NCBI GenBank assembly: GCA_964486045.1
Contig: CAZALK010000001.1
Location: forward strand, 808,242 to 872,241
Direction: 5' to 3'
Length of the DNA stretch: 64,000 bases
Source: an uncultured archaeon
GTDB taxonomy: Archaea > Asgardarchaeota > Lokiarchaeia > Sigyniarchaeales > SOKP01
In this document: piece after piece, positions 1-64,000 of the stretch
Position numbering within the stretch: the first letter of the stretch is position 1
Layout of the letters: every line of letters starts with the position of its first letter
Notes under the pieces: generated by a model
The model's input: only the letters and a program-made list of their open reading frames with translations
Told to the model about the DNA's origin: nothing
Databases searched by the model: none
Program-made: the position numbers and the translations under genes

Positions 1-480
1 AACATATCCCTCACCCGCTAATTTGGAAACGGCATAGGGAGATTTCGGATTTTTTTTCATATCCTCTTTCTTAGGTAAGGAAGGTTCATCTCCATAGACA
101 GAAGAACTTGATGCAAAAATGATTTTATCGATATTGTTTTTCTTTGCAGTATTCAATATGTTTAAAGTTCCATTGATATTAACATCATTACAAGACTGGG
201 GCATCAGAACTGATTGTGGAACACTCGTAAATGCCGCTTGATGATATATTATATTAATATCTTTTGAAATATCTAGCAATAAATTAATGTCTCTTATATC
301 TCCTTTAAAGAATTGAAAGCTTTTACTTTTTTGGGCTTTATCTAAATTTTCTAATCTACCATTGAATAGGTTGTCAATTCCTATAACAGATGCACCCAAT
401 TCGAGTAATTTGTCTGTTAAATTGCTACCAATGAAACCAGCGGCACCAGTAACTAAAACTTTTTTATTTTCAAAAAACAT
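1..480 (-). CDS. NAD-dependent nucleotide-sugar epimerase/dehydratase (extended SDR, GalE/WbpP-like); 3' end runs off the window
   Basis: Manual translation from ATG at 480: MFFENKKVLVTGAAGFIGS...HQAAFTSVPQS...FASSSSVYG...SPYAVSKLAGE. It has GxxGxxG and YxxxK, and is a paralog of 5446..6450. Absent from the ORF track because it is truncated by the window edge. Confidence 0.9.
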   Translation of the reverse strand, partial: MFFENKKVLVTGAAGFIGSNLTDKLLELGASVIGIDNLFNGRLENLDKAQKSKSFQFFKGDIRDINLLLDISKDINIIYHQAAFTSVPQSVLMPQSCNDVNINGTLNILNTAKKNNIDKIIFASSSSVYGDEPSLPKKEDMKKNPKSPYAVSKLAGEGYV

Positions 481-794
481 AGATAAGGTCCTTATTTTTT
501 AATTTAATTGAGTTATCAATTTTTATCATTAAAAAAATACTTAGTATAATTTGAAATTTATCCTAAATGATGGTTTAAGTAAACAAATTTGCAAAATAAT
601 GAGATGCTTTCCAATTTAAATAATCTTAAATTTTATCATAGAATCTTCTACTCATCATAAACTTCCAGAATACTGAGCTGTTGAATTTGACATAGTTTAT
701 AAATTTATTAGTTGAATAAATTTTAAATTCAATAACATCAATATTTATTCAGTAAAATTGAAAATGTAGAGAATTACTAAAAGGCGCTTTATTT

Positions 795-1652
795 TTGACA
801 ACACTGAATAAAAAAGAGAAATTATACACCTTAACGAATAATTCAGAAACTATAGAGATTAATAAAGAAAATCTTTATCAAGATTTATACGATTACATTA
901 AGAAATTCAAAAATGAAGAAGAACGTGTTCTTATCTCAATAATTTTACCCATGTATAACGAAGAAAAGACTATAAAATCAGTTTTAGAAAAATTACCTTA
1001 TGATAACTCGATTGAAATTATCGTCGTAGATGATCATTCAACTGATTCCAGCATAGAAAGAATTGAGGAAGTTAAACTAAATAGGGATATTAAAGTGATA
1101 AGTCATAAAAGGAATCTAGGTTACGGAGGAGCTATAGCTTCAGGATTTTCGCAAGTGAATGGAAACATTATTGTTACTATGGATTCAGATGGGCAACATA
1201 GCCCCGACGATCTCTTTAATTTAGTTAAACCAATATTCGAAGATGAAGCTGATTATACAATCGGATCAAGATATAAAGGAACATATTTTTATAAATTACC
1301 TATACTAACTAGATTAGGAGAAGTCCTAATAGAAAAGTTAATACAAACTTTTTTTGGTGTAAGAATAATGAATAATCAAACGGGATTTCGTGCTTTTAGT
1401 CGAAAAATTCTACCAATTTTTGATAATACTAAATATTTTGGGTACGCTTTTTGTATAGAACAAATTTTAAAAGCTTCAATTTCAAATTATAGAATTAAAG
1501 AGGTCCCGATTAAAGTGTACCGGCGTGAATATGGCTCCTCACATGTCAGATTAATGAAATTAACCAGAAGAATCTTTTCATGTTTATTCTACTACTTCGT
1601 TAGAAAAATAAAATTAAAGACAAAAAGAACAAAAAGAACTGGTCATTATTGA
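795..1652 (+). CDS. GT2 glycosyltransferase, DPM1/polyprenol-phosphate glycosyltransferase-like
   Basis: SIILPMYNEE, VVDDHSTD, NLGYGGA, TMDSDGQH, GSRY and TGFRAF motifs. Confidence 0.92.
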   Translation: MTTLNKKEKLYTLTNNSETIEINKENLYQDLYDYIKKFKNEEERVLISIILPMYNEEKTIKSVLEKLPYDNSIEIIVVDDHSTDSSIERIEEVKLNRDIKVISHKRNLGYGGAIASGFSQVNGNIIVTMDSDGQHSPDDLFNLVKPIFEDEADYTIGSRYKGTYFYKLPILTRLGEVLIEKLIQTFFGVRIMNNQTGFRAFSRKILPIFDNTKYFGYAFCIEQILKASISNYRIKEVPIKVYRREYGSSHVRLMKLTRRIFSCLFYYFVRKIKLKTKRTKRTGHY

Positions 1653-1704
1653 AATTGTAAATGGTCTATTCTGGTAAAAACCTTTTATTAAAAATAATTA
1701 ATTC

Positions 1705-2790
1705 TTGATAAATCAAACTATGAAAAGAATTATAACTTGTATCGGGATTCGCCCAGATATAATCCGGCTATCCCAAATCATCAAGAAATTAGACATTTTT
1801 TTTGAAAACATAATTGTCGATAGTGGTCAACATTATGATTATAATTTAAATAAAATATTTTATGATCAGCTAGAAGTTCGCTTACCTGACTATAATTTAA
1901 ACATAAAAAGTGGAACTCATGCATCCCAAGTTGCAAAATTAATGATTGAGTTTGAAAAAACTTTGTTTAAAGTAAAACCAGATTTTGTTATAGTCTTAGG
2001 AGATAATAACAGCAGTTTAGGTTTTACTTTAGCTACATCTAAATTAAATATACCACTAGTTCATATTGAAGCTGGTATGCGGAGTAAAAACTGGTTAATG
2101 CCAGAAGAGAAAAATCGTGTTATAATTGATCATTTATCAGATATTAATATATGTTATTTACCTGAACATAAAGCTAATTTGCTAAGAGAAGGGATAAGTC
2201 CTCGACGATGTTGGGTTGTAGGAAATCCCATTATAGAAGTTGTTAATGCAGTAAGAACAAATTTTGAGCAAGATTCTCCCTTTTATTTAGTGACTTGCCA
2301 TCGTGCCGAAAATGTTGAAAATGAGAAAAATCTTAGCAAAATATTGGCTTTTCTTGAGACACTTTATAAGAATAAGAAAGTTGAAATAAAGTATATTTTA
2401 ATGCCGAAAACAAAGCAAATGATGGAAAAATACGGATTAAAATTTCCAGAGGGGATCAATACCATCCCCCCACAAGGATTCCTTGAATTTTTAGGCATGG
2501 AAAAGGAAGCAGAATTAGTGATTTCGGATAGTGGAACCGTTGTCGAGGAGTGTGCCATTTTAGGAACACCTTGTTTGACAATTCGTGAAAGTACCGAAAG
2601 AATTGATTTAATAGAACTTGGAGTAAATACATTAACTGGTATAGACCTAGAACAAATGTCATCCGCGGCTGAATTAGCATTATCACAGAAAATAGAGCCA
2701 GTAAATCATTATGGAAAGAATATTGGGCAGAAAATTTGTAATATTTTAATTGGGAATTCTTTAAATTTCTATAGATCTAGAGAGAGATAA
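1705..2790 (+). CDS. wecB: Non-hydrolysing UDP-N-acetylhexosamine 2-epimerase (WecB family; most like the WbjD/FnlC/Cap5G subtype); probable start ATG 1720
   Basis: GIRPDIIRLS, GQHYD, VLGD, HIEAGMRS, PEEKNR, SDSGTVVEE and TER motifs. Confidence 0.88.
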   Translation: MINQTMKRIITCIGIRPDIIRLSQIIKKLDIFFENIIVDSGQHYDYNLNKIFYDQLEVRLPDYNLNIKSGTHASQVAKLMIEFEKTLFKVKPDFVIVLGDNNSSLGFTLATSKLNIPLVHIEAGMRSKNWLMPEEKNRVIIDHLSDINICYLPEHKANLLREGISPRRCWVVGNPIIEVVNAVRTNFEQDSPFYLVTCHRAENVENEKNLSKILAFLETLYKNKKVEIKYILMPKTKQMMEKYGLKFPEGINTIPPQGFLEFLGMEKEAELVISDSGTVVEECAILGTPCLTIRESTERIDLIELGVNTLTGIDLEQMSSAAELALSQKIEPVNHYGKNIGQKICNILIGNSLNFYRSRER

Positions 2791-2799
2791 AGTTAAAAA

Positions 2800-3702
2800 T
2801 CAGATTTTATAAATGTTGCTTTTTTCAATATAATCTAATAAATCATTTAGAGCAGTTTTAATATCTGACATTCCAAATAGCTTTGAAAGTTCGTCATATT
2901 TAGTCCCAAGTGTGCGGTCGACTTTTTCATCTGGTCTATTTATACGATTAATATTCAATTTTTTGTTAAATGTGTCATTAAAAACATTCATTAATTCATA
3001 TTTATTTAATATTTCATTAGGAAGAAAATGATGGACATGTGAAATTTCTTTTAATTTATCAAAGCTATACGTTTCAATTATTTTCTCACAAATTTGAGCA
3101 AATTGTAAAGTAGTTATACCATTCCAGGTATGGTGTTCCCAACCACTTATTGTTCCACCATCATGTTGATTAAGAAACCATTCTAAAAGAAATGTTACTT
3201 CTTTCTTAAATTCTGGACCAATTATAGAACCCCGGATTATTAGTGTAGTTCCATCAAAGACTTCTCCTAAACTTTTGGATTTTCCATATACATCTAACGG
3301 GTCATGTTCGTCATTTTCAACATAATTTCCTTTTGATCCGCTAAAAACGCAGTCTGTACCAATTTGTAATACTTTTATATTATGCTTTTTTGCATACTTA
3401 GCTAATTCCCACGGAAAGTCCGCATTTATCTTAATCGCACGAATCACCCCTGATGGATCATCGTCTTTTGAGAAAGGTTTGGTAATCCCTATACAATTAA
3501 TAATATATTCAATATTTAGATTGAGAATATTAGTATTATCCAATTGAGAACAATCATATGCATCGAAAAGAAAAATTCGATCTTTTTTATATTTTACATT
3601 TCTAACTGTTCCATAAACATCAAAATTCTTGTTCCTTGAGAGGTAATCAAAAACTATTGATCCTAACATCCCACTAATTCCCAATACTAATATAGTAGTC
3701 AC
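2800..3702 (-). CDS. RmlD-like NDP-4-keto-6-deoxyhexose reductase (SDR)
   Basis: GISGMLG, NCIG, TDCVFSG, YGKSKSLGE, SIIGPE; GTG start with GAGGT upstream. Confidence 0.88.
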   Translation of the reverse strand: MTTILVLGISGMLGSIVFDYLSRNKNFDVYGTVRNVKYKKDRIFLFDAYDCSQLDNTNILNLNIEYIINCIGITKPFSKDDDPSGVIRAIKINADFPWELAKYAKKHNIKVLQIGTDCVFSGSKGNYVENDEHDPLDVYGKSKSLGEVFDGTTLIIRGSIIGPEFKKEVTFLLEWFLNQHDGGTISGWEHHTWNGITTLQFAQICEKIIETYSFDKLKEISHVHHFLPNEILNKYELMNVFNDTFNKKLNINRINRPDEKVDRTLGTKYDELSKLFGMSDIKTALNDLLDYIEKSNIYKI

Positions 3703-3731
3703 TTTTAATACCTCATTTTATAATATTTTCT

Positions 3732-5123
3732 TTAACGATTTTCAACTTCCCAAATCTCTTTTCCCCAGTAGTCTACTGGAAAACGATAATCATCACCCCT
3801 ACTCTCTTCTAAAGAACTTGTTGAAAAGAAAATAATACGAGTGTCTTTTTCTAATGGCCTAAATCCATTGGCATATTTAGGGGGTATAAACAATATTTGT
3901 GGATGCCTATCAGATAAAATGTAACGATTAACCTTCTGATTTTTTGAAGGGGATTTAATATTATCTAGTTTTACAGCAGCAACAATAGCAGAACCTTTTG
4001 CAACATAAATATATTTAGCTTCATTCATATGCCCATGAAATGCACGAATAGTTGATGACGAAAAGTTTTGAACTTGATAAAAACGTTTAACTCCATAAAA
4101 ATTGAAATCATTAGCAAAATTTAGACTACCTCTATCATCAACAGCAATTCCTCCTTCAATTAATTGTAATTCCTTTCTACCAATAGTTTGTGCTGTTTTT
4201 ACTCTTTCAGCCAATTTTAGATTAGAATAAATTCCCTGATGGAAATTCAATATTGTTGGAGATTTAATTATTTCTCTTATCGCATCTTCAATACTATACT
4301 TAAATTCAAAACCAGTATTCACTATTTTGCTGCTATCTACCATATAGCTTCTCTTATCAACAATATTACTATCTATTTCAATTTTACAATCCGTAATTTC
4401 ACTTACAATTTCCCCTAATCGCAATAAGCTTTGATTTTCACCACTAACATTGTAAATTCCATGTAAATTGTTTTTAATAGCATGAACTATAACTCTAGAA
4501 ATATCACGAATATGTACAAATGGACGTTCTTGTTCTCCACCGAAAATCGTGATTTTATTAAATCCTACTGCTCTGGCTGCAAACGTGTTTACAACTAAAT
4601 CGTATCGCATTCTTGGACTTAATCCATATGCTGTACCCAATCTTACAATGCAATGATTATCAGCACATATCTCTCTTATAAGGCGTTCTTGAGTATATTT
4701 TGTTTGACCATAAAAATCGATAGGAAATCCCCCATCTCCTTCTTTTACAATCACATTTGGTTCACTTCCATATATACTACAAGTGCTAGTGTGGACAACA
4801 AATTTTTTCATTTTCTTACAGATTTCAGCAATATTTCTCGCACCTATGCAATTTGTTTCAATAGCTAAGTTGGTGTCTATCAAACACGCAGGATCACCCA
4901 CAATTGCCGCTAGATTGACTATTGTATCATAATTCTTGATAATCCTTTCAATTTGATCTCTATTTCGAATATCTGCTTCAATAAATGGATTTGAAGGATG
5001 AAGATCTTTATAAAGATGATTATCTAAAATGTCAACTTCCCATTCCTCCTCTTGTTTCATTACATCATATAATATGCTTCCAATATATCCAAGCCCACCA
5101 ATGATAAGAATATTCTTACTCAT
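3732..5123 (-). CDS. Fusion of an NAD-dependent epimerase/dehydratase (SDR) and a C-terminal sugar-nucleotide cupin (RmlC/FdtA/WxcM-like)
   Basis: N-terminal GGLGYIG, LAAIVGDPAC, STCSIYG, YGQTK, RPFVHIRD; C-terminal DDRG, VKRFY, IRAFHGH, LFIPPKYANGF. Confidence 0.88.
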   Translation of the reverse strand: MSKNILIIGGLGYIGSILYDVMKQEEEWEVDILDNHLYKDLHPSNPFIEADIRNRDQIERIIKNYDTIVNLAAIVGDPACLIDTNLAIETNCIGARNIAEICKKMKKFVVHTSTCSIYGSEPNVIVKEGDGGFPIDFYGQTKYTQERLIREICADNHCIVRLGTAYGLSPRMRYDLVVNTFAARAVGFNKITIFGGEQERPFVHIRDISRVIVHAIKNNLHGIYNVSGENQSLLRLGEIVSEITDCKIEIDSNIVDKRSYMVDSSKIVNTGFEFKYSIEDAIREIIKSPTILNFHQGIYSNLKLAERVKTAQTIGRKELQLIEGGIAVDDRGSLNFANDFNFYGVKRFYQVQNFSSSTIRAFHGHMNEAKYIYVAKGSAIVAAVKLDNIKSPSKNQKVNRYILSDRHPQILFIPPKYANGFRPLEKDTRIIFFSTSSLEESRGDDYRFPVDYWGKEIWEVENR

Positions 5124-5445
5124 ATTTTTGATCCATTTTTTTTTTAAAATTAAGAATCTATATATTAATTAAAAATATAAGAGCGGTTTTATAGATAATC
5201 TAGATTTTGATAGAAATTTATATCGGTTTGTAAACATCAAATTATACTTTCTAATAAAAATTGATTTGTTAAGAAAAAGATTTTAATTTATATTTAAGAA
5301 TAAGTATTTTGTATATTTTGTATGAGTTTGTATATTTCATAAGAGAGATTAAGGTTTTAGAAGAATTATTAGAAGATCAAAAGAATTTAAGTAATTTTCT
5401 TAAATTTTAAATAAATTGCATTTTTTTATTTAGATAAAAGATTGT

Positions 5446-6450
5446 TTGTTAATTAATTTCTATTTGATCTCGATTTCAATGAATTTAGAAAAATTTAAAG
5501 ATAAAAAAGTTATTATTACTGGATGTTCTGGCTTTATTGGAAGTCATTTGACTGACAGCATTTTAGATGCTGGAGCAAAAGTAATTGGGATTGATAATTT
5601 ATATAATGGGTTATTGATAAATTTAGAGAATGCTCTTAAAAATCCAAATTTTAAATTTTATCAAGCAGATGTACGTGATTCATCTTTTCTTATAGAAATT
5701 TTTAATGATGTTGATTTAGTTTATCATGAAGGTGCATTTATAAGTGTTCAGCAGTCGATAAAAATGCCTGAATTATGTAATAATGTAAATGTAAATGGGA
5801 CCATAAATGTTCTCAACGCCGCAAGAATTAATGATGTTGATCAAGTAATATTTGCTTCAAGTGCTGCATTATATTCTGACGATTTAGAACTACCTAAACA
5901 CGAAAGAATGTTTCGTGATCCTAATACTCCTTATGGAGTATCAAAATTAGCGGGAGAAGTATACCTATTGTCATTTTATAAAACATATGGTCTAAAAACA
6001 ACCCCTTTAAGATATTTCAATGTGTACGGTCCGCGACAGCGTAATACTGAATATGCGGGAGTTATGGCCCTCTTCATTGAAAATATATTAAGATATAGCA
6101 AAGAACCTACTATTTTTGGCACTGGTGAACAAACTCGAGATTTTGTTTACGTTAAAGATGTAATTAAAGCTAATTTAATGGTTGCATATCATCCAAAAGC
6201 CGCTGGTGAAATTTTCAATGTAGCAACAGGTAACCCGGTTGATATTAATTCTCTTACTAAATTGATTTTAAAATATACTGAGAGAGAAGACTTAAATATT
6301 AATTATGGCCCTGAACGACCAGGAGATATACTACATAGTTATGCAGATATATCTAAAATAAAAAATTTGATAGATTATAAGCCAGATTATTCTATAGAAC
6401 AAGGAATTTCTGAATATATCTCTCGACTTAATGAAATAATAAAAAAATGA
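5446..6450 (+). CDS. NAD-dependent nucleotide-sugar 4-epimerase (GalE/WbpP-like); probable start ATG 5479
   Basis: TGCSGFIGSH, FASSAALY, YGVSK, LRYFNVYGPRQ, GTGEQTRDFVYVKD. Confidence 0.92.
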   Translation: MLINFYLISISMNLEKFKDKKVIITGCSGFIGSHLTDSILDAGAKVIGIDNLYNGLLINLENALKNPNFKFYQADVRDSSFLIEIFNDVDLVYHEGAFISVQQSIKMPELCNNVNVNGTINVLNAARINDVDQVIFASSAALYSDDLELPKHERMFRDPNTPYGVSKLAGEVYLLSFYKTYGLKTTPLRYFNVYGPRQRNTEYAGVMALFIENILRYSKEPTIFGTGEQTRDFVYVKDVIKANLMVAYHPKAAGEIFNVATGNPVDINSLTKLILKYTEREDLNINYGPERPGDILHSYADISKIKNLIDYKPDYSIEQGISEYISRLNEIIKK

Positions 6451-6463
6451 GAAGATTAGAGTA

Positions 6464-7687
6464 TTGAATATTCTTGTTTTACAAGAAACAGATTGGTTAA
6501 CTCGAGGACCACACATACAGCACCATATTTTTGAAAGGCTTTCAAAAATACCTTCTATAAAAATAACTGTAATTGATTATGATATAGAAAAAAAAATACA
6601 TTCAAACTCCCTTTTTATTAGAAGAAAGGAATATAGGAACATAAATCGCACAATAAAGAATTCAAAAGTAAAAATTATTAGAACAGCACATTTGCAAATA
6701 CCATATTTCCGAAGGATTACTTCTTTAATGACAAATTTCTATGAAATTTTAAAGATTATAAAAAGAAATCGACCTGATATTATTATTGATTATTCAATAA
6801 CAAATGGTTCTATTGGATTTATCTTTGCGAAACTTTTCCATATTCCATTTATTTTCCACTATATTGATATTTTGCATCAATTAGTTATGATTTCTTATGT
6901 TCAAAATATTGCAAGAGCAGTTTCTCGCGTTTTATTAAAACATTCTGATTTAGTCCTAATTTATACGATCTTACATCAAAAATATGTTATTGGAGAAGGA
7001 ACTTTACCACAAAATGTTAAAATTATTAGGAATGGAATATCACTGGAGAATACAATAGTAGATGAAAAAAAATTCAATTTTTTAAAAGAAAAACTCTCGA
7101 TTTCAGATAAGGATTTTGTAATCTTTTTTATGGGATATTTATACGATTTTGCGGGACTAAAAGAAATTATCGATTTTTATCATCATGATGTAAAGAACGG
7201 AAACTATAACCTTAAATTCTTAATTGTGGGAGATGGCGGTATTTATAACAAATTAGTAAAATATGTGAAAGAGATTAACGCTAATTGGGTAATCCTCATA
7301 GGTAGGGTTCCTTACTTTGAGATTGCAGAATATATTCATCTTGCTGATTTGTGTCTTTTAAGTTTTAAAATTAATTCAGTCACGAAAGAAATCACACCTA
7401 TTAAGATAATTGAGTATATGGCAATGAAAAAACCGGTTTTATCAAACTCATTACCGGGTGTAGTTTTAGAATTAGGAGAAGAGAGTGGTGTTATATTTGG
7501 AAAGAATCAAGTAGATTTAATTGCTAAAATTAGAGAATTAATTCCTCTTAAGGAAGAATTGAATCAACGTGGAGAAAAAGGATTTGACTTTATAAAAAAA
7601 AAATATCTTTGGTCTGAAATATTAAAAGTTTTTAAAAAAATAATGATTGATGTAATTTCAAAAAAATTCAAAGAATTTAAAAAATAA
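6464..7687 (+). CDS. GT4 (GT-B fold) glycosyltransferase
   Basis: IIRNG, FFMGYL, LIVGDG, PIKIIEYMAMKKPVLS. Confidence 0.9.
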   Translation: MNILVLQETDWLTRGPHIQHHIFERLSKIPSIKITVIDYDIEKKIHSNSLFIRRKEYRNINRTIKNSKVKIIRTAHLQIPYFRRITSLMTNFYEILKIIKRNRPDIIIDYSITNGSIGFIFAKLFHIPFIFHYIDILHQLVMISYVQNIARAVSRVLLKHSDLVLIYTILHQKYVIGEGTLPQNVKIIRNGISLENTIVDEKKFNFLKEKLSISDKDFVIFFMGYLYDFAGLKEIIDFYHHDVKNGNYNLKFLIVGDGGIYNKLVKYVKEINANWVILIGRVPYFEIAEYIHLADLCLLSFKINSVTKEITPIKIIEYMAMKKPVLSNSLPGVVLELGEESGVIFGKNQVDLIAKIRELIPLKEELNQRGEKGFDFIKKKYLWSEILKVFKKIMIDVISKKFKEFKK

Positions 7688-7697
7688 AGGTATTATA

Positions 7698-8885
7698 ATG
7701 AAAATTGCTTTTGTTGCATCCCATCTAACTATTTATGGTGGTGGTGGGAAATTCCTAGTGGACTATGCCAACAAATTTTGTGAAATTGGTCATTCTGTAA
7801 CGATTATTGCCCAAAAAATAAACAAAAAGATGTATAAATTTAAAAAAAAAGTATCTCTTAAAGAAGTCGGTGGTCCTTTACCTTCAAACCCTTTATTTTG
7901 GCTTGAATTCAATAAAATAAAAAGAAATTATCTTAGAATAATTAATCAATTAGACTGTGATTTATTTATATCATTACATTTTCCTACGGGGTATTTTTGT
8001 TCAAATATGGAAAAAAGTAAGAAAAAGAAGCATATATATTTATGTTTAGAACCATATCGTTATTTTCATGATAAAAGGTACTATTCAAGCGCTCCATTTC
8101 TTATGAGAATAATTAGTGTGTTTCTCCGGATTTTCTTTAAAAAATATGATATGATCGGAGCACGCTCTGCTGCTAAAATGATCTGTATCAGTAATTTTAC
8201 TAGAATGCGTGCTAAAGAGTGGTATGGTAAAGAAAGTATTGTACATTATATTGGGATTGAAGTTAATGATAAAAATGATAATGTTAGTGATTATGATCTT
8301 AGAAAAGATTTAATGTTAAAAAGAAATACTCCAATAATATTTACCCTTGGATTATCTGCTCATTTAAAAGGTGCTAAGGAATTGATTTATATTTTTAAAA
8401 GAATACTTAAAAAAAAACCAGAAACAATATTGTTAATAGGGGGACTTCTAACAAAAGGGAATAAAAAGATCATTAAAAATTTGATAAAAAAACTAAAAAT
8501 CCCTGATCGAAATGTTATTCTTTATGGATTTATAGATGGTAAGTTCTTAAATTCCTTTTATGCTCAATCAACTGTAACTTATTATACCGCGATAGATGAA
8601 TCATTTGGCTTAATTCCATTAGAATCAATGAAAAATGGTACTCCTGTAATCGCTTTTGAGGGTGGACCTTCAGAAACTATTGTAGATGGAAAAACAGGTT
8701 ATATTATTAAAACAAATAATTTCGATGATTTTGCTCAAAAAACCTTAATGCTTATGGAAGAAGAAAAACTCTATGAACAATTTTCGGAGAGTGGAAAAGA
8801 ACATATTCGTCAAAATTTTAGCTTAGAGAAACGATTTTCCTCTTTAGAAACAATTTTACAGGAGATCATCAAAGAAAAACAATAA
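7698..8885 (+). CDS. GT4 glycosyltransferase
   Basis: YGGGGK, ESFGLIPLESMKNGTPVIA, GGPSETIVDGKTG. Confidence 0.92.
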   Translation: MKIAFVASHLTIYGGGGKFLVDYANKFCEIGHSVTIIAQKINKKMYKFKKKVSLKEVGGPLPSNPLFWLEFNKIKRNYLRIINQLDCDLFISLHFPTGYFCSNMEKSKKKKHIYLCLEPYRYFHDKRYYSSAPFLMRIISVFLRIFFKKYDMIGARSAAKMICISNFTRMRAKEWYGKESIVHYIGIEVNDKNDNVSDYDLRKDLMLKRNTPIIFTLGLSAHLKGAKELIYIFKRILKKKPETILLIGGLLTKGNKKIIKNLIKKLKIPDRNVILYGFIDGKFLNSFYAQSTVTYYTAIDESFGLIPLESMKNGTPVIAFEGGPSETIVDGKTGYIIKTNNFDDFAQKTLMLMEEEKLYEQFSESGKEHIRQNFSLEKRFSSLETILQEIIKEKQ

Positions 8886-8905
8886 ATTAAGAAATTAATA
8901 AATTT

Positions 8906-9634
8906 TCACGGTTTTATTACAAAATCATTTGCTTCTCGAATGGAATTTGAGTCTATGGGTTCAAAATACCTATACCCCATTTGTTTGAGGAACTCAAAAC
9001 ATTTTTTTTTAATCGTATCACCATGAGTTTCTATGAGTATAATTGGTTTAGAGATTGATAATAATTCTTTAGCTCCTTTAAGAACTGATAATTCTGCACC
9101 TTCCACATCTATTTTTAATAGGTTTGGAATTAATTTACTCTCTTTTATAAATGTATCAAGTGAAATTACTGAAACAGGTTGAGATCCACTTGTATTTAAC
9201 CTACCCTCCGCATTGCTATGAGCTTTTTGAAACCAGGAGAGTCCATCTTTATCTGCTACCGCACAGGGTACAATTATTACATTTTCTATATTATTTAATT
9301 TGAGCATTCTATATAAAAAACTTAAATTACGAGGAAATGGTTCAAACGCATAAATTAATTTTGAATATCTTGAGAAAAGCAGTGAATAAATTCCTACATT
9401 TGCCCCTATATCAAAACATACAAAATTTGGTGAAATCAAATCTTTTGTGATCTTTAATCGCTCTGGTTCACTACGGTTAAAAATAACCGATATTCCTCTT
9501 CCCTTGCCTGCAGGAGCACCCATTATTAACTTATATCCCTTCAACGGACCTTTTAATATAACCAAAGGTATTTTTGTAGGGATAATTTTTGTAAGACTGA
9601 TGAAGAATTTGTCTAATAATTTTTTTAAATTCAT
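8906..9634 (-). CDS. FkbM-family SAM-dependent methyltransferase
   Basis: FDIGANVG, AFEP, LKIDVEGAE. Confidence 0.92.
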   Translation of the reverse strand: MNLKKLLDKFFISLTKIIPTKIPLVILKGPLKGYKLIMGAPAGKGRGISVIFNRSEPERLKITKDLISPNFVCFDIGANVGIYSLLFSRYSKLIYAFEPFPRNLSFLYRMLKLNNIENVIIVPCAVADKDGLSWFQKAHSNAEGRLNTSGSQPVSVISLDTFIKESKLIPNLLKIDVEGAELSVLKGAKELLSISKPIILIETHGDTIKKKCFEFLKQMGYRYFEPIDSNSIREANDFVIKP

Positions 9635-9954
9635 TTAGGTCAGCAAAACAATTTTAATTACGTTTAAAAACTAAAGCCATTCCCTTTTTTTAAATCCTTT
9701 CTTTACATACTAAATAGATAGAAGTATTTTTAATCTAATGATAAACTTTTAATTTTCTTTAGTTTAGTAAATAATACAATTTTTAATAATGTTTTAGAAC
9801 TGTTATAATTAAATTAAAAACAAACCATTGCTTATAAACAAGTATTATTATAAACGACTTTAATACTAGAAATATAGTTAGGAAGAAATAATCATGTTAA
9901 AGAACTCTATATACATGGAATTATAATAAAAAAAGAAAATCACGACGATTACTA

Positions 9955-11226
9955 ATGCTGAGTAAAATTGTAAAAAGTTTTTGGAATTTGTTAAAAAGAT
10001 TTCCAAGATTACAAGAAAATCTTTACAAATTTTACGCGTGGAGGATTTTTGAGATCGTTCCAAGGTTGAAAAAAATTATTTATAAATTTTATGATAAATT
10101 TTGGTATTTAGAATTATATATTGATAACAATGTGCAAAATCTCTCTAATATTTTACAGAATAATCTTGAAATTGATATTGATAGGTTGAAATATTATGTG
10201 AATTATCCTATTTATTCAATAAGTAGAAATCTTAATATAGAAAAAACTTGGGATATCTATAGCAATTTAGAAAAGATTTATGAGTCAAATCAATTCGAAT
10301 TTATTAAACAACATTTTATGGATAAAAAAAATTGGAAAGAAATTGGTTTATACAATATTTTTATTGATCAAATAATTCAACACAAGGAAAAATTTGATTA
10401 TTCTGATGTAGATCAATTCACAGACTTATTAAATTCTTTAGATGAATCATATCACCACTTTGACTTAGGTAAAATTAAAAATAAAATAAGAGTAGGAATT
10501 GGGAGTAAAGGTGAATTCATCCTATTTGAAGGCATTTTTTTTCTTTCTCTTTTAAGAATCCTTGATCTCAACACGGTCCCTATTGAAATAATTGCTAGAC
10601 ATCCACAATGGACTAAATTTTGTAATGAATTTTTAAAATTTAAATCAATTCATGGAGTTATTTACCAGCCTTTAATACATCCTGATTTGAATTTGAAATC
10701 ACTTGAATCCAATAGTGAGGAACGATTTAATATTATAAAAGATAACCTGGACAAAAACACGGGGATTGTATTAGATATTGGAGCCAATCTAGGTTTTTTT
10801 TGTCATAAATTTGAAGATATAGGATATAATTGTCATGCTGTGGAGATTCGACCTGCCAACATTTATTTTATGAAAAAATTGAGAGACATTGAAGATAAAA
10901 AATTTAAGATAATCAATAAATCAATTTTTGATTTTAAAGATTCAAAAGAATTTGATGTTGTAATAGCCTTAAATATTTTTCATCATTTTTTGAGAGAAAA
11001 AAAATTGTATTTTAAGTTAATCAAATTCTTGAAAACTTTAAAAATGAAAGTGATGTTTTTCCAACCTCACGATCCTAATGAAGATATTATGCAGAACGCT
11101 TATACTAATTATGGTAATCGCCAATTTGTTGATTTTATTATTAGATTTTCATGTTTAAATAAATTTATGTTGCTGAACGAAAACGTGGATGGTAAAAATC
11201 GACCTATATATAAATTGATTAAATGA
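9955..11226 (+). CDS. Two-domain protein: ParB/Srx-like N-terminal region plus class I SAM methyltransferase resembling the WbdD MTase domain
   Basis: VLDIGANLGFF, FDVVIALNIFHH, IYQPLIHP; the N-terminal part has IRVGIGSKGEF...ILDLNTVPIEIIARHPQW. Confidence 0.75.
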   Translation: MLSKIVKSFWNLLKRFPRLQENLYKFYAWRIFEIVPRLKKIIYKFYDKFWYLELYIDNNVQNLSNILQNNLEIDIDRLKYYVNYPIYSISRNLNIEKTWDIYSNLEKIYESNQFEFIKQHFMDKKNWKEIGLYNIFIDQIIQHKEKFDYSDVDQFTDLLNSLDESYHHFDLGKIKNKIRVGIGSKGEFILFEGIFFLSLLRILDLNTVPIEIIARHPQWTKFCNEFLKFKSIHGVIYQPLIHPDLNLKSLESNSEERFNIIKDNLDKNTGIVLDIGANLGFFCHKFEDIGYNCHAVEIRPANIYFMKKLRDIEDKKFKIINKSIFDFKDSKEFDVVIALNIFHHFLREKKLYFKLIKFLKTLKMKVMFFQPHDPNEDIMQNAYTNYGNRQFVDFIIRFSCLNKFMLLNENVDGKNRPIYKLIK

Positions 11227-11233
11227 AAACAGA

Positions 11234-12568
11234 TTAACCCTCAAAAATCTCCGTTAAAACTCTTCCATCCATTTCTGATGGAATTGGTTCACCAAATAAT
11301 GAAAGAATTGTTGGTACAATATCGTATGGAGTTATATCTCCTATTTTTTTTCCCTTTTTTATTCTCGATCCTTGAATCATAAAAACCCCATAATTTTCAC
11401 TATGGTCTCCGGTGTGAGCTGGATTGAAATCAATAATTTCATCTAAATTTAATTTTTTACCATTTGGTAATTCAACTTTAAAATTTCTATTATCCCCAAA
11501 AAAATCATTAATTCTTACAATTAATTTTTTTGAAGTAGACCTAATATTAAAAAGTTGTTTTTCTTCACATTTTATTGATTCTATTGCTCTCTTAAAGTCA
11601 TTTAACGGGCGTAAAGAATTAGGTCTCATTCTAAAAACTACAGATTGTGTCATGTATATCCCATATACGTCATAATAGAATTTTAATTCTCTAAGGAGAT
11701 AAAGAACATTTATCGTTCTGAAGTTTTTTCGATTTTTTTTTTCAATTTCCTCAAAACCGTGATCTGAACAAATAAATAGATGATATTTATTCTTTTCAGC
11801 AAAATTCTTTACTTTTCCGAAAAAATTATCAACGATTTTGTAAGCGTTGGGAAGAACATCAGAATATTTTGATTTTTCACCCATACTTCTCCAATATATA
11901 TGACTAAGCGTATCAAAAGAATAGTCGAAAAATACTGTAAAATGTGATTTGTATTTTTTAAGCAACTTGTAGTATAAATTTGTATGAATGATCAGTTCAA
12001 TTTCCTTCAAAAGATACATTCTCTCCTCTAAACTGCTTTTAAAAGATAACACAATGCTTCGCTTTATTATTTTAAATAAACCCTTAATAGAAAATTGAAA
12101 TTTAAATAGCTTCCAAAAGATCTTAATTAAAAATGTTAAAGAATATTTTTCTGATCTTGCCTTTTTATCTAATTCACCTATAAAATTTAGTTCTTCAGGA
12201 TAAGTGTTTTTTTCTAATAACATTGGACTTGGAATACAGAAACCGTCAAATTTTTTTGCACTCCAAACACTTAAAGGTCTATAAACCCCAATTTTAAACC
12301 CTTTTTCATGCAAGATATCCCAAATCTGTTTAGAACTTAAATTTTCTTCTTTAGAATAAAAATCTCTAATTCCGTGTTTCTCTACTTTCTTTCCTGTAAA
12401 AATTGAACAAAAAATTTTTGGGGAACTTAAAAATCCCTCAGCTCTTAAAACTGCAGAGACTCCATTGTTAGTAATATCTTCTATGTTTTTTAATTTATTT
12501 TTAGCTTTTAGTTCCTCAATGATATTCCAGCTTAGTCCATCTATAGCCAATAGAATAATTTTTTCCAT
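11234..12568 (-). CDS. Alkaline phosphatase superfamily (nucleotide pyrophosphatase/phosphodiesterase-type) protein
   Basis: LAIDGLSW, SIFTGKKVEKHGI, SDHGF, GDH, DIVPTILSLFG..MDG. Confidence 0.88.
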   Translation of the reverse strand: MEKIILLAIDGLSWNIIEELKAKNKLKNIEDITNNGVSAVLRAEGFLSSPKIFCSIFTGKKVEKHGIRDFYSKEENLSSKQIWDILHEKGFKIGVYRPLSVWSAKKFDGFCIPSPMLLEKNTYPEELNFIGELDKKARSEKYSLTFLIKIFWKLFKFQFSIKGLFKIIKRSIVLSFKSSLEERMYLLKEIELIIHTNLYYKLLKKYKSHFTVFFDYSFDTLSHIYWRSMGEKSKYSDVLPNAYKIVDNFFGKVKNFAEKNKYHLFICSDHGFEEIEKKNRKNFRTINVLYLLRELKFYYDVYGIYMTQSVVFRMRPNSLRPLNDFKRAIESIKCEEKQLFNIRSTSKKLIVRINDFFGDNRNFKVELPNGKKLNLDEIIDFNPAHTGDHSENYGVFMIQGSRIKKGKKIGDITPYDIVPTILSLFGEPIPSEMDGRVLTEIFEG

Positions 12569-12843
12569 CCTTAAACAAAGAGTTTAAATCTTTCTTTTTT
12601 GATAAAATTTGTCTCTGTTATTAATAAATAAAGATAGAAAGAAAGGATAAAATGCGAAAGGAGCTTGAATTTTCAAAAGTTTTAGGCTTGATTAAACTTT
12701 TTCTAATCTAAAAAAACCTAAATAAGATTGTAAATAATTAATTTAAATCAAATATTTTAATATTTACAATTTTTACAAGTCGAAAAATATTATCAAATAA
12801 TATTTTTTATTTGAATTGGAAGAACAAATTAAATCGATAAAAA

Positions 12844-14355
12844 ATGATAAACAAGGAAGAAGCTTTTAAAAGTTTTTTCATAATTTCAATCTCCTTAAGT
12901 GTTGCATTTATTTCTAATCTTTTAATTGTTATTATATTAACACGTATTTTTCCTCCTGAAGAATATGCGGTTTATCAATTTTCATTAACTTTCTTAGCAT
13001 ATTTTACTATCTTTTCAAATATAGGCTTAAGTACAGCATTAATTCAACAAGTATCAGCAGAAAAAGATAAAGATTCTAATAAGAATGTAAAACGATTCTC
13101 TGAGGGTTTAAAATGGATTTTTTTGTTAACAATATTTTTTTCACTAATATTATTTTTTTTATCTGATCTCTTTGGAAGATTTTATCAAATACCCGGTTTA
13201 AGTCTCGTTCTTAAGCTTACATCATTAATTGTTTTTTCTAATAATATTGTGAATTATTTTGAAAGTTTATTTCAAGGACTCTGGAAGTTTAAACTCTTTG
13301 CTATTTCTTTCATCTCAGCAAAATTGATAAAGGTAATTATTGTTTTTTTTGCATTATTCACGAGTATGACAATTTCTCAAGTAGTCATGTTATTTTCAAT
13401 TGCATCCCTAATCCAACTTGTGGTAATCTTAATCTTTTCCCAAATAAAATTCAAGTATTTTTCTTCTATATTTACTCTTAACTGGAAGCTCACCAGTAAT
13501 CTTTTAAAATTCTCTGTATTTATTTTTTTATATGTATTTCTTCAAAATTTAATAACAAACTCAAATCAATTTATCTTAGCGTTTTTTGTTACACTTGATG
13601 AATTAGCATATTATACAATCGTTCTTTGGATGATTGTAAGTTTATCCATACCAGCAATAATATTTTCAAGATTTATACTTCCTTATGTGTCTCATTATAT
13701 CCAGAAAGAGGGTGAAGAAAAGGAAAAAATTGGGACAATGTATAATTTAATTTTTAAATACGGCTTACTGATAACGATACCAATGTCTTTTTATTTTCTC
13801 TTCTTCTCAGATTTTTTAATTGCATTTGTTTTTGACCCAAGTTATTATCCCGTATCGAATTATCTCAAGTTATATATATTTTTTTTAAACATTAACATAA
13901 TTGATGTAGCGGGAGGTCATTTCTTATGGGCTTCTAATGAACCTAAACTTGTTTATAAACTTTATACGGTCACAGCTGTTTCTACAATCGCTTTAAGTCT
14001 GATCTTGATTCCTCTTTACTACACATTTGGAGCATTAATATCTGTTATGATCCCGCATACAATTTACACAATATATTCAATCATTTTGGTGAAAAGGAAA
14101 AATAACATTAATTTCGACTCAAATTTAATTTCCTCAATCTTAAAATATATAGTATCAGCAGTTACAGTGATTTTATTACTTTTTATATCTAATCTAATCT
14201 TTCCATTTAATCTGAATAACTTAGTAGTTTTAATTGCTTTTTCGGGTATTTATTTTGGTATTTTTTTCGTTATAATTTTATTATTACGAGCAGTCACTAT
14301 TGCTGAAATTAAAGATTTCATTAATGTTCTCAAAAATTCAATTTTTAAAAATTAA
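12844..14355 (+). CDS. Oligosaccharide flippase (MOP superfamily, Wzx/AglR-like)
   Basis: About 14 hydrophobic segments; LTRIFPPEEYAVY and IGLSTALIQ N-terminal Wzx-type pattern; glycan-cluster context. Confidence 0.88.
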   Translation: MINKEEAFKSFFIISISLSVAFISNLLIVIILTRIFPPEEYAVYQFSLTFLAYFTIFSNIGLSTALIQQVSAEKDKDSNKNVKRFSEGLKWIFLLTIFFSLILFFLSDLFGRFYQIPGLSLVLKLTSLIVFSNNIVNYFESLFQGLWKFKLFAISFISAKLIKVIIVFFALFTSMTISQVVMLFSIASLIQLVVILIFSQIKFKYFSSIFTLNWKLTSNLLKFSVFIFLYVFLQNLITNSNQFILAFFVTLDELAYYTIVLWMIVSLSIPAIIFSRFILPYVSHYIQKEGEEKEKIGTMYNLIFKYGLLITIPMSFYFLFFSDFLIAFVFDPSYYPVSNYLKLYIFFLNINIIDVAGGHFLWASNEPKLVYKLYTVTAVSTIALSLILIPLYYTFGALISVMIPHTIYTIYSIILVKRKNNINFDSNLISSILKYIVSAVTVILLLFISNLIFPFNLNNLVVLIAFSGIYFGIFFVIILLLRAVTIAEIKDFINVLKNSIFKN

Positions 14356-14358
14356 GCT

Positions 14359-15516
14359 TTAAGATATAAAATTCTTGTAAACCATTTCTATTTTATCCGT
14401 GATTACATCCCAAGAAAAATTATCTAGCACTAAATTCCTTCCATTCTTCCCAAACGTACTTGACTTGTCTTGATCATGTAAAACATTCATAATTTTTGAT
14501 ATTATAGATTTTGCATCAAAATTTTTAATCAATAAGCCGTTTTCATTATCTCTTAGGACTTCAGAAATTCCTCCAACATTTGATGCAATTACTGGTGTTT
14601 CACATGCTAGACTTTCAAGCAATATTGTTGGAACACCTTCAAATCGAGAAGTAATAAGTACTACCTTACTCTGATTATAGATATCGACCATTTTTTCATA
14701 TGGATAAAAATCAGAGTGGAGAATAGGGAGGTTTTTTTGAGCTGGCTTAATTAATCTTTTTAAAGGACCTTTTCCTATTATTAAAAATTTCAGATCCTTA
14801 TCATGTTTATAAAGTTCTTTAATAACATTCATATACACATCAAATCCCTTGATATACGATAACCTCCCGATGAATGTGACATATATTTTCCCAGTTTCTT
14901 TTTTTTTTTTAAAAATCTCAGTATTTACACCATTCGGAATATAATAATTATTATTATGTCGAATATTATAGCGTTTTTTAATCACATCTAAATCTTTCTG
15001 AGATACAGAGATTAATGCATCTGCAGTTTTTAATGTAAAACTCCCTATCCATTTATCAAAAAACATATTTTTAAAGCCTAATTGTAACTTTTCAATAAGG
15101 CTTGAACTAAGAGTTTGTGGAGTTCGTATACCTCCGTGTATATGTAGTATAAAAGGGAATTTTCTTATTTTTCGAAGTAGTGCACTCTGAAAAGAAGTTA
15201 AGAAAATGTAAGAATGTACATGAATTACATCATAATTTTGAAATTCTTTTTTTAAAAAAGTATATATATTGACAAGAGGGTTCATCCCCCATAAACTATA
15301 ATAGTTTTTTTTGTAAATTATCTTAATTGAACCATCAAGGAAATCAATTTTAACTTTTCTTTTTAAGATATCTGAGGTTAGGATCTCTGAATCAAAGTTT
15401 TTTTTTTTTTTTAAATTGATTGCTAAATTTTTACAAAAAACTTCAGAACCTCCTAAATGTTCAGGAGGGTAAGGATTAATATGAAGAATCTTCATTTTGT
15501 CAACACTACTCACCAA
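14359..15516 (-). CDS. GT4 glycosyltransferase (probable start ATG 15495)
   Basis: HLGGSE, IPNGV, FIGRLSYIKG, EGVPTILLESLACETPVIASNVGG. Confidence 0.93.
   Translation of the reverse strand: MVSSVDKMKILHINPYPPEHLGGSEVFCKNLAINLKKKKNFDSEILTSDILKRKVKIDFLDGSIKIIYKKNYYSLWGMNPLVNIYTFLKKEFQNYDVIHVHSYIFLTSFQSALLRKIRKFPFILHIHGGIRTPQTLSSSLIEKLQLGFKNMFFDKWIGSFTLKTADALISVSQKDLDVIKKRYNIRHNNNYYIPNGVNTEIFKKKKETGKIYVTFIGRLSYIKGFDVYMNVIKELYKHDKDLKFLIIGKGPLKRLIKPAQKNLPILHSDFYPYEKMVDIYNQSKVVLITSRFEGVPTILLESLACETPVIASNVGGISEVLRDNENGLLIKNFDAKSIISKIMNVLHDQDKSSTFGKNGRNLVLDNFSWDVITDKIEMVYKNFIS
15398..15412 (-). repeat. A15 homopolymer in the 5' part of the GT4 coding sequence (a second A12 lies at 14899..14910)
   Basis: T15 run on the + strand read directly; encodes LKKKKN. 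Confidence 0.9.
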
Positions 15517-15980
15517 AGATATATAATTACACGAAAAATCTAAAAAAAATACTTAAATAATAAAAATAAATAAATCTAATTTAAAAATTAATAAAATTCT
15601 TGAAGTGTTTACAAGTAAAATAAACTCTCTATCAAATAAAACTTTTTTTAAGAGTTTTGAATAAATATATTAGAAAATAAAAATGATAATTCTTGTTTTC
15701 TGCCTTCAAATAGAATCCTCTTGATTTAGTTTAAAAAATATTAGATATAAATACTTTTCCTCTCAAAAGTGGTAGAAGAACCCAAAGATATAACTAAATG
15801 TGAATTTATTTAAGAAATCCAATTTTATAATTTTCAATTATAAATTAAGTATGTTTAGCTTATTTTATCCTCATAAAATGATCTATGGAAGCTAGTAAAA
15901 TATATACTAAAATAACGGTATCTTATCTATTTGTTGACCGTAAAAATTAATATTTTAATCATAAAATAACAAGAAAAAAG

Positions 15981-17858
15981 ATGTTTAATAAAAGGAAACG
16001 TGTTTTAATACTGACTCTCATTTTATGCTTGATTTTCGGAGCGTCAATGCTCTCTCTCAATACTCCCGAAATATTACAAACAAGTAGGAATAATAGTATT
16101 AAGGATAATGATGAAAAACCAAAAATATCGGCAAATCATGACACTATATTTATTGATGGTAATATTATGTTCGCCAATAATGCAAGTACCGAGAGTTGGA
16201 TTGGTAATGGAACTTACAGCAACCCTTATATCATCGAAAATTATGAAATCACTGCTTCTATAAGGCACGGGATTGAAATTCGAAATACAGATGTATATTT
16301 CATTATCAGAAATGTGACTGTGAGTGATGGTCGTTCAAACTATAACCATGGATTCTATTTCAACAATGTGATCAATGGAGAATTAATAAACAACACTGCT
16401 GACAATAATATTGCCGGCGTTCTCCTTAGGAATTCTAATAATAACACCTTTACGAGTAATTTAGCAACTAATAGTTTGCATGGCTTTCGAATCTGGTATT
16501 CCAATAATAATACTCTAACTAACAATACCGCTAATAGTAATATTGATTACGGTATGTTTTTAGATAATAGCAATAACAATACAATTTCGGGAAATATAAT
16601 ATTGTTTAATAGTTTGGGGAGCATTTATGAGAAAGATAGCCTGTGGAATGATATTTTGGACAATATACTCGGTCCGCATCCATTCACCTTATTTTCCGAC
16701 GTCCATGGCTTTAACAAAAATGGATCATTCACAATAACCTGGACGGTTTCGGAAAATGCCGATACTTATACTTTATATCAAAATGACGAAATAATAGCTG
16801 AAGGGATAACGATAACGAATTACACTATCACCGATTTACCTGTTGGAACTTACACGTTTTATGTGAAAGCGATTAATAATTATGAAGAAAAATATTCGAA
16901 TACGATTGAAGTAATTGTTAGTAATATCATTCATGTTGACGGAAATTTTAATTTTTATCAAACAGCAGTCGCCAAAAATTTTACTGGCAACGGAACTTAC
17001 GGCAATCCCTATATTATCGAAAATTATGAAATTCTCGCTTCAGTAGGACACGGAATTCATATTCAAAACACGGATGTCTATTTTATAATCAGAAATGTAG
17101 GAGTGAGTAATGGTCGTTCAAATAATTATTTTGGTTTTTATTTAGCGAATGTGACAAACGGAAAATTGGAAAATAATACCGCGAGTAATAATCTATATGG
17201 TTTCCTCCTTAATGATTCCTATAATAACACCTTGGAGGGCAATACCGCAAGGGATAATCTCAATGGAATCACAATCAATTCTAGCAATTACAATAATCTA
17301 ACAAACAATAGTGTAGGGAATAATAGGCATGGGTTATCCCTCGATTCATCCCATAATAATTCCTTGATGGGCAATGAGGTAACGGATAACACCTATCTTG
17401 GGGTTTACCTAGATTCTTCCAATAACAATATCATAATGGACAATATCGCAACAGGTAATCTCAATGGTTTTACTCTCAGCTCTTCCAATAATAACACAAT
17501 AACAAACAATACCGCTAATAGTAATGACCAGAATGGTTTTCGCCTTTGGTACTCTAACAATAACATTTTGACCGACAATATCGCTAATAACAATTTAAAA
17601 TATGGTATATATTTAGAAGAAAGCAATTTTAATGAAATTTCGGGAAATTCTTTAGAAGATAATGGTCTAGGTTCTATTTATGAAAAGATGAGCGAAGAAA
17701 TAGACTTTCCGGATATATTTTTCATTTCAGCAATAACTGTCGTAATTGCTGTTGTATCATTTATTATTATTAAAGCAACATTTTTTATCAGGAAAAAAAT
17801 TAAATTATCAGGTTTTAAATTGTCATTAAAAAAGATATTTAGAGATAAGAATATATGA
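15981..17858 (+). CDS. Membrane-anchored surface protein with two right-handed beta-helix (NosD/PbH1) domains separated by an FN3/Ig-like domain
   Basis: N-terminal signal peptide, duplicated GNGTYxNPYIIENYEI...NTDVYFIIRNV module, SNNNT repeats, ITWT..YTFYVKA FN3 pattern, C-terminal TM followed by a basic tail. Confidence 0.88.
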   Translation: MFNKRKRVLILTLILCLIFGASMLSLNTPEILQTSRNNSIKDNDEKPKISANHDTIFIDGNIMFANNASTESWIGNGTYSNPYIIENYEITASIRHGIEIRNTDVYFIIRNVTVSDGRSNYNHGFYFNNVINGELINNTADNNIAGVLLRNSNNNTFTSNLATNSLHGFRIWYSNNNTLTNNTANSNIDYGMFLDNSNNNTISGNIILFNSLGSIYEKDSLWNDILDNILGPHPFTLFSDVHGFNKNGSFTITWTVSENADTYTLYQNDEIIAEGITITNYTITDLPVGTYTFYVKAINNYEEKYSNTIEVIVSNIIHVDGNFNFYQTAVAKNFTGNGTYGNPYIIENYEILASVGHGIHIQNTDVYFIIRNVGVSNGRSNNYFGFYLANVTNGKLENNTASNNLYGFLLNDSYNNTLEGNTARDNLNGITINSSNYNNLTNNSVGNNRHGLSLDSSHNNSLMGNEVTDNTYLGVYLDSSNNNIIMDNIATGNLNGFTLSSSNNNTITNNTANSNDQNGFRLWYSNNNILTDNIANNNLKYGIYLEESNFNEISGNSLEDNGLGSIYEKMSEEIDFPDIFFISAITVVIAVVSFIIIKATFFIRKKIKLSGFKLSLKKIFRDKNI

Positions 17859-19780
17859 GCTATAATTTTATGCGTATTATTATAAAAAAAACCAACCTAT
17901 ATTACCTTGCCCTTGTTTTAGTGGCAATTATTATTCCCATAAGCCATTATCCACACATTTATGGAGTAGACGCATTTCAAGTGATATGGATGGCAAATGC
18001 TCTTAGAGAGGGGGCATTATTTTCTGGTAATACATGGTTAATCCATCCTGCATCCTACTTTGGATATTATCCATTTTCTCATCGAGCGATAGGAGTTCCT
18101 CTGTTTCTTGCCTTCTTAATAAGTCTTCTGAACTTTGTTTCTTTTGGTATATTTGGTCTAGCTGAGGCAATATTAACCTTTAATATTATACTCATCATAA
18201 TTCTTTATAAAAGTTCTCGAAATCTGGGAAATAGACTATTTGGAGAAGATTGGATTCGATTTGTGTTTGTAGCTGCTGTTTTATTATCCCCGAACGTCAT
18301 TTTTGATAATACAATGACCATAAGTACCAGAATTATTATAACTATTGTCATGATAGTTCTGTTAAATTTAAACTTAAAAATATTAAGTAAAGATTATAAT
18401 TCTAAATTTAAAACAACTATTTTCCTGTTTATAATCCTCTTGGTTGGTGCTTTAGCTCATAGACTTTGGATAGGTTCAGTTTTAACGATAATATTCATGA
18501 TCTTTACATTTTTTATACGAAAATATAAAAAATTACAACACCTCACTGTATTTTTAATTCTGCCGTTAAGTATCTTCGCTTTTTTCTATGGATTCGAAAT
18601 TTTTAATATTAATCCTCGTATCGGTCTAGGTGTTAATCCAACCCTTTTCGAGATAATTCCATACTTCTTCAATTATTTTGGATTTTGGACAGGATTAATT
18701 TCCATTTTTTTCCCGCTTGGGTTAATAATAACCCTGTATAAACTAACTTTTACATTTAAAAATTCTAATGCATTCAAAACATCTAAGAAAAAGAACACAC
18801 ATCTCAACAATTCTCATCTCGAGTTTGTTGACAATTTTTATTATTTACTCCTTTTTCTTATACCTTTCCTATATATGAGTTTTACTCTTTTTTATGCAAT
18901 AACCTTATTTTTACCTATTATAATAATTTTTTCCATTCAAGGTCTAATTTATTTTAAGAAGTTTATTTCAAGGATTTCTAAAAAATTAGAGTGGGTTTTC
19001 CCGATAGTTCTCTTATTTTCAGTAGGGGCTTATTACTCTCTGAGGTATAACCCTTATCCAATTATTGTATTTTGGGATGTATTTTTTATCTTGGGTGTTT
19101 CTTTGATCTTATTTTTGTCGGTTTTTTTAATTATTAATTATAATAATCTAACTTTTTCACGTGCTTCTTTTGATCCCCATAAATTGAAAACAGGGATCTG
19201 GATTATAGCATTAACAATTTCTTTTTTAGTAATTTCGGAAATAAATATAGAGGCAGGTAGAGCCGAAGTCATTAGCAGTCCCTACCCATGGGAAAATAGA
19301 TATTTTACCAATGAAGAAAACGAAATTATTGAATTTTTCCAAAATGAAGATATTGATGGTTTGATTTTTTGTGCTGCTGGTATATTTATCTCTGAAAGAA
19401 TTGGAGGGGTTGGTTTTTTACCCACTTTTAGCAAATCTACTCTTACTGGAGTACCCTTATTTTATGGTCTTATTAATCCCAATTTCGTTCATGAAAATAC
19501 ATTATTTTCATTTTCCGAATTGGAAAGTTTCGGTTTTTACAATTTTAATGAAATAGATCCCATAACAGAGTTTTTGAATGCTATTAGAATATTAGATGTA
19601 GGAAAAGGGGAAGATTTTCATTCTTTGGTCTCGTATAATATGCAATATATTATTTCTATTAACGACACTTTTCAGTCAGGTGGTATAAATAAATGGCCTT
19701 TAATTCGATCTTTACAGCAGTCGGAATTATTTGAACCCGTTTTCTCAACTTTACATTTATTGGTATGGAAAATTTATTGA
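17855..19780 (+). CDS. Multi-pass membrane protein, putative GT-C-fold glycosyltransferase (family A; paralog of 33904..35874)
   Basis: More than 11 TM segments; conserved acidic first loop YGVDAF; HPASYFGYYPFSH; soluble C-terminal domain; ATGA overlap with the upstream gene. Confidence 0.7.
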   Translation: MSYNFMRIIIKKTNLYYLALVLVAIIIPISHYPHIYGVDAFQVIWMANALREGALFSGNTWLIHPASYFGYYPFSHRAIGVPLFLAFLISLLNFVSFGIFGLAEAILTFNIILIIILYKSSRNLGNRLFGEDWIRFVFVAAVLLSPNVIFDNTMTISTRIIITIVMIVLLNLNLKILSKDYNSKFKTTIFLFIILLVGALAHRLWIGSVLTIIFMIFTFFIRKYKKLQHLTVFLILPLSIFAFFYGFEIFNINPRIGLGVNPTLFEIIPYFFNYFGFWTGLISIFFPLGLIITLYKLTFTFKNSNAFKTSKKKNTHLNNSHLEFVDNFYYLLLFLIPFLYMSFTLFYAITLFLPIIIIFSIQGLIYFKKFISRISKKLEWVFPIVLLFSVGAYYSLRYNPYPIIVFWDVFFILGVSLILFLSVFLIINYNNLTFSRASFDPHKLKTGIWIIALTISFLVISEINIEAGRAEVISSPYPWENRYFTNEENEIIEFFQNEDIDGLIFCAAGIFISERIGGVGFLPTFSKSTLTGVPLFYGLINPNFVHENTLFSFSELESFGFYNFNEIDPITEFLNAIRILDVGKGEDFHSLVSYNMQYIISINDTFQSGGINKWPLIRSLQQSELFEPVFSTLHLLVWKIY

Positions 19781-20253
19781 ATATCTAATTTTATACATAA
19801 GCAAAGTGTTCTAAATTGTCTTTTAGAGGAACCCTCTTATTTAACTCAAGGGTTTTCATAATGAACTTTTTACCCAATATTCTAAATTCACAGAGAGAGC
19901 TGTTACTTCAAAATCCCATTTTATCTAAGGCATTCACTGCAATTATTTTACTGTCTTCAACTTTATGTTGACGAGTATGCTTTAAAATAATAAATCATAT
20001 TTTAAATCTTGCTGTTAAATTCAGTGCATGACTTTTCAAGTAAAAATGTACACTTTAAATAAATTTATATATAGAGGAATAATAAAAGATATAAGACGCA
20101 GAAGATTGAAAACCAGAAGAACCTTACTTAAAGTATTATACAATTTTGACAAATAGACAATATTCAATAATTCAGCCATTACCTCTAAAATTCAGGCATT
20201 TCTTAGGAAACCTTTGAATCGTTTAAAATTAATACCAGAAAGGCACAGAAAAT

Positions 20254-20452
20254 CAAAAAATACCCGACAAAAGTTTAAATTAATAAAAATAATCATTATT
20301 ATTAATAAATCATCCATTAGTTTTTGAGTATAAATAAATCACATTAAACACAAAAAATACCCAACAAAAGTTTAAATTTCTACAACAGATCATAATTATT
20401 ATTAATCGTCCAATAGTTTTTTAGTACGAATAAATCACATTATACACAAAAA
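20254..20452 (+). promoter_or_regulatory. Tandem duplication (~97-bp unit, two copies) of an archaeal BRE-TATA promoter upstream of the GT2-GT2 gene
   Basis: caaaaaatacccRacaaaagtttaaat...aataaatcacattaWaca at 20254 and 20351; each copy has a purine-rich BRE followed by TTTAAAT. Confidence 0.75.
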
Positions 20453-22123
20453 ATGACTCTTGAAAATCCAAGTTTAAAGAATTCGAAAATCGATAGGATT
20501 GAAGACTTTCGTGCTAAGGAACACAAAGTTCCAAAAGGAAAAGAAAACCTAACGTCAATCGTTATCCCTCTTTATAATGAACAAAATTCAATTAAGGATT
20601 TAATTGACAGAATACCAAACCACAATTTATATGAAATTATTATAATTGATGATGGATCTACTGATAATAGTGTTGAAAGAATAAAAGAAATTACCAATAG
20701 AGAAATTAAAATCATTCACCATAAAAAAAATCAAGGTTATGGTGCAGCATTATTGACTGGTTTTAGACATGCCACTGGAGATATCATTGTCACAATGGAT
20801 TCAGATGGACAACATAATCCTGAAGAAATTCCTTATTTAATTAAACCAATTATCAGAGATAAAGCTGATTTTGTTGTTGGATCCAGATATCTAGGTAAAT
20901 GGTATTATAAAAATCCTCTCTATGCTCGTGTAGGTGCATATTTTATAAAAGTATTCTTTAGAATGATCTTTCTTCAAAGAGTACATGATAACCAAAGTGG
21001 TTTTAGAGCTTTTAAGAAAGATATCACTAAAATTTTAGGGAATATGCGGTATACAGGAATGGGTTTTTCCACTGAATTATTATTTAAAGCCGCATCTAAT
21101 CATTTAAAGATTGTTGAAACTAAAGTTTCTGCCAATCCCCGACAATATGGTATATCTAATGTAAATCTTATAAAGATTCTCAAATCTGCCTCTTTTTGTA
21201 TCCTTTATTATTTCTTAAGAAAAATGGAAATAGATCTAAATCGGTTTTTTCTAAAAAAAATTATTTATTACTTTTACAGCAAAATTAAAAGAAAATCAAT
21301 CTATCTCCAAAAAATGACTCTCGAAGATCTAATTTTACAGAAACCTCAAAACACCATTTTAGAAAAAAAGTTGATTGAAATAGGAAATGGATTGATCCTA
21401 AAAGAAGTTCCTAAAGAAAGGGAAATATTGGATTTAGGAAAAAAATTTGTTAAAATCATTATTACTATCCCCGCTTATAATGAAGAAAAGTCAATAGCGA
21501 AAGTGCTTCAAGAAATAAATTTAGTTATGGAAAGAACTAAATGGTTCTATCAGATGTTAGTAATTGATGATGGGAGTACAGATAACACAAAAGAAATAGC
21601 TATTAAAAATGGAGCAACAGTAATATCTAATAAAATTAATTTAGGTCTAGCAAATACATTCCGAAGAGAAATGGAAATTTGTAAAAATTTAAACGCAGAC
21701 ATTATTGTTCATACAGATGGAGATGGACAATATCCTCCTAAACACATTCCAAAGATGATTGAAAGTGTTCTCGATGGGAACGATTTGGTGTTAGGTTCAC
21801 GATTTGGAAACGGTATCTACGACGGAACCATCGGCAGAAAACTCGGAAATCTTTTTTTCGCAAAAGTTTTTTGCTTACTATTTAGAAAAAATATCAATGA
21901 TACCACAACAGGTTTTAGAGCGTTCACTAAGGAGATTGCCCAGTTACCCATTAAAAGTAAATTCACGTATACTCAAGAGCAATTGATACGAGCAATTAGA
22001 AGTAGGAAATCGGTTAAAGAAATCCCTATACAAGCCAGAAAAACAAGGAAAAGTAGATTATTTGGTAATATCCTTGAATATTTTTACAGAGCAGCAATTA
22101 CTATTATAAAAATATTTATTTGA
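20453..22123 (+). CDS. Double GT2 glycosyltransferase (two DPM1-like domains fused)
   Basis: Two full motif sets: IPLYNE/DDGSTD/MDSDGQH/GFRAF and IPAYNEE/DDGSTD/TDGDGQY/TTGFRAF. Confidence 0.9.
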   Translation: MTLENPSLKNSKIDRIEDFRAKEHKVPKGKENLTSIVIPLYNEQNSIKDLIDRIPNHNLYEIIIIDDGSTDNSVERIKEITNREIKIIHHKKNQGYGAALLTGFRHATGDIIVTMDSDGQHNPEEIPYLIKPIIRDKADFVVGSRYLGKWYYKNPLYARVGAYFIKVFFRMIFLQRVHDNQSGFRAFKKDITKILGNMRYTGMGFSTELLFKAASNHLKIVETKVSANPRQYGISNVNLIKILKSASFCILYYFLRKMEIDLNRFFLKKIIYYFYSKIKRKSIYLQKMTLEDLILQKPQNTILEKKLIEIGNGLILKEVPKEREILDLGKKFVKIIITIPAYNEEKSIAKVLQEINLVMERTKWFYQMLVIDDGSTDNTKEIAIKNGATVISNKINLGLANTFRREMEICKNLNADIIVHTDGDGQYPPKHIPKMIESVLDGNDLVLGSRFGNGIYDGTIGRKLGNLFFAKVFCLLFRKNINDTTTGFRAFTKEIAQLPIKSKFTYTQEQLIRAIRSRKSVKEIPIQARKTRKSRLFGNILEYFYRAAITIIKIFI

Positions 22124-22531
22124 ACGACTTTTCTAATACAAATTTTCTGAAATTAATTCTATTCTGAATCGATTTGACCATATATAAACTTTATATCTTA
22201 CTATTCTCTATTCCTTAAAATAGGTCTAGCTGATTTATTACAATTAAAAATTGCTGATATCATAAAAAAAAATCGTCAAGATTCATTTATAAAAAAATTA
22301 GAAATGAATTACTAGGCACTACTGAAATTATTATGAAATCAAGAAAAATGGATTTAAATAATTCTTAGGACTATAATTCTTTCAATAAGTTAAGAAATGA
22401 TTCACAATTTCCTTATTTCTATTCATTCTATTTTATCAATATTAAAAGAGATTTTTTTAACGATCAAAAATATCAAAAAGTCTAATTTTTAAAATTGCTT
22501 AACTTTACTTAAAGTAAACAAATTAATATAG

Positions 22532-23083
22532 TTGTTAATATTGGCAGCATTAAGTAGATATTTGACAAGGATAAGAGAAAATAAAGTTAGACCATATATA
22601 AAAGGAAAAGTTTTAGATATTGGATGTGGTGATGCTAAAGCAATTAATTATAAGGCGGTAACTAGATATTTCGGAGTAGATTTAGAATATAAATGTAAAG
22701 GATTAACCAAAAAGTATCCGTTGGGAGAGTTTTATTCAAAAAATTTAGAAAATGATAAAATTAATCTGCCTGAGAATGTGGATTTAGTTCTTATGACAGC
22801 ATTTATAGAACACATAAGGAACTATGAAAATCCAATAAGGCAATCAATCAATAACTTAAAGAGTGGCGGAAGGATTGTGATAACAACCCCCACTAAATTT
22901 GGAAATTTTATTCATTTCTGTGGTGAGATATTTGGTTTGTTTCCAAAATCTGTAAGAGATAGTCATAAAATAATTTTATCAAAAAGTGATTTTATAAAAA
23001 TAGGACAAAAATACAATTTAAAATTAAAAATATACAAAAAATTTGAATTGTTTTGTAATCATCTAGTGATTTTTGAAAAATGA
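22532..23083 (+). CDS. Class I SAM-dependent methyltransferase
   Basis: VLDIGCG, AFIEH, LKSGGRIVITTP. Confidence 0.88.
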   Translation: MLILAALSRYLTRIRENKVRPYIKGKVLDIGCGDAKAINYKAVTRYFGVDLEYKCKGLTKKYPLGEFYSKNLENDKINLPENVDLVLMTAFIEHIRNYENPIRQSINNLKSGGRIVITTPTKFGNFIHFCGEIFGLFPKSVRDSHKIILSKSDFIKIGQKYNLKLKIYKKFELFCNHLVIFEK

Positions 23084-23274
23084 ATACAGTTGACTCTTAT
23101 ATTACATATCCTGAGAATGTAATCACACACAATGTTTATTAATAATGAAGATATTTTAATTTGTCAGTTGAAACCTCGAAAATGAAAGTTTTAAGTATGT
23201 GCCTTAATTAAAAAAAAGAAGACAAAAAATGACTAAAATTTATCTCGAAAAATAATTATAATCGTGAATAAACA

Positions 23275-24444
23275 ATGAATATTAAAATGATATTATACAA
23301 AGAATTCATTTCAGATACTAGGGTCCAAAGAGAAGCAATCTTTTTAGCTCAAAACGGGTATGAAATTGAAGTAATTAATTGTAAAGGTCCTAAAGACAAT
23401 AAAACGAATATAAATAATAATAGACGAATAAAAAATAGTGAAATCATTGAAGTTCAACCAAGAAAACGTGAAACAGTAAAATCACTGTTAAAATTTTGGA
23501 TTTTAGCTTTTTATCATTTAATTAAAGGGGAAAAAACCCCAAATATAATACATGCTCACGATTTAACAGGACTTCCACCAGCAGTTTTATACAAAATATT
23601 ATATCCAAAAGTCAAATTAATTTATGACTCACATGAACTTTTCCCAGAAGCGGCTAAAGAGAAATTAAATAAATTCTATTGGTTATGTTTTCTGTTATTA
23701 GAATATATTTGTAGTAAATTTATTACAATTCTGATCGGTGCAAGTCCATTACAACTTAAAATTCTAAAAAGAAGAATTAATAAACCTCAATTTTGTATTT
23801 TGAATGTACCCGATTTAGATATAGTTAAAAAAGAACTTGATTATGAAAATCTTAAAATTCATCCTTTAAATACTAATAATGAAAAAATTATTAAGATAGT
23901 CTATTCTGGAGGAGTTTATAAGCTTAGAGGATATGATGAATTTGTTTTATCGGCAGTTAAAATATTTGAAAAAAATGCTAATTTTGAATTTTGGATAGTT
24001 GGTGATGGCATTTACTTAAACAATGTAAAAGAGATGGTAAAGAAGCACAAACTAACTGATCATTTTATCTTCACGGGAGCAGTTTCATATGTTGAGCTAT
24101 TAAAACTAACCTATAATTGTGATATCGCTGTTGGGCTTTATCAAAATACGATAAATAATAATATAATGATTTCAAACAAAATATTTGAGTACATGTTAGT
24201 TGGGATACCGTTTATATTTACCAGCTTAAAGTCATCAAAACCGTTTATAGATAAAGTGAATGCGGTTAAAATTGACTTTCCTCTTGACCCCGAAATAATT
24301 GCAGATAAGATCTTATACCTATCGGATAATAAAAAGCTACAGCATGAAATATCTATAAAAAGCAGAAATTTAATTAAAGAAAAATTAAACTGGAAAAATG
24401 AATCAACCGAATTAGTTAAAGCATATTTAGAAGCTTTAAAATAA
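23275..24444 (+). CDS. GT4 glycosyltransferase
   Basis: DTRVQREA, IHAHD, IYDSHE, VGDG, SNKIFEYM. Confidence 0.92.
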   Translation: MNIKMILYKEFISDTRVQREAIFLAQNGYEIEVINCKGPKDNKTNINNNRRIKNSEIIEVQPRKRETVKSLLKFWILAFYHLIKGEKTPNIIHAHDLTGLPPAVLYKILYPKVKLIYDSHELFPEAAKEKLNKFYWLCFLLLEYICSKFITILIGASPLQLKILKRRINKPQFCILNVPDLDIVKKELDYENLKIHPLNTNNEKIIKIVYSGGVYKLRGYDEFVLSAVKIFEKNANFEFWIVGDGIYLNNVKEMVKKHKLTDHFIFTGAVSYVELLKLTYNCDIAVGLYQNTINNNIMISNKIFEYMLVGIPFIFTSLKSSKPFIDKVNAVKIDFPLDPEIIADKILYLSDNKKLQHEISIKSRNLIKEKLNWKNESTELVKAYLEALK

Positions 24445-24639
24445 TATTTAAAAAGATAGAGTGGTATTAAAAAATATTTACTCATAAATTTAGTAATCAA
24501 GGAGTTTTCCTAATATAATTTACAATTATATCACAGGAAAAATATTAAAATTTATAGTTTCTTATATAATGATCTTTAATATTCGATTTTTTCCTTAATA
24601 AAAACTAAAATTTAAACCTAAGAAATTTATCAAATATAT

Positions 24640-25338
24640 ATGTTAAATCTACTAAGAAGAAGCTATGTTTTTATCCAAAAATTAGTAAGTTTGCTTGGGT
24701 TTGACATAATAATAAACAGAGTTATTTCCAACCCAAATTTAGAACACCAGGTGAGTTTACACCAAAAAAATATTAAAAATCTCTGTGTAGTACTTAATAG
24801 AGAGAATATGCTAAAAAGTTTTCCTAAAAACGGTATTATTGCCGAACTAGGCGTTGATAAAGGAGATTTTTCATATAAAATTATTTCTTTAACTCAGCCA
24901 AAAAAACTATACTTGATAGATAAATGGGACTCGAAAGGATACAATAAGGATAAAATGAATTATGTTAGAAAAAGATTTCAAAAAGAAATAAATGCTGGAA
25001 TAGTTACTATAATAAGAGGAACATCCGAGAAAGAATTAAAGAAATTCAAGAATGGATATTTTGACTGGGTATATATCGATACATCTCATTCTTACAGCCA
25101 AACAATGGAAGAACTGGAATTATCTCGAATAAAAGTAAAAAATGGTGGAATAATTGCTGGTCACGATTATTGTCAGGGAAGTATTAAATACGTCCTAGCA
25201 TATGGCGTGGTGCAAGCTGTGAATCAATTTTGTATAAAATATGATTGGGAATTTATTTATCTAACTCATGAAACTCACAGATTTTTAAGTTTCGCGATAA
25301 GAAAAATATTGTATATTAAAGAATTTGAAAATTTTTAA
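24640..25338 (+). CDS. Class I SAM-dependent methyltransferase (Methyltransf_24-like)
   Basis: AELGVDKGDFS, FDWVYIDTSHSY, VKNGGIIAGHDY, YGVVQAV. Confidence 0.88.
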   Translation: MLNLLRRSYVFIQKLVSLLGFDIIINRVISNPNLEHQVSLHQKNIKNLCVVLNRENMLKSFPKNGIIAELGVDKGDFSYKIISLTQPKKLYLIDKWDSKGYNKDKMNYVRKRFQKEINAGIVTIIRGTSEKELKKFKNGYFDWVYIDTSHSYSQTMEELELSRIKVKNGGIIAGHDYCQGSIKYVLAYGVVQAVNQFCIKYDWEFIYLTHETHRFLSFAIRKILYIKEFENF

Positions 25339-25370
25339 TATATTCGACATTTTAATTTATTAAAATAACC

Positions 25371-25463
25371 TTAATAAAGCAGATCTCCGCAAAATAGACA
25401 GTTTTTATCCTCTAAATCAAGCTTTACCTCTTTCTTAACCCGTTCAGGAATTTTTTTGATTTG
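25371..25463 (-). pseudogene. Possible tiny transposase zinc-finger remnant (IS66/ISL3-like)
   Basis: The minus strand reads QIKKIPERVKKEVKLDLEDKNCLFCGDLLY*, a CxxC preceded by a linker similar to that of IS66 TnpC; very short. Confidence 0.35.
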
Positions 25464-25519
25464 GTATTAAAAATAATATTAATATTTTTATTAACTATCA
25501 AAATATCCTTCGATTTAGG

Positions 25520-25812
25520 ACATCCCACTTATCATCTTGCCTAAATCCGTTCCTACAACTAAAAGAGATTAGATGTTAAACAGAACGATTGAGGTACGAA
25601 GGAAAGATAAATAAAGATTACATTAAAGTTTAAATGAGACTATGTATTGCTAAGTTTAAAACTTAAGTTAATAACAACAAAATATTTAGTGATAATTATG
25701 CATATTTGCCTTTTTATATCTCAAACTCATCCAATTAAGAAAATAAATTTGAATGTTGGAGATATTGCTAATCAAATCTTAAAACTCTTACCTTCATATG
25801 AAAAAATTAAAG
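25520..25812 (+). pseudogene. Duplicated promoter plus first ~38 codons of the GT4 at 29919, truncated at the transposase junction
   Basis: Aligns with 29752..30042 (MHICLFISQTHP..NVG..NQIL.LLPSYEKIK); similarity stops abruptly at 25812. Confidence 0.9.
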
Positions 25813-27152
25813 TTCTTTGGTCGAAAGCCCTTTGAGTAAAATCCGCTCTCCCACGAGGGGCGTTAAGCTCCCTAAGATGCTTTTTTTCTCATCGACCGGT
25901 AAGCTTGAACTTCGTTTTTGCGAGATCGAGCAAAGCTTATCTCTTTTCTTCAACTTAAGATCTCTCGAAGCTGCCTTTAACGCCTTCTTCGTGAATTTCC
26001 GTAGTTCGATCCCCTTCTCCTTGAGCTCCTTTAGCAAGACCGAGTTTTTTGGATTGATATCCACGATTGGCACGGCATTCATGGATTCAACCTGGGAGAG
26101 CACAGACAAGTCCGAATAAGCGGCATCTGCGACCACGTACCAAAGATCTTCCCCCGAACGATTGACAAGGTTTTTTACGGGTATGATCGTATCGGAAAAC
26201 ATCTTAAGGTCGGAGCGGTGTCCCGTGTCAAGCTCACAATGGAGGGGAAAGCAGCGTGCATCGCATGCAATGGAAGATTTATGCCCGAAAAAAGTGCCCC
26301 GACTCCCGGTGCCGATGGAGCCGGTCTTATATTGATTATTCATAGGTACATTCGTGCTATCCACCGATACCACGCTTAAATCGAACATCTCTAAATGGGC
26401 GAGTTTATCATTTAATATTTCATCAATATCGACTGCCATGCGTTCCAAGTCTCGGAAGGCGGCATAAAAGGCGTTTTGGCCAGGGGATCCGCCAAAAAAA
26501 CCGAGCTTACCAGCTAACGGGAAAGTCATCGTCCCGTTAAATGAGGGTGTCTTTAGATCACCGACCAATTCGGCGGTACCTGAAATACGCTTGGCGCGCA
26601 GGTACATTTTTGTGTTAAAAAAGGGGATTAAAATGCCTCGTTCCTCCACAGTAAGGTCAGGGAACAGCTTGCTCGATGCTACCAGTCCGATAAAGCATTC
26701 TGGAGTGGGAGTCATCGCACATCGCTTGGAACGATATTCTGCAGCAAAAGCGTCCCTAACTTGATTTCCAACGGTCGTGTAAAAGCCATCTTGAACACGC
26801 CCCGTAAGGCCTATCAACTTGTTTTTACACACCTCATAGATTTGACCCATCCGTTTATCTGCAGTACTTCCCGCTGGGAACTTCTTGTCCATTCGTTCAA
26901 CGTAATCCCTTATCTTTTCGGCATTTCTAGATGCTAAGAGCGAAGAAACACCTGATTTCGTTAGTCCAAATACTATTTGGAAAACAGTCATTAAAGCAAA
27001 CTGCAGTATCCGATCGGGCGTCATTATCGTTCCTGATTTATTTTGATACTAATTGATAATTCACGTGCTTGATCTTGAATCCCTTTAAATTCATTTATGA
27101 TGATATCTTGATAATAATCATCGATATAGGGAAACTTTACTATTGATGGCAT
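25807..27152 (-). mobile_element. Degraded IS4/IS5-superfamily DDE transposase (5' frameshift, 3' truncation)
   Basis: Much higher GC than the flanks. VSVDST, FFGHK and VVADAAY supply the first two acidic residues, but no YxxRxxxE-type third motif appears before the ORF runs into the GT4 duplicate. An out-of-frame upstream segment begins at ATG 27152 (MPSIVKFPYIDDYY...). Confidence 0.75.
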
Positions 27153-27249
27153 GAATAATTAAATAAATGAACCAATTTAAGTTTAATATCTCCTAATTTT
27201 AAAGAAATATTTATAGAAAGCGTAAATTTATGAAAAAAAACTCTAAATT

Positions 27250-27453
27250 TTAACTCGAAAACTTTCTTGGGAAATCTTTATAAGAAATAAAAAATTTGAA
27301 AGGAAATATCGCGATTGTTGCTATAATTAATAACCTGAACTTTTTACTTGGAGGAGAAATTATTGGAAATAACAACAATCCTATTATAAAAAATAACGCG
27401 ACAAAACCTAATCGAGCTCCAAATATAAAAAGAAATCCAAAAAAATAAACCAC
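27250..27453 (-). pseudogene. Possible 5' remnant of a membrane-protein gene downstream of asnB, cut off near the IS
   Basis: Short hydrophobic ORF directly after the asnB stop and just before the IS region; no recognisable motif. Confidence 0.3.
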
Positions 27454-27470
27454 CGAATATCAAAATAACT

Positions 27471-29387
27471 TTATTCTATTCGCTGAATCTTTTGATTAAA
27501 AAACAATTTAAGCCACACATTTAAACAAATTAATTTAAAGATTAAATTTGTATTATTATTGAATTTCGTTTTCTTATTTAGTTTTTTTTGAATTTTTTCA
27601 AGATTAAACAATTTAAATAAATAAGGATGAGGTTTTGAAATTAATTCTTTAACAAATTTATTCTTTTTATGATTAATCCAATATTTATCTGGAGCGGCGA
27701 ATCCTATTTTATCGGTTCGAAATAAGTTCATTTTAGGGACATCACTTATCATTGCATGTCTTAAAGCCCATTTATTAATTCCTCTATTGATTTTTAAATT
27801 GCTTTTTGTTGCAAGAACATAAACCACTAAATTATGATCTAAAAAAGGTGTCCTATTCTCAATAGAGAAAGCCATTGCGTTTCTATCTTCCCATCTTAAC
27901 AAATGTTGTAATTTATTTTTTATGTGTGATAGTAAAGCCTTATTTAAATCCTTATTATCATATAATTTTGATTTATAAAAATCAATACTATTTTCTTTAA
28001 TAATATCATTAAAAAATGAAGAGGATAAATATTTTATATTTTTATATAAAAGTTTTTTTTTTAAAAAACTAGGAATAAATTGATATGAAAGTGTTTTTAT
28101 TGCTTCAAAATTCATTCTCTTTAACTGAATAAATAATTCTATTAAAAATCTTTTTATTTTTTTTCCCCTTATTAATTCTGCTAAATAATATCCAAACATA
28201 TAATCATAACCCGCAAATATCTCATCGGCCCCTTGTCCATCTAATAATACTTTTTGATTGTTAGTTTTCGCCAATTTCATAACTTCAAATTGTGTGTATG
28301 GTGAAAAAGATGGTACTGGTTCTTCTTGATGATATATAAAAGTATTAAAATTTTTTATTACATCACTTATACTTGGAGATTTTTTTATTCCTTTTACATT
28401 TTGAAATGAATTTACTATATTGTCTACATATTTGGTTTCATCTAATTCAAACCATTCTCCATATAGTATAGAATAAGTTCTAAATATGGAATTTGTATTT
28501 ATCAATAATTTACTCGCTATCGATACTATACTTGAAGAGTCTAGCCCTCCACTTAAACAAGATCCTACCTCTACATCACTTCTCAATCTTAATTTGATAG
28601 AATGTTCTATTATATTTTTAATTTGTTTCACATGTTCATTTATAGTTCTCTTCTTGAATTTACTAGAAATTCTGAACTTCTTAATTTCTGAATTACTATT
28701 CCACCATTTTATAAATTTTAAATTATTATCTAAAGGTTTTTTATTATTAATTTTAAGAAAATGACCTGCTGGAAACCGTCTAATTTCTTTAAAAAATGTT
28801 GAATCTGAATGATCAACTCTATCAAGAGAAACATAATCAAAAATAATTGATTTATTAGGAGAATAGTTTTGAATAATCTTAAGAATAGGTTTTATTTCTG
28901 AACAAAAGATTAAATTATTCTTATATTTGGCATAATACAATGGTTTTATACCAAAACGATCTCTAGCAATAAAAATTTCTGATTTTTTTTTATCATAAAT
29001 AATGAAACTAAACATGCCATTAGTTAATTCTAGTATTTTAGATCCATATTTTATATATCCTAATAATAATATCTCAGTATCCGAATTCGATTGAAAAGAC
29101 AAATTGTTAAAATCGTGAAGTAATTTATTTCTAATTTCAATATAGTTATAGATTTCACCATTAAGGATGATTACATAATTACCATCTATAGAACACATAG
29201 GCTGATTACCTGCTTCTGATAAATCAATAATAGATAATCTTTTATGTCCTAACATAATTTTATCTTCTAAGAATAATCCTTGAGCATCTGGACCACGATG
29301 GTTTAATTCATCCAAGATATCTTGGAATTGCTCTTTTTTAATACCATCTTTTCCAGAATTTAAGATATAAGCAAGAATTCCACACAT
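27471..29387 (-). CDS. asnB: Asparagine synthase (glutamine-hydrolysing) family amidotransferase, probably glycan amidation
   Basis: MCGI, HRGPDAQG, LGHKRLSIIDLS..GNQPM, NGEIYNY, RDRFGIKPLYY, LSGGLDSS, GQGADE, ENRTPFLD. Confidence 0.95.
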   Translation of the reverse strand: MCGILAYILNSGKDGIKKEQFQDILDELNHRGPDAQGLFLEDKIMLGHKRLSIIDLSEAGNQPMCSIDGNYVIILNGEIYNYIEIRNKLLHDFNNLSFQSNSDTEILLLGYIKYGSKILELTNGMFSFIIYDKKKSEIFIARDRFGIKPLYYAKYKNNLIFCSEIKPILKIIQNYSPNKSIIFDYVSLDRVDHSDSTFFKEIRRFPAGHFLKINNKKPLDNNLKFIKWWNSNSEIKKFRISSKFKKRTINEHVKQIKNIIEHSIKLRLRSDVEVGSCLSGGLDSSSIVSIASKLLINTNSIFRTYSILYGEWFELDETKYVDNIVNSFQNVKGIKKSPSISDVIKNFNTFIYHQEEPVPSFSPYTQFEVMKLAKTNNQKVLLDGQGADEIFAGYDYMFGYYLAELIRGKKIKRFLIELFIQLKRMNFEAIKTLSYQFIPSFLKKKLLYKNIKYLSSSFFNDIIKENSIDFYKSKLYDNKDLNKALLSHIKNKLQHLLRWEDRNAMAFSIENRTPFLDHNLVVYVLATKSNLKINRGINKWALRHAMISDVPKMNLFRTDKIGFAAPDKYWINHKKNKFVKELISKPHPYLFKLFNLEKIQKKLNKKTKFNNNTNLIFKLICLNVWLKLFFNQKIQRIE

Positions 29388-29918
29388 TTTTAGAAAAATC
29401 GTCCTAATTTGGTTAAATTATATCTTTATAAAAATTTAATCACACTTTTAATAATTAATTATATTTATAACGAAATAGATAATAAAGCATTGTATAAGAC
29501 TTCTTCCTTGATATCACGTAAATATCATATCATTAATTAAGAGAATTTTTTGCCCTTAAATTAGAAGTCATTTATTTTGTTATAAAAATAATAAAACTAT
29601 CAATCAATAGAATTTTTTGCAAAAAAATAAATCCAATAAACCCAAATACAAAAACAATTTAGAAAACAGGATAATAAACACTTTATATTTAAGCAAAGGC
29701 TGTATAATTCTCGTTAACACCCTTTTTGTGAATAACTCTCAAAAAAAAAAAACATCCCCTTATAGTCTTGCGTTAATCAGTCCCTACAACTAAAAAAGAT
29801 TAGATGTTAAACAAAAGGATTGAGATCCGAAGAAAAGGCAAATAGAGATTTTATCAAAATTTAAATGAGACGATATATTGCTAATTTTAAAACTTAAGTT
29901 ATAAGAACAAAATAATTA

Positions 29919-31082
29919 GTGATAATTATGCATATTTGCCTTTTTATATCTCAAACTCATCCCAATAAGAACTTATCTTTGAATGTTGGAGGTGTGGAAA
30001 ATCAAATCTTACAACTCTTACCTTCGTATGAAAAAATTAAAGATTTACACATCTCTATTATAACACAATATTCTGAATATGAACCTATTTCAAATAAAGT
30101 TAAAATTTATCAAGTTCATAAATTCGAAAGATATATTCTTGATACGATTTATTTCATAATTAAATCATTTTTCCAAATCCTTAAAATACATAAAAAAAAG
30201 CCAATTAATGTATTGAATACTCATCAACTCTCAATTGTTTTAATATCACCAATCTTAGTTCGAATGCTTTTTAAAATTCCAATATTAATGAAATTACCCC
30301 TTGATTTTAAAAGCATTATAAGGGATTCATCCTATGGAACAGTTAAATTAAAGTTGTATAGATATAGTTGGTTTAAATTTCTTAGAAGATTTGTTTTAAA
30401 GAGGATAGATTTCATAAGATCAATAAATGAGCTGATGGTTAAACAATTAAGAGAAAGGAGTTATCAAATTGAGAGAATCCTAAGAATACCTAATGGAATA
30501 AATAGTAAAGACTTTATTGGCATAGAAAAGGATAAACGAGAGGAAGTTCATTTTGGATATGTTGGAAGATTAATGAAATTTAAAAATTTAAGATTTCTAA
30601 TTAAAGTTTTTCAAGAGTATTTGGCAAAATATCCAAATGATAAATTATACATTTATGGAAGAGGTTCTGAGATAAGTTTCATTCAAGATTTTATTTCCAG
30701 GAATAATTTGGAAAAGAATATAATTCTATGTGGATATAAAAAAGAAAAGGAAAAAATATATAAAAATATTGATGTTTTAATAGATCCAGCATTAGCACAA
30801 GGGATCTCTAATGCAAACCTTGAAGCAATGAGTACAGGAACATTTCTCATTGCATCAAATGTTCAAGGAAATATAGATTTAGTAAAACATAGAATAACTG
30901 GATTATTATTTAATGCTTATAATGAAGAAGATTTATTAAAACAATTATATACATTTAAAAACGATAAAAAACTTGTTCAAGAAGTTATTATTAATGCAAA
31001 AAAAGAAGTTATTACTAATTATGACATTGATGTTGTTACAAATAAAATATATAAATTTCTAAAATCAAGATTATATATTTGA
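29919..31082 (+). CDS. GT4 glycosyltransferase (probable start ATG 29928)
   Basis: VGGVE, IPNGI, YVGRL, QGISNANLEAMSTG. Confidence 0.92.
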   Translation: MIIMHICLFISQTHPNKNLSLNVGGVENQILQLLPSYEKIKDLHISIITQYSEYEPISNKVKIYQVHKFERYILDTIYFIIKSFFQILKIHKKKPINVLNTHQLSIVLISPILVRMLFKIPILMKLPLDFKSIIRDSSYGTVKLKLYRYSWFKFLRRFVLKRIDFIRSINELMVKQLRERSYQIERILRIPNGINSKDFIGIEKDKREEVHFGYVGRLMKFKNLRFLIKVFQEYLAKYPNDKLYIYGRGSEISFIQDFISRNNLEKNIILCGYKKEKEKIYKNIDVLIDPALAQGISNANLEAMSTGTFLIASNVQGNIDLVKHRITGLLFNAYNEEDLLKQLYTFKNDKKLVQEVIINAKKEVITNYDIDVVTNKIYKFLKSRLYI

Positions 31083-31642
31083 AATTATTTTTAAATTTTA
31101 AAGAGAAGTGACAAATTACATAGTAAGAATTTAAATCGTTGATTATTTGAAGAAATCATATTTAATTGCCTTAATGATGATTATTCAAGGCTTTTAGCAG
31201 TTGCCAAAATTTCAAGACTCAAAAGGAATGGAATAAGATTTAGGTTATATATGAGATAACCTTATGGCTTATAGATACCCTAATCAAATTAATTCCGAAA
31301 AAAGAACTCAATTTAGAAATAATATTGGGAAATTATACATGTAGTAAATATATCGACCAATAAACATGAGAAACTACCGCACCGAGACCTTTGTAATCAA
31401 TGATCAGAAAATTTGCATTAAATATACCATATAGACCTTTTGCAATATAATACTTTTATTCCGAAAAGTACTTGATTGAAATTTTTGATAATTTTTATCA
31501 TTTAATGCTAAACAGGGAGAGAGAGAAAAACTGAGTGAATAAATAGTATGAAATTAATTGCTTATTCTATCTACTTAACTTGAATTTTTTTTTTAGTTTC
31601 AAAAGGGGAGAAAATATTGTAATTACATTAAATTAGACAATA

Positions 31643-32773
31643 CTAAGCTGATTTATACAATTCAACTAGCAAATCCATCCATTTTCTACTAATTTTATTT
31701 ATATTATGTTGTTCTTTAACATATTTGAATGCATTTTCCGAAAATTTATCATATAAATCTTGATTTGTCAGTAAAATTTTAAGATTGTTAACCATTTTTT
31801 TAAAATTATTATCACAGACGAAACCACATTCGTACTTTGTTAAAAATTTTTCCGGATTGACATTTAAACTAAGAATAGGGGTTCTATTTTTTGCAGCTTG
31901 AATGAACGTATTGGGAAAACCTTCATGAATAGAAGTATTTATAAAAACTTTAGCATTTTTAAAGTATTTATTAATTTCTTCAAATAAAACAAAGGGGATA
32001 AATGTTAAATTCGGAATCTTACAAGCTTTTTCTTTAATTTCTTTCCAATATTCAATGTTGGTTCCCTTGTTACAGATCATTATAAAAGTTTGATTTGGAA
32101 AGAAATCGGGGATTTTTAAATAAATTTCAGGTCTCTTCCATCTTATATCTCGACCAACCCATAGAACAGTATTTTTCGTTTCTAAATTAGGGGATTTGAT
32201 ATGATATCCGCTTTTAATAGCTGATATATTGAAAATCTTCCGATTTTGCCATTTTTCCAGAATTTTTATTTGATTTAAGTTTTGGGCAATTAAATATGAC
32301 GCTCGAGTTAATCCATATGCATATAACTTTCCCAATATTCCCTTAGCAGCTACTCCATTCACGTTGTAATCATGTGCAATAGAATATACAAATCTTTTCC
32401 TAAATATTTTGCAATAAAAGGCAATTATCCCCGTTTCAGGAGTAGCACTGCGCTGAATAATGATGTCTGGATTTAATTTAATCAATTTAAGAAAAAGTAA
32501 GATATACCTTTTCATTGAGATAATTGCATTTCTATTAAGTGGAATTGCAATGTATAATTTTATGTTTTTATGTTTTTTTGTTTTTCCTTTTTTTAAGTTA
32601 TAATCTCCAGTAATAATATTAACATCAAAATTTTTACTTTTTGAAAATACTTTAGAAAGAAAAAATAACTGAACTTCTGCCCCCCCATAAGGAACTTTCA
32701 TTTGAGGGAAAAATAATGAAGTTATGTGAAATGATACTATACAAATTCTAATTTTCTTTCTTTTACTTATCAT
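31643..32773 (-). CDS. GT4 glycosyltransferase
   Basis: YGGAEVQ, LWVGR..WKRPE, NTSIHEGFPNTFIQA. Confidence 0.92.
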   Translation of the reverse strand: MISKRKKIRICIVSFHITSLFFPQMKVPYGGAEVQLFFLSKVFSKSKNFDVNIITGDYNLKKGKTKKHKNIKLYIAIPLNRNAIISMKRYILLFLKLIKLNPDIIIQRSATPETGIIAFYCKIFRKRFVYSIAHDYNVNGVAAKGILGKLYAYGLTRASYLIAQNLNQIKILEKWQNRKIFNISAIKSGYHIKSPNLETKNTVLWVGRDIRWKRPEIYLKIPDFFPNQTFIMICNKGTNIEYWKEIKEKACKIPNLTFIPFVLFEEINKYFKNAKVFINTSIHEGFPNTFIQAAKNRTPILSLNVNPEKFLTKYECGFVCDNNFKKMVNNLKILLTNQDLYDKFSENAFKYVKEQHNINKISRKWMDLLVELYKSA

Positions 32774-32938
32774 AAATTCATCAAACTTCTATAAAATTAA
32801 TAAATTGTAAAAACAGGCTAATTTTACAAAATGATGATCATTTATAAGTATTTTTATTGTTCTAAAGGGTTTATTTGAAAACAATTTCCTCTTATTATTG
32901 ATTTTATACAGTTATAGTTAATAAAGATCTTTACAGCA

Positions 32939-33181
32939 TCTATTTTGAGCTTATTGGAATTAATGTGTATTCTAGACTAAACCCTTTTTTACAGTTTTTG
33001 CATTTAAAATATACTCTTTCGTGTCTAATTCAGCGATAAAAGCAACGCATCCCAAAATCCGGATAGTCCTGATCTTATATGCACGTCTTTTTATATCACT
33101 TGTATAACAGAATGGACACTTCTCCGGGTAGAAATTTACATGGGAATGTTCAGGAATTTCCAATTCTTTCCCATTTTCCAC
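32939..33181 (-). mobile_element. Frameshifted N-terminal zinc-finger remnant of an ISL3-like transposase
   Basis: CPFC..KRRAYKIRTIRILG in one frame, continuing in another frame as HERVYFKCKNCKKGFSLEYTLIP; matches the zf-ISL3 CxxC...RxIxD/LG...FxCxxCxKxF layout. Confidence 0.65.
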
Positions 33182-33404
33182 AGGTTCTTCCCTTTAATTA
33201 ATTATTTTTTTGCGAATTTAAAGATCATGTCGAAACTTAAATTAAAGAAAACAGAAAATATATACTATTACAATTAGTAGAGAGTCAGCTTAATATAATG
33301 AGGAAATCTACAAATTTTATAAAAAAAGTTGAAGAAATCACAAATAATGTCGAGTAAGGCATGATAAATATTTCATATCTATCTTTTATTGTTCATACTC
33401 TTAC

Positions 33405-33630
33405 AATAAAAAAATAATTCCAGAAATGGATGTGGATCTAGTATTTTACTAATATTCTGCACTTTAATTCAAAACCTTCTTTTTTTAGTTAATTTAGATC
33501 CCATAGAAGGTCATAGAAATTATGAAGAAGTCATAATGATTTTTTTGGATAATATTAAAACGCTTAATATAAAAAATATTGATTTAAATAAAAAAAGATA
33601 TTTGGAATTTTGATTCGAAAGATTGAATTT
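33405..33630 (+). pseudogene. Highly decayed paralog of the SAM methyltransferase at 41432..42284
   Basis: DNA similarity to about 41614..41885: ggatgtggatct, ctgYactttaatt, ttagatcc..agaagg, aatattRaaac..ttaatat..aaaaatattga, aaaagatatttgg..ttttga..cgaaagatt. Confidence 0.75.
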
Positions 33631-33903
33631 ATCTTAACATAAAAACTAAAAGAAGGAAAAGGTTGTAATAAAAAATCTTGATGGTGATATGGATTTTGAT
33701 CTCAGAAAATTGTTTCGGATTAAGAAAAGAAGTATATTTCAACATTTTAGAGATGAGATACAATCGAAAAATCACTTTTATTCGAATTTTATTTAAGAAG
33801 ATTGAAAAGAGGGAAGAAACTATTAGATTATTGCTATATCGATAAATTCAAAAACAAAAACATAAATTACGATACAAATTATAATTGATAAAAACAATTT
33901 ATT

Positions 33904-35874
33904 TTGAAAATACGAAATAAAAAAATGCTACAAAGAAGTAATGAATCGACATCTTACCATTTTATAAATATAAAGAAAACCAACCTTTATTACTTCATAC
34001 TTGTTTTATTGGCAATTATGTCTCCATTAACTTATTATCCACGCATTTATGGAGTAGATGGATTTGAATTAATGTGGATGGCAAATGCTCTTAGAGATGG
34101 GGCATTATTTTCTGAAAATACTTGGTTGATCCATCCTACCTCCTACTTTGGGTATTATCCATTTTCACATCGAGCGATAGGCGTTCCTTTTTTCTTTGCC
34201 TTTTTAATAAGTCTTCTGTCCTTCCTTTCATTCGGTATATTTGGCATAACTGAAGCTATACTAGTTTTGGATATAATACTCATCATAATTATCTATAAAT
34301 GCTCTCGAAATCTCGGAAATACACTATTTGAAGAAGGATGGAGTCGATTTATATTCACAGCAGCTATATTATTGGCCCCTGATATACTTCACGAAGTCAC
34401 AATGATCGTTAGTGCAAGAATTATTATAACAATTGTCATGATTGTTCTTTTAAATATGAATTTAAAAATATTTACTCATGATAAGAATAATAAATTTAAA
34501 ACAGCGATTTTCATGTTTTTACTCCTCTTGGTTGGGGCGTTGACTCACAGACTTTGGATAGGTACACTCATAACAATAATAATTATGATATATATCGTTA
34601 TTATTAGGAGATATAAAACATTACAAAAGCTAACTGTTTTTTTAATTCTTCCAATAACTTTAATTGCTTTTTTCGTTGGAGTAGGATTTTTCGGGATTAT
34701 GCCTCGTTATGGTCTTGACAATCCAAAATTATTTGAACTAATTATTTTTGTTTCCAATTATTATGTATGGAGTTTCGGATTAATTTCAATTTTCTTTCCG
34801 GTAGGAGTAATAATAACCCTTTATAAACTAACAACTTTATTAAAAAAAACTGATGAAAATAGAGCACAACTCAACAATAAAAATCAGCAATTCCTAAGAA
34901 AGAATGTTTATTTAATACTTTTTATTATTCCCTTTTTCTTTTTGCTCCCTAACGTGTTTTATACAGTGATCCTATTTTTACCCATAATAATTATTATTTC
35001 CGTGAATGGACTAATTTATATCAAAAACTTTATTTCAATCTTTTCTAAAAAATTAGATTGGATTTTCCCCATAATTATCTTATTTCTATTAATAGTTTCC
35101 TACATTGTAAGAATCGAAATTTTTGACCAAACAAAAATTGATCCTTGGTATGTATTTTTATTCTCACTTATTGCATTAACCTTATTTCTACTTAGTTTCA
35201 TAGTGAATAACCACAAAAAACTATATTTTTCCCGATCTTCATTTGATCCTATTATTTTAAAAAAAGGGATCTGGATTATAGCATTAACAATTTCAATTTT
35301 TGCATTTTCGACAACAAGTGTGCAGACAGATAGATTTAGTCGCAGTAGCAGTCATTATCCATGGGAGAATAGGTATCTGACAGTAGAAGAAATCGAAATT
35401 ATAGATTATTTTCAAAATGAGGACATTGATGGATTGATATTTGTTTGCGATAAATATATATCCCTTAGAATTGCTGGACTAGGATTTTTACCTGCTTTTA
35501 ATGGTCGTTCATTAATCGGAGACAATTTATGGTATGGTGTAATTAGTCCAAATGAAGTTTATGAGGGCACAGAATTTTCATTTTCATTCTCTAACTTGTT
35601 TTCACAACAGTTTTTCACTTTTAGGCCTAAAGATGCCTATTACCTTTATGAAAGCCATCCTTTAGAGGTTTTAAATGTAAATATAAGAAATTTAAATGTA
35701 ACAATTCCAGAAGAGCGTGAACTTTTGCGATCGAATTATAATGTGCAATATATCATTTCAGTAAACAACACATATTCACATTACACACGTGATTGGAGAT
35801 TATTTCGATCTTTAGAGCAGTCAGAATTACAACCTGTTTTTTCCACTCAACATTTACTTGTATGGAAAATATAG
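33904..35874 (+). CDS. Multi-pass membrane protein, putative GT-C-fold glycosyltransferase (family A; paralog of 17855..19780)
   Basis: Same YGVDxF, WMANALR, HPxSYFGYYPFSHRAIGVP, HRLWIG, YPWENRY and PVFSTxHLLVWKI blocks. Confidence 0.72.
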   Translation: MKIRNKKMLQRSNESTSYHFINIKKTNLYYFILVLLAIMSPLTYYPRIYGVDGFELMWMANALRDGALFSENTWLIHPTSYFGYYPFSHRAIGVPFFFAFLISLLSFLSFGIFGITEAILVLDIILIIIIYKCSRNLGNTLFEEGWSRFIFTAAILLAPDILHEVTMIVSARIIITIVMIVLLNMNLKIFTHDKNNKFKTAIFMFLLLLVGALTHRLWIGTLITIIIMIYIVIIRRYKTLQKLTVFLILPITLIAFFVGVGFFGIMPRYGLDNPKLFELIIFVSNYYVWSFGLISIFFPVGVIITLYKLTTLLKKTDENRAQLNNKNQQFLRKNVYLILFIIPFFFLLPNVFYTVILFLPIIIIISVNGLIYIKNFISIFSKKLDWIFPIIILFLLIVSYIVRIEIFDQTKIDPWYVFLFSLIALTLFLLSFIVNNHKKLYFSRSSFDPIILKKGIWIIALTISIFAFSTTSVQTDRFSRSSSHYPWENRYLTVEEIEIIDYFQNEDIDGLIFVCDKYISLRIAGLGFLPAFNGRSLIGDNLWYGVISPNEVYEGTEFSFSFSNLFSQQFFTFRPKDAYYLYESHPLEVLNVNIRNLNVTIPEERELLRSNYNVQYIISVNNTYSHYTRDWRLFRSLEQSELQPVFSTQHLLVWKI

Positions 35875-36164
35875 ATTTATCAAATTGTAATTTCCTTGCT
35901 TAATAATAGGTGAAACCAATTTAGGAAATAAAAATAATGCTAGTTGAGGATATTTTGAATATTAATAAGCCTATCGAGATAATAGTTAAAAAAATAAAGA
36001 AAAATCATATTTTATATGAAAATCGATATAAAAATTAGCGATCTTATCTATTTCAAAACTAAGAATTAACCTAAAAAATTATCAGATGTGTTTCAAATTG
36101 GTAGATCAGAAAACTCCTTATCTCGAAGAATAAAACAGGGAGTTAATAAGATTTCAGTCATCCT

Positions 36165-37643
36165 TTAGGTGGTCCTTTCATAAAATAAAATTAATTTTTT
36201 ATACTTATTGTACTGAAATAAGGATGTGAAAATTCCGAAATTTCCTGGTTTTATAAGTTTCAAATCAGTTAAAACGCGAATAAATAGGGAAATTATCTCA
36301 ATCATGGCTTTGCCCATTGAAGCCGGTAGTTTCTTACTTAATTTTCCCATTTTTTGGAACTTTCCTTGGCCAATCACTTTAATAAATCCAATCCTCTTAC
36401 ATTCCTCCCTCTTTTTTGTGGGGGATTTTTTATGCCTAATTCTTGAAAGGACTAATCGATTGCTTTTTATTGAAGGAGGATTTGTATTTTTTATAATATC
36501 TTTATAAACAATTTTCCATTGATTTTTAATAGAGCTTTCAGAATACCTTTTATACGCTATTTCTTTAATATATTCCCCATTAAAAGATTCAATATTGTTA
36601 ACTATGCTGAGCATAGCTTTTGCTAATAAATTTGAATCTCCTTTTTTGACGATTTGACCTAGTTGATTGGATGTGATAATTGATTCTGGGCCCCCGCATC
36701 TTGTTGCAACAACAGGTTTTCCAGCAGCAATCGCCTCAAGTGCGGGAATACCAAATGTCTCCTCATCGCTTGGGATTACGCAGCAATCACAAGAATGAGC
36801 CAATTGATGGATTTGTTGCCTTGTTGCAAAGCCATTAAGCAATATGTAAGGTTCCATTTCAAGTTCAGTAATCAGATTATTTATAATTTTCTGTTGCTCA
36901 ATTGGTTCAATATCTCCTGCAATCACCAGTCTAGTATCTGGTCTTTTTTCGAAAACTTTTGAAAATGCTCTTATTAGAAGATCAAGTCGCTTGATATATC
37001 TCCATCTTGTCCATCCTGCAAAAATGAAGTAATTTCCCTCAATCTCCTTGATATAATCCTTCTCTTTAGGTTTACTAAAAAACTCTTCGGGGATCGCATT
37101 GGGTAGACACTCAATATCATTTCTGATCCCCAAATTCCTCATAGTTTCTACCAATTGAGGTGAAACTGCTAAAACTTTATCCGCCTTTAAAAAAGCTCTC
37201 CTAAGATTACGGGGTATATCATCTATTCCATTTGTTGCTCTTTGATAAATAGATCTATGTTCACGAATAACAAATGGGATGCCAATCTGATCCTTTATGA
37301 ATGTTGCATGAATAGCTGGATCATTTGAAAGGCAATAAGATAGAATTACATCAATTTTTTTTTTCTGATGATATTTTTTAACTGATTTAGACAAACACGA
37401 ACTTCTATAATAATGGTAAGCTCTATTGGAGAATACGCGGATCATTCGTGATTTTAAGTTTTGAAAAAATGTAAGAGTATCTAATGTCTCCCAATTATGC
37501 GATTCCTCAATTCCAGTTGACAGTAGCAATATCTTAAAGCCTATTGCCATATGAGCCCTAATCGTCGCAGTTATAGCATCACCTTTAATTAACTGAGAAT
37601 TTATCTCAGAGGGGATATCTCGGAGTATGATTAAAATTCTCAT
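36165..37643 (-). CDS. GT4 glycosyltransferase with a ~110-aa basic C-terminal extension
   Basis: LPNAI, KRLDLLIRAF, PSDEETFGIPALEAIAAGKPVVATRCGG. Confidence 0.9.
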   Translation of the reverse strand: MRILIILRDIPSEINSQLIKGDAITATIRAHMAIGFKILLLSTGIEESHNWETLDTLTFFQNLKSRMIRVFSNRAYHYYRSSCLSKSVKKYHQKKKIDVILSYCLSNDPAIHATFIKDQIGIPFVIREHRSIYQRATNGIDDIPRNLRRAFLKADKVLAVSPQLVETMRNLGIRNDIECLPNAIPEEFFSKPKEKDYIKEIEGNYFIFAGWTRWRYIKRLDLLIRAFSKVFEKRPDTRLVIAGDIEPIEQQKIINNLITELEMEPYILLNGFATRQQIHQLAHSCDCCVIPSDEETFGIPALEAIAAGKPVVATRCGGPESIITSNQLGQIVKKGDSNLLAKAMLSIVNNIESFNGEYIKEIAYKRYSESSIKNQWKIVYKDIIKNTNPPSIKSNRLVLSRIRHKKSPTKKREECKRIGFIKVIGQGKFQKMGKLSKKLPASMGKAMIEIISLFIRVLTDLKLIKPGNFGIFTSLFQYNKYKKLILFYERTT

Positions 37644-37798
37644 CTAATAGCTCCTTTATTTGCCAATTATACAGTTTAATTTCCTGAATTGGTAGAGTAA
37701 ATAAAATATCATTTAAGTAATTAATCTTTCTTCTTAGAGATTAGTCAAAATTTTTGTTTTTGAAGAATTTAGGGGAATAACAGGGAAAAACTTGAAAA

Positions 37799-38695
37799 TT
37801 AACGGTACCTTTGATAGATCTTTTTTAAATTAACAAATTTACTTAATTTTTTATATAATTTAGAAAGTAGATTTGACGAAAGAAGAATCAAATGTATTCT
37901 TATTAGGTTTCGTGCATACAATTGGGAATTCATAAAAATAAGATTATCTTGTGATTTTGCCTTTCTATCTTCTTCAGCAATTAAGATAAAACCATTCTTT
38001 TTCATTAGTTCTACCGTTTCTGGTTTTAACTTCTGGTTCAACCAAACTTTTTTATTTTCTGTCTCAACATGAATAAATAATACTTTTTGTATAATTTCAC
38101 TAATTCCTTCTAATACTTCAAATGATGCACCCTCAACATCAATCCATAATGCAATAGATGTAGGATTAAAATTTAAATTCTTTACAAAGGTATCTAAACG
38201 GATTGAAGTAGTTATAATTTCTTTAGTTCCCAAACTACCCGATTTCCTTTTCTTAGTTGAACTGATTCCTCTTCGCCATTCTTCACCAGTTGTTTGCGAT
38301 AATTCTTCTATAAAAAATTTAATATCCCCATCCTTATTCCAAACTACTTTTTCTTCAATATTAATCTTTTGTTTTTTAAATATCGGGTTTCTATGAATCA
38401 GTTCTATGTTATTGGGGTTTGCTTCAAAACATATAATTTTTCCATGAGGTAAATCTTTTCTGAATCGAAGTGCATCCATACCATCCATCGATCCAATATC
38501 ACAAATTAAATCGGGTGAAAAAATTTTTATTAAGAATTGAAAAATGATATGTGTTTTATGTGGCATAAAAATCTTTTCAGGTGAAAGTGTTTTTATTAAG
38601 AATTGAACAACCGTAGCTGACTTATTTCGCATATTTATCAATATTTTAAATAATTTTTTGAATTGCTCCTTTAGTAAAAAGGAGATCATCATCAA
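37799..38695 (-). CDS. FkbM-family SAM-dependent methyltransferase
   Basis: CDIGSMDG, CFEANP, RLD, WIDVEGA. Confidence 0.88.
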   Translation of the reverse strand: MMMISFLLKEQFKKLFKILINMRNKSATVVQFLIKTLSPEKIFMPHKTHIIFQFLIKIFSPDLICDIGSMDGMDALRFRKDLPHGKIICFEANPNNIELIHRNPIFKKQKINIEEKVVWNKDGDIKFFIEELSQTTGEEWRRGISSTKKRKSGSLGTKEIITTSIRLDTFVKNLNFNPTSIALWIDVEGASFEVLEGISEIIQKVLFIHVETENKKVWLNQKLKPETVELMKKNGFILIAEEDRKAKSQDNLIFMNSQLYARNLIRIHLILLSSNLLSKLYKKLSKFVNLKKIYQRYR

Positions 38696-39141
38696 AACAG
38701 GTTTATTTTTATTTTTGTGTGTAACTATTTTTCAATCCAGATAATCTAAATCAACAATATCACTTTATAAAATTTATCTAATTATATTAAAATCTTATCA
38801 AATTAGGAGTTTATGTGTATTTAAAAAAAATTGATTTAACTTAGAAAACCAGAATAATCCTCATAATTTTTTCTGAATATGTTCTCAAAGGAAATTTGAT
38901 TTCACCACTTTATTAAAGTATTTTTGTCGAACTAAATAATTGATTCATAGGTCATAAAATTAATTATTATTGTTATTAAGAATTATTTTACTCTTTTTAT
39001 TTAAAAAATAGTCTTAATACCTTCTTGGAGATATTAATTATGAATTGCATTATTTTAGTATTATTTATGTGATTTAAGAGAAAATAAATGATTTATGGAT
39101 CACAATAATTTATTAATAAATAGAGATTATATACTCAAATT

Positions 39142-40110
39142 ATGGAAGAAAATATATGTATTGTTGTGGTAGCTGGAGGAGATTTCTTCCAAGATTACAT
39201 CCCTATTTTTATATATTCTGTGCTGAAATCTTATCCAAACTATACTGTTATTGTCTATGTCGTTGGAAGACTAAAAAATCATCTTATTAAATCAATAGAT
39301 TTGCTCAAATCCATAGGAACTTTTATTATTAAAGAGAATGCAATATCTAAAATTCTAGACTTGAAAATCTCCTCGGATAATGAATTTAAAATAGAGAAAG
39401 ATTACCTAGATAAGAAATTGACTAGTAAACTCGAAAGATATTTAAGATGGATTATTATTGATGAAGATTTAATGACTTTTAAATATATATATTTTGGAGA
39501 TATAGATATTTTTATTGTCCCAGAAAAACTAAGCTTATTAGAACAACATAAAAATCATATGACAAAGACAAATTTATGTTATAGTAATAAACTTAGAGAT
39601 GCTACTCAGAAGTTCGATAGATTAACTGGATTACATTTTATCAAAACAAAAGAATATTTTGAAAAGACAAGAAACGTCATAGAAAAATATCAGAACATGA
39701 TAAAAAATAGAAATTTAAACATTGATAATGATGAAAAACTATTATATAAAATTATTTTTGAGTCAGATTTAGAAATGATTTCACGTAATGAAGATTTTCG
39801 TCCTAATCATGGGATACATTTTGGTCTGTTTAAAAGCTTTAGCATTAGTTACTTAAATGAAACATTCAGTCATTTTAAGTCATATGCTAAACCATTTTTA
39901 AACATGATTAAAGATAAATTATTTATTCAAATATTTAAAAACATAAAACATATTGAGATGAAGGTGTTGATTTTAAGAGCAAAATGGAATTACAAAAAAA
40001 AAGTCGAGAGGATATTTTATAAGAAATTTGTCTATTTTTTTTTAGAAGTTATATTGACACTGCTACATTTCCTTTTATTCTTGAAAAACAAAACCTTCAG
40101 AGGGATTTAA
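39142..40110 (+). CDS. Putative GT-A fold glycosyltransferase (DxD-containing hypothetical protein)
   Basis: YIPIFIYS, RYLRW, YIYFGDIDIF, DEKLLY; glycan-cluster context. Confidence 0.55.
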   Translation: MEENICIVVVAGGDFFQDYIPIFIYSVLKSYPNYTVIVYVVGRLKNHLIKSIDLLKSIGTFIIKENAISKILDLKISSDNEFKIEKDYLDKKLTSKLERYLRWIIIDEDLMTFKYIYFGDIDIFIVPEKLSLLEQHKNHMTKTNLCYSNKLRDATQKFDRLTGLHFIKTKEYFEKTRNVIEKYQNMIKNRNLNIDNDEKLLYKIIFESDLEMISRNEDFRPNHGIHFGLFKSFSISYLNETFSHFKSYAKPFLNMIKDKLFIQIFKNIKHIEMKVLILRAKWNYKKKVERIFYKKFVYFFLEVILTLLHFLLFLKNKTFRGI

Positions 40111-40302
40111 TTGAATTTAAAAAAGTGATGAAGTAGAAAGATCACAACATACATTATTTCTTTATAAGATTGTGGTGTATTTTCTATATATGAAGATAAT
40201 TATTGATAAATTTCTTAAATTGGACTTCAACTTTAATTTATGTATATAAATAATCAAAATTTAAAACAAACTCTTAGGTAATATAAAAAAAGGTGCTTTT
40301 AC

Positions 40303-41439
40303 ACGAAAAAAAATATTTTTATAAATACCAACATTGATAATATTAGAATAAGAAGGATCTTTTTCATATTAAAAGAAAATAAAAAATATAAGACTCGTTA
40401 TAACCCATTTAAAAGAGAAACTTTCCTAATTAAAGCGGAATCGATTATTGGTGGTTTGAAGCTACTTTTTTGGATTTTTAAGAAAATTAGAGGGGCTGTA
40501 AGTATCATATATTCGTTACTTTTTATCTTTACAGTTGATTATTACGTTTTCAAAGGTGGTAAAATAAAAGAAATTAAATTAGCCAAATTACTCAGAAAGA
40601 AGATAATTTATGATTTTAATATATCTAAGTATGATACTTATGTTTTAGATAGGAAAATATATCTTAAAAATAGTAAAAAGGCAAAAAAATTAAAAAGCTA
40701 TGACAAATTCATCTTAGAAAACTCTGACTTAATTATATTCCTTAATAACGCTGAAGCAAAATATTATAGTAAGGTAGTTGGAGTTAATATTAGTAAGATC
40801 AACTATTCAATTCTTCCTTTAGCAACAGAAAAAAAACCAGTTGCAAGTTTAGATTTTTTTTATAACAAACGAGAAGTTTTTAATATCTGTTGGTGGGGAA
40901 GTTACATACCACTTCATGGTCTAGATAAAATTATAAACACAATGAAAGTATTAAAAAATGATTATGAGTTTAAATTTAAATTATATATTTTAGGCAATTC
41001 AAAACAGAAATCAATATTGTATGAAAAAATCGTAAATAAAAATAACTTAAATGATGTTATAGAAATTAGAAACGACTTAACTTTTGCTGATAATAAATTA
41101 GAAAAATTCCTCGAACATAAATGTGATTTGGCTTTAGGCGTTTTTGGTCAATCAAGAAAAGCAAAAACAGTAATAGCAAATAAAATTGTAGAGGCTTGTG
41201 CGATGAAAATTCCTATTTTAACGGGATTTTCGACAGGGATGAACGAGTACTTCGATCCTGATAATAGTATTTATTTTTGTAGAAACGAAATTTATGATAT
41301 AGCTAAAAAAATTATTTTTATATCCAATAATAAAAGAGAATCATTAAAAAGGGCAAATAATAATTTTTTGATTTATAAAAATAATTTTTCAATTGAAAGT
41401 CTTGGAAAAAAATTGAATGAGATACTTGATTATGTTTAA
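40303..41439 (+). CDS. GT4-like glycosyltransferase (ORF track start TTG 40456; frame is open from 40282 with a candidate ACG start at 40303)
   Basis: SKYDTYVLDR, WWGSYIPLHG, DLALGVFG, VIANKIVEACAMKIP. Confidence 0.8.
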   Translation, partial: TKKNIFINTNIDNIRIRRIFFILKENKKYKTRYNPFKRETFLIKAESIIGGLKLLFWIFKKIRGAVSIIYSLLFIFTVDYYVFKGGKIKEIKLAKLLRKKIIYDFNISKYDTYVLDRKIYLKNSKKAKKLKSYDKFILENSDLIIFLNNAEAKYYSKVVGVNISKINYSILPLATEKKPVASLDFFYNKREVFNICWWGSYIPLHGLDKIINTMKVLKNDYEFKFKLYILGNSKQKSILYEKIVNKNNLNDVIEIRNDLTFADNKLEKFLEHKCDLALGVFGQSRKAKTVIANKIVEACAMKIPILTGFSTGMNEYFDPDNSIYFCRNEIYDIAKKIIFISNNKRESLKRANNNFLIYKNNFSIESLGKKLNEILDYV

Positions 41440-42284
41440 ACAAAAAAAATTTAATTTTGAACATTATTTCGATCTTGAGATAGATAATCTTTCTAAAAAT
41501 ACTCAGAAGTCAAAATTCGTTGCGTTTAAAAGATTTTATACAGTTATCGGGAATGAAGATTTTTACAGCATGTATTACCTATTAAAAGAGTTAAAAAAAT
41601 ACCTCTCTTTTGCAAAAAAAAAATTCTAGATATTGGATGTGGATCTGGTAGATTTTTAATACTCTGTACTTTAATTGAGAATCCCCTTTATTGTGTTGGT
41701 TTAGATCCTGCAGAAGGCCTTGGAAGTGATAAGAATACCATTCAAAATTTTAGGGAAAATATTGAAACATTAAATATTAAAAATATTGAAACATTAAATA
41801 TTAAAAATATTGAAACATTAAATATTAAAAATATTGAAGTAATGAGAAAAGATATTTGGGATTTTGAGCCGAAAGATTTAAAATTTAATATAATTGTCGC
41901 ACAAAATTCTTTACACCATATCATTGAAACTTCAAAAAATCTTTTAAATAGTGATTCTAAAAAAAAAAACATCGTGAGTTGTTTTTAAATTTTTTTAACT
42001 CTTTAGAAGATAATGGTGTTTTCATAATCAAGGAGGCTTCCAAATATAATTTGGCCAGATATTGGCCATTTTATGGAAGATTATTAAAAACTATAAATAT
42101 AAATTAGGAAACAAAACATAGCCCGAAGGAATATATAAGAATTCTAAGAGAATGTGAATTTCAGATTAGTGTAAAACTGTTTAAAGTACCGTATAGTCTT
42201 GATAAAATCAGAAGATTTCTCTCTAATCCATTTGCAAGCTTCTTTATTAACTCAACATATTTCATCATAGCATCGAAATCTTAA
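41432..42284 (+). pseudogene. Class I SAM methyltransferase disrupted by two poly-A frameshifts and a TAG
   Basis: A10 (41614..41623) separates the N-terminus from ILDIGCGSG; A11 (41959..41969) shifts the frame again; in-frame TAG at 42105 (likely from TGG); SLHH and NGVFIIKE motifs are retained. Confidence 0.85.
41756..41838 (+). repeat. Perfect 24-nt tandem repeat x3.5 (NIETLNIK)
   Basis: aaaatattgaaacattaaatatta repeated directly. Confidence 0.95.
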
Positions 42285-42357
42285 TTTCTTAACTTTAATC
42301 TTGGAATTATCTTTTTGATAAATTCCCTTTTGGATAATAAAACTTGTCTACTAACAA

Positions 42358-43278
42358 TTAAAACGTTTTTATAAATAAATCTTCAAGAGACATTTCGATT
42401 TCTTTTATTTTCATAATCTCATAATTACTTAATATGCTGAGAAGATCCTTGTAATAGGTTCTTTCTTTTAGACAGACGAGAATACCATTTTTTTGCTGTT
42501 CGGTGATATCTGTTATAAAATCATGACTATGTAATTCAGAAAGTAGCTCTTGTTTTTTGCGAGCTAGGGAGATCTCAACTTTTATCTCGGAACCCGATAA
42601 CCTTTTAATCTCTTCTTGAGTCCCTATTTTAAGAATTTTTCCTTCATTGATGAATGCAATTCTGTTGCACAATTTCTCAACCACAGATAAATTATGGCTC
42701 GTGAAGATGATGGTGCTCTCGACGTGTTTGATGATGTCAATAAACAGATTAACTGTTTTTACATCCAGTCCCAGCGTAGGTTCATCAAGAAATAAGATAT
42801 CGCGTTCTAATAATAACGTTCGAGCTAAGGCGAGTTTCATTTTCATTCCGCTAGAGAGAGTTTCCGCATATTGGCCAAGCCAATCTTCGATTCCGAATAT
42901 TTTTGCCATATTAATGATTTTTTCTTGATAATTAGGTACTTTATATAATTTACAAAAGAATTTTAAATTATCATAAGCTGTTATCCTGTAATAGAGCATT
43001 TCGCTTTCTAACATTAAAGCAACCTTTGACTTGACTTTTTTAGCATTTTTCAAGAGATGATAACCGTCTACAAGTGCGTAGCCGCTGGTTGGATGGAGTA
43101 ATGTGGTTAATATTTGGATTAGTGTTGTCTTTCCTGCGCCATTCGGTCCTAAAAGACCAAAAATCTCACCTTTTTTAATGGAAATATTAACATTATCTAA
43201 TGCATTTACATGAATGTCTTTTCCTTTTAGATGGTAGATTTTTGATAAACCAAATGTTTCAATTATATTATCTGTCAA
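42358..43278 (-). CDS. ABC transporter ATP-binding protein (ABC-2 exporter, DrrA/NodI type)
   Basis: GPNGAGKTT, LSSGM, FLDEPT, SH loop, C-terminal SLEDLF. Confidence 0.95.
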   Translation of the reverse strand: MTDNIIETFGLSKIYHLKGKDIHVNALDNVNISIKKGEIFGLLGPNGAGKTTLIQILTTLLHPTSGYALVDGYHLLKNAKKVKSKVALMLESEMLYYRITAYDNLKFFCKLYKVPNYQEKIINMAKIFGIEDWLGQYAETLSSGMKMKLALARTLLLERDILFLDEPTLGLDVKTVNLFIDIIKHVESTIIFTSHNLSVVEKLCNRIAFINEGKILKIGTQEEIKRLSGSEIKVEISLARKKQELLSELHSHDFITDITEQQKNGILVCLKERTYYKDLLSILSNYEIMKIKEIEMSLEDLFIKTF

Positions 43279-43296
43279 TTATTAATTACACCTGTT

Positions 43297-44154
43297 TTAA
43301 TATCCTACAATTCCAAACTTATCATAAACTTTATTAAAAACATATATGCTGATTATTGGGACAAATATCGCCATTCCTATTAAAATAGTAAACTGAAAAG
43401 GATGAGTTGTTATCGTTAGTAATATATTATTTTCGAGCCACGTAATTCTAAGAATATCGAAGATATAGTAAAAAGGATTTAATAGTATTATTGGTTGTAA
43501 AACCTCTGGGAATACTTCGAATGGATACGTTATACAACTAATATAAAAAACAAGTTGAAGACCGATAGAAAAGATACGCCAATAATTTTCTTCAGAAATA
43601 GCAAATACAGATAAAAAGAGTCCAATTCCGCTAAAAATTAAGTCTATTAGGAGATAAATAAAAATAATAAAAATGATGGTAATTGGGGCAATTGGTGATA
43701 TTAAATAGGTTAGCAGAAGGAATACCACAAATGGTATAGCTATAATAATTAGATGAGATAAAAAAATGCCAAGAAGAAGATGGATTTTGTTAAATGGGGC
43801 AATCATCAGTGCGGGTAATGTTTTCCAAAATTTTTCTTGACGAAATTCAATGGGGAAATTCGAAACTATTCTTCGAAGTAATTCAATATTAAATGCTGTA
43901 AAAAGGAAGATGAGATAGTTCGTATCATCCCACAGCCCGAGTGTAATACCCGAAGTAAAAAACCTCATTAAAACAATGATGGACATAATAATCGGCAAAA
44001 AAGGGAAAATAATGGAGTATATAAGGTTAAATTTAAATCTAAGCTGAACTTTAACATTTTTTTCCGCGATTGTGAAAATACGTGAAAAATTATATCTTAT
44101 GAAATCAAAACTGAGGATCTTTTTTATCTTAATTATTCTTTTACCCATCAACAA
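43297..44154 (-). CDS. ABC-2 type transporter permease
   Basis: Six TM segments, EKFWKTL..L.IAP, YP..V.P..LQ....LNP; adjacent to the ATPase. Confidence 0.9.
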   Translation of the reverse strand: MLMGKRIIKIKKILSFDFIRYNFSRIFTIAEKNVKVQLRFKFNLIYSIIFPFLPIIMSIIVLMRFFTSGITLGLWDDTNYLIFLFTAFNIELLRRIVSNFPIEFRQEKFWKTLPALMIAPFNKIHLLLGIFLSHLIIIAIPFVVFLLLTYLISPIAPITIIFIIFIYLLIDLIFSGIGLFLSVFAISEENYWRIFSIGLQLVFYISCITYPFEVFPEVLQPIILLNPFYYIFDILRITWLENNILLTITTHPFQFTILIGMAIFVPIISIYVFNKVYDKFGIVGY

Positions 44155-44645
44155 ATCATAGTTAATAATATAAAATGAAATTAAAGATTTCTTATCCCTA
44201 TATCGATACTGAAAAATACAATATTAAAAGGTATAATCCAGAAAATTTCATTATCATTTATGACTTCAATGGATATATTATGCAAGAAAAAAACTAAAAT
44301 GAAGAAGGACATATTAAATTATAAGGATTAAGCAAAAAATACTAAAGATTAATAAATATAAGCTTAATATATTTAAAATAGAAACAAGTATTATTTTGGA
44401 CGAATAAGGGGTATTTAACAAATAGTTTCTTCCCGAAAATATGTTATTTTCAGTACTGCGGTTTTATAAGGGAGGAATCATGAAAATTATATTACAATCC
44501 TATTAGAAATAAATTAATGAATTTCATAATCGATTCTAATGCCAAATGAGAGAATATATTTTTTAAAGAAACTTTTTTAGTCAAAATATCTATTGATTAA
44601 TTAAAAAAACTTATATAAAGAATCATAAATGGGATTATTGTAGTT

Positions 44646-45416
44646 ATGAAAGTTGTTATTTTGGCGGGTGGATGGGGTACAAGATTAGGGCAATTAAGTG
44701 AAATTATACCGAAGCCTATGGTGAATATCGGGAACAAGCCAATACTATGGCATATAATGAAGATTTACTCTACATATGGATATAATAAATTCGTTATTTG
44801 TTTGGGTGTGAAAGGTGACATCATTAAAGATTATTTTTTTCACTATGAAAAGAACAATGATTTTACCATAAACCTTTCTAATGGGAGTATTGAATATCAC
44901 AAAAATCACGAGGAAATTAATTGGGAAGTAACTTTAATTGATACAGGTATAAATACCTTAAAGGGAGGAAGAATTAAGAGAGTTGAAAAATATTTAGATC
45001 CAGATACTAATATGTTAACATACGGGGATGGTGTTGCTGAAATTAATATCCCTGAGCTAATTAAATTTCATAAGAGCCATGGGAAAATTATAACTGTAAC
45101 TGGTGTTCACACACCCTCTCGATTTGGAGAGATAATTGAAGAATCAGGAAAAGTCTTGTCTTTTCAGGAAAAACCTCAAACATCAGTCGGTTTAATTAAC
45201 GGAGGTTTCATGGTTTTTAATAATGAATTATTAGATTATTTAACTCCAGAGGAAAGTTGTGATTTTGAAAGAGGTGCTCTTGAACAATTAGCAAAGGAGG
45301 GAGAAGTCGTGGTATATAAACATAAAGGAGAATGGGAATGTATGGATCATCAAAGAGATGCAATATATCTGAATAAATTATGGAATAATAATCAAGCATT
45401 TTGGAAGATATGGTAA
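44646..45416 (+). CDS. rfbF: Glucose-1-phosphate cytidylyltransferase
   Basis: LAGGWGTRL, PKPMV.IG.KPILWHIMK, LIDTG..T.KGGRIK, LTYGDG, INGGF, WECMD, WKIW. Confidence 0.95.
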   Translation: MKVVILAGGWGTRLGQLSEIIPKPMVNIGNKPILWHIMKIYSTYGYNKFVICLGVKGDIIKDYFFHYEKNNDFTINLSNGSIEYHKNHEEINWEVTLIDTGINTLKGGRIKRVEKYLDPDTNMLTYGDGVAEINIPELIKFHKSHGKIITVTGVHTPSRFGEIIEESGKVLSFQEKPQTSVGLINGGFMVFNNELLDYLTPEESCDFERGALEQLAKEGEVVVYKHKGEWECMDHQRDAIYLNKLWNNNQAFWKIW

Positions 45417-46495
45417 TAGAAAAATTATTTGAAGATTTTTTCAAAGGAAAAACAATACTCATTACTGGACATACTGGATTCATGGGTTCATGGTTATCGA
45501 TCTGGTTAAAGGAGCTTGGAGCTGAAATAATTGGGTATGCCCTACCTCCTTATACAAAAGAAGATAATTATGTAGTTACAAAATTAGATGAAAAAATAAC
45601 AAGTATTATCGGGGATGTTCGTGATTTTGAAAATTTAAAATCGGTCTTTAATAAATATAAACCAGAGATTATATTTCATCTTGCAGCACAATCTCTTGTG
45701 AGGAAATCCTATGGAGTTCCGAAAGAAACTTTTGATATCAATGTGGGAGGGACTGTAAACATTTTTGAATCTTTTAGATTGGAAGAGAAATGCAAGATTT
45801 TAATAAACATAACGACAGATAAGTGCTATGAAAATAAAGAATCAATTGAGGGATATTCTGAAGAAGATAGATTGGGAGGTTATGATCCTTATAGTTCGAG
45901 TAAAGCATCGTCAGAATTGGTGACGAGTGCTTACAAGAATTCTTATTTTAATGATTTTTCATCAAAAAATTTAAAAATTGTTTCTTCTCTTAGGAGTGGG
46001 AATATTATAGGGGGTGGAGATTGGCGGGAAGATCGTCTAATACCAGATTGTATAAGAGCGATAAAAAACAATGTACCAATAATAATAAGAAATCCAAATG
46101 CTATTAGACCATGGCAATTAGTTCTAGAACCTCTTCGAGGATATTTAATGCTCGCTAAAAAGATGTGGGAAGGTGATGGAAAATTTTCTGGGGCTTGGAA
46201 TTTTGGGTCAGATCCAGACTACTTATTTTCTGTTGAAGATATTGTTAAAAAAGTCATTAAATTTACTGGAAAAGGTAGTTATAGCATTCAATCTAAAGAA
46301 AATTCTGATACCTTACATGAGACTGAATTTTTAGTACTAAACTGTAAAAAATCAAATGACATTTTGGGATGGAATTCTGTGTTAAATATTGATGAAACCA
46401 TAGATTTTATATGCGAATGGTATTTTGGAAAGAAAGTTGATTATGATTTTGACGTAAATCAAATAAAAAAATATATCTCAAAGGTTAATAATTAA
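45401..46495 (+). CDS. rfbG: CDP-glucose 4,6-dehydratase
   Basis: TGHTGFMGSWL, HLAAQSLVRKSY, TTDKCYEN, DPYSSSK, GNIIGGGDW..DRLIPD, RPWQ.VLEPL.GY. Confidence 0.95.
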   Translation: MEDMVIEKLFEDFFKGKTILITGHTGFMGSWLSIWLKELGAEIIGYALPPYTKEDNYVVTKLDEKITSIIGDVRDFENLKSVFNKYKPEIIFHLAAQSLVRKSYGVPKETFDINVGGTVNIFESFRLEEKCKILINITTDKCYENKESIEGYSEEDRLGGYDPYSSSKASSELVTSAYKNSYFNDFSSKNLKIVSSLRSGNIIGGGDWREDRLIPDCIRAIKNNVPIIIRNPNAIRPWQLVLEPLRGYLMLAKKMWEGDGKFSGAWNFGSDPDYLFSVEDIVKKVIKFTGKGSYSIQSKENSDTLHETEFLVLNCKKSNDILGWNSVLNIDETIDFICEWYFGKKVDYDFDVNQIKKYISKVNN

Positions 46496-46511
46496 TCCTA
46501 ACTAAAGCATT

Positions 46512-47063
46512 ATGAAATTTAACCCTACAGACCTAGAAGGATTGTACATCATCCAGTCCGAACCATTTGAAGATAATCGTGGAAATTTTTATAGATTTTA
46601 TTGCCAAAATGAGTTTAAAGAAATAAGTCATCATAAAAACATAGTACAAATAAATTTTTCATTGACAAAAAAAAAAGGATCAATTAGGGGAATGCATTTT
46701 CAATATCCTCCTAAAGCTGAGATTAAGCTAGTAAAGTGCGTTGTTGGAAAAATTTTCGACGTAGTTGTAGATCTTAGAAGAAATTCACCAACATTTCTAA
46801 AGTGGTATAGTGAAATTTTAAGTTCTGATAATATGAAAACCATTTATATCCCAGAAGGTTTTGCTCATGGATTTCAAACCTTAATAGATAATTGTGAAGT
46901 CTTATACTTACATTCTGAATTTTACAGCTCTAAACATGAAAGTGGAGTAAGATATAATGATCCTAAAATAAAAATAAAGTGGCCACTTCCACTTACAGAA
47001 ATTTCGCAAAGAGACGAAGCACATAAATTAATAGATGAAAATTTCACTGGTATAGCTTTATAG
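46512..47063 (+). CDS. rfbC: RmlC-family NDP-4-keto-6-deoxyhexose 3,5-/5-epimerase
   Basis: DNRG.F, RGMHFQ, E.KLV.C, DVVVDLR, IPEGFAHGFQTL. Confidence 0.92.
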   Translation: MKFNPTDLEGLYIIQSEPFEDNRGNFYRFYCQNEFKEISHHKNIVQINFSLTKKKGSIRGMHFQYPPKAEIKLVKCVVGKIFDVVVDLRRNSPTFLKWYSEILSSDNMKTIYIPEGFAHGFQTLIDNCEVLYLHSEFYSSKHESGVRYNDPKIKIKWPLPLTEISQRDEAHKLIDENFTGIAL

Positions 47064-47116
47064 ATTTTTAAAAATTATATTGTAACGATAAACATAATGG
47101 AAAAATAATAAAAATA

Positions 47117-47977
47117 ATGAGTATTATAGTAATAGGCGCTTCCGGTTTAATTGGAAACACTTTATGTCAATTACTTAAGAATCAAGATGTAATCGCAGTG
47201 GACATTAATCCTCGTAATGATAACATTATAAAACTCGATATGACTTCTATTAGTGATTTAAACTCACATTTTAAAGAATTTAATCCCAAAATTGTTTATT
47301 TACCAGCATTTATTACTGGTGTAGATCAATGTGAACTCGATGAGGAACTCAATAAGATTAATTATTCAGGAATAAGTAATGTTGTTGAAATATGTAAAAA
47401 ACACAATTGTAAACTGCTTTTTTATTCGTCAGACTACGTATTTGATGGAAAAAATGGACCCTATTTAGAGACAGATAAACCAAATCCTATTAATAAGTAC
47501 GGTAAAACTAAATTATTATGTGAGAAGAAGATCCAAGATTTGGACGATTACTTAATAATACGGACCACAGTAGTTTATGGTTACGATGAAAATTCCCTTA
47601 ATTTTTTGATGACCTTTACGAGAGATTTAATGAACGGTAAAGTAAGAAGAGTTCCTCAAGACCAGATCGGTTCCCCAACACTTGTCGAAGATTTGGCAAA
47701 AATATCAATTAAATTGGTGGATAACAATAAAAAAGGTATATATAATATTGTGGGTCCAGACCTATGTTCAAGATACATCTTTGCTTTAAAAATAGCTCGA
47801 ATTTTTGGACTAGATGAAAAATTAGCTATTCCAGTTAATACATCAGAATTTAAACAGCCAGCTAAAAGACCGTTGAGAGCAGGATTAATTATTGATAAAA
47901 TTAGGAAAGATATTGATGCTAATCCTTCAGGAATTGATAAATCACTAAAAAAGTTGAAAAATTATTTTATTAAATAA
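47117..47977 (+). CDS. RmlD-like NDP-4-keto-deoxyhexose reductase
   Basis: GASGLIG, VDQCE, SSDYVFDG, YGKTK, DQIGSPT, AKRP. Confidence 0.9.
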   Translation: MSIIVIGASGLIGNTLCQLLKNQDVIAVDINPRNDNIIKLDMTSISDLNSHFKEFNPKIVYLPAFITGVDQCELDEELNKINYSGISNVVEICKKHNCKLLFYSSDYVFDGKNGPYLETDKPNPINKYGKTKLLCEKKIQDLDDYLIIRTTVVYGYDENSLNFLMTFTRDLMNGKVRRVPQDQIGSPTLVEDLAKISIKLVDNNKKGIYNIVGPDLCSRYIFALKIARIFGLDEKLAIPVNTSEFKQPAKRPLRAGLIIDKIRKDIDANPSGIDKSLKKLKNYFIK

Positions 47978-48021
47978 TTATAGAACTTAAATTCTATATT
48001 TTAAATTTAGGTGTGAATTAG

Positions 48022-49359
48022 ATGGGCAATGAAAATGAAATTGACCAAATAAAAAATGAGATTCTTAATAATGTAAAATTGTATTATGCAAAAAAATTTC
48101 AAAAAGATGAAAAATTCATTCCAGGTGAAACTCGAATAAATTATGCTGGAAGAGTCTTTGACGAGAAAGAACTTGTAAATTTAATTGAATCTTCTTTAGA
48201 TTTTTGGCTTACAGAAGGAAGATTTACTCGTCAGTTTGAAAAAGATTTAGCAAATTTCCTTGGCATGAAATATTGTCTATTTACAACTTCAGGTTCCTCT
48301 GCTAATTTATTAGCAACTATGGCGCTCACATCTCAAAAATTAGATAATACACGAAGAGTAAAACCAGGCGATGAGATCATTACAGTTTCCGCTGGTTTTC
48401 CCACTACGATATTTCCAATTATTCAAGCAAGAGCCGTTCCAGTATTTGTTGATATTGAATTAGATACATGTAATATTGAAACGAAAGAATTAGATAATGC
48501 TCTTTCAAACAAAACTAAAGCAATTATATTAGCTCACACTCTTGGAAACCCATTTGATATTAATAAAGTAAAAAATTTTTGTGATAAAAACAAGCTCTGG
48601 TTAATTGAAGATAATTGTGATGCTTTAGGATCTAAGTATAATAATAAATATACAGGTACATTCGGTGATATTTCTACTTATTCTTTTTATCCAGCTCATC
48701 ATATTACTATGGGGGAGGGAGGTGCTTTGATTACTAATGATTCAATATTACATAAAATCATCAAATCATTAAGAGAATGGGGGAGAGATTGCTGGTGTGA
48801 TCCTGGAACAGATAATACTTGTAATAAACGATTTGATTGGCATTTAGGAACACTTCCATATGGATATGATCATAAATTTACATATTCAGAATTTGGATAT
48901 AATCTAAAAATTACCGATATGCAAGCTGCAATTGGTTTGGCACAACTTAGAAAATTACCTCAATTTATAAAGGCTCGAAAAGATAATCATAAAAGATTAT
49001 TTGAAGGATTGAACCATTTAAAAGATAAGTTATTGCTTCCAAAAAGTCAACCAAAATCAGACCCTAGCTGGTTTGGATTTTTACTGACCTTAAAAGATGG
49101 TAATCAATTATCCCGTACAGAAATTATGAAAAAGTTAGAAGATAAAAAAATCCAGTCAAGAATACTATTTGCTGGTAATATAATTCGGCAACCTGTATTT
49201 AATAATATGCGAGAATCTAAGAAAGGTTTTAAAGTAGTTGGAGATTTAATTAATACTGATAAGGTAATGAACGATTCTTTTTGGGTCGGAGTGTATCCAG
49301 GGATGACTGATGAAAAAATTGATTATATGATAATGCAAATAAATAAGCTATTTAAGTAA
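48022..49359 (+). CDS. rfbH: CDP-4-keto-6-deoxyglucose 3-dehydrase (E1, RfbH/DdhC; PMP/[2Fe-2S])
   Basis: SGSSANLLA, EDNCDALGS, SFYPAHHITMGEGG (His in place of the PLP Lys), WGRDCWC..G.DNTC, GYDHK. Confidence 0.95.
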   Translation: MGNENEIDQIKNEILNNVKLYYAKKFQKDEKFIPGETRINYAGRVFDEKELVNLIESSLDFWLTEGRFTRQFEKDLANFLGMKYCLFTTSGSSANLLATMALTSQKLDNTRRVKPGDEIITVSAGFPTTIFPIIQARAVPVFVDIELDTCNIETKELDNALSNKTKAIILAHTLGNPFDINKVKNFCDKNKLWLIEDNCDALGSKYNNKYTGTFGDISTYSFYPAHHITMGEGGALITNDSILHKIIKSLREWGRDCWCDPGTDNTCNKRFDWHLGTLPYGYDHKFTYSEFGYNLKITDMQAAIGLAQLRKLPQFIKARKDNHKRLFEGLNHLKDKLLLPKSQPKSDPSWFGFLLTLKDGNQLSRTEIMKKLEDKKIQSRILFAGNIIRQPVFNNMRESKKGFKVVGDLINTDKVMNDSFWVGVYPGMTDEKIDYMIMQINKLFK

Positions 49360-49624
49360 ATTGAGTTTTCTAACTATACAATATCGGAATTGATAAGAAC
49401 AGCTATAGTAGTATTAAAGATTATTCTTGAATATCCTTAATTATATCTTCTTATACTTTTGAGAGCTTTACCTCCCTACTTCTAAAAAATACAATTAATG
49501 GAAAAAAAAGTATATAAATAATAATTAGATACATTTAAACTACACGATAGCTATATTTGATATTACTAACTCTTAATTTAGAAAGTACCAAATTTATTTC
49601 ATACAATAAAAGCTATATATCAAA

Positions 49625-50326
49625 ATGCCTATAATTACATCTTTAACTAAAAAATTAAAAATATACGCCCCTATGATTAACCAGATCCTTAATCTTATAA
49701 AAAATCGTAGATTTTTCTCAAAATCAATAAAATCTACCTTTACAAATATATATTTAAGCAGTCATTGGGGTTCTCATGAATCTATATCTGGACCAGGTTC
49801 TACAATAAGCCAAACATATAAAATAAGAGAAATGATACCTGTGCTTCTCGAAAAGTATCGAATAAAAACATTATTAGATATACCTTGCGGAGATTTAAAT
49901 TGGTTAAGCCAAATTGATTTAAGCTCCTTTCAGTACATAGGTGGGGACATAGTTAATGGAATTATTAAAAGAAATAAACTCCATTTTTCTGGAAATAATA
50001 GAACATTTAAAATCATTGATATTACTAAAGATAGACTCCCTAAATCCGATTTACTTTTGTGCAAAGATTGTTTGGTTCATTTTTCGTACCGAAATATCTT
50101 TAAAACACTCCAAAACATAAAAAAAAGTGAAATTCAATATCTTTTAACCACTCACTTTTACGCAAGAAGTTTTAATAGAAATATCTTAACTGGTGGTTGG
50201 CGCCCAATAAATTTAACGAAACACCCGTTTAATTTTCCAAAACCCTTAGAAATGATTATTGAAAAAAATAGGGCTTATTATGACAAAACATTAGCTTTAT
50301 GGAAGATAAATGAATTGAAACTCTAG
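49625..50326 (+). CDS. Class I SAM-dependent methyltransferase
   Basis: SGPGST, LDIPCGD.NW, YIGGDIV, DCLVH, GGWRPINL. Confidence 0.85.
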   Translation: MPIITSLTKKLKIYAPMINQILNLIKNRRFFSKSIKSTFTNIYLSSHWGSHESISGPGSTISQTYKIREMIPVLLEKYRIKTLLDIPCGDLNWLSQIDLSSFQYIGGDIVNGIIKRNKLHFSGNNRTFKIIDITKDRLPKSDLLLCKDCLVHFSYRNIFKTLQNIKKSEIQYLLTTHFYARSFNRNILTGGWRPINLTKHPFNFPKPLEMIIEKNRAYYDKTLALWKINELKL

Positions 50327-50348
50327 TATTTTATTATCACGTAATTGA

Positions 50349-50608
50349 TTATTTTAATTCTGCAAAGATCCAATCATCTTCATTTCTGTATAGAATATTA
50401 AAATCAGAGTATATATTTGTTTGAAAATGTGCATCAGTAAATTTTACTTTAAATAACACATATGAAACATTCATAAATTCAATATCTCCTTTGAATTCAA
50501 TGTAATCAGTGGAATTTAAATAATGCGTAGAATTACAATCAAAAGTATAATATATTTTTTCTAAGTTTTCTACTTCTATTAAGGTATACAAGAAGTGAAT
50601 ATATTCTC
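50349..50608 (-). pseudogene. Orphan 3' fragment (1 of 3) of the family-B membrane protein
   Basis: NSTHYLNSTDYIEFKGDIEFMNVSYVLF...YSDFNILYRNEDDWIFA, nearly identical to the C-termini of 59661 and 62181. Confidence 0.9.
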
Positions 50609-50887
50609 CACCCCCCGATTGGTATGAATAATAAAATTATACTATAGGTATAAAAAATGTAGTATATCATGAGTAAAAAATAAATTAGTTTTTAAAAATG
50701 TAAAGTAATATTTTTATTAAAACGGACTAAACAATTAATTGAGAATCCTAATCTATTCAAACACTTTCTTCTCTATAAATAGATGATGAATAGAGAAATT
50801 TTCAAAACTATTTATTGAAATCTCTATATAGTTTCTATTTCTTAAATTATCTTTTAAAATTACAGGTATAGCCTGGTCATTAATAAT

Positions 50888-52726
50888 TTATTCTATAGTT
50901 TCAAATTCATTCATATACAGAAATAATGTTAAAATTCTAGTAATTACACTGATGTTCTTTTCTTTTTCAATCAACCGTTTAGTATCTTCAATAGAAAAGT
51001 AATCTTTTAGAATATTAGATTTTGAAATTAGTTCGATGGAAAATAATTTTAATTTTGCCATCTTTGGACTCACCAAACGTCTATTACTCCAAATTTTTAT
51101 TAATTTTAGCATAAAACTCGCTAATTTTCTAATTCTAACATTTCGGACTAAATTTTCTGCTATATTATTCAATTTAAGCATGAATTTATTATTCAATTTA
51201 AGCATGAATTTTTTATTCAACCCCAAATTATTATTGAAATAGTTTACAGAACATGTTCTTGGATCAAGCGAAAAAAGGAAATCTCTAAATAATTTTGTGT
51301 GTTTTTTTCTTTCGTCGATAGAATAGGCATATTCAAAGAATTTTTTAGAAAAATATGGAGTAATGATCCAGTAGAATAGTCTAGATCTATCTTCTCCTTC
51401 TCCCGCCCACTTATAATCTTTCTCAAACTTGAAATGCAAATATTTCGAATATACATCCACCTCGCTATAGGAGGATATGTGACTCAACAGATGATTAAAA
51501 ATTACCTTTTTAGAAATTTTTAGAATATTACAAACATTTTTTATGGAATGTCGATATTTATCTGGTGTTGTTATAAGAAAATCTACTAAATCTTTATCTG
51601 AAGAAAGACCTGACGTAATATTTAGATATCTTGTTATCTCTCCTCCATAAAGTCCTGTGTAAAAAGCGATGTTATTGCCTTCTTGTTCATATATCTGTTC
51701 TGAAATATCTACTTGATTCACAAGTTCAATCGGTTGAAAACAATCTTTCATCTTTACGAGTTTTAGATATTTTTCAAAATTCACTTCATTAAATTTTGAT
51801 TTAAAATGAATAAGAGGAATACCAAACTCACTGGCAATTTTTTTCGAGTATATAGACTCATTCTCATTTTTTTTTGATATAGTATAAGTAATTCCATTGG
51901 GGGAAACACCCAACTTTATTAAACCGGCTAAAGTTGCTCTGGAATCAAGACCTCCACTCAATGAAATAATCTGTTTTCTCGATCTTAATTTATTTACCCT
52001 ACTCTCCAAACCTAATAAGAAGTACCGTTTGAGATTTTTAACATAATCCTCCTCCTCGTTAAGGAAGGGGTGTTTGGCTAAAAACTTTGGATAATTTAAT
52101 CGACCATTAATGCTGGCATCAGCATTATAAACTATGAAAGAACTTGGCATTAATCTCGTTATCCTTTCAATCAATGTCCTTTCTCCAAGCACAAAACCAA
52201 ATAATAGATATTCTACAAGAGATTTCTTTTCAAATTTAATTTTATTGACATACGGATAAATGAACTTGATTTCTCGAGAAATAATAATAAAATTATCACC
52301 TTCATACCAGTATAATGGTAATCTTCCTAAAGAATCGTTGAATAAACAAAAAACATTTTTAATTTTATCATAAATAACAATTATAAACTCGCCATCAGCT
52401 ATAAATTGAAATTTTCTTATTTTTTCTTCAAAGTTATTTTTATCTGAAGCAGAATCAAATATTTCATAAAGTAATTCCTTAATTTGTTCATCATCCATAT
52501 TATAAATCATTCCTTCTATCAATATTATAAAAGATTCATCATCAACTATTTCTATAGGATATTCTTTATAGGCAGTTGACCCGATAATAACGTTGGAATT
52601 TTGGAATAATACCCTCGATTTATATGAAGGATAATGTAACATCTTTTTTTGGATATCCTCGAGTTTCTGTGAATCTAACAAAGATTTATTCTTCTTTTGA
52701 GAGAAGATGATATTTATACCGACCAT
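50888..52726 (-). CDS. Asparagine-synthase-related ATP-dependent amide ligase lacking the N-terminal catalytic Cys
   Basis: MVGI instead of MCGI; DGEF, ND.LGRLPLY, SLSGGLDSR, TGLYGGE. Confidence 0.8.
   Translation of the reverse strand: MVGINIIFSQKKNKSLLDSQKLEDIQKKMLHYPSYKSRVLFQNSNVIIGSTAYKEYPIEIVDDESFIILIEGMIYNMDDEQIKELLYEIFDSASDKNNFEEKIRKFQFIADGEFIIVIYDKIKNVFCLFNDSLGRLPLYWYEGDNFIIISREIKFIYPYVNKIKFEKKSLVEYLLFGFVLGERTLIERITRLMPSSFIVYNADASINGRLNYPKFLAKHPFLNEEEDYVKNLKRYFLLGLESRVNKLRSRKQIISLSGGLDSRATLAGLIKLGVSPNGITYTISKKNENESIYSKKIASEFGIPLIHFKSKFNEVNFEKYLKLVKMKDCFQPIELVNQVDISEQIYEQEGNNIAFYTGLYGGEITRYLNITSGLSSDKDLVDFLITTPDKYRHSIKNVCNILKISKKVIFNHLLSHISSYSEVDVYSKYLHFKFEKDYKWAGEGEDRSRLFYWIITPYFSKKFFEYAYSIDERKKHTKLFRDFLFSLDPRTCSVNYFNNNLGLNKKFMLKLNNKFMLKLNNIAENLVRNVRIRKLASFMLKLIKIWSNRRLVSPKMAKLKLFSIELISKSNILKDYFSIEDTKRLIEKEKNISVITRILTLFLYMNEFETIE
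51164..51220 (-). repeat. In-frame 24-nt tandem duplication (KFMLKLNN x2)
   Basis: attattcaatttaagcatgaattt twice plus a partial third copy. Confidence 0.9.
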
Positions 52727-52938
52727 TAATTTTAAAAATCATTTATATTTTGTATTATTTTCCAAAAACTTGGAAAGAAGTTATCAACCCCAATATTAAA
52801 TTTGAAAATATTCAAAGATTTCTATAAATATTTGGTCATTACAGCATCCAAATCATTCTTTAGACTGATTTTTATCTAAATCTAATTTTAAGAATAATAA
52901 TAGCTAAAATTTATCAGAATTATCTAACGCATATTGAT

Positions 52939-53175
52939 TCATTTTAATCCTGCAAAAATCCAGTCATCTTCATTTCTATAGAGAATATTAAAATCAGAAT
53001 AAAAATCTGTTTGAAAATCCATATTAGTAAATTTTGATAAAAATAAGAAAGTTTTAGCATTTAGGTGTATTTTAGAACAAATTATTGGTATGGATTTTTC
53101 AATTATAATTAAATTCTTTTTTGACTGATTCTGGTTAATATAATAAATTTTTTTTAAAATATCTTTGATTTTCAT
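52939..53175 (-). pseudogene. Chimeric ORF: unrelated 5' gene stub fused to orphan 3' fragment (2 of 3) of the family-B membrane protein
   Basis: The last ~31 aa (KFTNMDFQTDFYSDFNILYRNEDDWIFAGLK) match family B; the first ~46 aa do not, and have their own GGAG upstream. Confidence 0.8.
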
Positions 53176-53211
53176 TATATTTTAAACTTCTCCGTTTTTT
53201 AAAGGATATAA

Positions 53212-54339
53212 TTAGTAATTATACAGTTCCCTTTTTATTATTTCAACAATTCTCTTAGCCGTTTTTCCATCCCATTTTTCTATATTGCTTCCTTTTTTAT
53301 GTTTATTTAGAACAATTTTGTTTAAATGTATCTTTATTTTCTCAATATCATTCCCTACTAAGTTATTTGTACCTTTTTTAATTGTAATCGGTCTTTCCGT
53401 ATTTTTTCTCATGGTAAGTACTGGGATTTTAAGATATGATGCTTCTTCTTGGATCCCTCCAGAATCTGTAAAGATTAATTTTGAATTTATCATTAAATTT
53501 AGAAACTCGTGATAACCAACAGGATCGGTTATTAAAATATTTTTATTTTCAAGATTTTGAAGTAATTCGAATTTGATAAGATTCTTTTTAGTCCTAGGAT
53601 GAATTGGAAAGATTATTTTAATAATTTTCCCAATGTAGTTTAAAATCTCGACAATTTTTATCAAATCCTTTTTGTTGTCAACATTTGATGGACGATGAAG
53701 AGTTACAAGAACAAACTGCTTTTTTTCTAAATTGAAATTTTTATAAAACTCAATATCTACTGCTCTAACTAGATTATTAATAAGATTGTCAATCATAATA
53801 TTACCTACAAAAAAAATTCTTTTTGAGTTAATTCCTTCTCTTATTAAATTTACTTTCGCGCTTTTCTCTGTAATAAATAAAAAATCTGCTAGCTGATCTG
53901 TTAAAATTCGGTTTATTTCTTCAGGCATCTTTACATCAAAACTTCTTAAACCGGCTTCAATATGAGCAACCTTAATGAATAATTTTTTTGCTACTAAAGC
54001 ACATGCTATAGTTGAATTGACATCCCCAACAACAATTACCAGATCAGGTTTCTGTTCTAAAATTATTTTTTCAAATTCTATCATAATCTTTGCTGTTTGT
54101 ATGGCATGGCTTCCTGATCCTATGTTTAAAAAATAATCTGGTTCTTGAATACCCAGATGATCAAAGAAGATTTTAGACATATTATAATCATAATGCTGTC
54201 CTGTGTGTATTAATTTAAAATCAAGATTTTGATTATTCAATTCCTTAATGATAGGACTAATTTTCATGAAATTTGGCCGGGCGCCTGCGATAATATAGAT
54301 CATTCTATTCATTTTAGATCTTTTTAAAAAAACTTTCAT
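53212..54339 (-). CDS. wecB: UDP-N-acetylglucosamine 2-epimerase (non-hydrolysing)
   Basis: GARPNFMK, HTGQHYD, VGDVNST, HIEAGLRS, MPEEINR, TDSGGIQEE, TERP. Confidence 0.95.
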   Translation of the reverse strand: MKVFLKRSKMNRMIYIIAGARPNFMKISPIIKELNNQNLDFKLIHTGQHYDYNMSKIFFDHLGIQEPDYFLNIGSGSHAIQTAKIMIEFEKIILEQKPDLVIVVGDVNSTIACALVAKKLFIKVAHIEAGLRSFDVKMPEEINRILTDQLADFLFITEKSAKVNLIREGINSKRIFFVGNIMIDNLINNLVRAVDIEFYKNFNLEKKQFVLVTLHRPSNVDNKKDLIKIVEILNYIGKIIKIIFPIHPRTKKNLIKFELLQNLENKNILITDPVGYHEFLNLMINSKLIFTDSGGIQEEASYLKIPVLTMRKNTERPITIKKGTNNLVGNDIEKIKIHLNKIVLNKHKKGSNIEKWDGKTAKRIVEIIKRELYNY

Positions 54340-54481
54340 TTAAAATGATTTTTAATTGATTTAATAGAAGTTAAAATAATTCATTAATTTAATTATCTTT
54401 AAATTTATAACTCATAACATTATAACTCAGTATCATTTTGAGATATAAATATATTAGTAGACTTGTAAATTATTTGTAATA

Positions 54482-54545
54482 ATTCTTCATAGGCAGTTAG
54501 CCCGATAATAACAACAGAGTTTTGGAATAATGCACTAGATTTATA
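54482..54545 (-). pseudogene. Internal remnant of the asparagine-synthase-related gene (50888..52726)
   Basis: YKSSALFQNSVVIIGLTAYEE versus YKSRVLFQNSNVIIGSTAYKE; DNA aligns to 52561..52624. Confidence 0.8.
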
Positions 54546-54574
54546 GAAATGACAATATTTATACCGATCATTAA

Positions 54575-55372
54575 TTATATTGATTTTAATTCTGCAAAAA
54601 GCCAATCATCCTCATTTCTGTGTAAAATATTAAAATCAGAGTATAAATTTGTTTGAAAATCTACATCAGTAAATTTTACATTAAATAACACATACGAAAC
54701 ATTCATAAACTCAATATCTCCTTTAAATTCGATGTAATCAGTGGAATTTAGATAATGTGTAGAATTACAATCAAAAATATAATATATTTTTTCTAAGTTT
54801 TCTACTTGTATTAAAGCAGACAAGAAGTGAATATATTCATCATCCTGATTCTCAACACGTAAAATTTTTTCTGCATACAATGGATTTTCATCGAAGTAAT
54901 TACCAGCAAACAAAACAACATCTGTTTGCCTATCAGTAAAATAATAACGCGTCCATTCTGATGTTCTTGGATAATTAAGATTATAATAAATTCCATATAG
55001 GAAAATAATTGACATCATGAGAAATGCGTTAGTAATTCTTTTTATCGATTTCTTTTCTATAATTTTTCTAATTCCTCTATTGTTGACTATTTTTTAATTT
55101 AATTTAATTTTATAAATTGATCTTTTCGCTAAAATTATAATAAATACAAAAGGGAAAACAAACAGTATAACCCAAAATCCAGAGAATAATTTAATTAGAC
55201 GTATGAGGTAAAGGTCCATAAATGCATTAATCCTTGGGAGAAAATAGATAATAAATTCAATATATAAATTAAAATTATTAAAATAAAAGTATATTTAATA
55301 AATCTAATTAAATATCTCTGTTTTTTATTGAAGTGAAGGAATTTATAAACTGGAATAAAAATTCCGATGACT
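54575..55372 (-). pseudogene. Orphan 3' fragment (3 of 3, ~800 bp) of the family-B membrane protein
   Basis: The 147-aa open part matches the C-terminal domain; upstream DNA continues to match (LFSGFWVILFVFPFV, VIGIFIPV) with lesions until about 55372. Confidence 0.88.
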
Positions 55373-55480
55373 TTCCAAACTATTATTGTTTCTAATTTCC
55401 TTTATTTTTGAATTCTTTGAGTAGTGTTATCGTGACACCAAAAAAAGAACAATAACTTGTTTATTTAATTTCCAAATCAG

Positions 55481-56830
55481 TTACAAAGTAGAATTTAGAG
55501 TTTCTACAATATTATAAGGGAAATATTGGCCTGTTCTTCCAATTAAAGAGATTTTTGAAGTTATCTTTTTTAAAGCTTCTTTTAAACGAACTATCTCTTT
55601 GTTATAGTCAACAAACAGTAAAGGATACGCTTCCTCGTAATAATTACTTCCTAAATATTTTATTTCTGATTTTCTTAAATTGTACAATGAACAAAATTGA
55701 TTTAAAGATTTTTTAATTAATTCAGAAGGATTAAGGATCTTTTTGTCTAATGTTATTTCTAGACAGGCGGAAGTTTTATTTTTTGGAGTCATAAACGGAC
55801 TAATTTTATTTGGCTCATAAATTCTATGAAAAAGAATATTCGGTATCATAATATATGATGCGTGTACTTTATCACCAAGTAAGTCTTTTTTATTAATACT
55901 TATATTTATTGTAAGTAATTTCCTATATTTTAATTGATTATAATTCTTTAATTTTAAAATATTGATAAGATCTAAGATTGAAGCTGCCCAGTATATTTTA
56001 TCAAATACTTCAGTATAAACATTTTTTCCGTACATGTATTTTATTCTAATGTTATCGTTATATAAGGTTAAATCTGTTATCGTAGAGTTTGTTTTAATTA
56101 TTCCATTATTTAGTATAATACCATCTTTCAAGAAATCAATTACTCCCTTACATCCATATTTGGGGTAAAGATATAAATTATTAAGCTTTAATTTATCCTT
56201 TTCCGAATATTTTGGGTTAACCCTTTTATGCGTATTTGAATTGAAACCTTTTTGGATTATTGATTCAAGATTTTTTTGGATTGTATGTCTAATTCGTGGG
56301 GGTGTGACTCTAGCTCTAAAATCTTTAGATATATTTGAAATTTCAAAATCCCAAAAATTTGACATGAAAGGATACATGTGATCTTGATAAAATTTTGATC
56401 CCCATGAATTAATCAATGAATCTTCAAGATTTTTTTCTTTAACTTTATGTTTTGAAGTGTTTAAGTAAGAAATAATAAATTTTATCATAGATAAAATATT
56501 ATTAAATTTGAGATTTTTAATAATTCTTAAATCTGGTGGAAAAACTAGATCAAAACCAGGTTTTAATTTTATATTAACTTTGATTGGGAGAGGTATATTT
56601 ATTGAATTCACTCTTTCACACAAATCATTCCATATCTTGTGAAATCTGGGGGGTATATGTGGACCTACATCAAAATAATACGATCCATTTCCATATTCAA
56701 ATTTGATTGTATGTAATTGTCCTCCTAAATTCTCCGTTTTTTCCAATATCTGGACATAGTGTCCTTCTTTCAGTGATGAATATGCTTTATATAAACCCGC
56801 TATGCCTGCTCCAATTATTAAAATGCGCAT
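55481..56830 (-). CDS. FAD-dependent oxidoreductase, UDP-galactopyranose mutase/protoporphyrinogen-oxidase-like family
   Basis: IIGAGIAGL, LEK...LGG, FDVGPH, YPKYG, RIYEP, AYP, IGRTGQY. Confidence 0.75.
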   Translation of the reverse strand: MRILIIGAGIAGLYKAYSSLKEGHYVQILEKTENLGGQLHTIKFEYGNGSYYFDVGPHIPPRFHKIWNDLCERVNSINIPLPIKVNIKLKPGFDLVFPPDLRIIKNLKFNNILSMIKFIISYLNTSKHKVKEKNLEDSLINSWGSKFYQDHMYPFMSNFWDFEISNISKDFRARVTPPRIRHTIQKNLESIIQKGFNSNTHKRVNPKYSEKDKLKLNNLYLYPKYGCKGVIDFLKDGIILNNGIIKTNSTITDLTLYNDNIRIKYMYGKNVYTEVFDKIYWAASILDLINILKLKNYNQLKYRKLLTINISINKKDLLGDKVHASYIMIPNILFHRIYEPNKISPFMTPKNKTSACLEITLDKKILNPSELIKKSLNQFCSLYNLRKSEIKYLGSNYYEEAYPLLFVDYNKEIVRLKEALKKITSKISLIGRTGQYFPYNIVETLNSTL

Positions 56831-57095
56831 TTTATGAAACTCCTTAAGCTATCTAATTTACTCTTACTTAAATTCTCTCAGTTATTTTGTAGTAACTATC
56901 TTTACTATAGGATATATAATCTTTTAGCAAGAAAATATAATGAAAAATATGGAATACACAAAGTTTGAGCAATGTACTAAAACAATATATTTCAGTTAAG
57001 AGTCGCCGAAATTTTTGATTGCATTAACCTACGATTATTTCGAAATTATTATGGTTATAGAAGCTGAAAGTTATGAGATTTACCTAACACATTAA

Positions 57096-59321
57096 TCATT
57101 TTATTTTTATAAACATCCAACCATCCTCATTTATATATAGAATATTAAAATCATTAGTGAGATTTGTTTGAAAATCTACATTAGGAAATTTTATAGTAAA
57201 TAAACCATAAGAAATATTCATAGCCTCAAGATTTCCTTTAAATTCAAGGTAATCCGTGAAATCCAAAATATCGTCAGAAGTATAATCAAAATTAAAATAT
57301 CTTTTTTTTAAGTTTTCTACTTGTATTATGTCATACAAGAAGTGATAATATGGTCCGTTCTCAACAAGTAATATATTTTCTTCATCCAATGGATTTTCAT
57401 CGAAGTAATTTCCAGCAACCAAAACAACATCTGTTTGGCCTTCATCAAAATAATGAGTTGACCATCCTAACGTTCTTGGATAATTAAGAGTATAATAAAT
57501 ACCACTTAGGCAAATAATTAATATCGAGAAAAATGCGTTAAAATATCGGTTTATTAATTTCTTTTCTTTAATTTTTTTAAATCCTCTTCTGATGGCTAAA
57601 ATTTTATATAATCTAAATTTCCTAACTATTCTCTTCCCTATAATTTTTCTAAATCCTCTTTTGTTGGCTAATTTTTTATATATTATAATTTTCCTAATTA
57701 ACCTCTTCACTAAAACTATGATAAATACAAAAGGGAATAAAAATATTATAACCCAAAATCCCGAGAATAATTCAATAAGACGTATGAGGTAGACTTCCAG
57801 AAATGGTTTAAGATTCTGGGGAAATTTGATCCATTCCTCCGCCATATAAATTAAAACTGTAAAAACAAAACTAAATTTGATAAATCTAACTAAGTTTTTC
57901 TGTTTCTTATTTAAGTGAAAGAAATAATTAACTGGAATAAAAATTCCGATGATTATAAAAATTATGCCCGACCCAAAAATCCAAGAAAAATGGACAATAT
58001 TAGTGTTTCTAACTGGGGTAAAAATAAGTTTAAAAATGTCTAACTCAAAATCTCCCATTTTTGTGTTATATAAAAGGTCTTCAGCCATTTTAATAAACAT
58101 TTCTCCAATCTTAAAGATACCAGATAATGGGTCATAAAGATATAAAGGTTTAAAATAAAAAGAATAAGCATCCCACAAGGCATTACCAAAAGTCAATGAG
58201 TAATATATAAGATAAGGGAGCATCATCACGAAGAAAATTGATAAAATTGAAATAAGTTGTAGAAAGAATTGTCCTATATTGATTAATTTAAATGTCATAT
58301 TTGATCTGTTTCTTATTAGTGTTATAATGAAGGAAAAAATCTCAAATAAAAAATAAAAAATTATGTAATAAAGTCCATACAGAGGATGAGCCATAGTTAT
58401 CCCAGAGAGGATAATCCCTCTTGTTAGTATGTTTTTAATCTTAAATTTCAAAAAAAACTTTTTTCTTAATTTATTTTCATTTGAGAGCATATTTACAATA
58501 GATCCTTCTTTAAGCGTTAATATAAATAGGAATCCTAATGTAGTACTTAAGGTTGAAGGTACCAGCATGGAAAAACGATAAAAATAATATTGATTACTTA
58601 AAAAGAGTAGTAAAGCACAGAAAATTATAATTTTTTTTTTAAAAAAGAATTTTAAAATTTCATATAAAGCAATTAAATTTATAACTGTTAGGAAAAATGG
58701 CAAATATTTGCAAAAAAAAAATGCATTTAGAAAATTATCATTCAATGAGATTAAGCTTGAGGTGAATAATACAAATCCAGGAGGGTATACTCCAACCAAA
58801 TCAAAATTTAATGACCTATTATTATGGATAGACCAAACTTCTCCAAACCATAAATAAGGGTCAATACTAGGGTAGCCTATACGTTGCCATATGATAAACA
58901 TTTGAAATATATAGAGAAGCACAAAAATTACGGCTAGCATTAAGAAATTTGAAATATTGCTTTTTAAAAGAAGGAACATTTTTTTCCAGGTAACTGCTTT
59001 TATTTTTTCCTTCAGTTTTATATTATTTTTCTTAACCCTATAGATTATGAAACATATATCTATTACTATAAAAGGTAAATATATTGTTAAAACATTAAAT
59101 ATCTGAAAAGTGATTATGATAAGTAAGTAAAATACATGAAGACAAACACCTATAGCAAAAGATATTAATATAAATGAAATTTTACTCCCTCTCTCGATTC
59201 TTTTTTTACTAATAAGTAAAAAGCCAATAGAACCAAATATTGAAAAAATAATAAAATAAGCGAAAAATTGGAGTATTGTAATTATGAAATATCCTTCAAT
59301 AAAAAGTAAATTTAAAATCAA
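57096..59321 (-). CDS. Multi-pass membrane protein, putative GT-C-fold glycosyltransferase (family B, copy 1)
   Basis: About 13-14 TM segments, YPSIDPYLW, YPPGF, YRFSM.VPSTLST, HPLYG, soluble C-terminal domain. Confidence 0.75.
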   Translation of the reverse strand: MILNLLFIEGYFIITILQFFAYFIIFSIFGSIGFLLISKKRIERGSKISFILISFAIGVCLHVFYLLIIITFQIFNVLTIYLPFIVIDICFIIYRVKKNNIKLKEKIKAVTWKKMFLLLKSNISNFLMLAVIFVLLYIFQMFIIWQRIGYPSIDPYLWFGEVWSIHNNRSLNFDLVGVYPPGFVLFTSSLISLNDNFLNAFFFCKYLPFFLTVINLIALYEILKFFFKKKIIIFCALLLFLSNQYYFYRFSMLVPSTLSTTLGFLFILTLKEGSIVNMLSNENKLRKKFFLKFKIKNILTRGIILSGITMAHPLYGLYYIIFYFLFEIFSFIITLIRNRSNMTFKLINIGQFFLQLISILSIFFVMMLPYLIYYSLTFGNALWDAYSFYFKPLYLYDPLSGIFKIGEMFIKMAEDLLYNTKMGDFELDIFKLIFTPVRNTNIVHFSWIFGSGIIFIIIGIFIPVNYFFHLNKKQKNLVRFIKFSFVFTVLIYMAEEWIKFPQNLKPFLEVYLIRLIELFSGFWVIIFLFPFVFIIVLVKRLIRKIIIYKKLANKRGFRKIIGKRIVRKFRLYKILAIRRGFKKIKEKKLINRYFNAFFSILIICLSGIYYTLNYPRTLGWSTHYFDEGQTDVVLVAGNYFDENPLDEENILLVENGPYYHFLYDIIQVENLKKRYFNFDYTSDDILDFTDYLEFKGNLEAMNISYGLFTIKFPNVDFQTNLTNDFNILYINEDGWMFIKIK

Positions 59322-59660
59322 AACAGAACCACTTTTACCTTATAATATTAAAAGAAAAAATTTAAAAGTTGTTATTAGGGGATTTAGTTGTCATTGATAA
59401 TTGACCTGATTTTAGAAAAAATGAGTTAAAGAATAAAATTCTAAATATTCAGATTTATGTTTCTTTAAATATTATTTTCATTAATAAATTTCAAATCTCT
59501 ATAATTGTTATTTACAAGAAAATCATCTAAATAGCTTGAGAATTATGCATAGAAAATGGGGACTTGCCCCCAACATGTAGAATATTTTTTTACTAATTCT
59601 GAATAATTCTTCAATTTCAAAATTTCCATGAAAGATGATAACTATCTAACACATTTTTGT
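59322..59660. repeat. 339-bp intergenic spacer duplicated at 61842..62180
   Basis: Both spacers are exactly 339 bp and alignable (gaaccactttt, ttataatatt, gttgttatt, ttcaaatctc, tcttcaatttcaaaatttc). Confidence 0.85.
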
Positions 59661-61841
59661 TCATATAAATTTTGCAAAAATCCAATCATCTTCATTTCTA
59701 TATAGAATATTAAAATCAGAATACAAATTTGTTTGAAAATCTTCGTCGGTAAATTTTACGTTAAATAAAACATATGAAACATTCATAAATTCAATATCTC
59801 CTTTAAATTCAATGTAATCAGTGGAATTTAAATAATGCGTAGAATTAAAATCAAAGATATAATAGTCTTTTTCTAATTTCTCCACTTGTATTAAGTTAAA
59901 TAAAACGTGAATTAATACTTCACTCTGATTCTGAATAAGCATTATTTTTTCTTCACCTAGGGGATTTTCATTGAAGTAATTACCAGCAAACAAAACAACG
60001 TCTATTTGGCTATCATCAAAATAATAACGTGTCCATCCTAATGTTCTTGGATAATTAATAATATAATAATAACCACTTAAGAAAATAATTGACATTACGA
60101 GAAATGTGCTAGCAAATCTTTTAATTAATTTCTTTTCATTAATTTTTGAAATAGTTTTTTTCTTGGCTATATTTCTACTTAATTTGATTTTACAAATTGA
60201 TCTTTTCACAAAAATTAGAATAAATGCAAAAGGAAACACAAATAATATAACCCAAAATCCAGAGAATAATTCAAATAGGCGTCTGAGGTGCAAATCTAAA
60301 AACGCGTTAATTCCTGTTAGAAAATAGGTAACATCATTTGGTAAAACATCGATAATACCCCTTAACAAATAAATTAAAAATGTTAAAATAAAGGTAAATT
60401 TAATAAATCTAACTAAAATTCTCTGTTTTTTATTTAAGTGAAAGAATTTATTAACTGGAATAAAAATTCCGATGACTATAAAAAATATCCCTGTTCCAAA
60501 AATCCAATAAAAATGTGCGATATTACCAATATTGATGGAAGCAAAAAAAATATTAGGAAAATAACTCTCAATATCATATATTACGGGAAGAGTTAAAAGA
60601 AATTCAGCCAAATTAAAAAAAAATTCTCCAATCTGAGCAACACCAGGTAACGGGCCAAAAAGATATAAAGGTTTAAAAATAGAAAATACTTCAATAAAGG
60701 AATAACCTAAAAACAATGAATAAAATACGATATAAGGAAGCAACATCACTAAGAAAATTGAAAAAATTGAAATTAGTCGTAGAAAGAAATGTCCCATATT
60801 GATTTTTTTTAGCTTTCTATTTATCTTTCCCTTTTTTAATCTTATAAGGAAATATAATATTTCAAATAAAAAATAAAAAATTAAGTAATAAAGTCCATAT
60901 AGAGGGTTAGCCATAGTTATTCCAGAAAGGATAATCCCTCTTGCTATAATGTTTTTATTCTTAAAATTTAAAAATACCCTTTTTCGCAATTTAATCTCAT
61001 TTGAGAGCATATTGACAATTGATCCTTCTTTAAGCGTTAATAAAAATAGGAATCCTAACATTGTACTTAAGGTTGAAGGTAACAGCATTGAAAAACGATA
61101 GAAGTAATATTGATTACTTAAGAAGAGTAGTAAAGCACAGAAAATTATAATTTTATTTTTAAAAAAGAATTTTAAAATTTCAAATAAAACAATTAAATTT
61201 ATAGCTGCTAGAAAAAATGGCATGTATTTGCATACAAAATATGCAATTAGAAAATTATCATTAAATGAGATTATGCTTGAGGTGAATACTACAAATCCAG
61301 GAGGATATACTCCAAAAGCCTCAAGATTCAGTGTGTTATGCTTTTGGATATTCAAAATTTCTCCAAACCACAAATAAGGGTCAATACCAGGGTAACTTAC
61401 ACGTTGCCATAGAATAAACATTTGAAATATATAGAGCAGTACAATAATTGTGGCTACCATTAGGAAATTTGGTATATTGCTTTTTAAAAGAATTGAAATT
61501 TTTTTCCAGCTAACTGTTTTTAATTTGTCTTTTAGTTTTACTTTACTTTTCTTGAAGCAATAAATTATGAAACATATATCTATTATAATAAAGGGTAAGT
61601 ATATTGTAAAAAAATTAAATATCTGAGAAGAAAATATGATGAATGAATAAATTATATGAAGACAAACTCCTATAGCAAAAGATATTAATACAAATGATAT
61701 CCTATTCCATTTCTCCGGTCGTTTTTTACTAAAAATTAAAAAACCAATAGATCCAAATATTGAAAAGGTAATAAAATAAGTGATAAATAGGAGTAGTGCA
61801 ATTATGAAATATACATCAGAAGTAAGTATATTTAAAATCAA
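59661..61841 (-). CDS. Multi-pass membrane protein, putative GT-C-fold glycosyltransferase (family B, copy 2)
   Basis: Paralog of 57096..59321; YPGIDPYLW, YPPGF; conserved TTG start. Confidence 0.75.
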   Translation of the reverse strand: MILNILTSDVYFIIALLLFITYFITFSIFGSIGFLIFSKKRPEKWNRISFVLISFAIGVCLHIIYSFIIFSSQIFNFFTIYLPFIIIDICFIIYCFKKSKVKLKDKLKTVSWKKISILLKSNIPNFLMVATIIVLLYIFQMFILWQRVSYPGIDPYLWFGEILNIQKHNTLNLEAFGVYPPGFVVFTSSIISFNDNFLIAYFVCKYMPFFLAAINLIVLFEILKFFFKNKIIIFCALLLFLSNQYYFYRFSMLLPSTLSTMLGFLFLLTLKEGSIVNMLSNEIKLRKRVFLNFKNKNIIARGIILSGITMANPLYGLYYLIFYFLFEILYFLIRLKKGKINRKLKKINMGHFFLRLISIFSIFLVMLLPYIVFYSLFLGYSFIEVFSIFKPLYLFGPLPGVAQIGEFFFNLAEFLLTLPVIYDIESYFPNIFFASINIGNIAHFYWIFGTGIFFIVIGIFIPVNKFFHLNKKQRILVRFIKFTFILTFLIYLLRGIIDVLPNDVTYFLTGINAFLDLHLRRLFELFSGFWVILFVFPFAFILIFVKRSICKIKLSRNIAKKKTISKINEKKLIKRFASTFLVMSIIFLSGYYYIINYPRTLGWTRYYFDDSQIDVVLFAGNYFNENPLGEEKIMLIQNQSEVLIHVLFNLIQVEKLEKDYYIFDFNSTHYLNSTDYIEFKGDIEFMNVSYVLFNVKFTDEDFQTNLYSDFNILYRNEDDWIFAKFI

Positions 61842-62180
61842 AACTGAACCACTTTTTATCTTATAATATTATAAGAAGAGATTTAAACGTTGTTATTATG
61901 CAATTTAGTTGTCGTTACTAATAGAACTGTTTTTAGGATAAATGAGCTAAAGAACAAGATTCGAAAGATATAGATTTGCATTATGCCATACATTATTTTC
62001 CTATATATATTTCAAATCTCCACCATTGTCATTAAAAAAAAATCCTCTGAATATCTTAAGAATTACACTTAGTAAATAGAAACCTGCCCCTAACTTGTAA
62101 ATTCATTCTTAACTGATTCTGTATAACTCTTCAATTTCAAAATTTCAATAAAAAATGATAAATATCTTTCACATTTGTAT
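61842..62180. repeat. Second copy of the 339-bp intergenic spacer
   Basis: Aligns with 59322..59660. Confidence 0.85.
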
Positions 62181-64000
62181 TCATTTAAATTTTGCAAAAA
62201 TCCAATCATCTTCATTTCTATATAGAATATTAAAATCAGAGTATAAATACGCTTGAAAATCTTCATCGGAAAATTTTACATTAAATAACACATATGTAAC
62301 ATTCATAAATTCAATATCTCCTTTAAATTCAATGTAATCAATGGGTTTTAAATAATGCGTAGAATTAGAATCAAAAATGTAATATATTTTTTCTAAGTTC
62401 TCCACTTGTATTAATGCATATAGGATTTGATTACGCTGTCCACTCTGATTTTGAAAAATCATAGTATTTTCTTCATCTAGGGGATTTTCATTGAAATAAT
62501 TTCCAGCAAACAAAACAACATCTATATGGCCATCAGTAAAATAATAAAGCATCCAATCTGATGTTTTTGAATAATTTAGAGTATAATAAATTCCGCCTAG
62601 GAAAATGATTGGTATAATGAAAAATGCTTTAGCAATTCTTCTCATTGATTTATTTTCAATGACTTTTGTATTTTTTTTTTTATTGGCTATTTTTCTATTA
62701 AATTTGATTTTACGAATTGATCTTTTCACAACAATTATAATACACACAAAAGGAAAAGCAAATAATAAAACCCAAAATCCAGAGAATAATTCAATTAATC
62801 GTATGATGTAAACATCTAAAAATGCATTAATTCCTGTTAGAAAATAAGTAATTTCATTTGGTAAAACATCGATAATACCATTTAACAAATAAATTAGGAA
62901 TGTTAAAATAAAGGTAAATTTAATAAATCTAACTAAAAATCGCTGTTTTTTATTTAAGTGAAAGAATTTATTAACGGGAATAAAAATTCCGATGGCTACA
63001 TAAATTATACCTGTTCCAAAAATCCAAAAAAAATGTGGTATATTACCAATATTAATTAAATCAAAAAAAACATTTGAAATTAAAGTCTCCATTCCTTGTA
63101 TTATTACTGTTTGAGATAAAAGAAATTCAGCCAAATTAAAAAAAAATTCTCCAATCTGAGCAACACCAGGTAACGGGCCAAAAAGATATAAAGGTTTAAA
63201 AATAGAAAATACTTCAATAAAGGAATAACCTAAAACCAATGAGTAATATATAATATAAGGGAGCATCATCACCAAGAAAATTGAAAAAATTGAAATAAGT
63301 TGTAGAAAGAAATTCCCCATATTGATTATTTTTAGCTTTAAATGTGTCTTTTCTCTTTTTAATTTTATAATAAAAAAAAAAATTTCAAATAAAAAATAAA
63401 AAATTATGTAATAAAGTCCATATAAAGGCTGAGTCATAGTCATTCCAGAAAGGATAATTCCTCTTACTAGAAAGTTTTTATTCTTAAAATTTAAGAATAT
63501 CCTTTTTCGCAATTTTATCTCATTTGAGAGCATATTGATAATGGATCCTTCTTTAAGCGATAAAAAAAATAAGAATCCTAACGTTGTACTTAAGGTTGAA
63601 GGTAAAAACATAGAATAACGATAAAAGTAATATTGATTACTTAAAAAGATGAGTAAAGCACAGAAAATTATAAGTTTTTTTTTAAAAAAGAATTTTATAA
63701 TTTCATATAAAACAATTAAATTTATAGCTGTAAGAAAAATTGGCATGTATTTGCAGAAAAAATATGCAATTAGAAAATTATCATTCAATGAGATTATGCT
63801 TGAGGTGAATAATACAAATCCCGGAGGATATACTCCAAAGACCTCAAGATTTAATGATCCATGCTTTTGGATAAACCAAATTTCTTCAAACCACAAATAG
63901 GGGTCAATACCAGGATAACTTGCATGTTGCCATATGATAAACATTTGAAATATATAGAGCAGTATAAAAATTGTGCCTATCATTAAGAAATTTGAAATAT
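62181..64000 (-). CDS. Multi-pass membrane protein, putative GT-C-fold glycosyltransferase (family B, copy 3; 5' end beyond the window)
   Basis: Paralog of the previous two; the frame is open to the window edge, and ATG 63983 corresponds to an internal Met of the paralogs. Confidence 0.75.
   Translation of the reverse strand, partial: ISNFLMIGTIFILLYIFQMFIIWQHASYPGIDPYLWFEEIWFIQKHGSLNLEVFGVYPPGFVLFTSSIISLNDNFLIAYFFCKYMPIFLTAINLIVLYEIIKFFFKKKLIIFCALLIFLSNQYYFYRYSMFLPSTLSTTLGFLFFLSLKEGSIINMLSNEIKLRKRIFLNFKNKNFLVRGIILSGMTMTQPLYGLYYIIFYFLFEIFFFIIKLKREKTHLKLKIINMGNFFLQLISIFSIFLVMMLPYIIYYSLVLGYSFIEVFSIFKPLYLFGPLPGVAQIGEFFFNLAEFLLSQTVIIQGMETLISNVFFDLINIGNIPHFFWIFGTGIIYVAIGIFIPVNKFFHLNKKQRFLVRFIKFTFILTFLIYLLNGIIDVLPNEITYFLTGINAFLDVYIIRLIELFSGFWVLLFAFPFVCIIIVVKRSIRKIKFNRKIANKKKNTKVIENKSMRRIAKAFFIIPIIFLGGIYYTLNYSKTSDWMLYYFTDGHIDVVLFAGNYFNENPLDEENTMIFQNQSGQRNQILYALIQVENLEKIYYIFDSNSTHYLKPIDYIEFKGDIEFMNVTYVLFNVKFSDEDFQAYLYSDFNILYRNEDDWIFAKFK

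Follow-up and report, generated by a model that had tools for sequence, protein, structure and literature searches.

Why does the 3' end of one gene recur six times on one strand of a Lokiarchaeal genome, three times as the end of a long gene and three times as an orphan fragment among genes of glycan metabolism? The earlier note on this DNA had seen in this layout a candidate system for diversifying the surface glycan by recombination. Our analysis points elsewhere: the locus most probably carries the scars of recombination and deletion in a replacement-type glycan island, that is, ordinary debris. The region itself is likely the variable arm of an island for surface-glycan biosynthesis, carried in the genome of a Lokiarchaeon (Promethearchaeota); this bears out the description of it as a surface-glycan locus, and its content differs between closely related strains.

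The layout was largely as described. A blastn search with gene B and its flanks against the window (the whole stretch of 64,000 nucleotides that was analysed), together with a repeat finder, recovered the six copies of the 3' end, all on the minus strand, and the three tandem long genes with stops at 57096, 59661 and 62181 and periods of 2565 and 2520 bp. Different tailoring genes, all on the minus strand, were indeed found between the 3' fragments: an FAD/NAD(P)-binding flavoprotein (55481..56830), an intact WecB, or UDP-GlcNAc 2-epimerase (53212..54339; E 1e-107), and an intact AsnB-like glutamine amidotransferase of 612 aa (50888..52726; a GATase_7 match and a weak Asn_synthase match). The orphan 3' fragments are followed by WecB, by the AsnB-like gene or by convergent genes. 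Profile matches show the flavoprotein to be PRK07208-like and only faintly UGM-like, as it had been named, with a TIGR00031 score of 22.6 bits against a cut-off of 304; it contains the strain-to-strain recombination boundary discussed below.

The intact genes and their protein family

The three long genes are intact tandem duplicates of a 2.5-kb unit on the minus strand. Gene A (57096..59321, 741 aa) has diverged the most of the three and has the L017 gene as its sister, gene B (59661..61841, 726 aa) is the copy used for the structure model, and gene C (62181..64000 and on, 727 aa) starts past the window, at ~64364 in extended coordinates. C and B share 77% amino acid identity, and in the tree they form a clade with L011 (97% support) that leaves O1 outside; A pairs with L017 (100% support). 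The junctions of the duplication unit are marked by 3' remnants of a 508-aa gene that is itself located upstream of C. The first (61992..62163, minus strand) consists of the last ~30 codons and the terminator region and is homologous to extended positions 65584-65651, L010 8265-8433, L011 2675-2843 and L021 15437-15607, and the second (59471..59641, minus strand) was found by the repeat finder and by homology. Exchange among the intact tandem copies has occurred, because B and C share an identical patch of 119 nt on an 85% background.

No Pfam or NCBIfam family matched the A, B and C proteins. The AF2 model of B (pTM 0.75) gave AglB, STT3, DPY19, AftA, ALG and ArnT as top Foldseek matches at probability 1.0, and with VIA-align all 20 of the 20 best matches were GT-C enzymes (Z 8-18), with residues about 118-726 covered. 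The predicted structure thus clearly indicates a GT-C fold for the family and supports the description of the long genes as GT-C-like. The family has three extra helices at the N terminus, and at the C terminus a basic linker and the last helix are followed by a small domain of about 120 aa. D154-P155 and W158, invariant in 15 homologues, lie in the first large loop after TM4; in the model this loop follows the helix aligned with TM1 of GT-C enzymes, so that the conserved acidic residue expected of GT-C enzymes in the first extracytoplasmic loop of the core is present here, with a putative catalytic role. We infer that A, B and C are outer-face membrane transferases dependent on polyprenol-phosphate sugars, which would extend or attach the glycan from the neighbouring rml/DegT, GT4/GT2 and ABC-2 transporter genes. 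The family is rare: a set of 1.84 billion proteins contains about 212 representative clusters of it. The locus holds three intact and at least three dead copies.

The orphan fragments

O1, O2 and O3 are the dead remains of further members of this family. O1 (54575-55383, minus strand) is what is left of a fourth GT-C gene, one of the Loki_b32 type (89% nucleotide identity to the Loki_b32 gene), and its blastn match to B spans 54580-55383, about 805 bp at 80% identity. The 5' cut lies at about codon 455, where the fragment is joined to spacer ~100 nt past the flavoprotein stop, and this junction can be read directly. A single frameshift and a single in-frame TAA mark O1 as a degraded piece of a pseudogene. 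It does not keep its stop codon, as the orphans had been said to do: TCA has replaced the ancestral TGA, with the next stop two codons on. Similarly, the statement that the C-terminal parts of the orphans are open holds for O3 and for the C-terminal-domain part of O1, but not for O1 overall. O1 arose when a plain deletion removed the DNA between the spacer after the flavoprotein gene and about codon 455 of a GT-C gene of the Loki_b32 type lying downstream; decay followed. The intact order GT-C, flavoprotein, GT-C is retained in L017. Abutting O1 is a leftover 5' piece of an AsnB-like gene (54482..54579, minus strand; 80% identical to 52561-52734).

O2 and O3 are shorter stumps that lie beside stumps of other genes. 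O2 (about 52918-53035, minus strand; 118 bp, 84% identical to B) comprises the last ~32 codons and the stop of a GT-C gene and sits in a 78-aa ORF (52939-53175); the N-terminal part of that ORF resembles the family only faintly. The 3' flank of O2 (52800..52938, minus strand) shares homology with the sequence that follows the GT-C gene of L011, L011 5210-5445 and window positions 52800-53035 being 82.6% identical. The similar 3' flank ascribed to at least some of the orphans can be recognised for O2, where it is of the L011 type, but not for O1 or O3. O3 (50345-50611, minus strand; 267 bp) holds the last ~86 codons and the TAA stop of a Loki_b32-type GT-C gene with the frame open, and is 86.5% identical to B, 91% to O1 and 93% to Loki_b32. 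A further remnant, at 50676..50801 (minus strand), looks like the place in Loki_b32 where the 3' end of the methyltransferase gene meets the 5' end of the GT4 gene (L010 3707-3833, 75%).

The orphans had been called very close to the intact genes, which overstates the likeness. O1 and O3 are 89-93% identical at the nucleotide level to Loki_b32-type genes of other genomes, compared to 72-87% to the resident A, B and C, and their longest exact matches to the resident genes are 15-42 nt. To judge from these identities and the tree, O1 and O3 come from a lineage other than that of A, B and C, with which they show no sign of homogenisation.

Strain variation and gene remnants

The sister strain is 99.86% identical through C-B-A (15 differences in 10,501 nt, 67200-56700 in extended window coordinates). 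Identity falls to 87% inside the flavoprotein gene (165 differences in 1,268 nt, 56555-55383), and past 55383 there is no similarity for >19 kb, where unrelated glycan genes are found instead. The breakpoint between the strains lies at about 56555-56580, in flavoprotein codons ~84-92 and not in a GT-C repeat. Close strains differing in glycan genes at one locus are a feature of replacement flexible genomic islands, and the boundary data here cover one of two boundaries in two haplotypes from one study. Islands of this type that determine exposed glycans are exchanged by homologous recombination, with substitution peaks at the boundaries (PMC4033161). The turnover of the Lokiarchaeal island has probably combined homologous recombination in shared genes with illegitimate deletions and insertions.

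The GT-C genes are not alone in leaving fragments. Remnants of at least five other genes were found in the locus or its relatives, and the pieces include a 5' end of a GT-C gene. The sister strain has an rmlB fragment, a fragment of the 508-aa gene and a 38-codon GT-C 5' end fused to the 3' part of the flavoprotein. L014, from another metagenome, has a 139-aa remnant of the family with an internal deletion, and in L015 the first 85 codons of the flavoprotein are fused to GT-C residue 423 onward, the flavoprotein 5' piece ending at window position 56580. The cut points differ, at residue 423 in L015 and at about 455 in O1. Truncated copies, disabling lesions and extents that depend on the lineage identify them as gene remnants of the kind seen in glycan clusters. 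Because stumps of other genes and a 5' GT-C stump are present, the 3' cassettes form no special class. All three orphans and the L014 and L015 remnants do keep the 3' end, a bias that may reflect tolerance of promoterless pieces, and 5' pieces driven by a promoter would yield a truncated polytopic membrane protein and be selected against.

With the striking repeat layout read as the ordinary debris of a fast-turning surface-glycan island, a false lead is removed. What remains is a documented case from Lokiarchaeia, a group whose cell surface matters to work on eukaryogenesis and on virus-host interactions, in which a glycan island differs by replacement between strains and the breakpoint is placed within about 25 nt. 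A rare, uncharacterised GT-C family distinct from AglB is also described, and the locus serves to illustrate how tandem duplication units and deletion junctions are recognised in regions of this kind.

Alternative explanations

O1 (147 aa, the last helix and the C-terminal domain), O2 (78 aa) and O3 (80 aa) might be functional stand-alone genes, perhaps for separately expressed C-terminal domains that partner with GT-C proteins. Gene callers called all three ORFs in an independent assembly, an in-frame TAA just before the same domain splits the Loki_b32 gene and leaves an 111-aa ORF, and L030 is split into 439 and 164 aa. In the C-terminal-domain part, dN/dS is 0.21 for O1 against O3 and ranges over 0.2-0.35 for O1 against O3 and Loki_b32, although the counts are small, and the low O1/O3 value is expected if the divergence happened while the genes were intact. 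Outside that comparison the ratios are higher: O1 against Loki_b32 gives 0.76 when taken overall and 1.72 for the upstream part, and O3 against Loki_b32 gives 0.71. Moreover, O2 and O3 lack a helix or export signal and cover 32-86 of the about 120 domain residues, the O1 ORF begins only after a nonsense codon, at an internal Met, and remnants elsewhere are irregular in extent. We therefore consider stand-alone function quite unlikely.

The contingency system proposed in the earlier note, in which orphan donors would exchange the external C-terminal domain and tailoring genes lying between repeats would be lost or amplified in an accordion-like manner, we regard as very unlikely. Six co-oriented repeats around single tailoring genes, the open C-terminal parts of O3 and O1 and a locus that varies by strain are what it would predict, and the conversion-like patch in B and C means that repeats here do recombine, so that events through the orphans are conceivable. 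A reservoir of cassettes is nevertheless hard to reconcile with orphans that share such short exact matches with the intact genes, come from another lineage and are not homogenised with the residents, and in one case have decayed by frameshift and nonsense mutation. The strain comparison also argues against it: A, B and C are 99.9-100% identical across two haplotypes and five assemblies, the breakpoint falls in the flavoprotein gene, and stumps of many unrelated genes and of a GT-C 5' end indicate general erosion. Neither a chimeric C terminus nor an excised gene was found among the available assemblies (two haplotypes, one study), and the exact WecB and flavoprotein proteins occurred in one context only in the assemblies searched. 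A weaker form, in which the co-oriented GT-C 3' ends serve as low-frequency recombination substrates in populations, reshuffling the external C-terminal domain and removing or doubling single tailoring genes, and the stumps are retained for their homology, so that the locus would be an archaeal glycan contingency locus after all, seems to us just as improbable.

An artefact, with a collapsed or chimeric multi-strain assembly or binning creating the repeats, is hardly credible: the contamination estimate of the MAG is 7.8% and Logan short-read contigs break inside O1 and O3, but when we checked, the layout was reproduced at 100% identity over 20.5 kb in an independent ENA assembly from another sample (L022/L027/L029), two SRR8799001 Logan contigs cover it piecewise at 100% identity (L023 as far as window position 50487; L028 starting within O1, crossing WecB, O2 and the AsnB-like gene, and reaching about 50546), and the repeats have diverged by 9-28% and therefore are not collapsed copies.

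Comparison with known systems

The likeness to rhs/cdi arrays and to the silent cassettes of pilS and vls is superficial and consists of full-length genes followed by co-oriented 3' fragments. The rhs/cdi analogy drawn earlier fails on its defining features, since in those arrays a polymorphic toxin is involved and a cognate immunity gene follows each orphan module, whereas the Lokiarchaeal genes are GT-C genes and toxin-immunity pairs are absent from the locus. The pilS and vls cassettes are promoterless partial copies with high-identity handles around variable segments; the Lokiarchaeal fragments are degraded, of low identity and without that pattern, and the two haplotypes in five assemblies show no population-level chimeras.

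Among GT-C enzymes, AglB/STT3 is the best structural match of the B model (Z 18.1 to 3waj), and the C-terminal domain of the model is faintly like the globular domain of AglB-S2 (Z 6.3). We rejected an identification of A, B and C as AglB/STT3: their translations have neither a match to the STT3 Pfam signature (PF02516) nor the WWD of the WWDYG motif, and a canonical STT3 gene is matched elsewhere in the genome, on contig C13. Mycobacterial embC-embA-embB and Aft offer another parallel, with three adjacent GT-C paralogs that each have an extracytoplasmic C-terminal domain, and AftA, AftB, AftD and EmbA are among the structural matches of the B model. There is no kinship to them at the sequence level, however, and the Lokiarchaeal C-terminal domain, at about 120 aa, is much smaller.

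The replacement islands of PMC4033161 come closer, although one boundary and two haplotypes were observed in the Lokiarchaeal case. In both, near-identical strains have differing sets of glycan genes at the same locus, and the boundary lies in a shared gene with raised substitutions, here 87% compared to 99.86% identity. For the fragments, the parallel is found in the O-antigen clusters of Salmonella, where wzy remnants have been degraded by different serial deletions (PMC3715488). The Lokiarchaeal host is an Asgard archaeon, the gene that has decayed is not wzy but a member of an uncharacterised GT-C family, no IS or H-repeat element was seen at its junctions, and beside the three intact tandem copies there are three remnants of the same family. 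As in the wzy remnants of Salmonella groups B1 and D1, however, dead pieces of a membrane glycan-assembly gene lie among intact sugar-pathway and transferase genes, the extent of one gene varies by lineage through different serial deletions, and the remnants mark past replacements.

Results

The minus strand of the window carries six copies of a single gene 3' end, all in the same orientation, as seen both with a repeat finder and by blastn of gene B plus flanks against the window. Three belong to intact genes in tandem, namely, A (57096-59321, 741 aa), B (59661-61841, 726 aa), and C (62181 to beyond the window, 727 aa in the genome), and the ORF stops give stop-to-stop periods of 2565 and 2520 bp. 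The other three are orphan 3' fragments of the same gene family, O1 (54580-55383), O2 (52918-53035), and O3 (50345-50611), also on the minus strand and with 80%, 84%, and 86.5% identity to B, respectively. A different tailoring gene stands between successive fragments, in the form of a PRK07208-like flavoprotein, WecB, and an AsnB-like amidotransferase. All of this bears out the layout described in the earlier note. The repeats, which that note allowed might be an assembly artefact, are not one, since an independent ENA assembly of a different sample reproduces the arrangement at 100% identity over 20.5 kb, and two Logan contigs of SRR8799001, likewise at 100% identity, carry it in parts, with breaks inside O1 and O3.

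The long paralogs had no match in Pfam, NCBIfam, or PDB sequence searches. An AlphaFold model of B (pTM 0.75, built on 15 homologues) was matched by Foldseek to AglB, STT3, DPY19, AftA, ALG, and ArnT, and in VIA-align, the best chains were GT-C enzymes in 20/20 cases, with Z 8 to 18 over residues about 118-726. By these structural matches, the family has a GT-C core with three extra helices in front. Residues D154-P155 and W158 are invariant and lie in the loop after the helix aligned with GT-C TM1. At the C-terminal end come a lysine-rich linker, the last helix, and a ~120-aa domain that contains several N-X-S/T sequons and, by the positive-inside rule, would be located outside the membrane. 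A, B, and C lack an STT3 signature and the WWDYG motif, and contig C13 of the same genome carries a canonical STT3 gene; they are thus GT-C enzymes in addition to, and distinct from, the oligosaccharyltransferase.

This family is rare, with 212 representative clusters out of 1.84 billion proteins, and patchy, being present in 4 of the 24 other species of the genus searched, and its closest named record is Promethearchaeota Loki_b32. When the family alignment was used to look for related loci, three genome loci and two metagenome loci were among the matches listed. More distant relatives have the family as tandem pairs, with ABC-2 transporter, GT4, and GT2 genes next to them. Our literature search turned up no account of the family or of this locus in Asgard archaea. 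In Loki_b32 (L010 11764-11822), the family gene is split by an in-frame TAA into 587 + 111 aa, and in another genome, L030 (1321-1348), it is split into 439 + 164 aa. Both splits fall just before the last helix or C-terminal domain, in or near the A-rich lysine linker, and may reflect either genuine damage to the gene or an error in the sequence data.

O1 is a pseudogene fragment. Its residues about 455-500 read in one frame and the remainder in a shifted frame, it contains an in-frame TAA, and the ancestral TGA stop has become TCA, so the claim that the orphans keep the stop codon fails here. At the 5' junction of O1, GT-C codon ~455 is joined to spacer about 100 nt past the flavoprotein stop; the same spacer runs on in the sister strain and in L017, a related locus that retains the intact order GT-C, flavoprotein, GT-C. 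The orphans had also been described as very close to the intact genes, but O1 and O3 are only 72-87% identical to A, B, and C, below their identity to the Loki_b32 gene (89% and 93%, respectively), and are 91% identical to each other. ML trees placed O1 outside a clade of B, C, and the related locus L011 (97% support) and made A sister to L017 (100% support), and exact matches of orphans to intact genes reached at most 15-42 nt. By these comparisons, the resident intact genes are not the source of O1 and O3. Confident homology of the O2 ORF is limited to the last ~32 residues (hhalign), and the flank 3' of it belongs to the L011 type. The dN/dS check that the earlier note called for gave mixed values for the orphans, from 0.21 to 1.72 by segment and partner, and is not decisive, having little power with 22-57 differences.

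Further stumps accompany the orphans. O1 is adjoined by a 5' piece of an AsnB-like gene, and the stretch from the AsnB-like gene to O3 contains what is left of a methyltransferase/GT4 junction. A similar 3' flank is indeed shared after C and B, and we identified it as the last ~30 codons and terminator of a 508-aa gene that lies upstream of C; this remnant shows where one 2.5-kb unit of the tandem duplication joins the next. The conserved 170-nt "intergenic element" is not an RNA gene but a coding 3' remnant with its terminator, and Rfam gave no match in 49000-64000 at E up to 0.1. Other metagenomes hold the same GT-C family as differently decayed remnants, with a 139-aa ORF carrying an internal deletion in L014 and the first 85 flavoprotein codons fused to GT-C residue 423 onwards in L015.

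The window haplotype was compared with a sister haplotype obtained from four sources, two loci from ENA SAMN11268106 (L021 and L024), GCA_024239015.1 (L025), and Logan SRR8799000 (L026). The two haplotypes go back to BioSamples SAMN11268106 and SAMN11268109, with runs SRR8799000 and SRR8799001. In window coordinates extended past its end, positions 67200-56700 (C, B, and A, plus about the first 90 codons of the flavoprotein gene) showed 15 differences in 10,501 nt, and positions 56555-55383 (the remaining flavoprotein gene and spacer) showed 165 differences in 1,268 nt. Beyond 55383, there was no similarity, and the sister haplotype has unrelated genes for >19 kb. This stretch holds an rmlB fragment, a 508-aa-gene fragment, AbiEi/AbiEii, a 38-codon Loki_b32-type GT-C 5' end joined to the 3' part of a flavoprotein gene, and, further on, epimerase, DegT, acetyltransferase, and cytidylyltransferase genes. 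The comparison thus places the crossover in the flavoprotein gene and not in the GT-C repeat, and it leaves the sister haplotype with a 5' stump and without 3' stumps. Within the collection searched, proteins identical to WecB and to the flavoprotein were found in one genomic context only.

The first mismatch at the crossover, 56555, follows 1.7 kb of identity and is at most ~25 nt from the L015 fusion point (56580). The two are independent events, both near codon 84-92, just past the Rossmann-fold coding part, and their shared position may be a hotspot or a coincidence. The AbiEi/AbiEii toxin-antitoxin pair (L021 16665-18195) lies inside the variable glycan part of the sister and is absent from the window haplotype. 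Two more large ORFs are present in the glycan region of the window, at 17855-19780 (641 aa) and 33904-35874 (656 aa).

Gene C has an A11 tract on the coding strand (62671-62681) in the lysine-rich linker ahead of the last helix and, upstream of it, a T11 tract (63372-63382). We rejected these as evidence for phase variation, since tracts of at least 9 bases occur about once per 2 kb over the whole window. Both are unchanged between the two haplotypes. Elsewhere, A10 and A11 tracts (41614-41623 and 41959-41969) lie in a ~900-nt stretch (41439-42358) without a long ORF.

Discussion

The observation in the earlier note is real, and its interpretation is largely wrong. We find that the orphans are scars left by recombination and deletion in a Lokiarchaeon glycan island that varies between strains. 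Next to them, an uncharacterised GT-C family has been triplicated in tandem.

The earlier proposal was that the GT-C 3' ends serve as cassettes in an accordion-like glycan contingency locus. Exchange between the repeats does occur, as B 60594-60712 and C 63117-63235 are perfectly identical over 119 nt against about 85% overall; this patch is next to the loop where they diverge most (B residues about 420-448) and suggests gene conversion between tandem copies. However, none of the findings requires the cassette model and several speak against it, and the chimeric C-termini looked for among related assemblies were absent from A, B, and C across the two haplotypes. We regard it as very improbable.

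The excess of 3' over 5' stumps could reflect selection: promoterless 3' pieces would be harmless, and promoter-driven N-terminal pieces of a polytopic membrane protein would be selected against.

The locus fits the pattern of gene remnants in O-antigen and capsule clusters, such as the wzy remnants of Salmonella, which differ between groups via separate serial deletions (PMC3715488). It also fits the pattern of replacement flexible genomic islands, which are exchanged by homologous recombination and show raised divergence at the boundary (PMC4033161).
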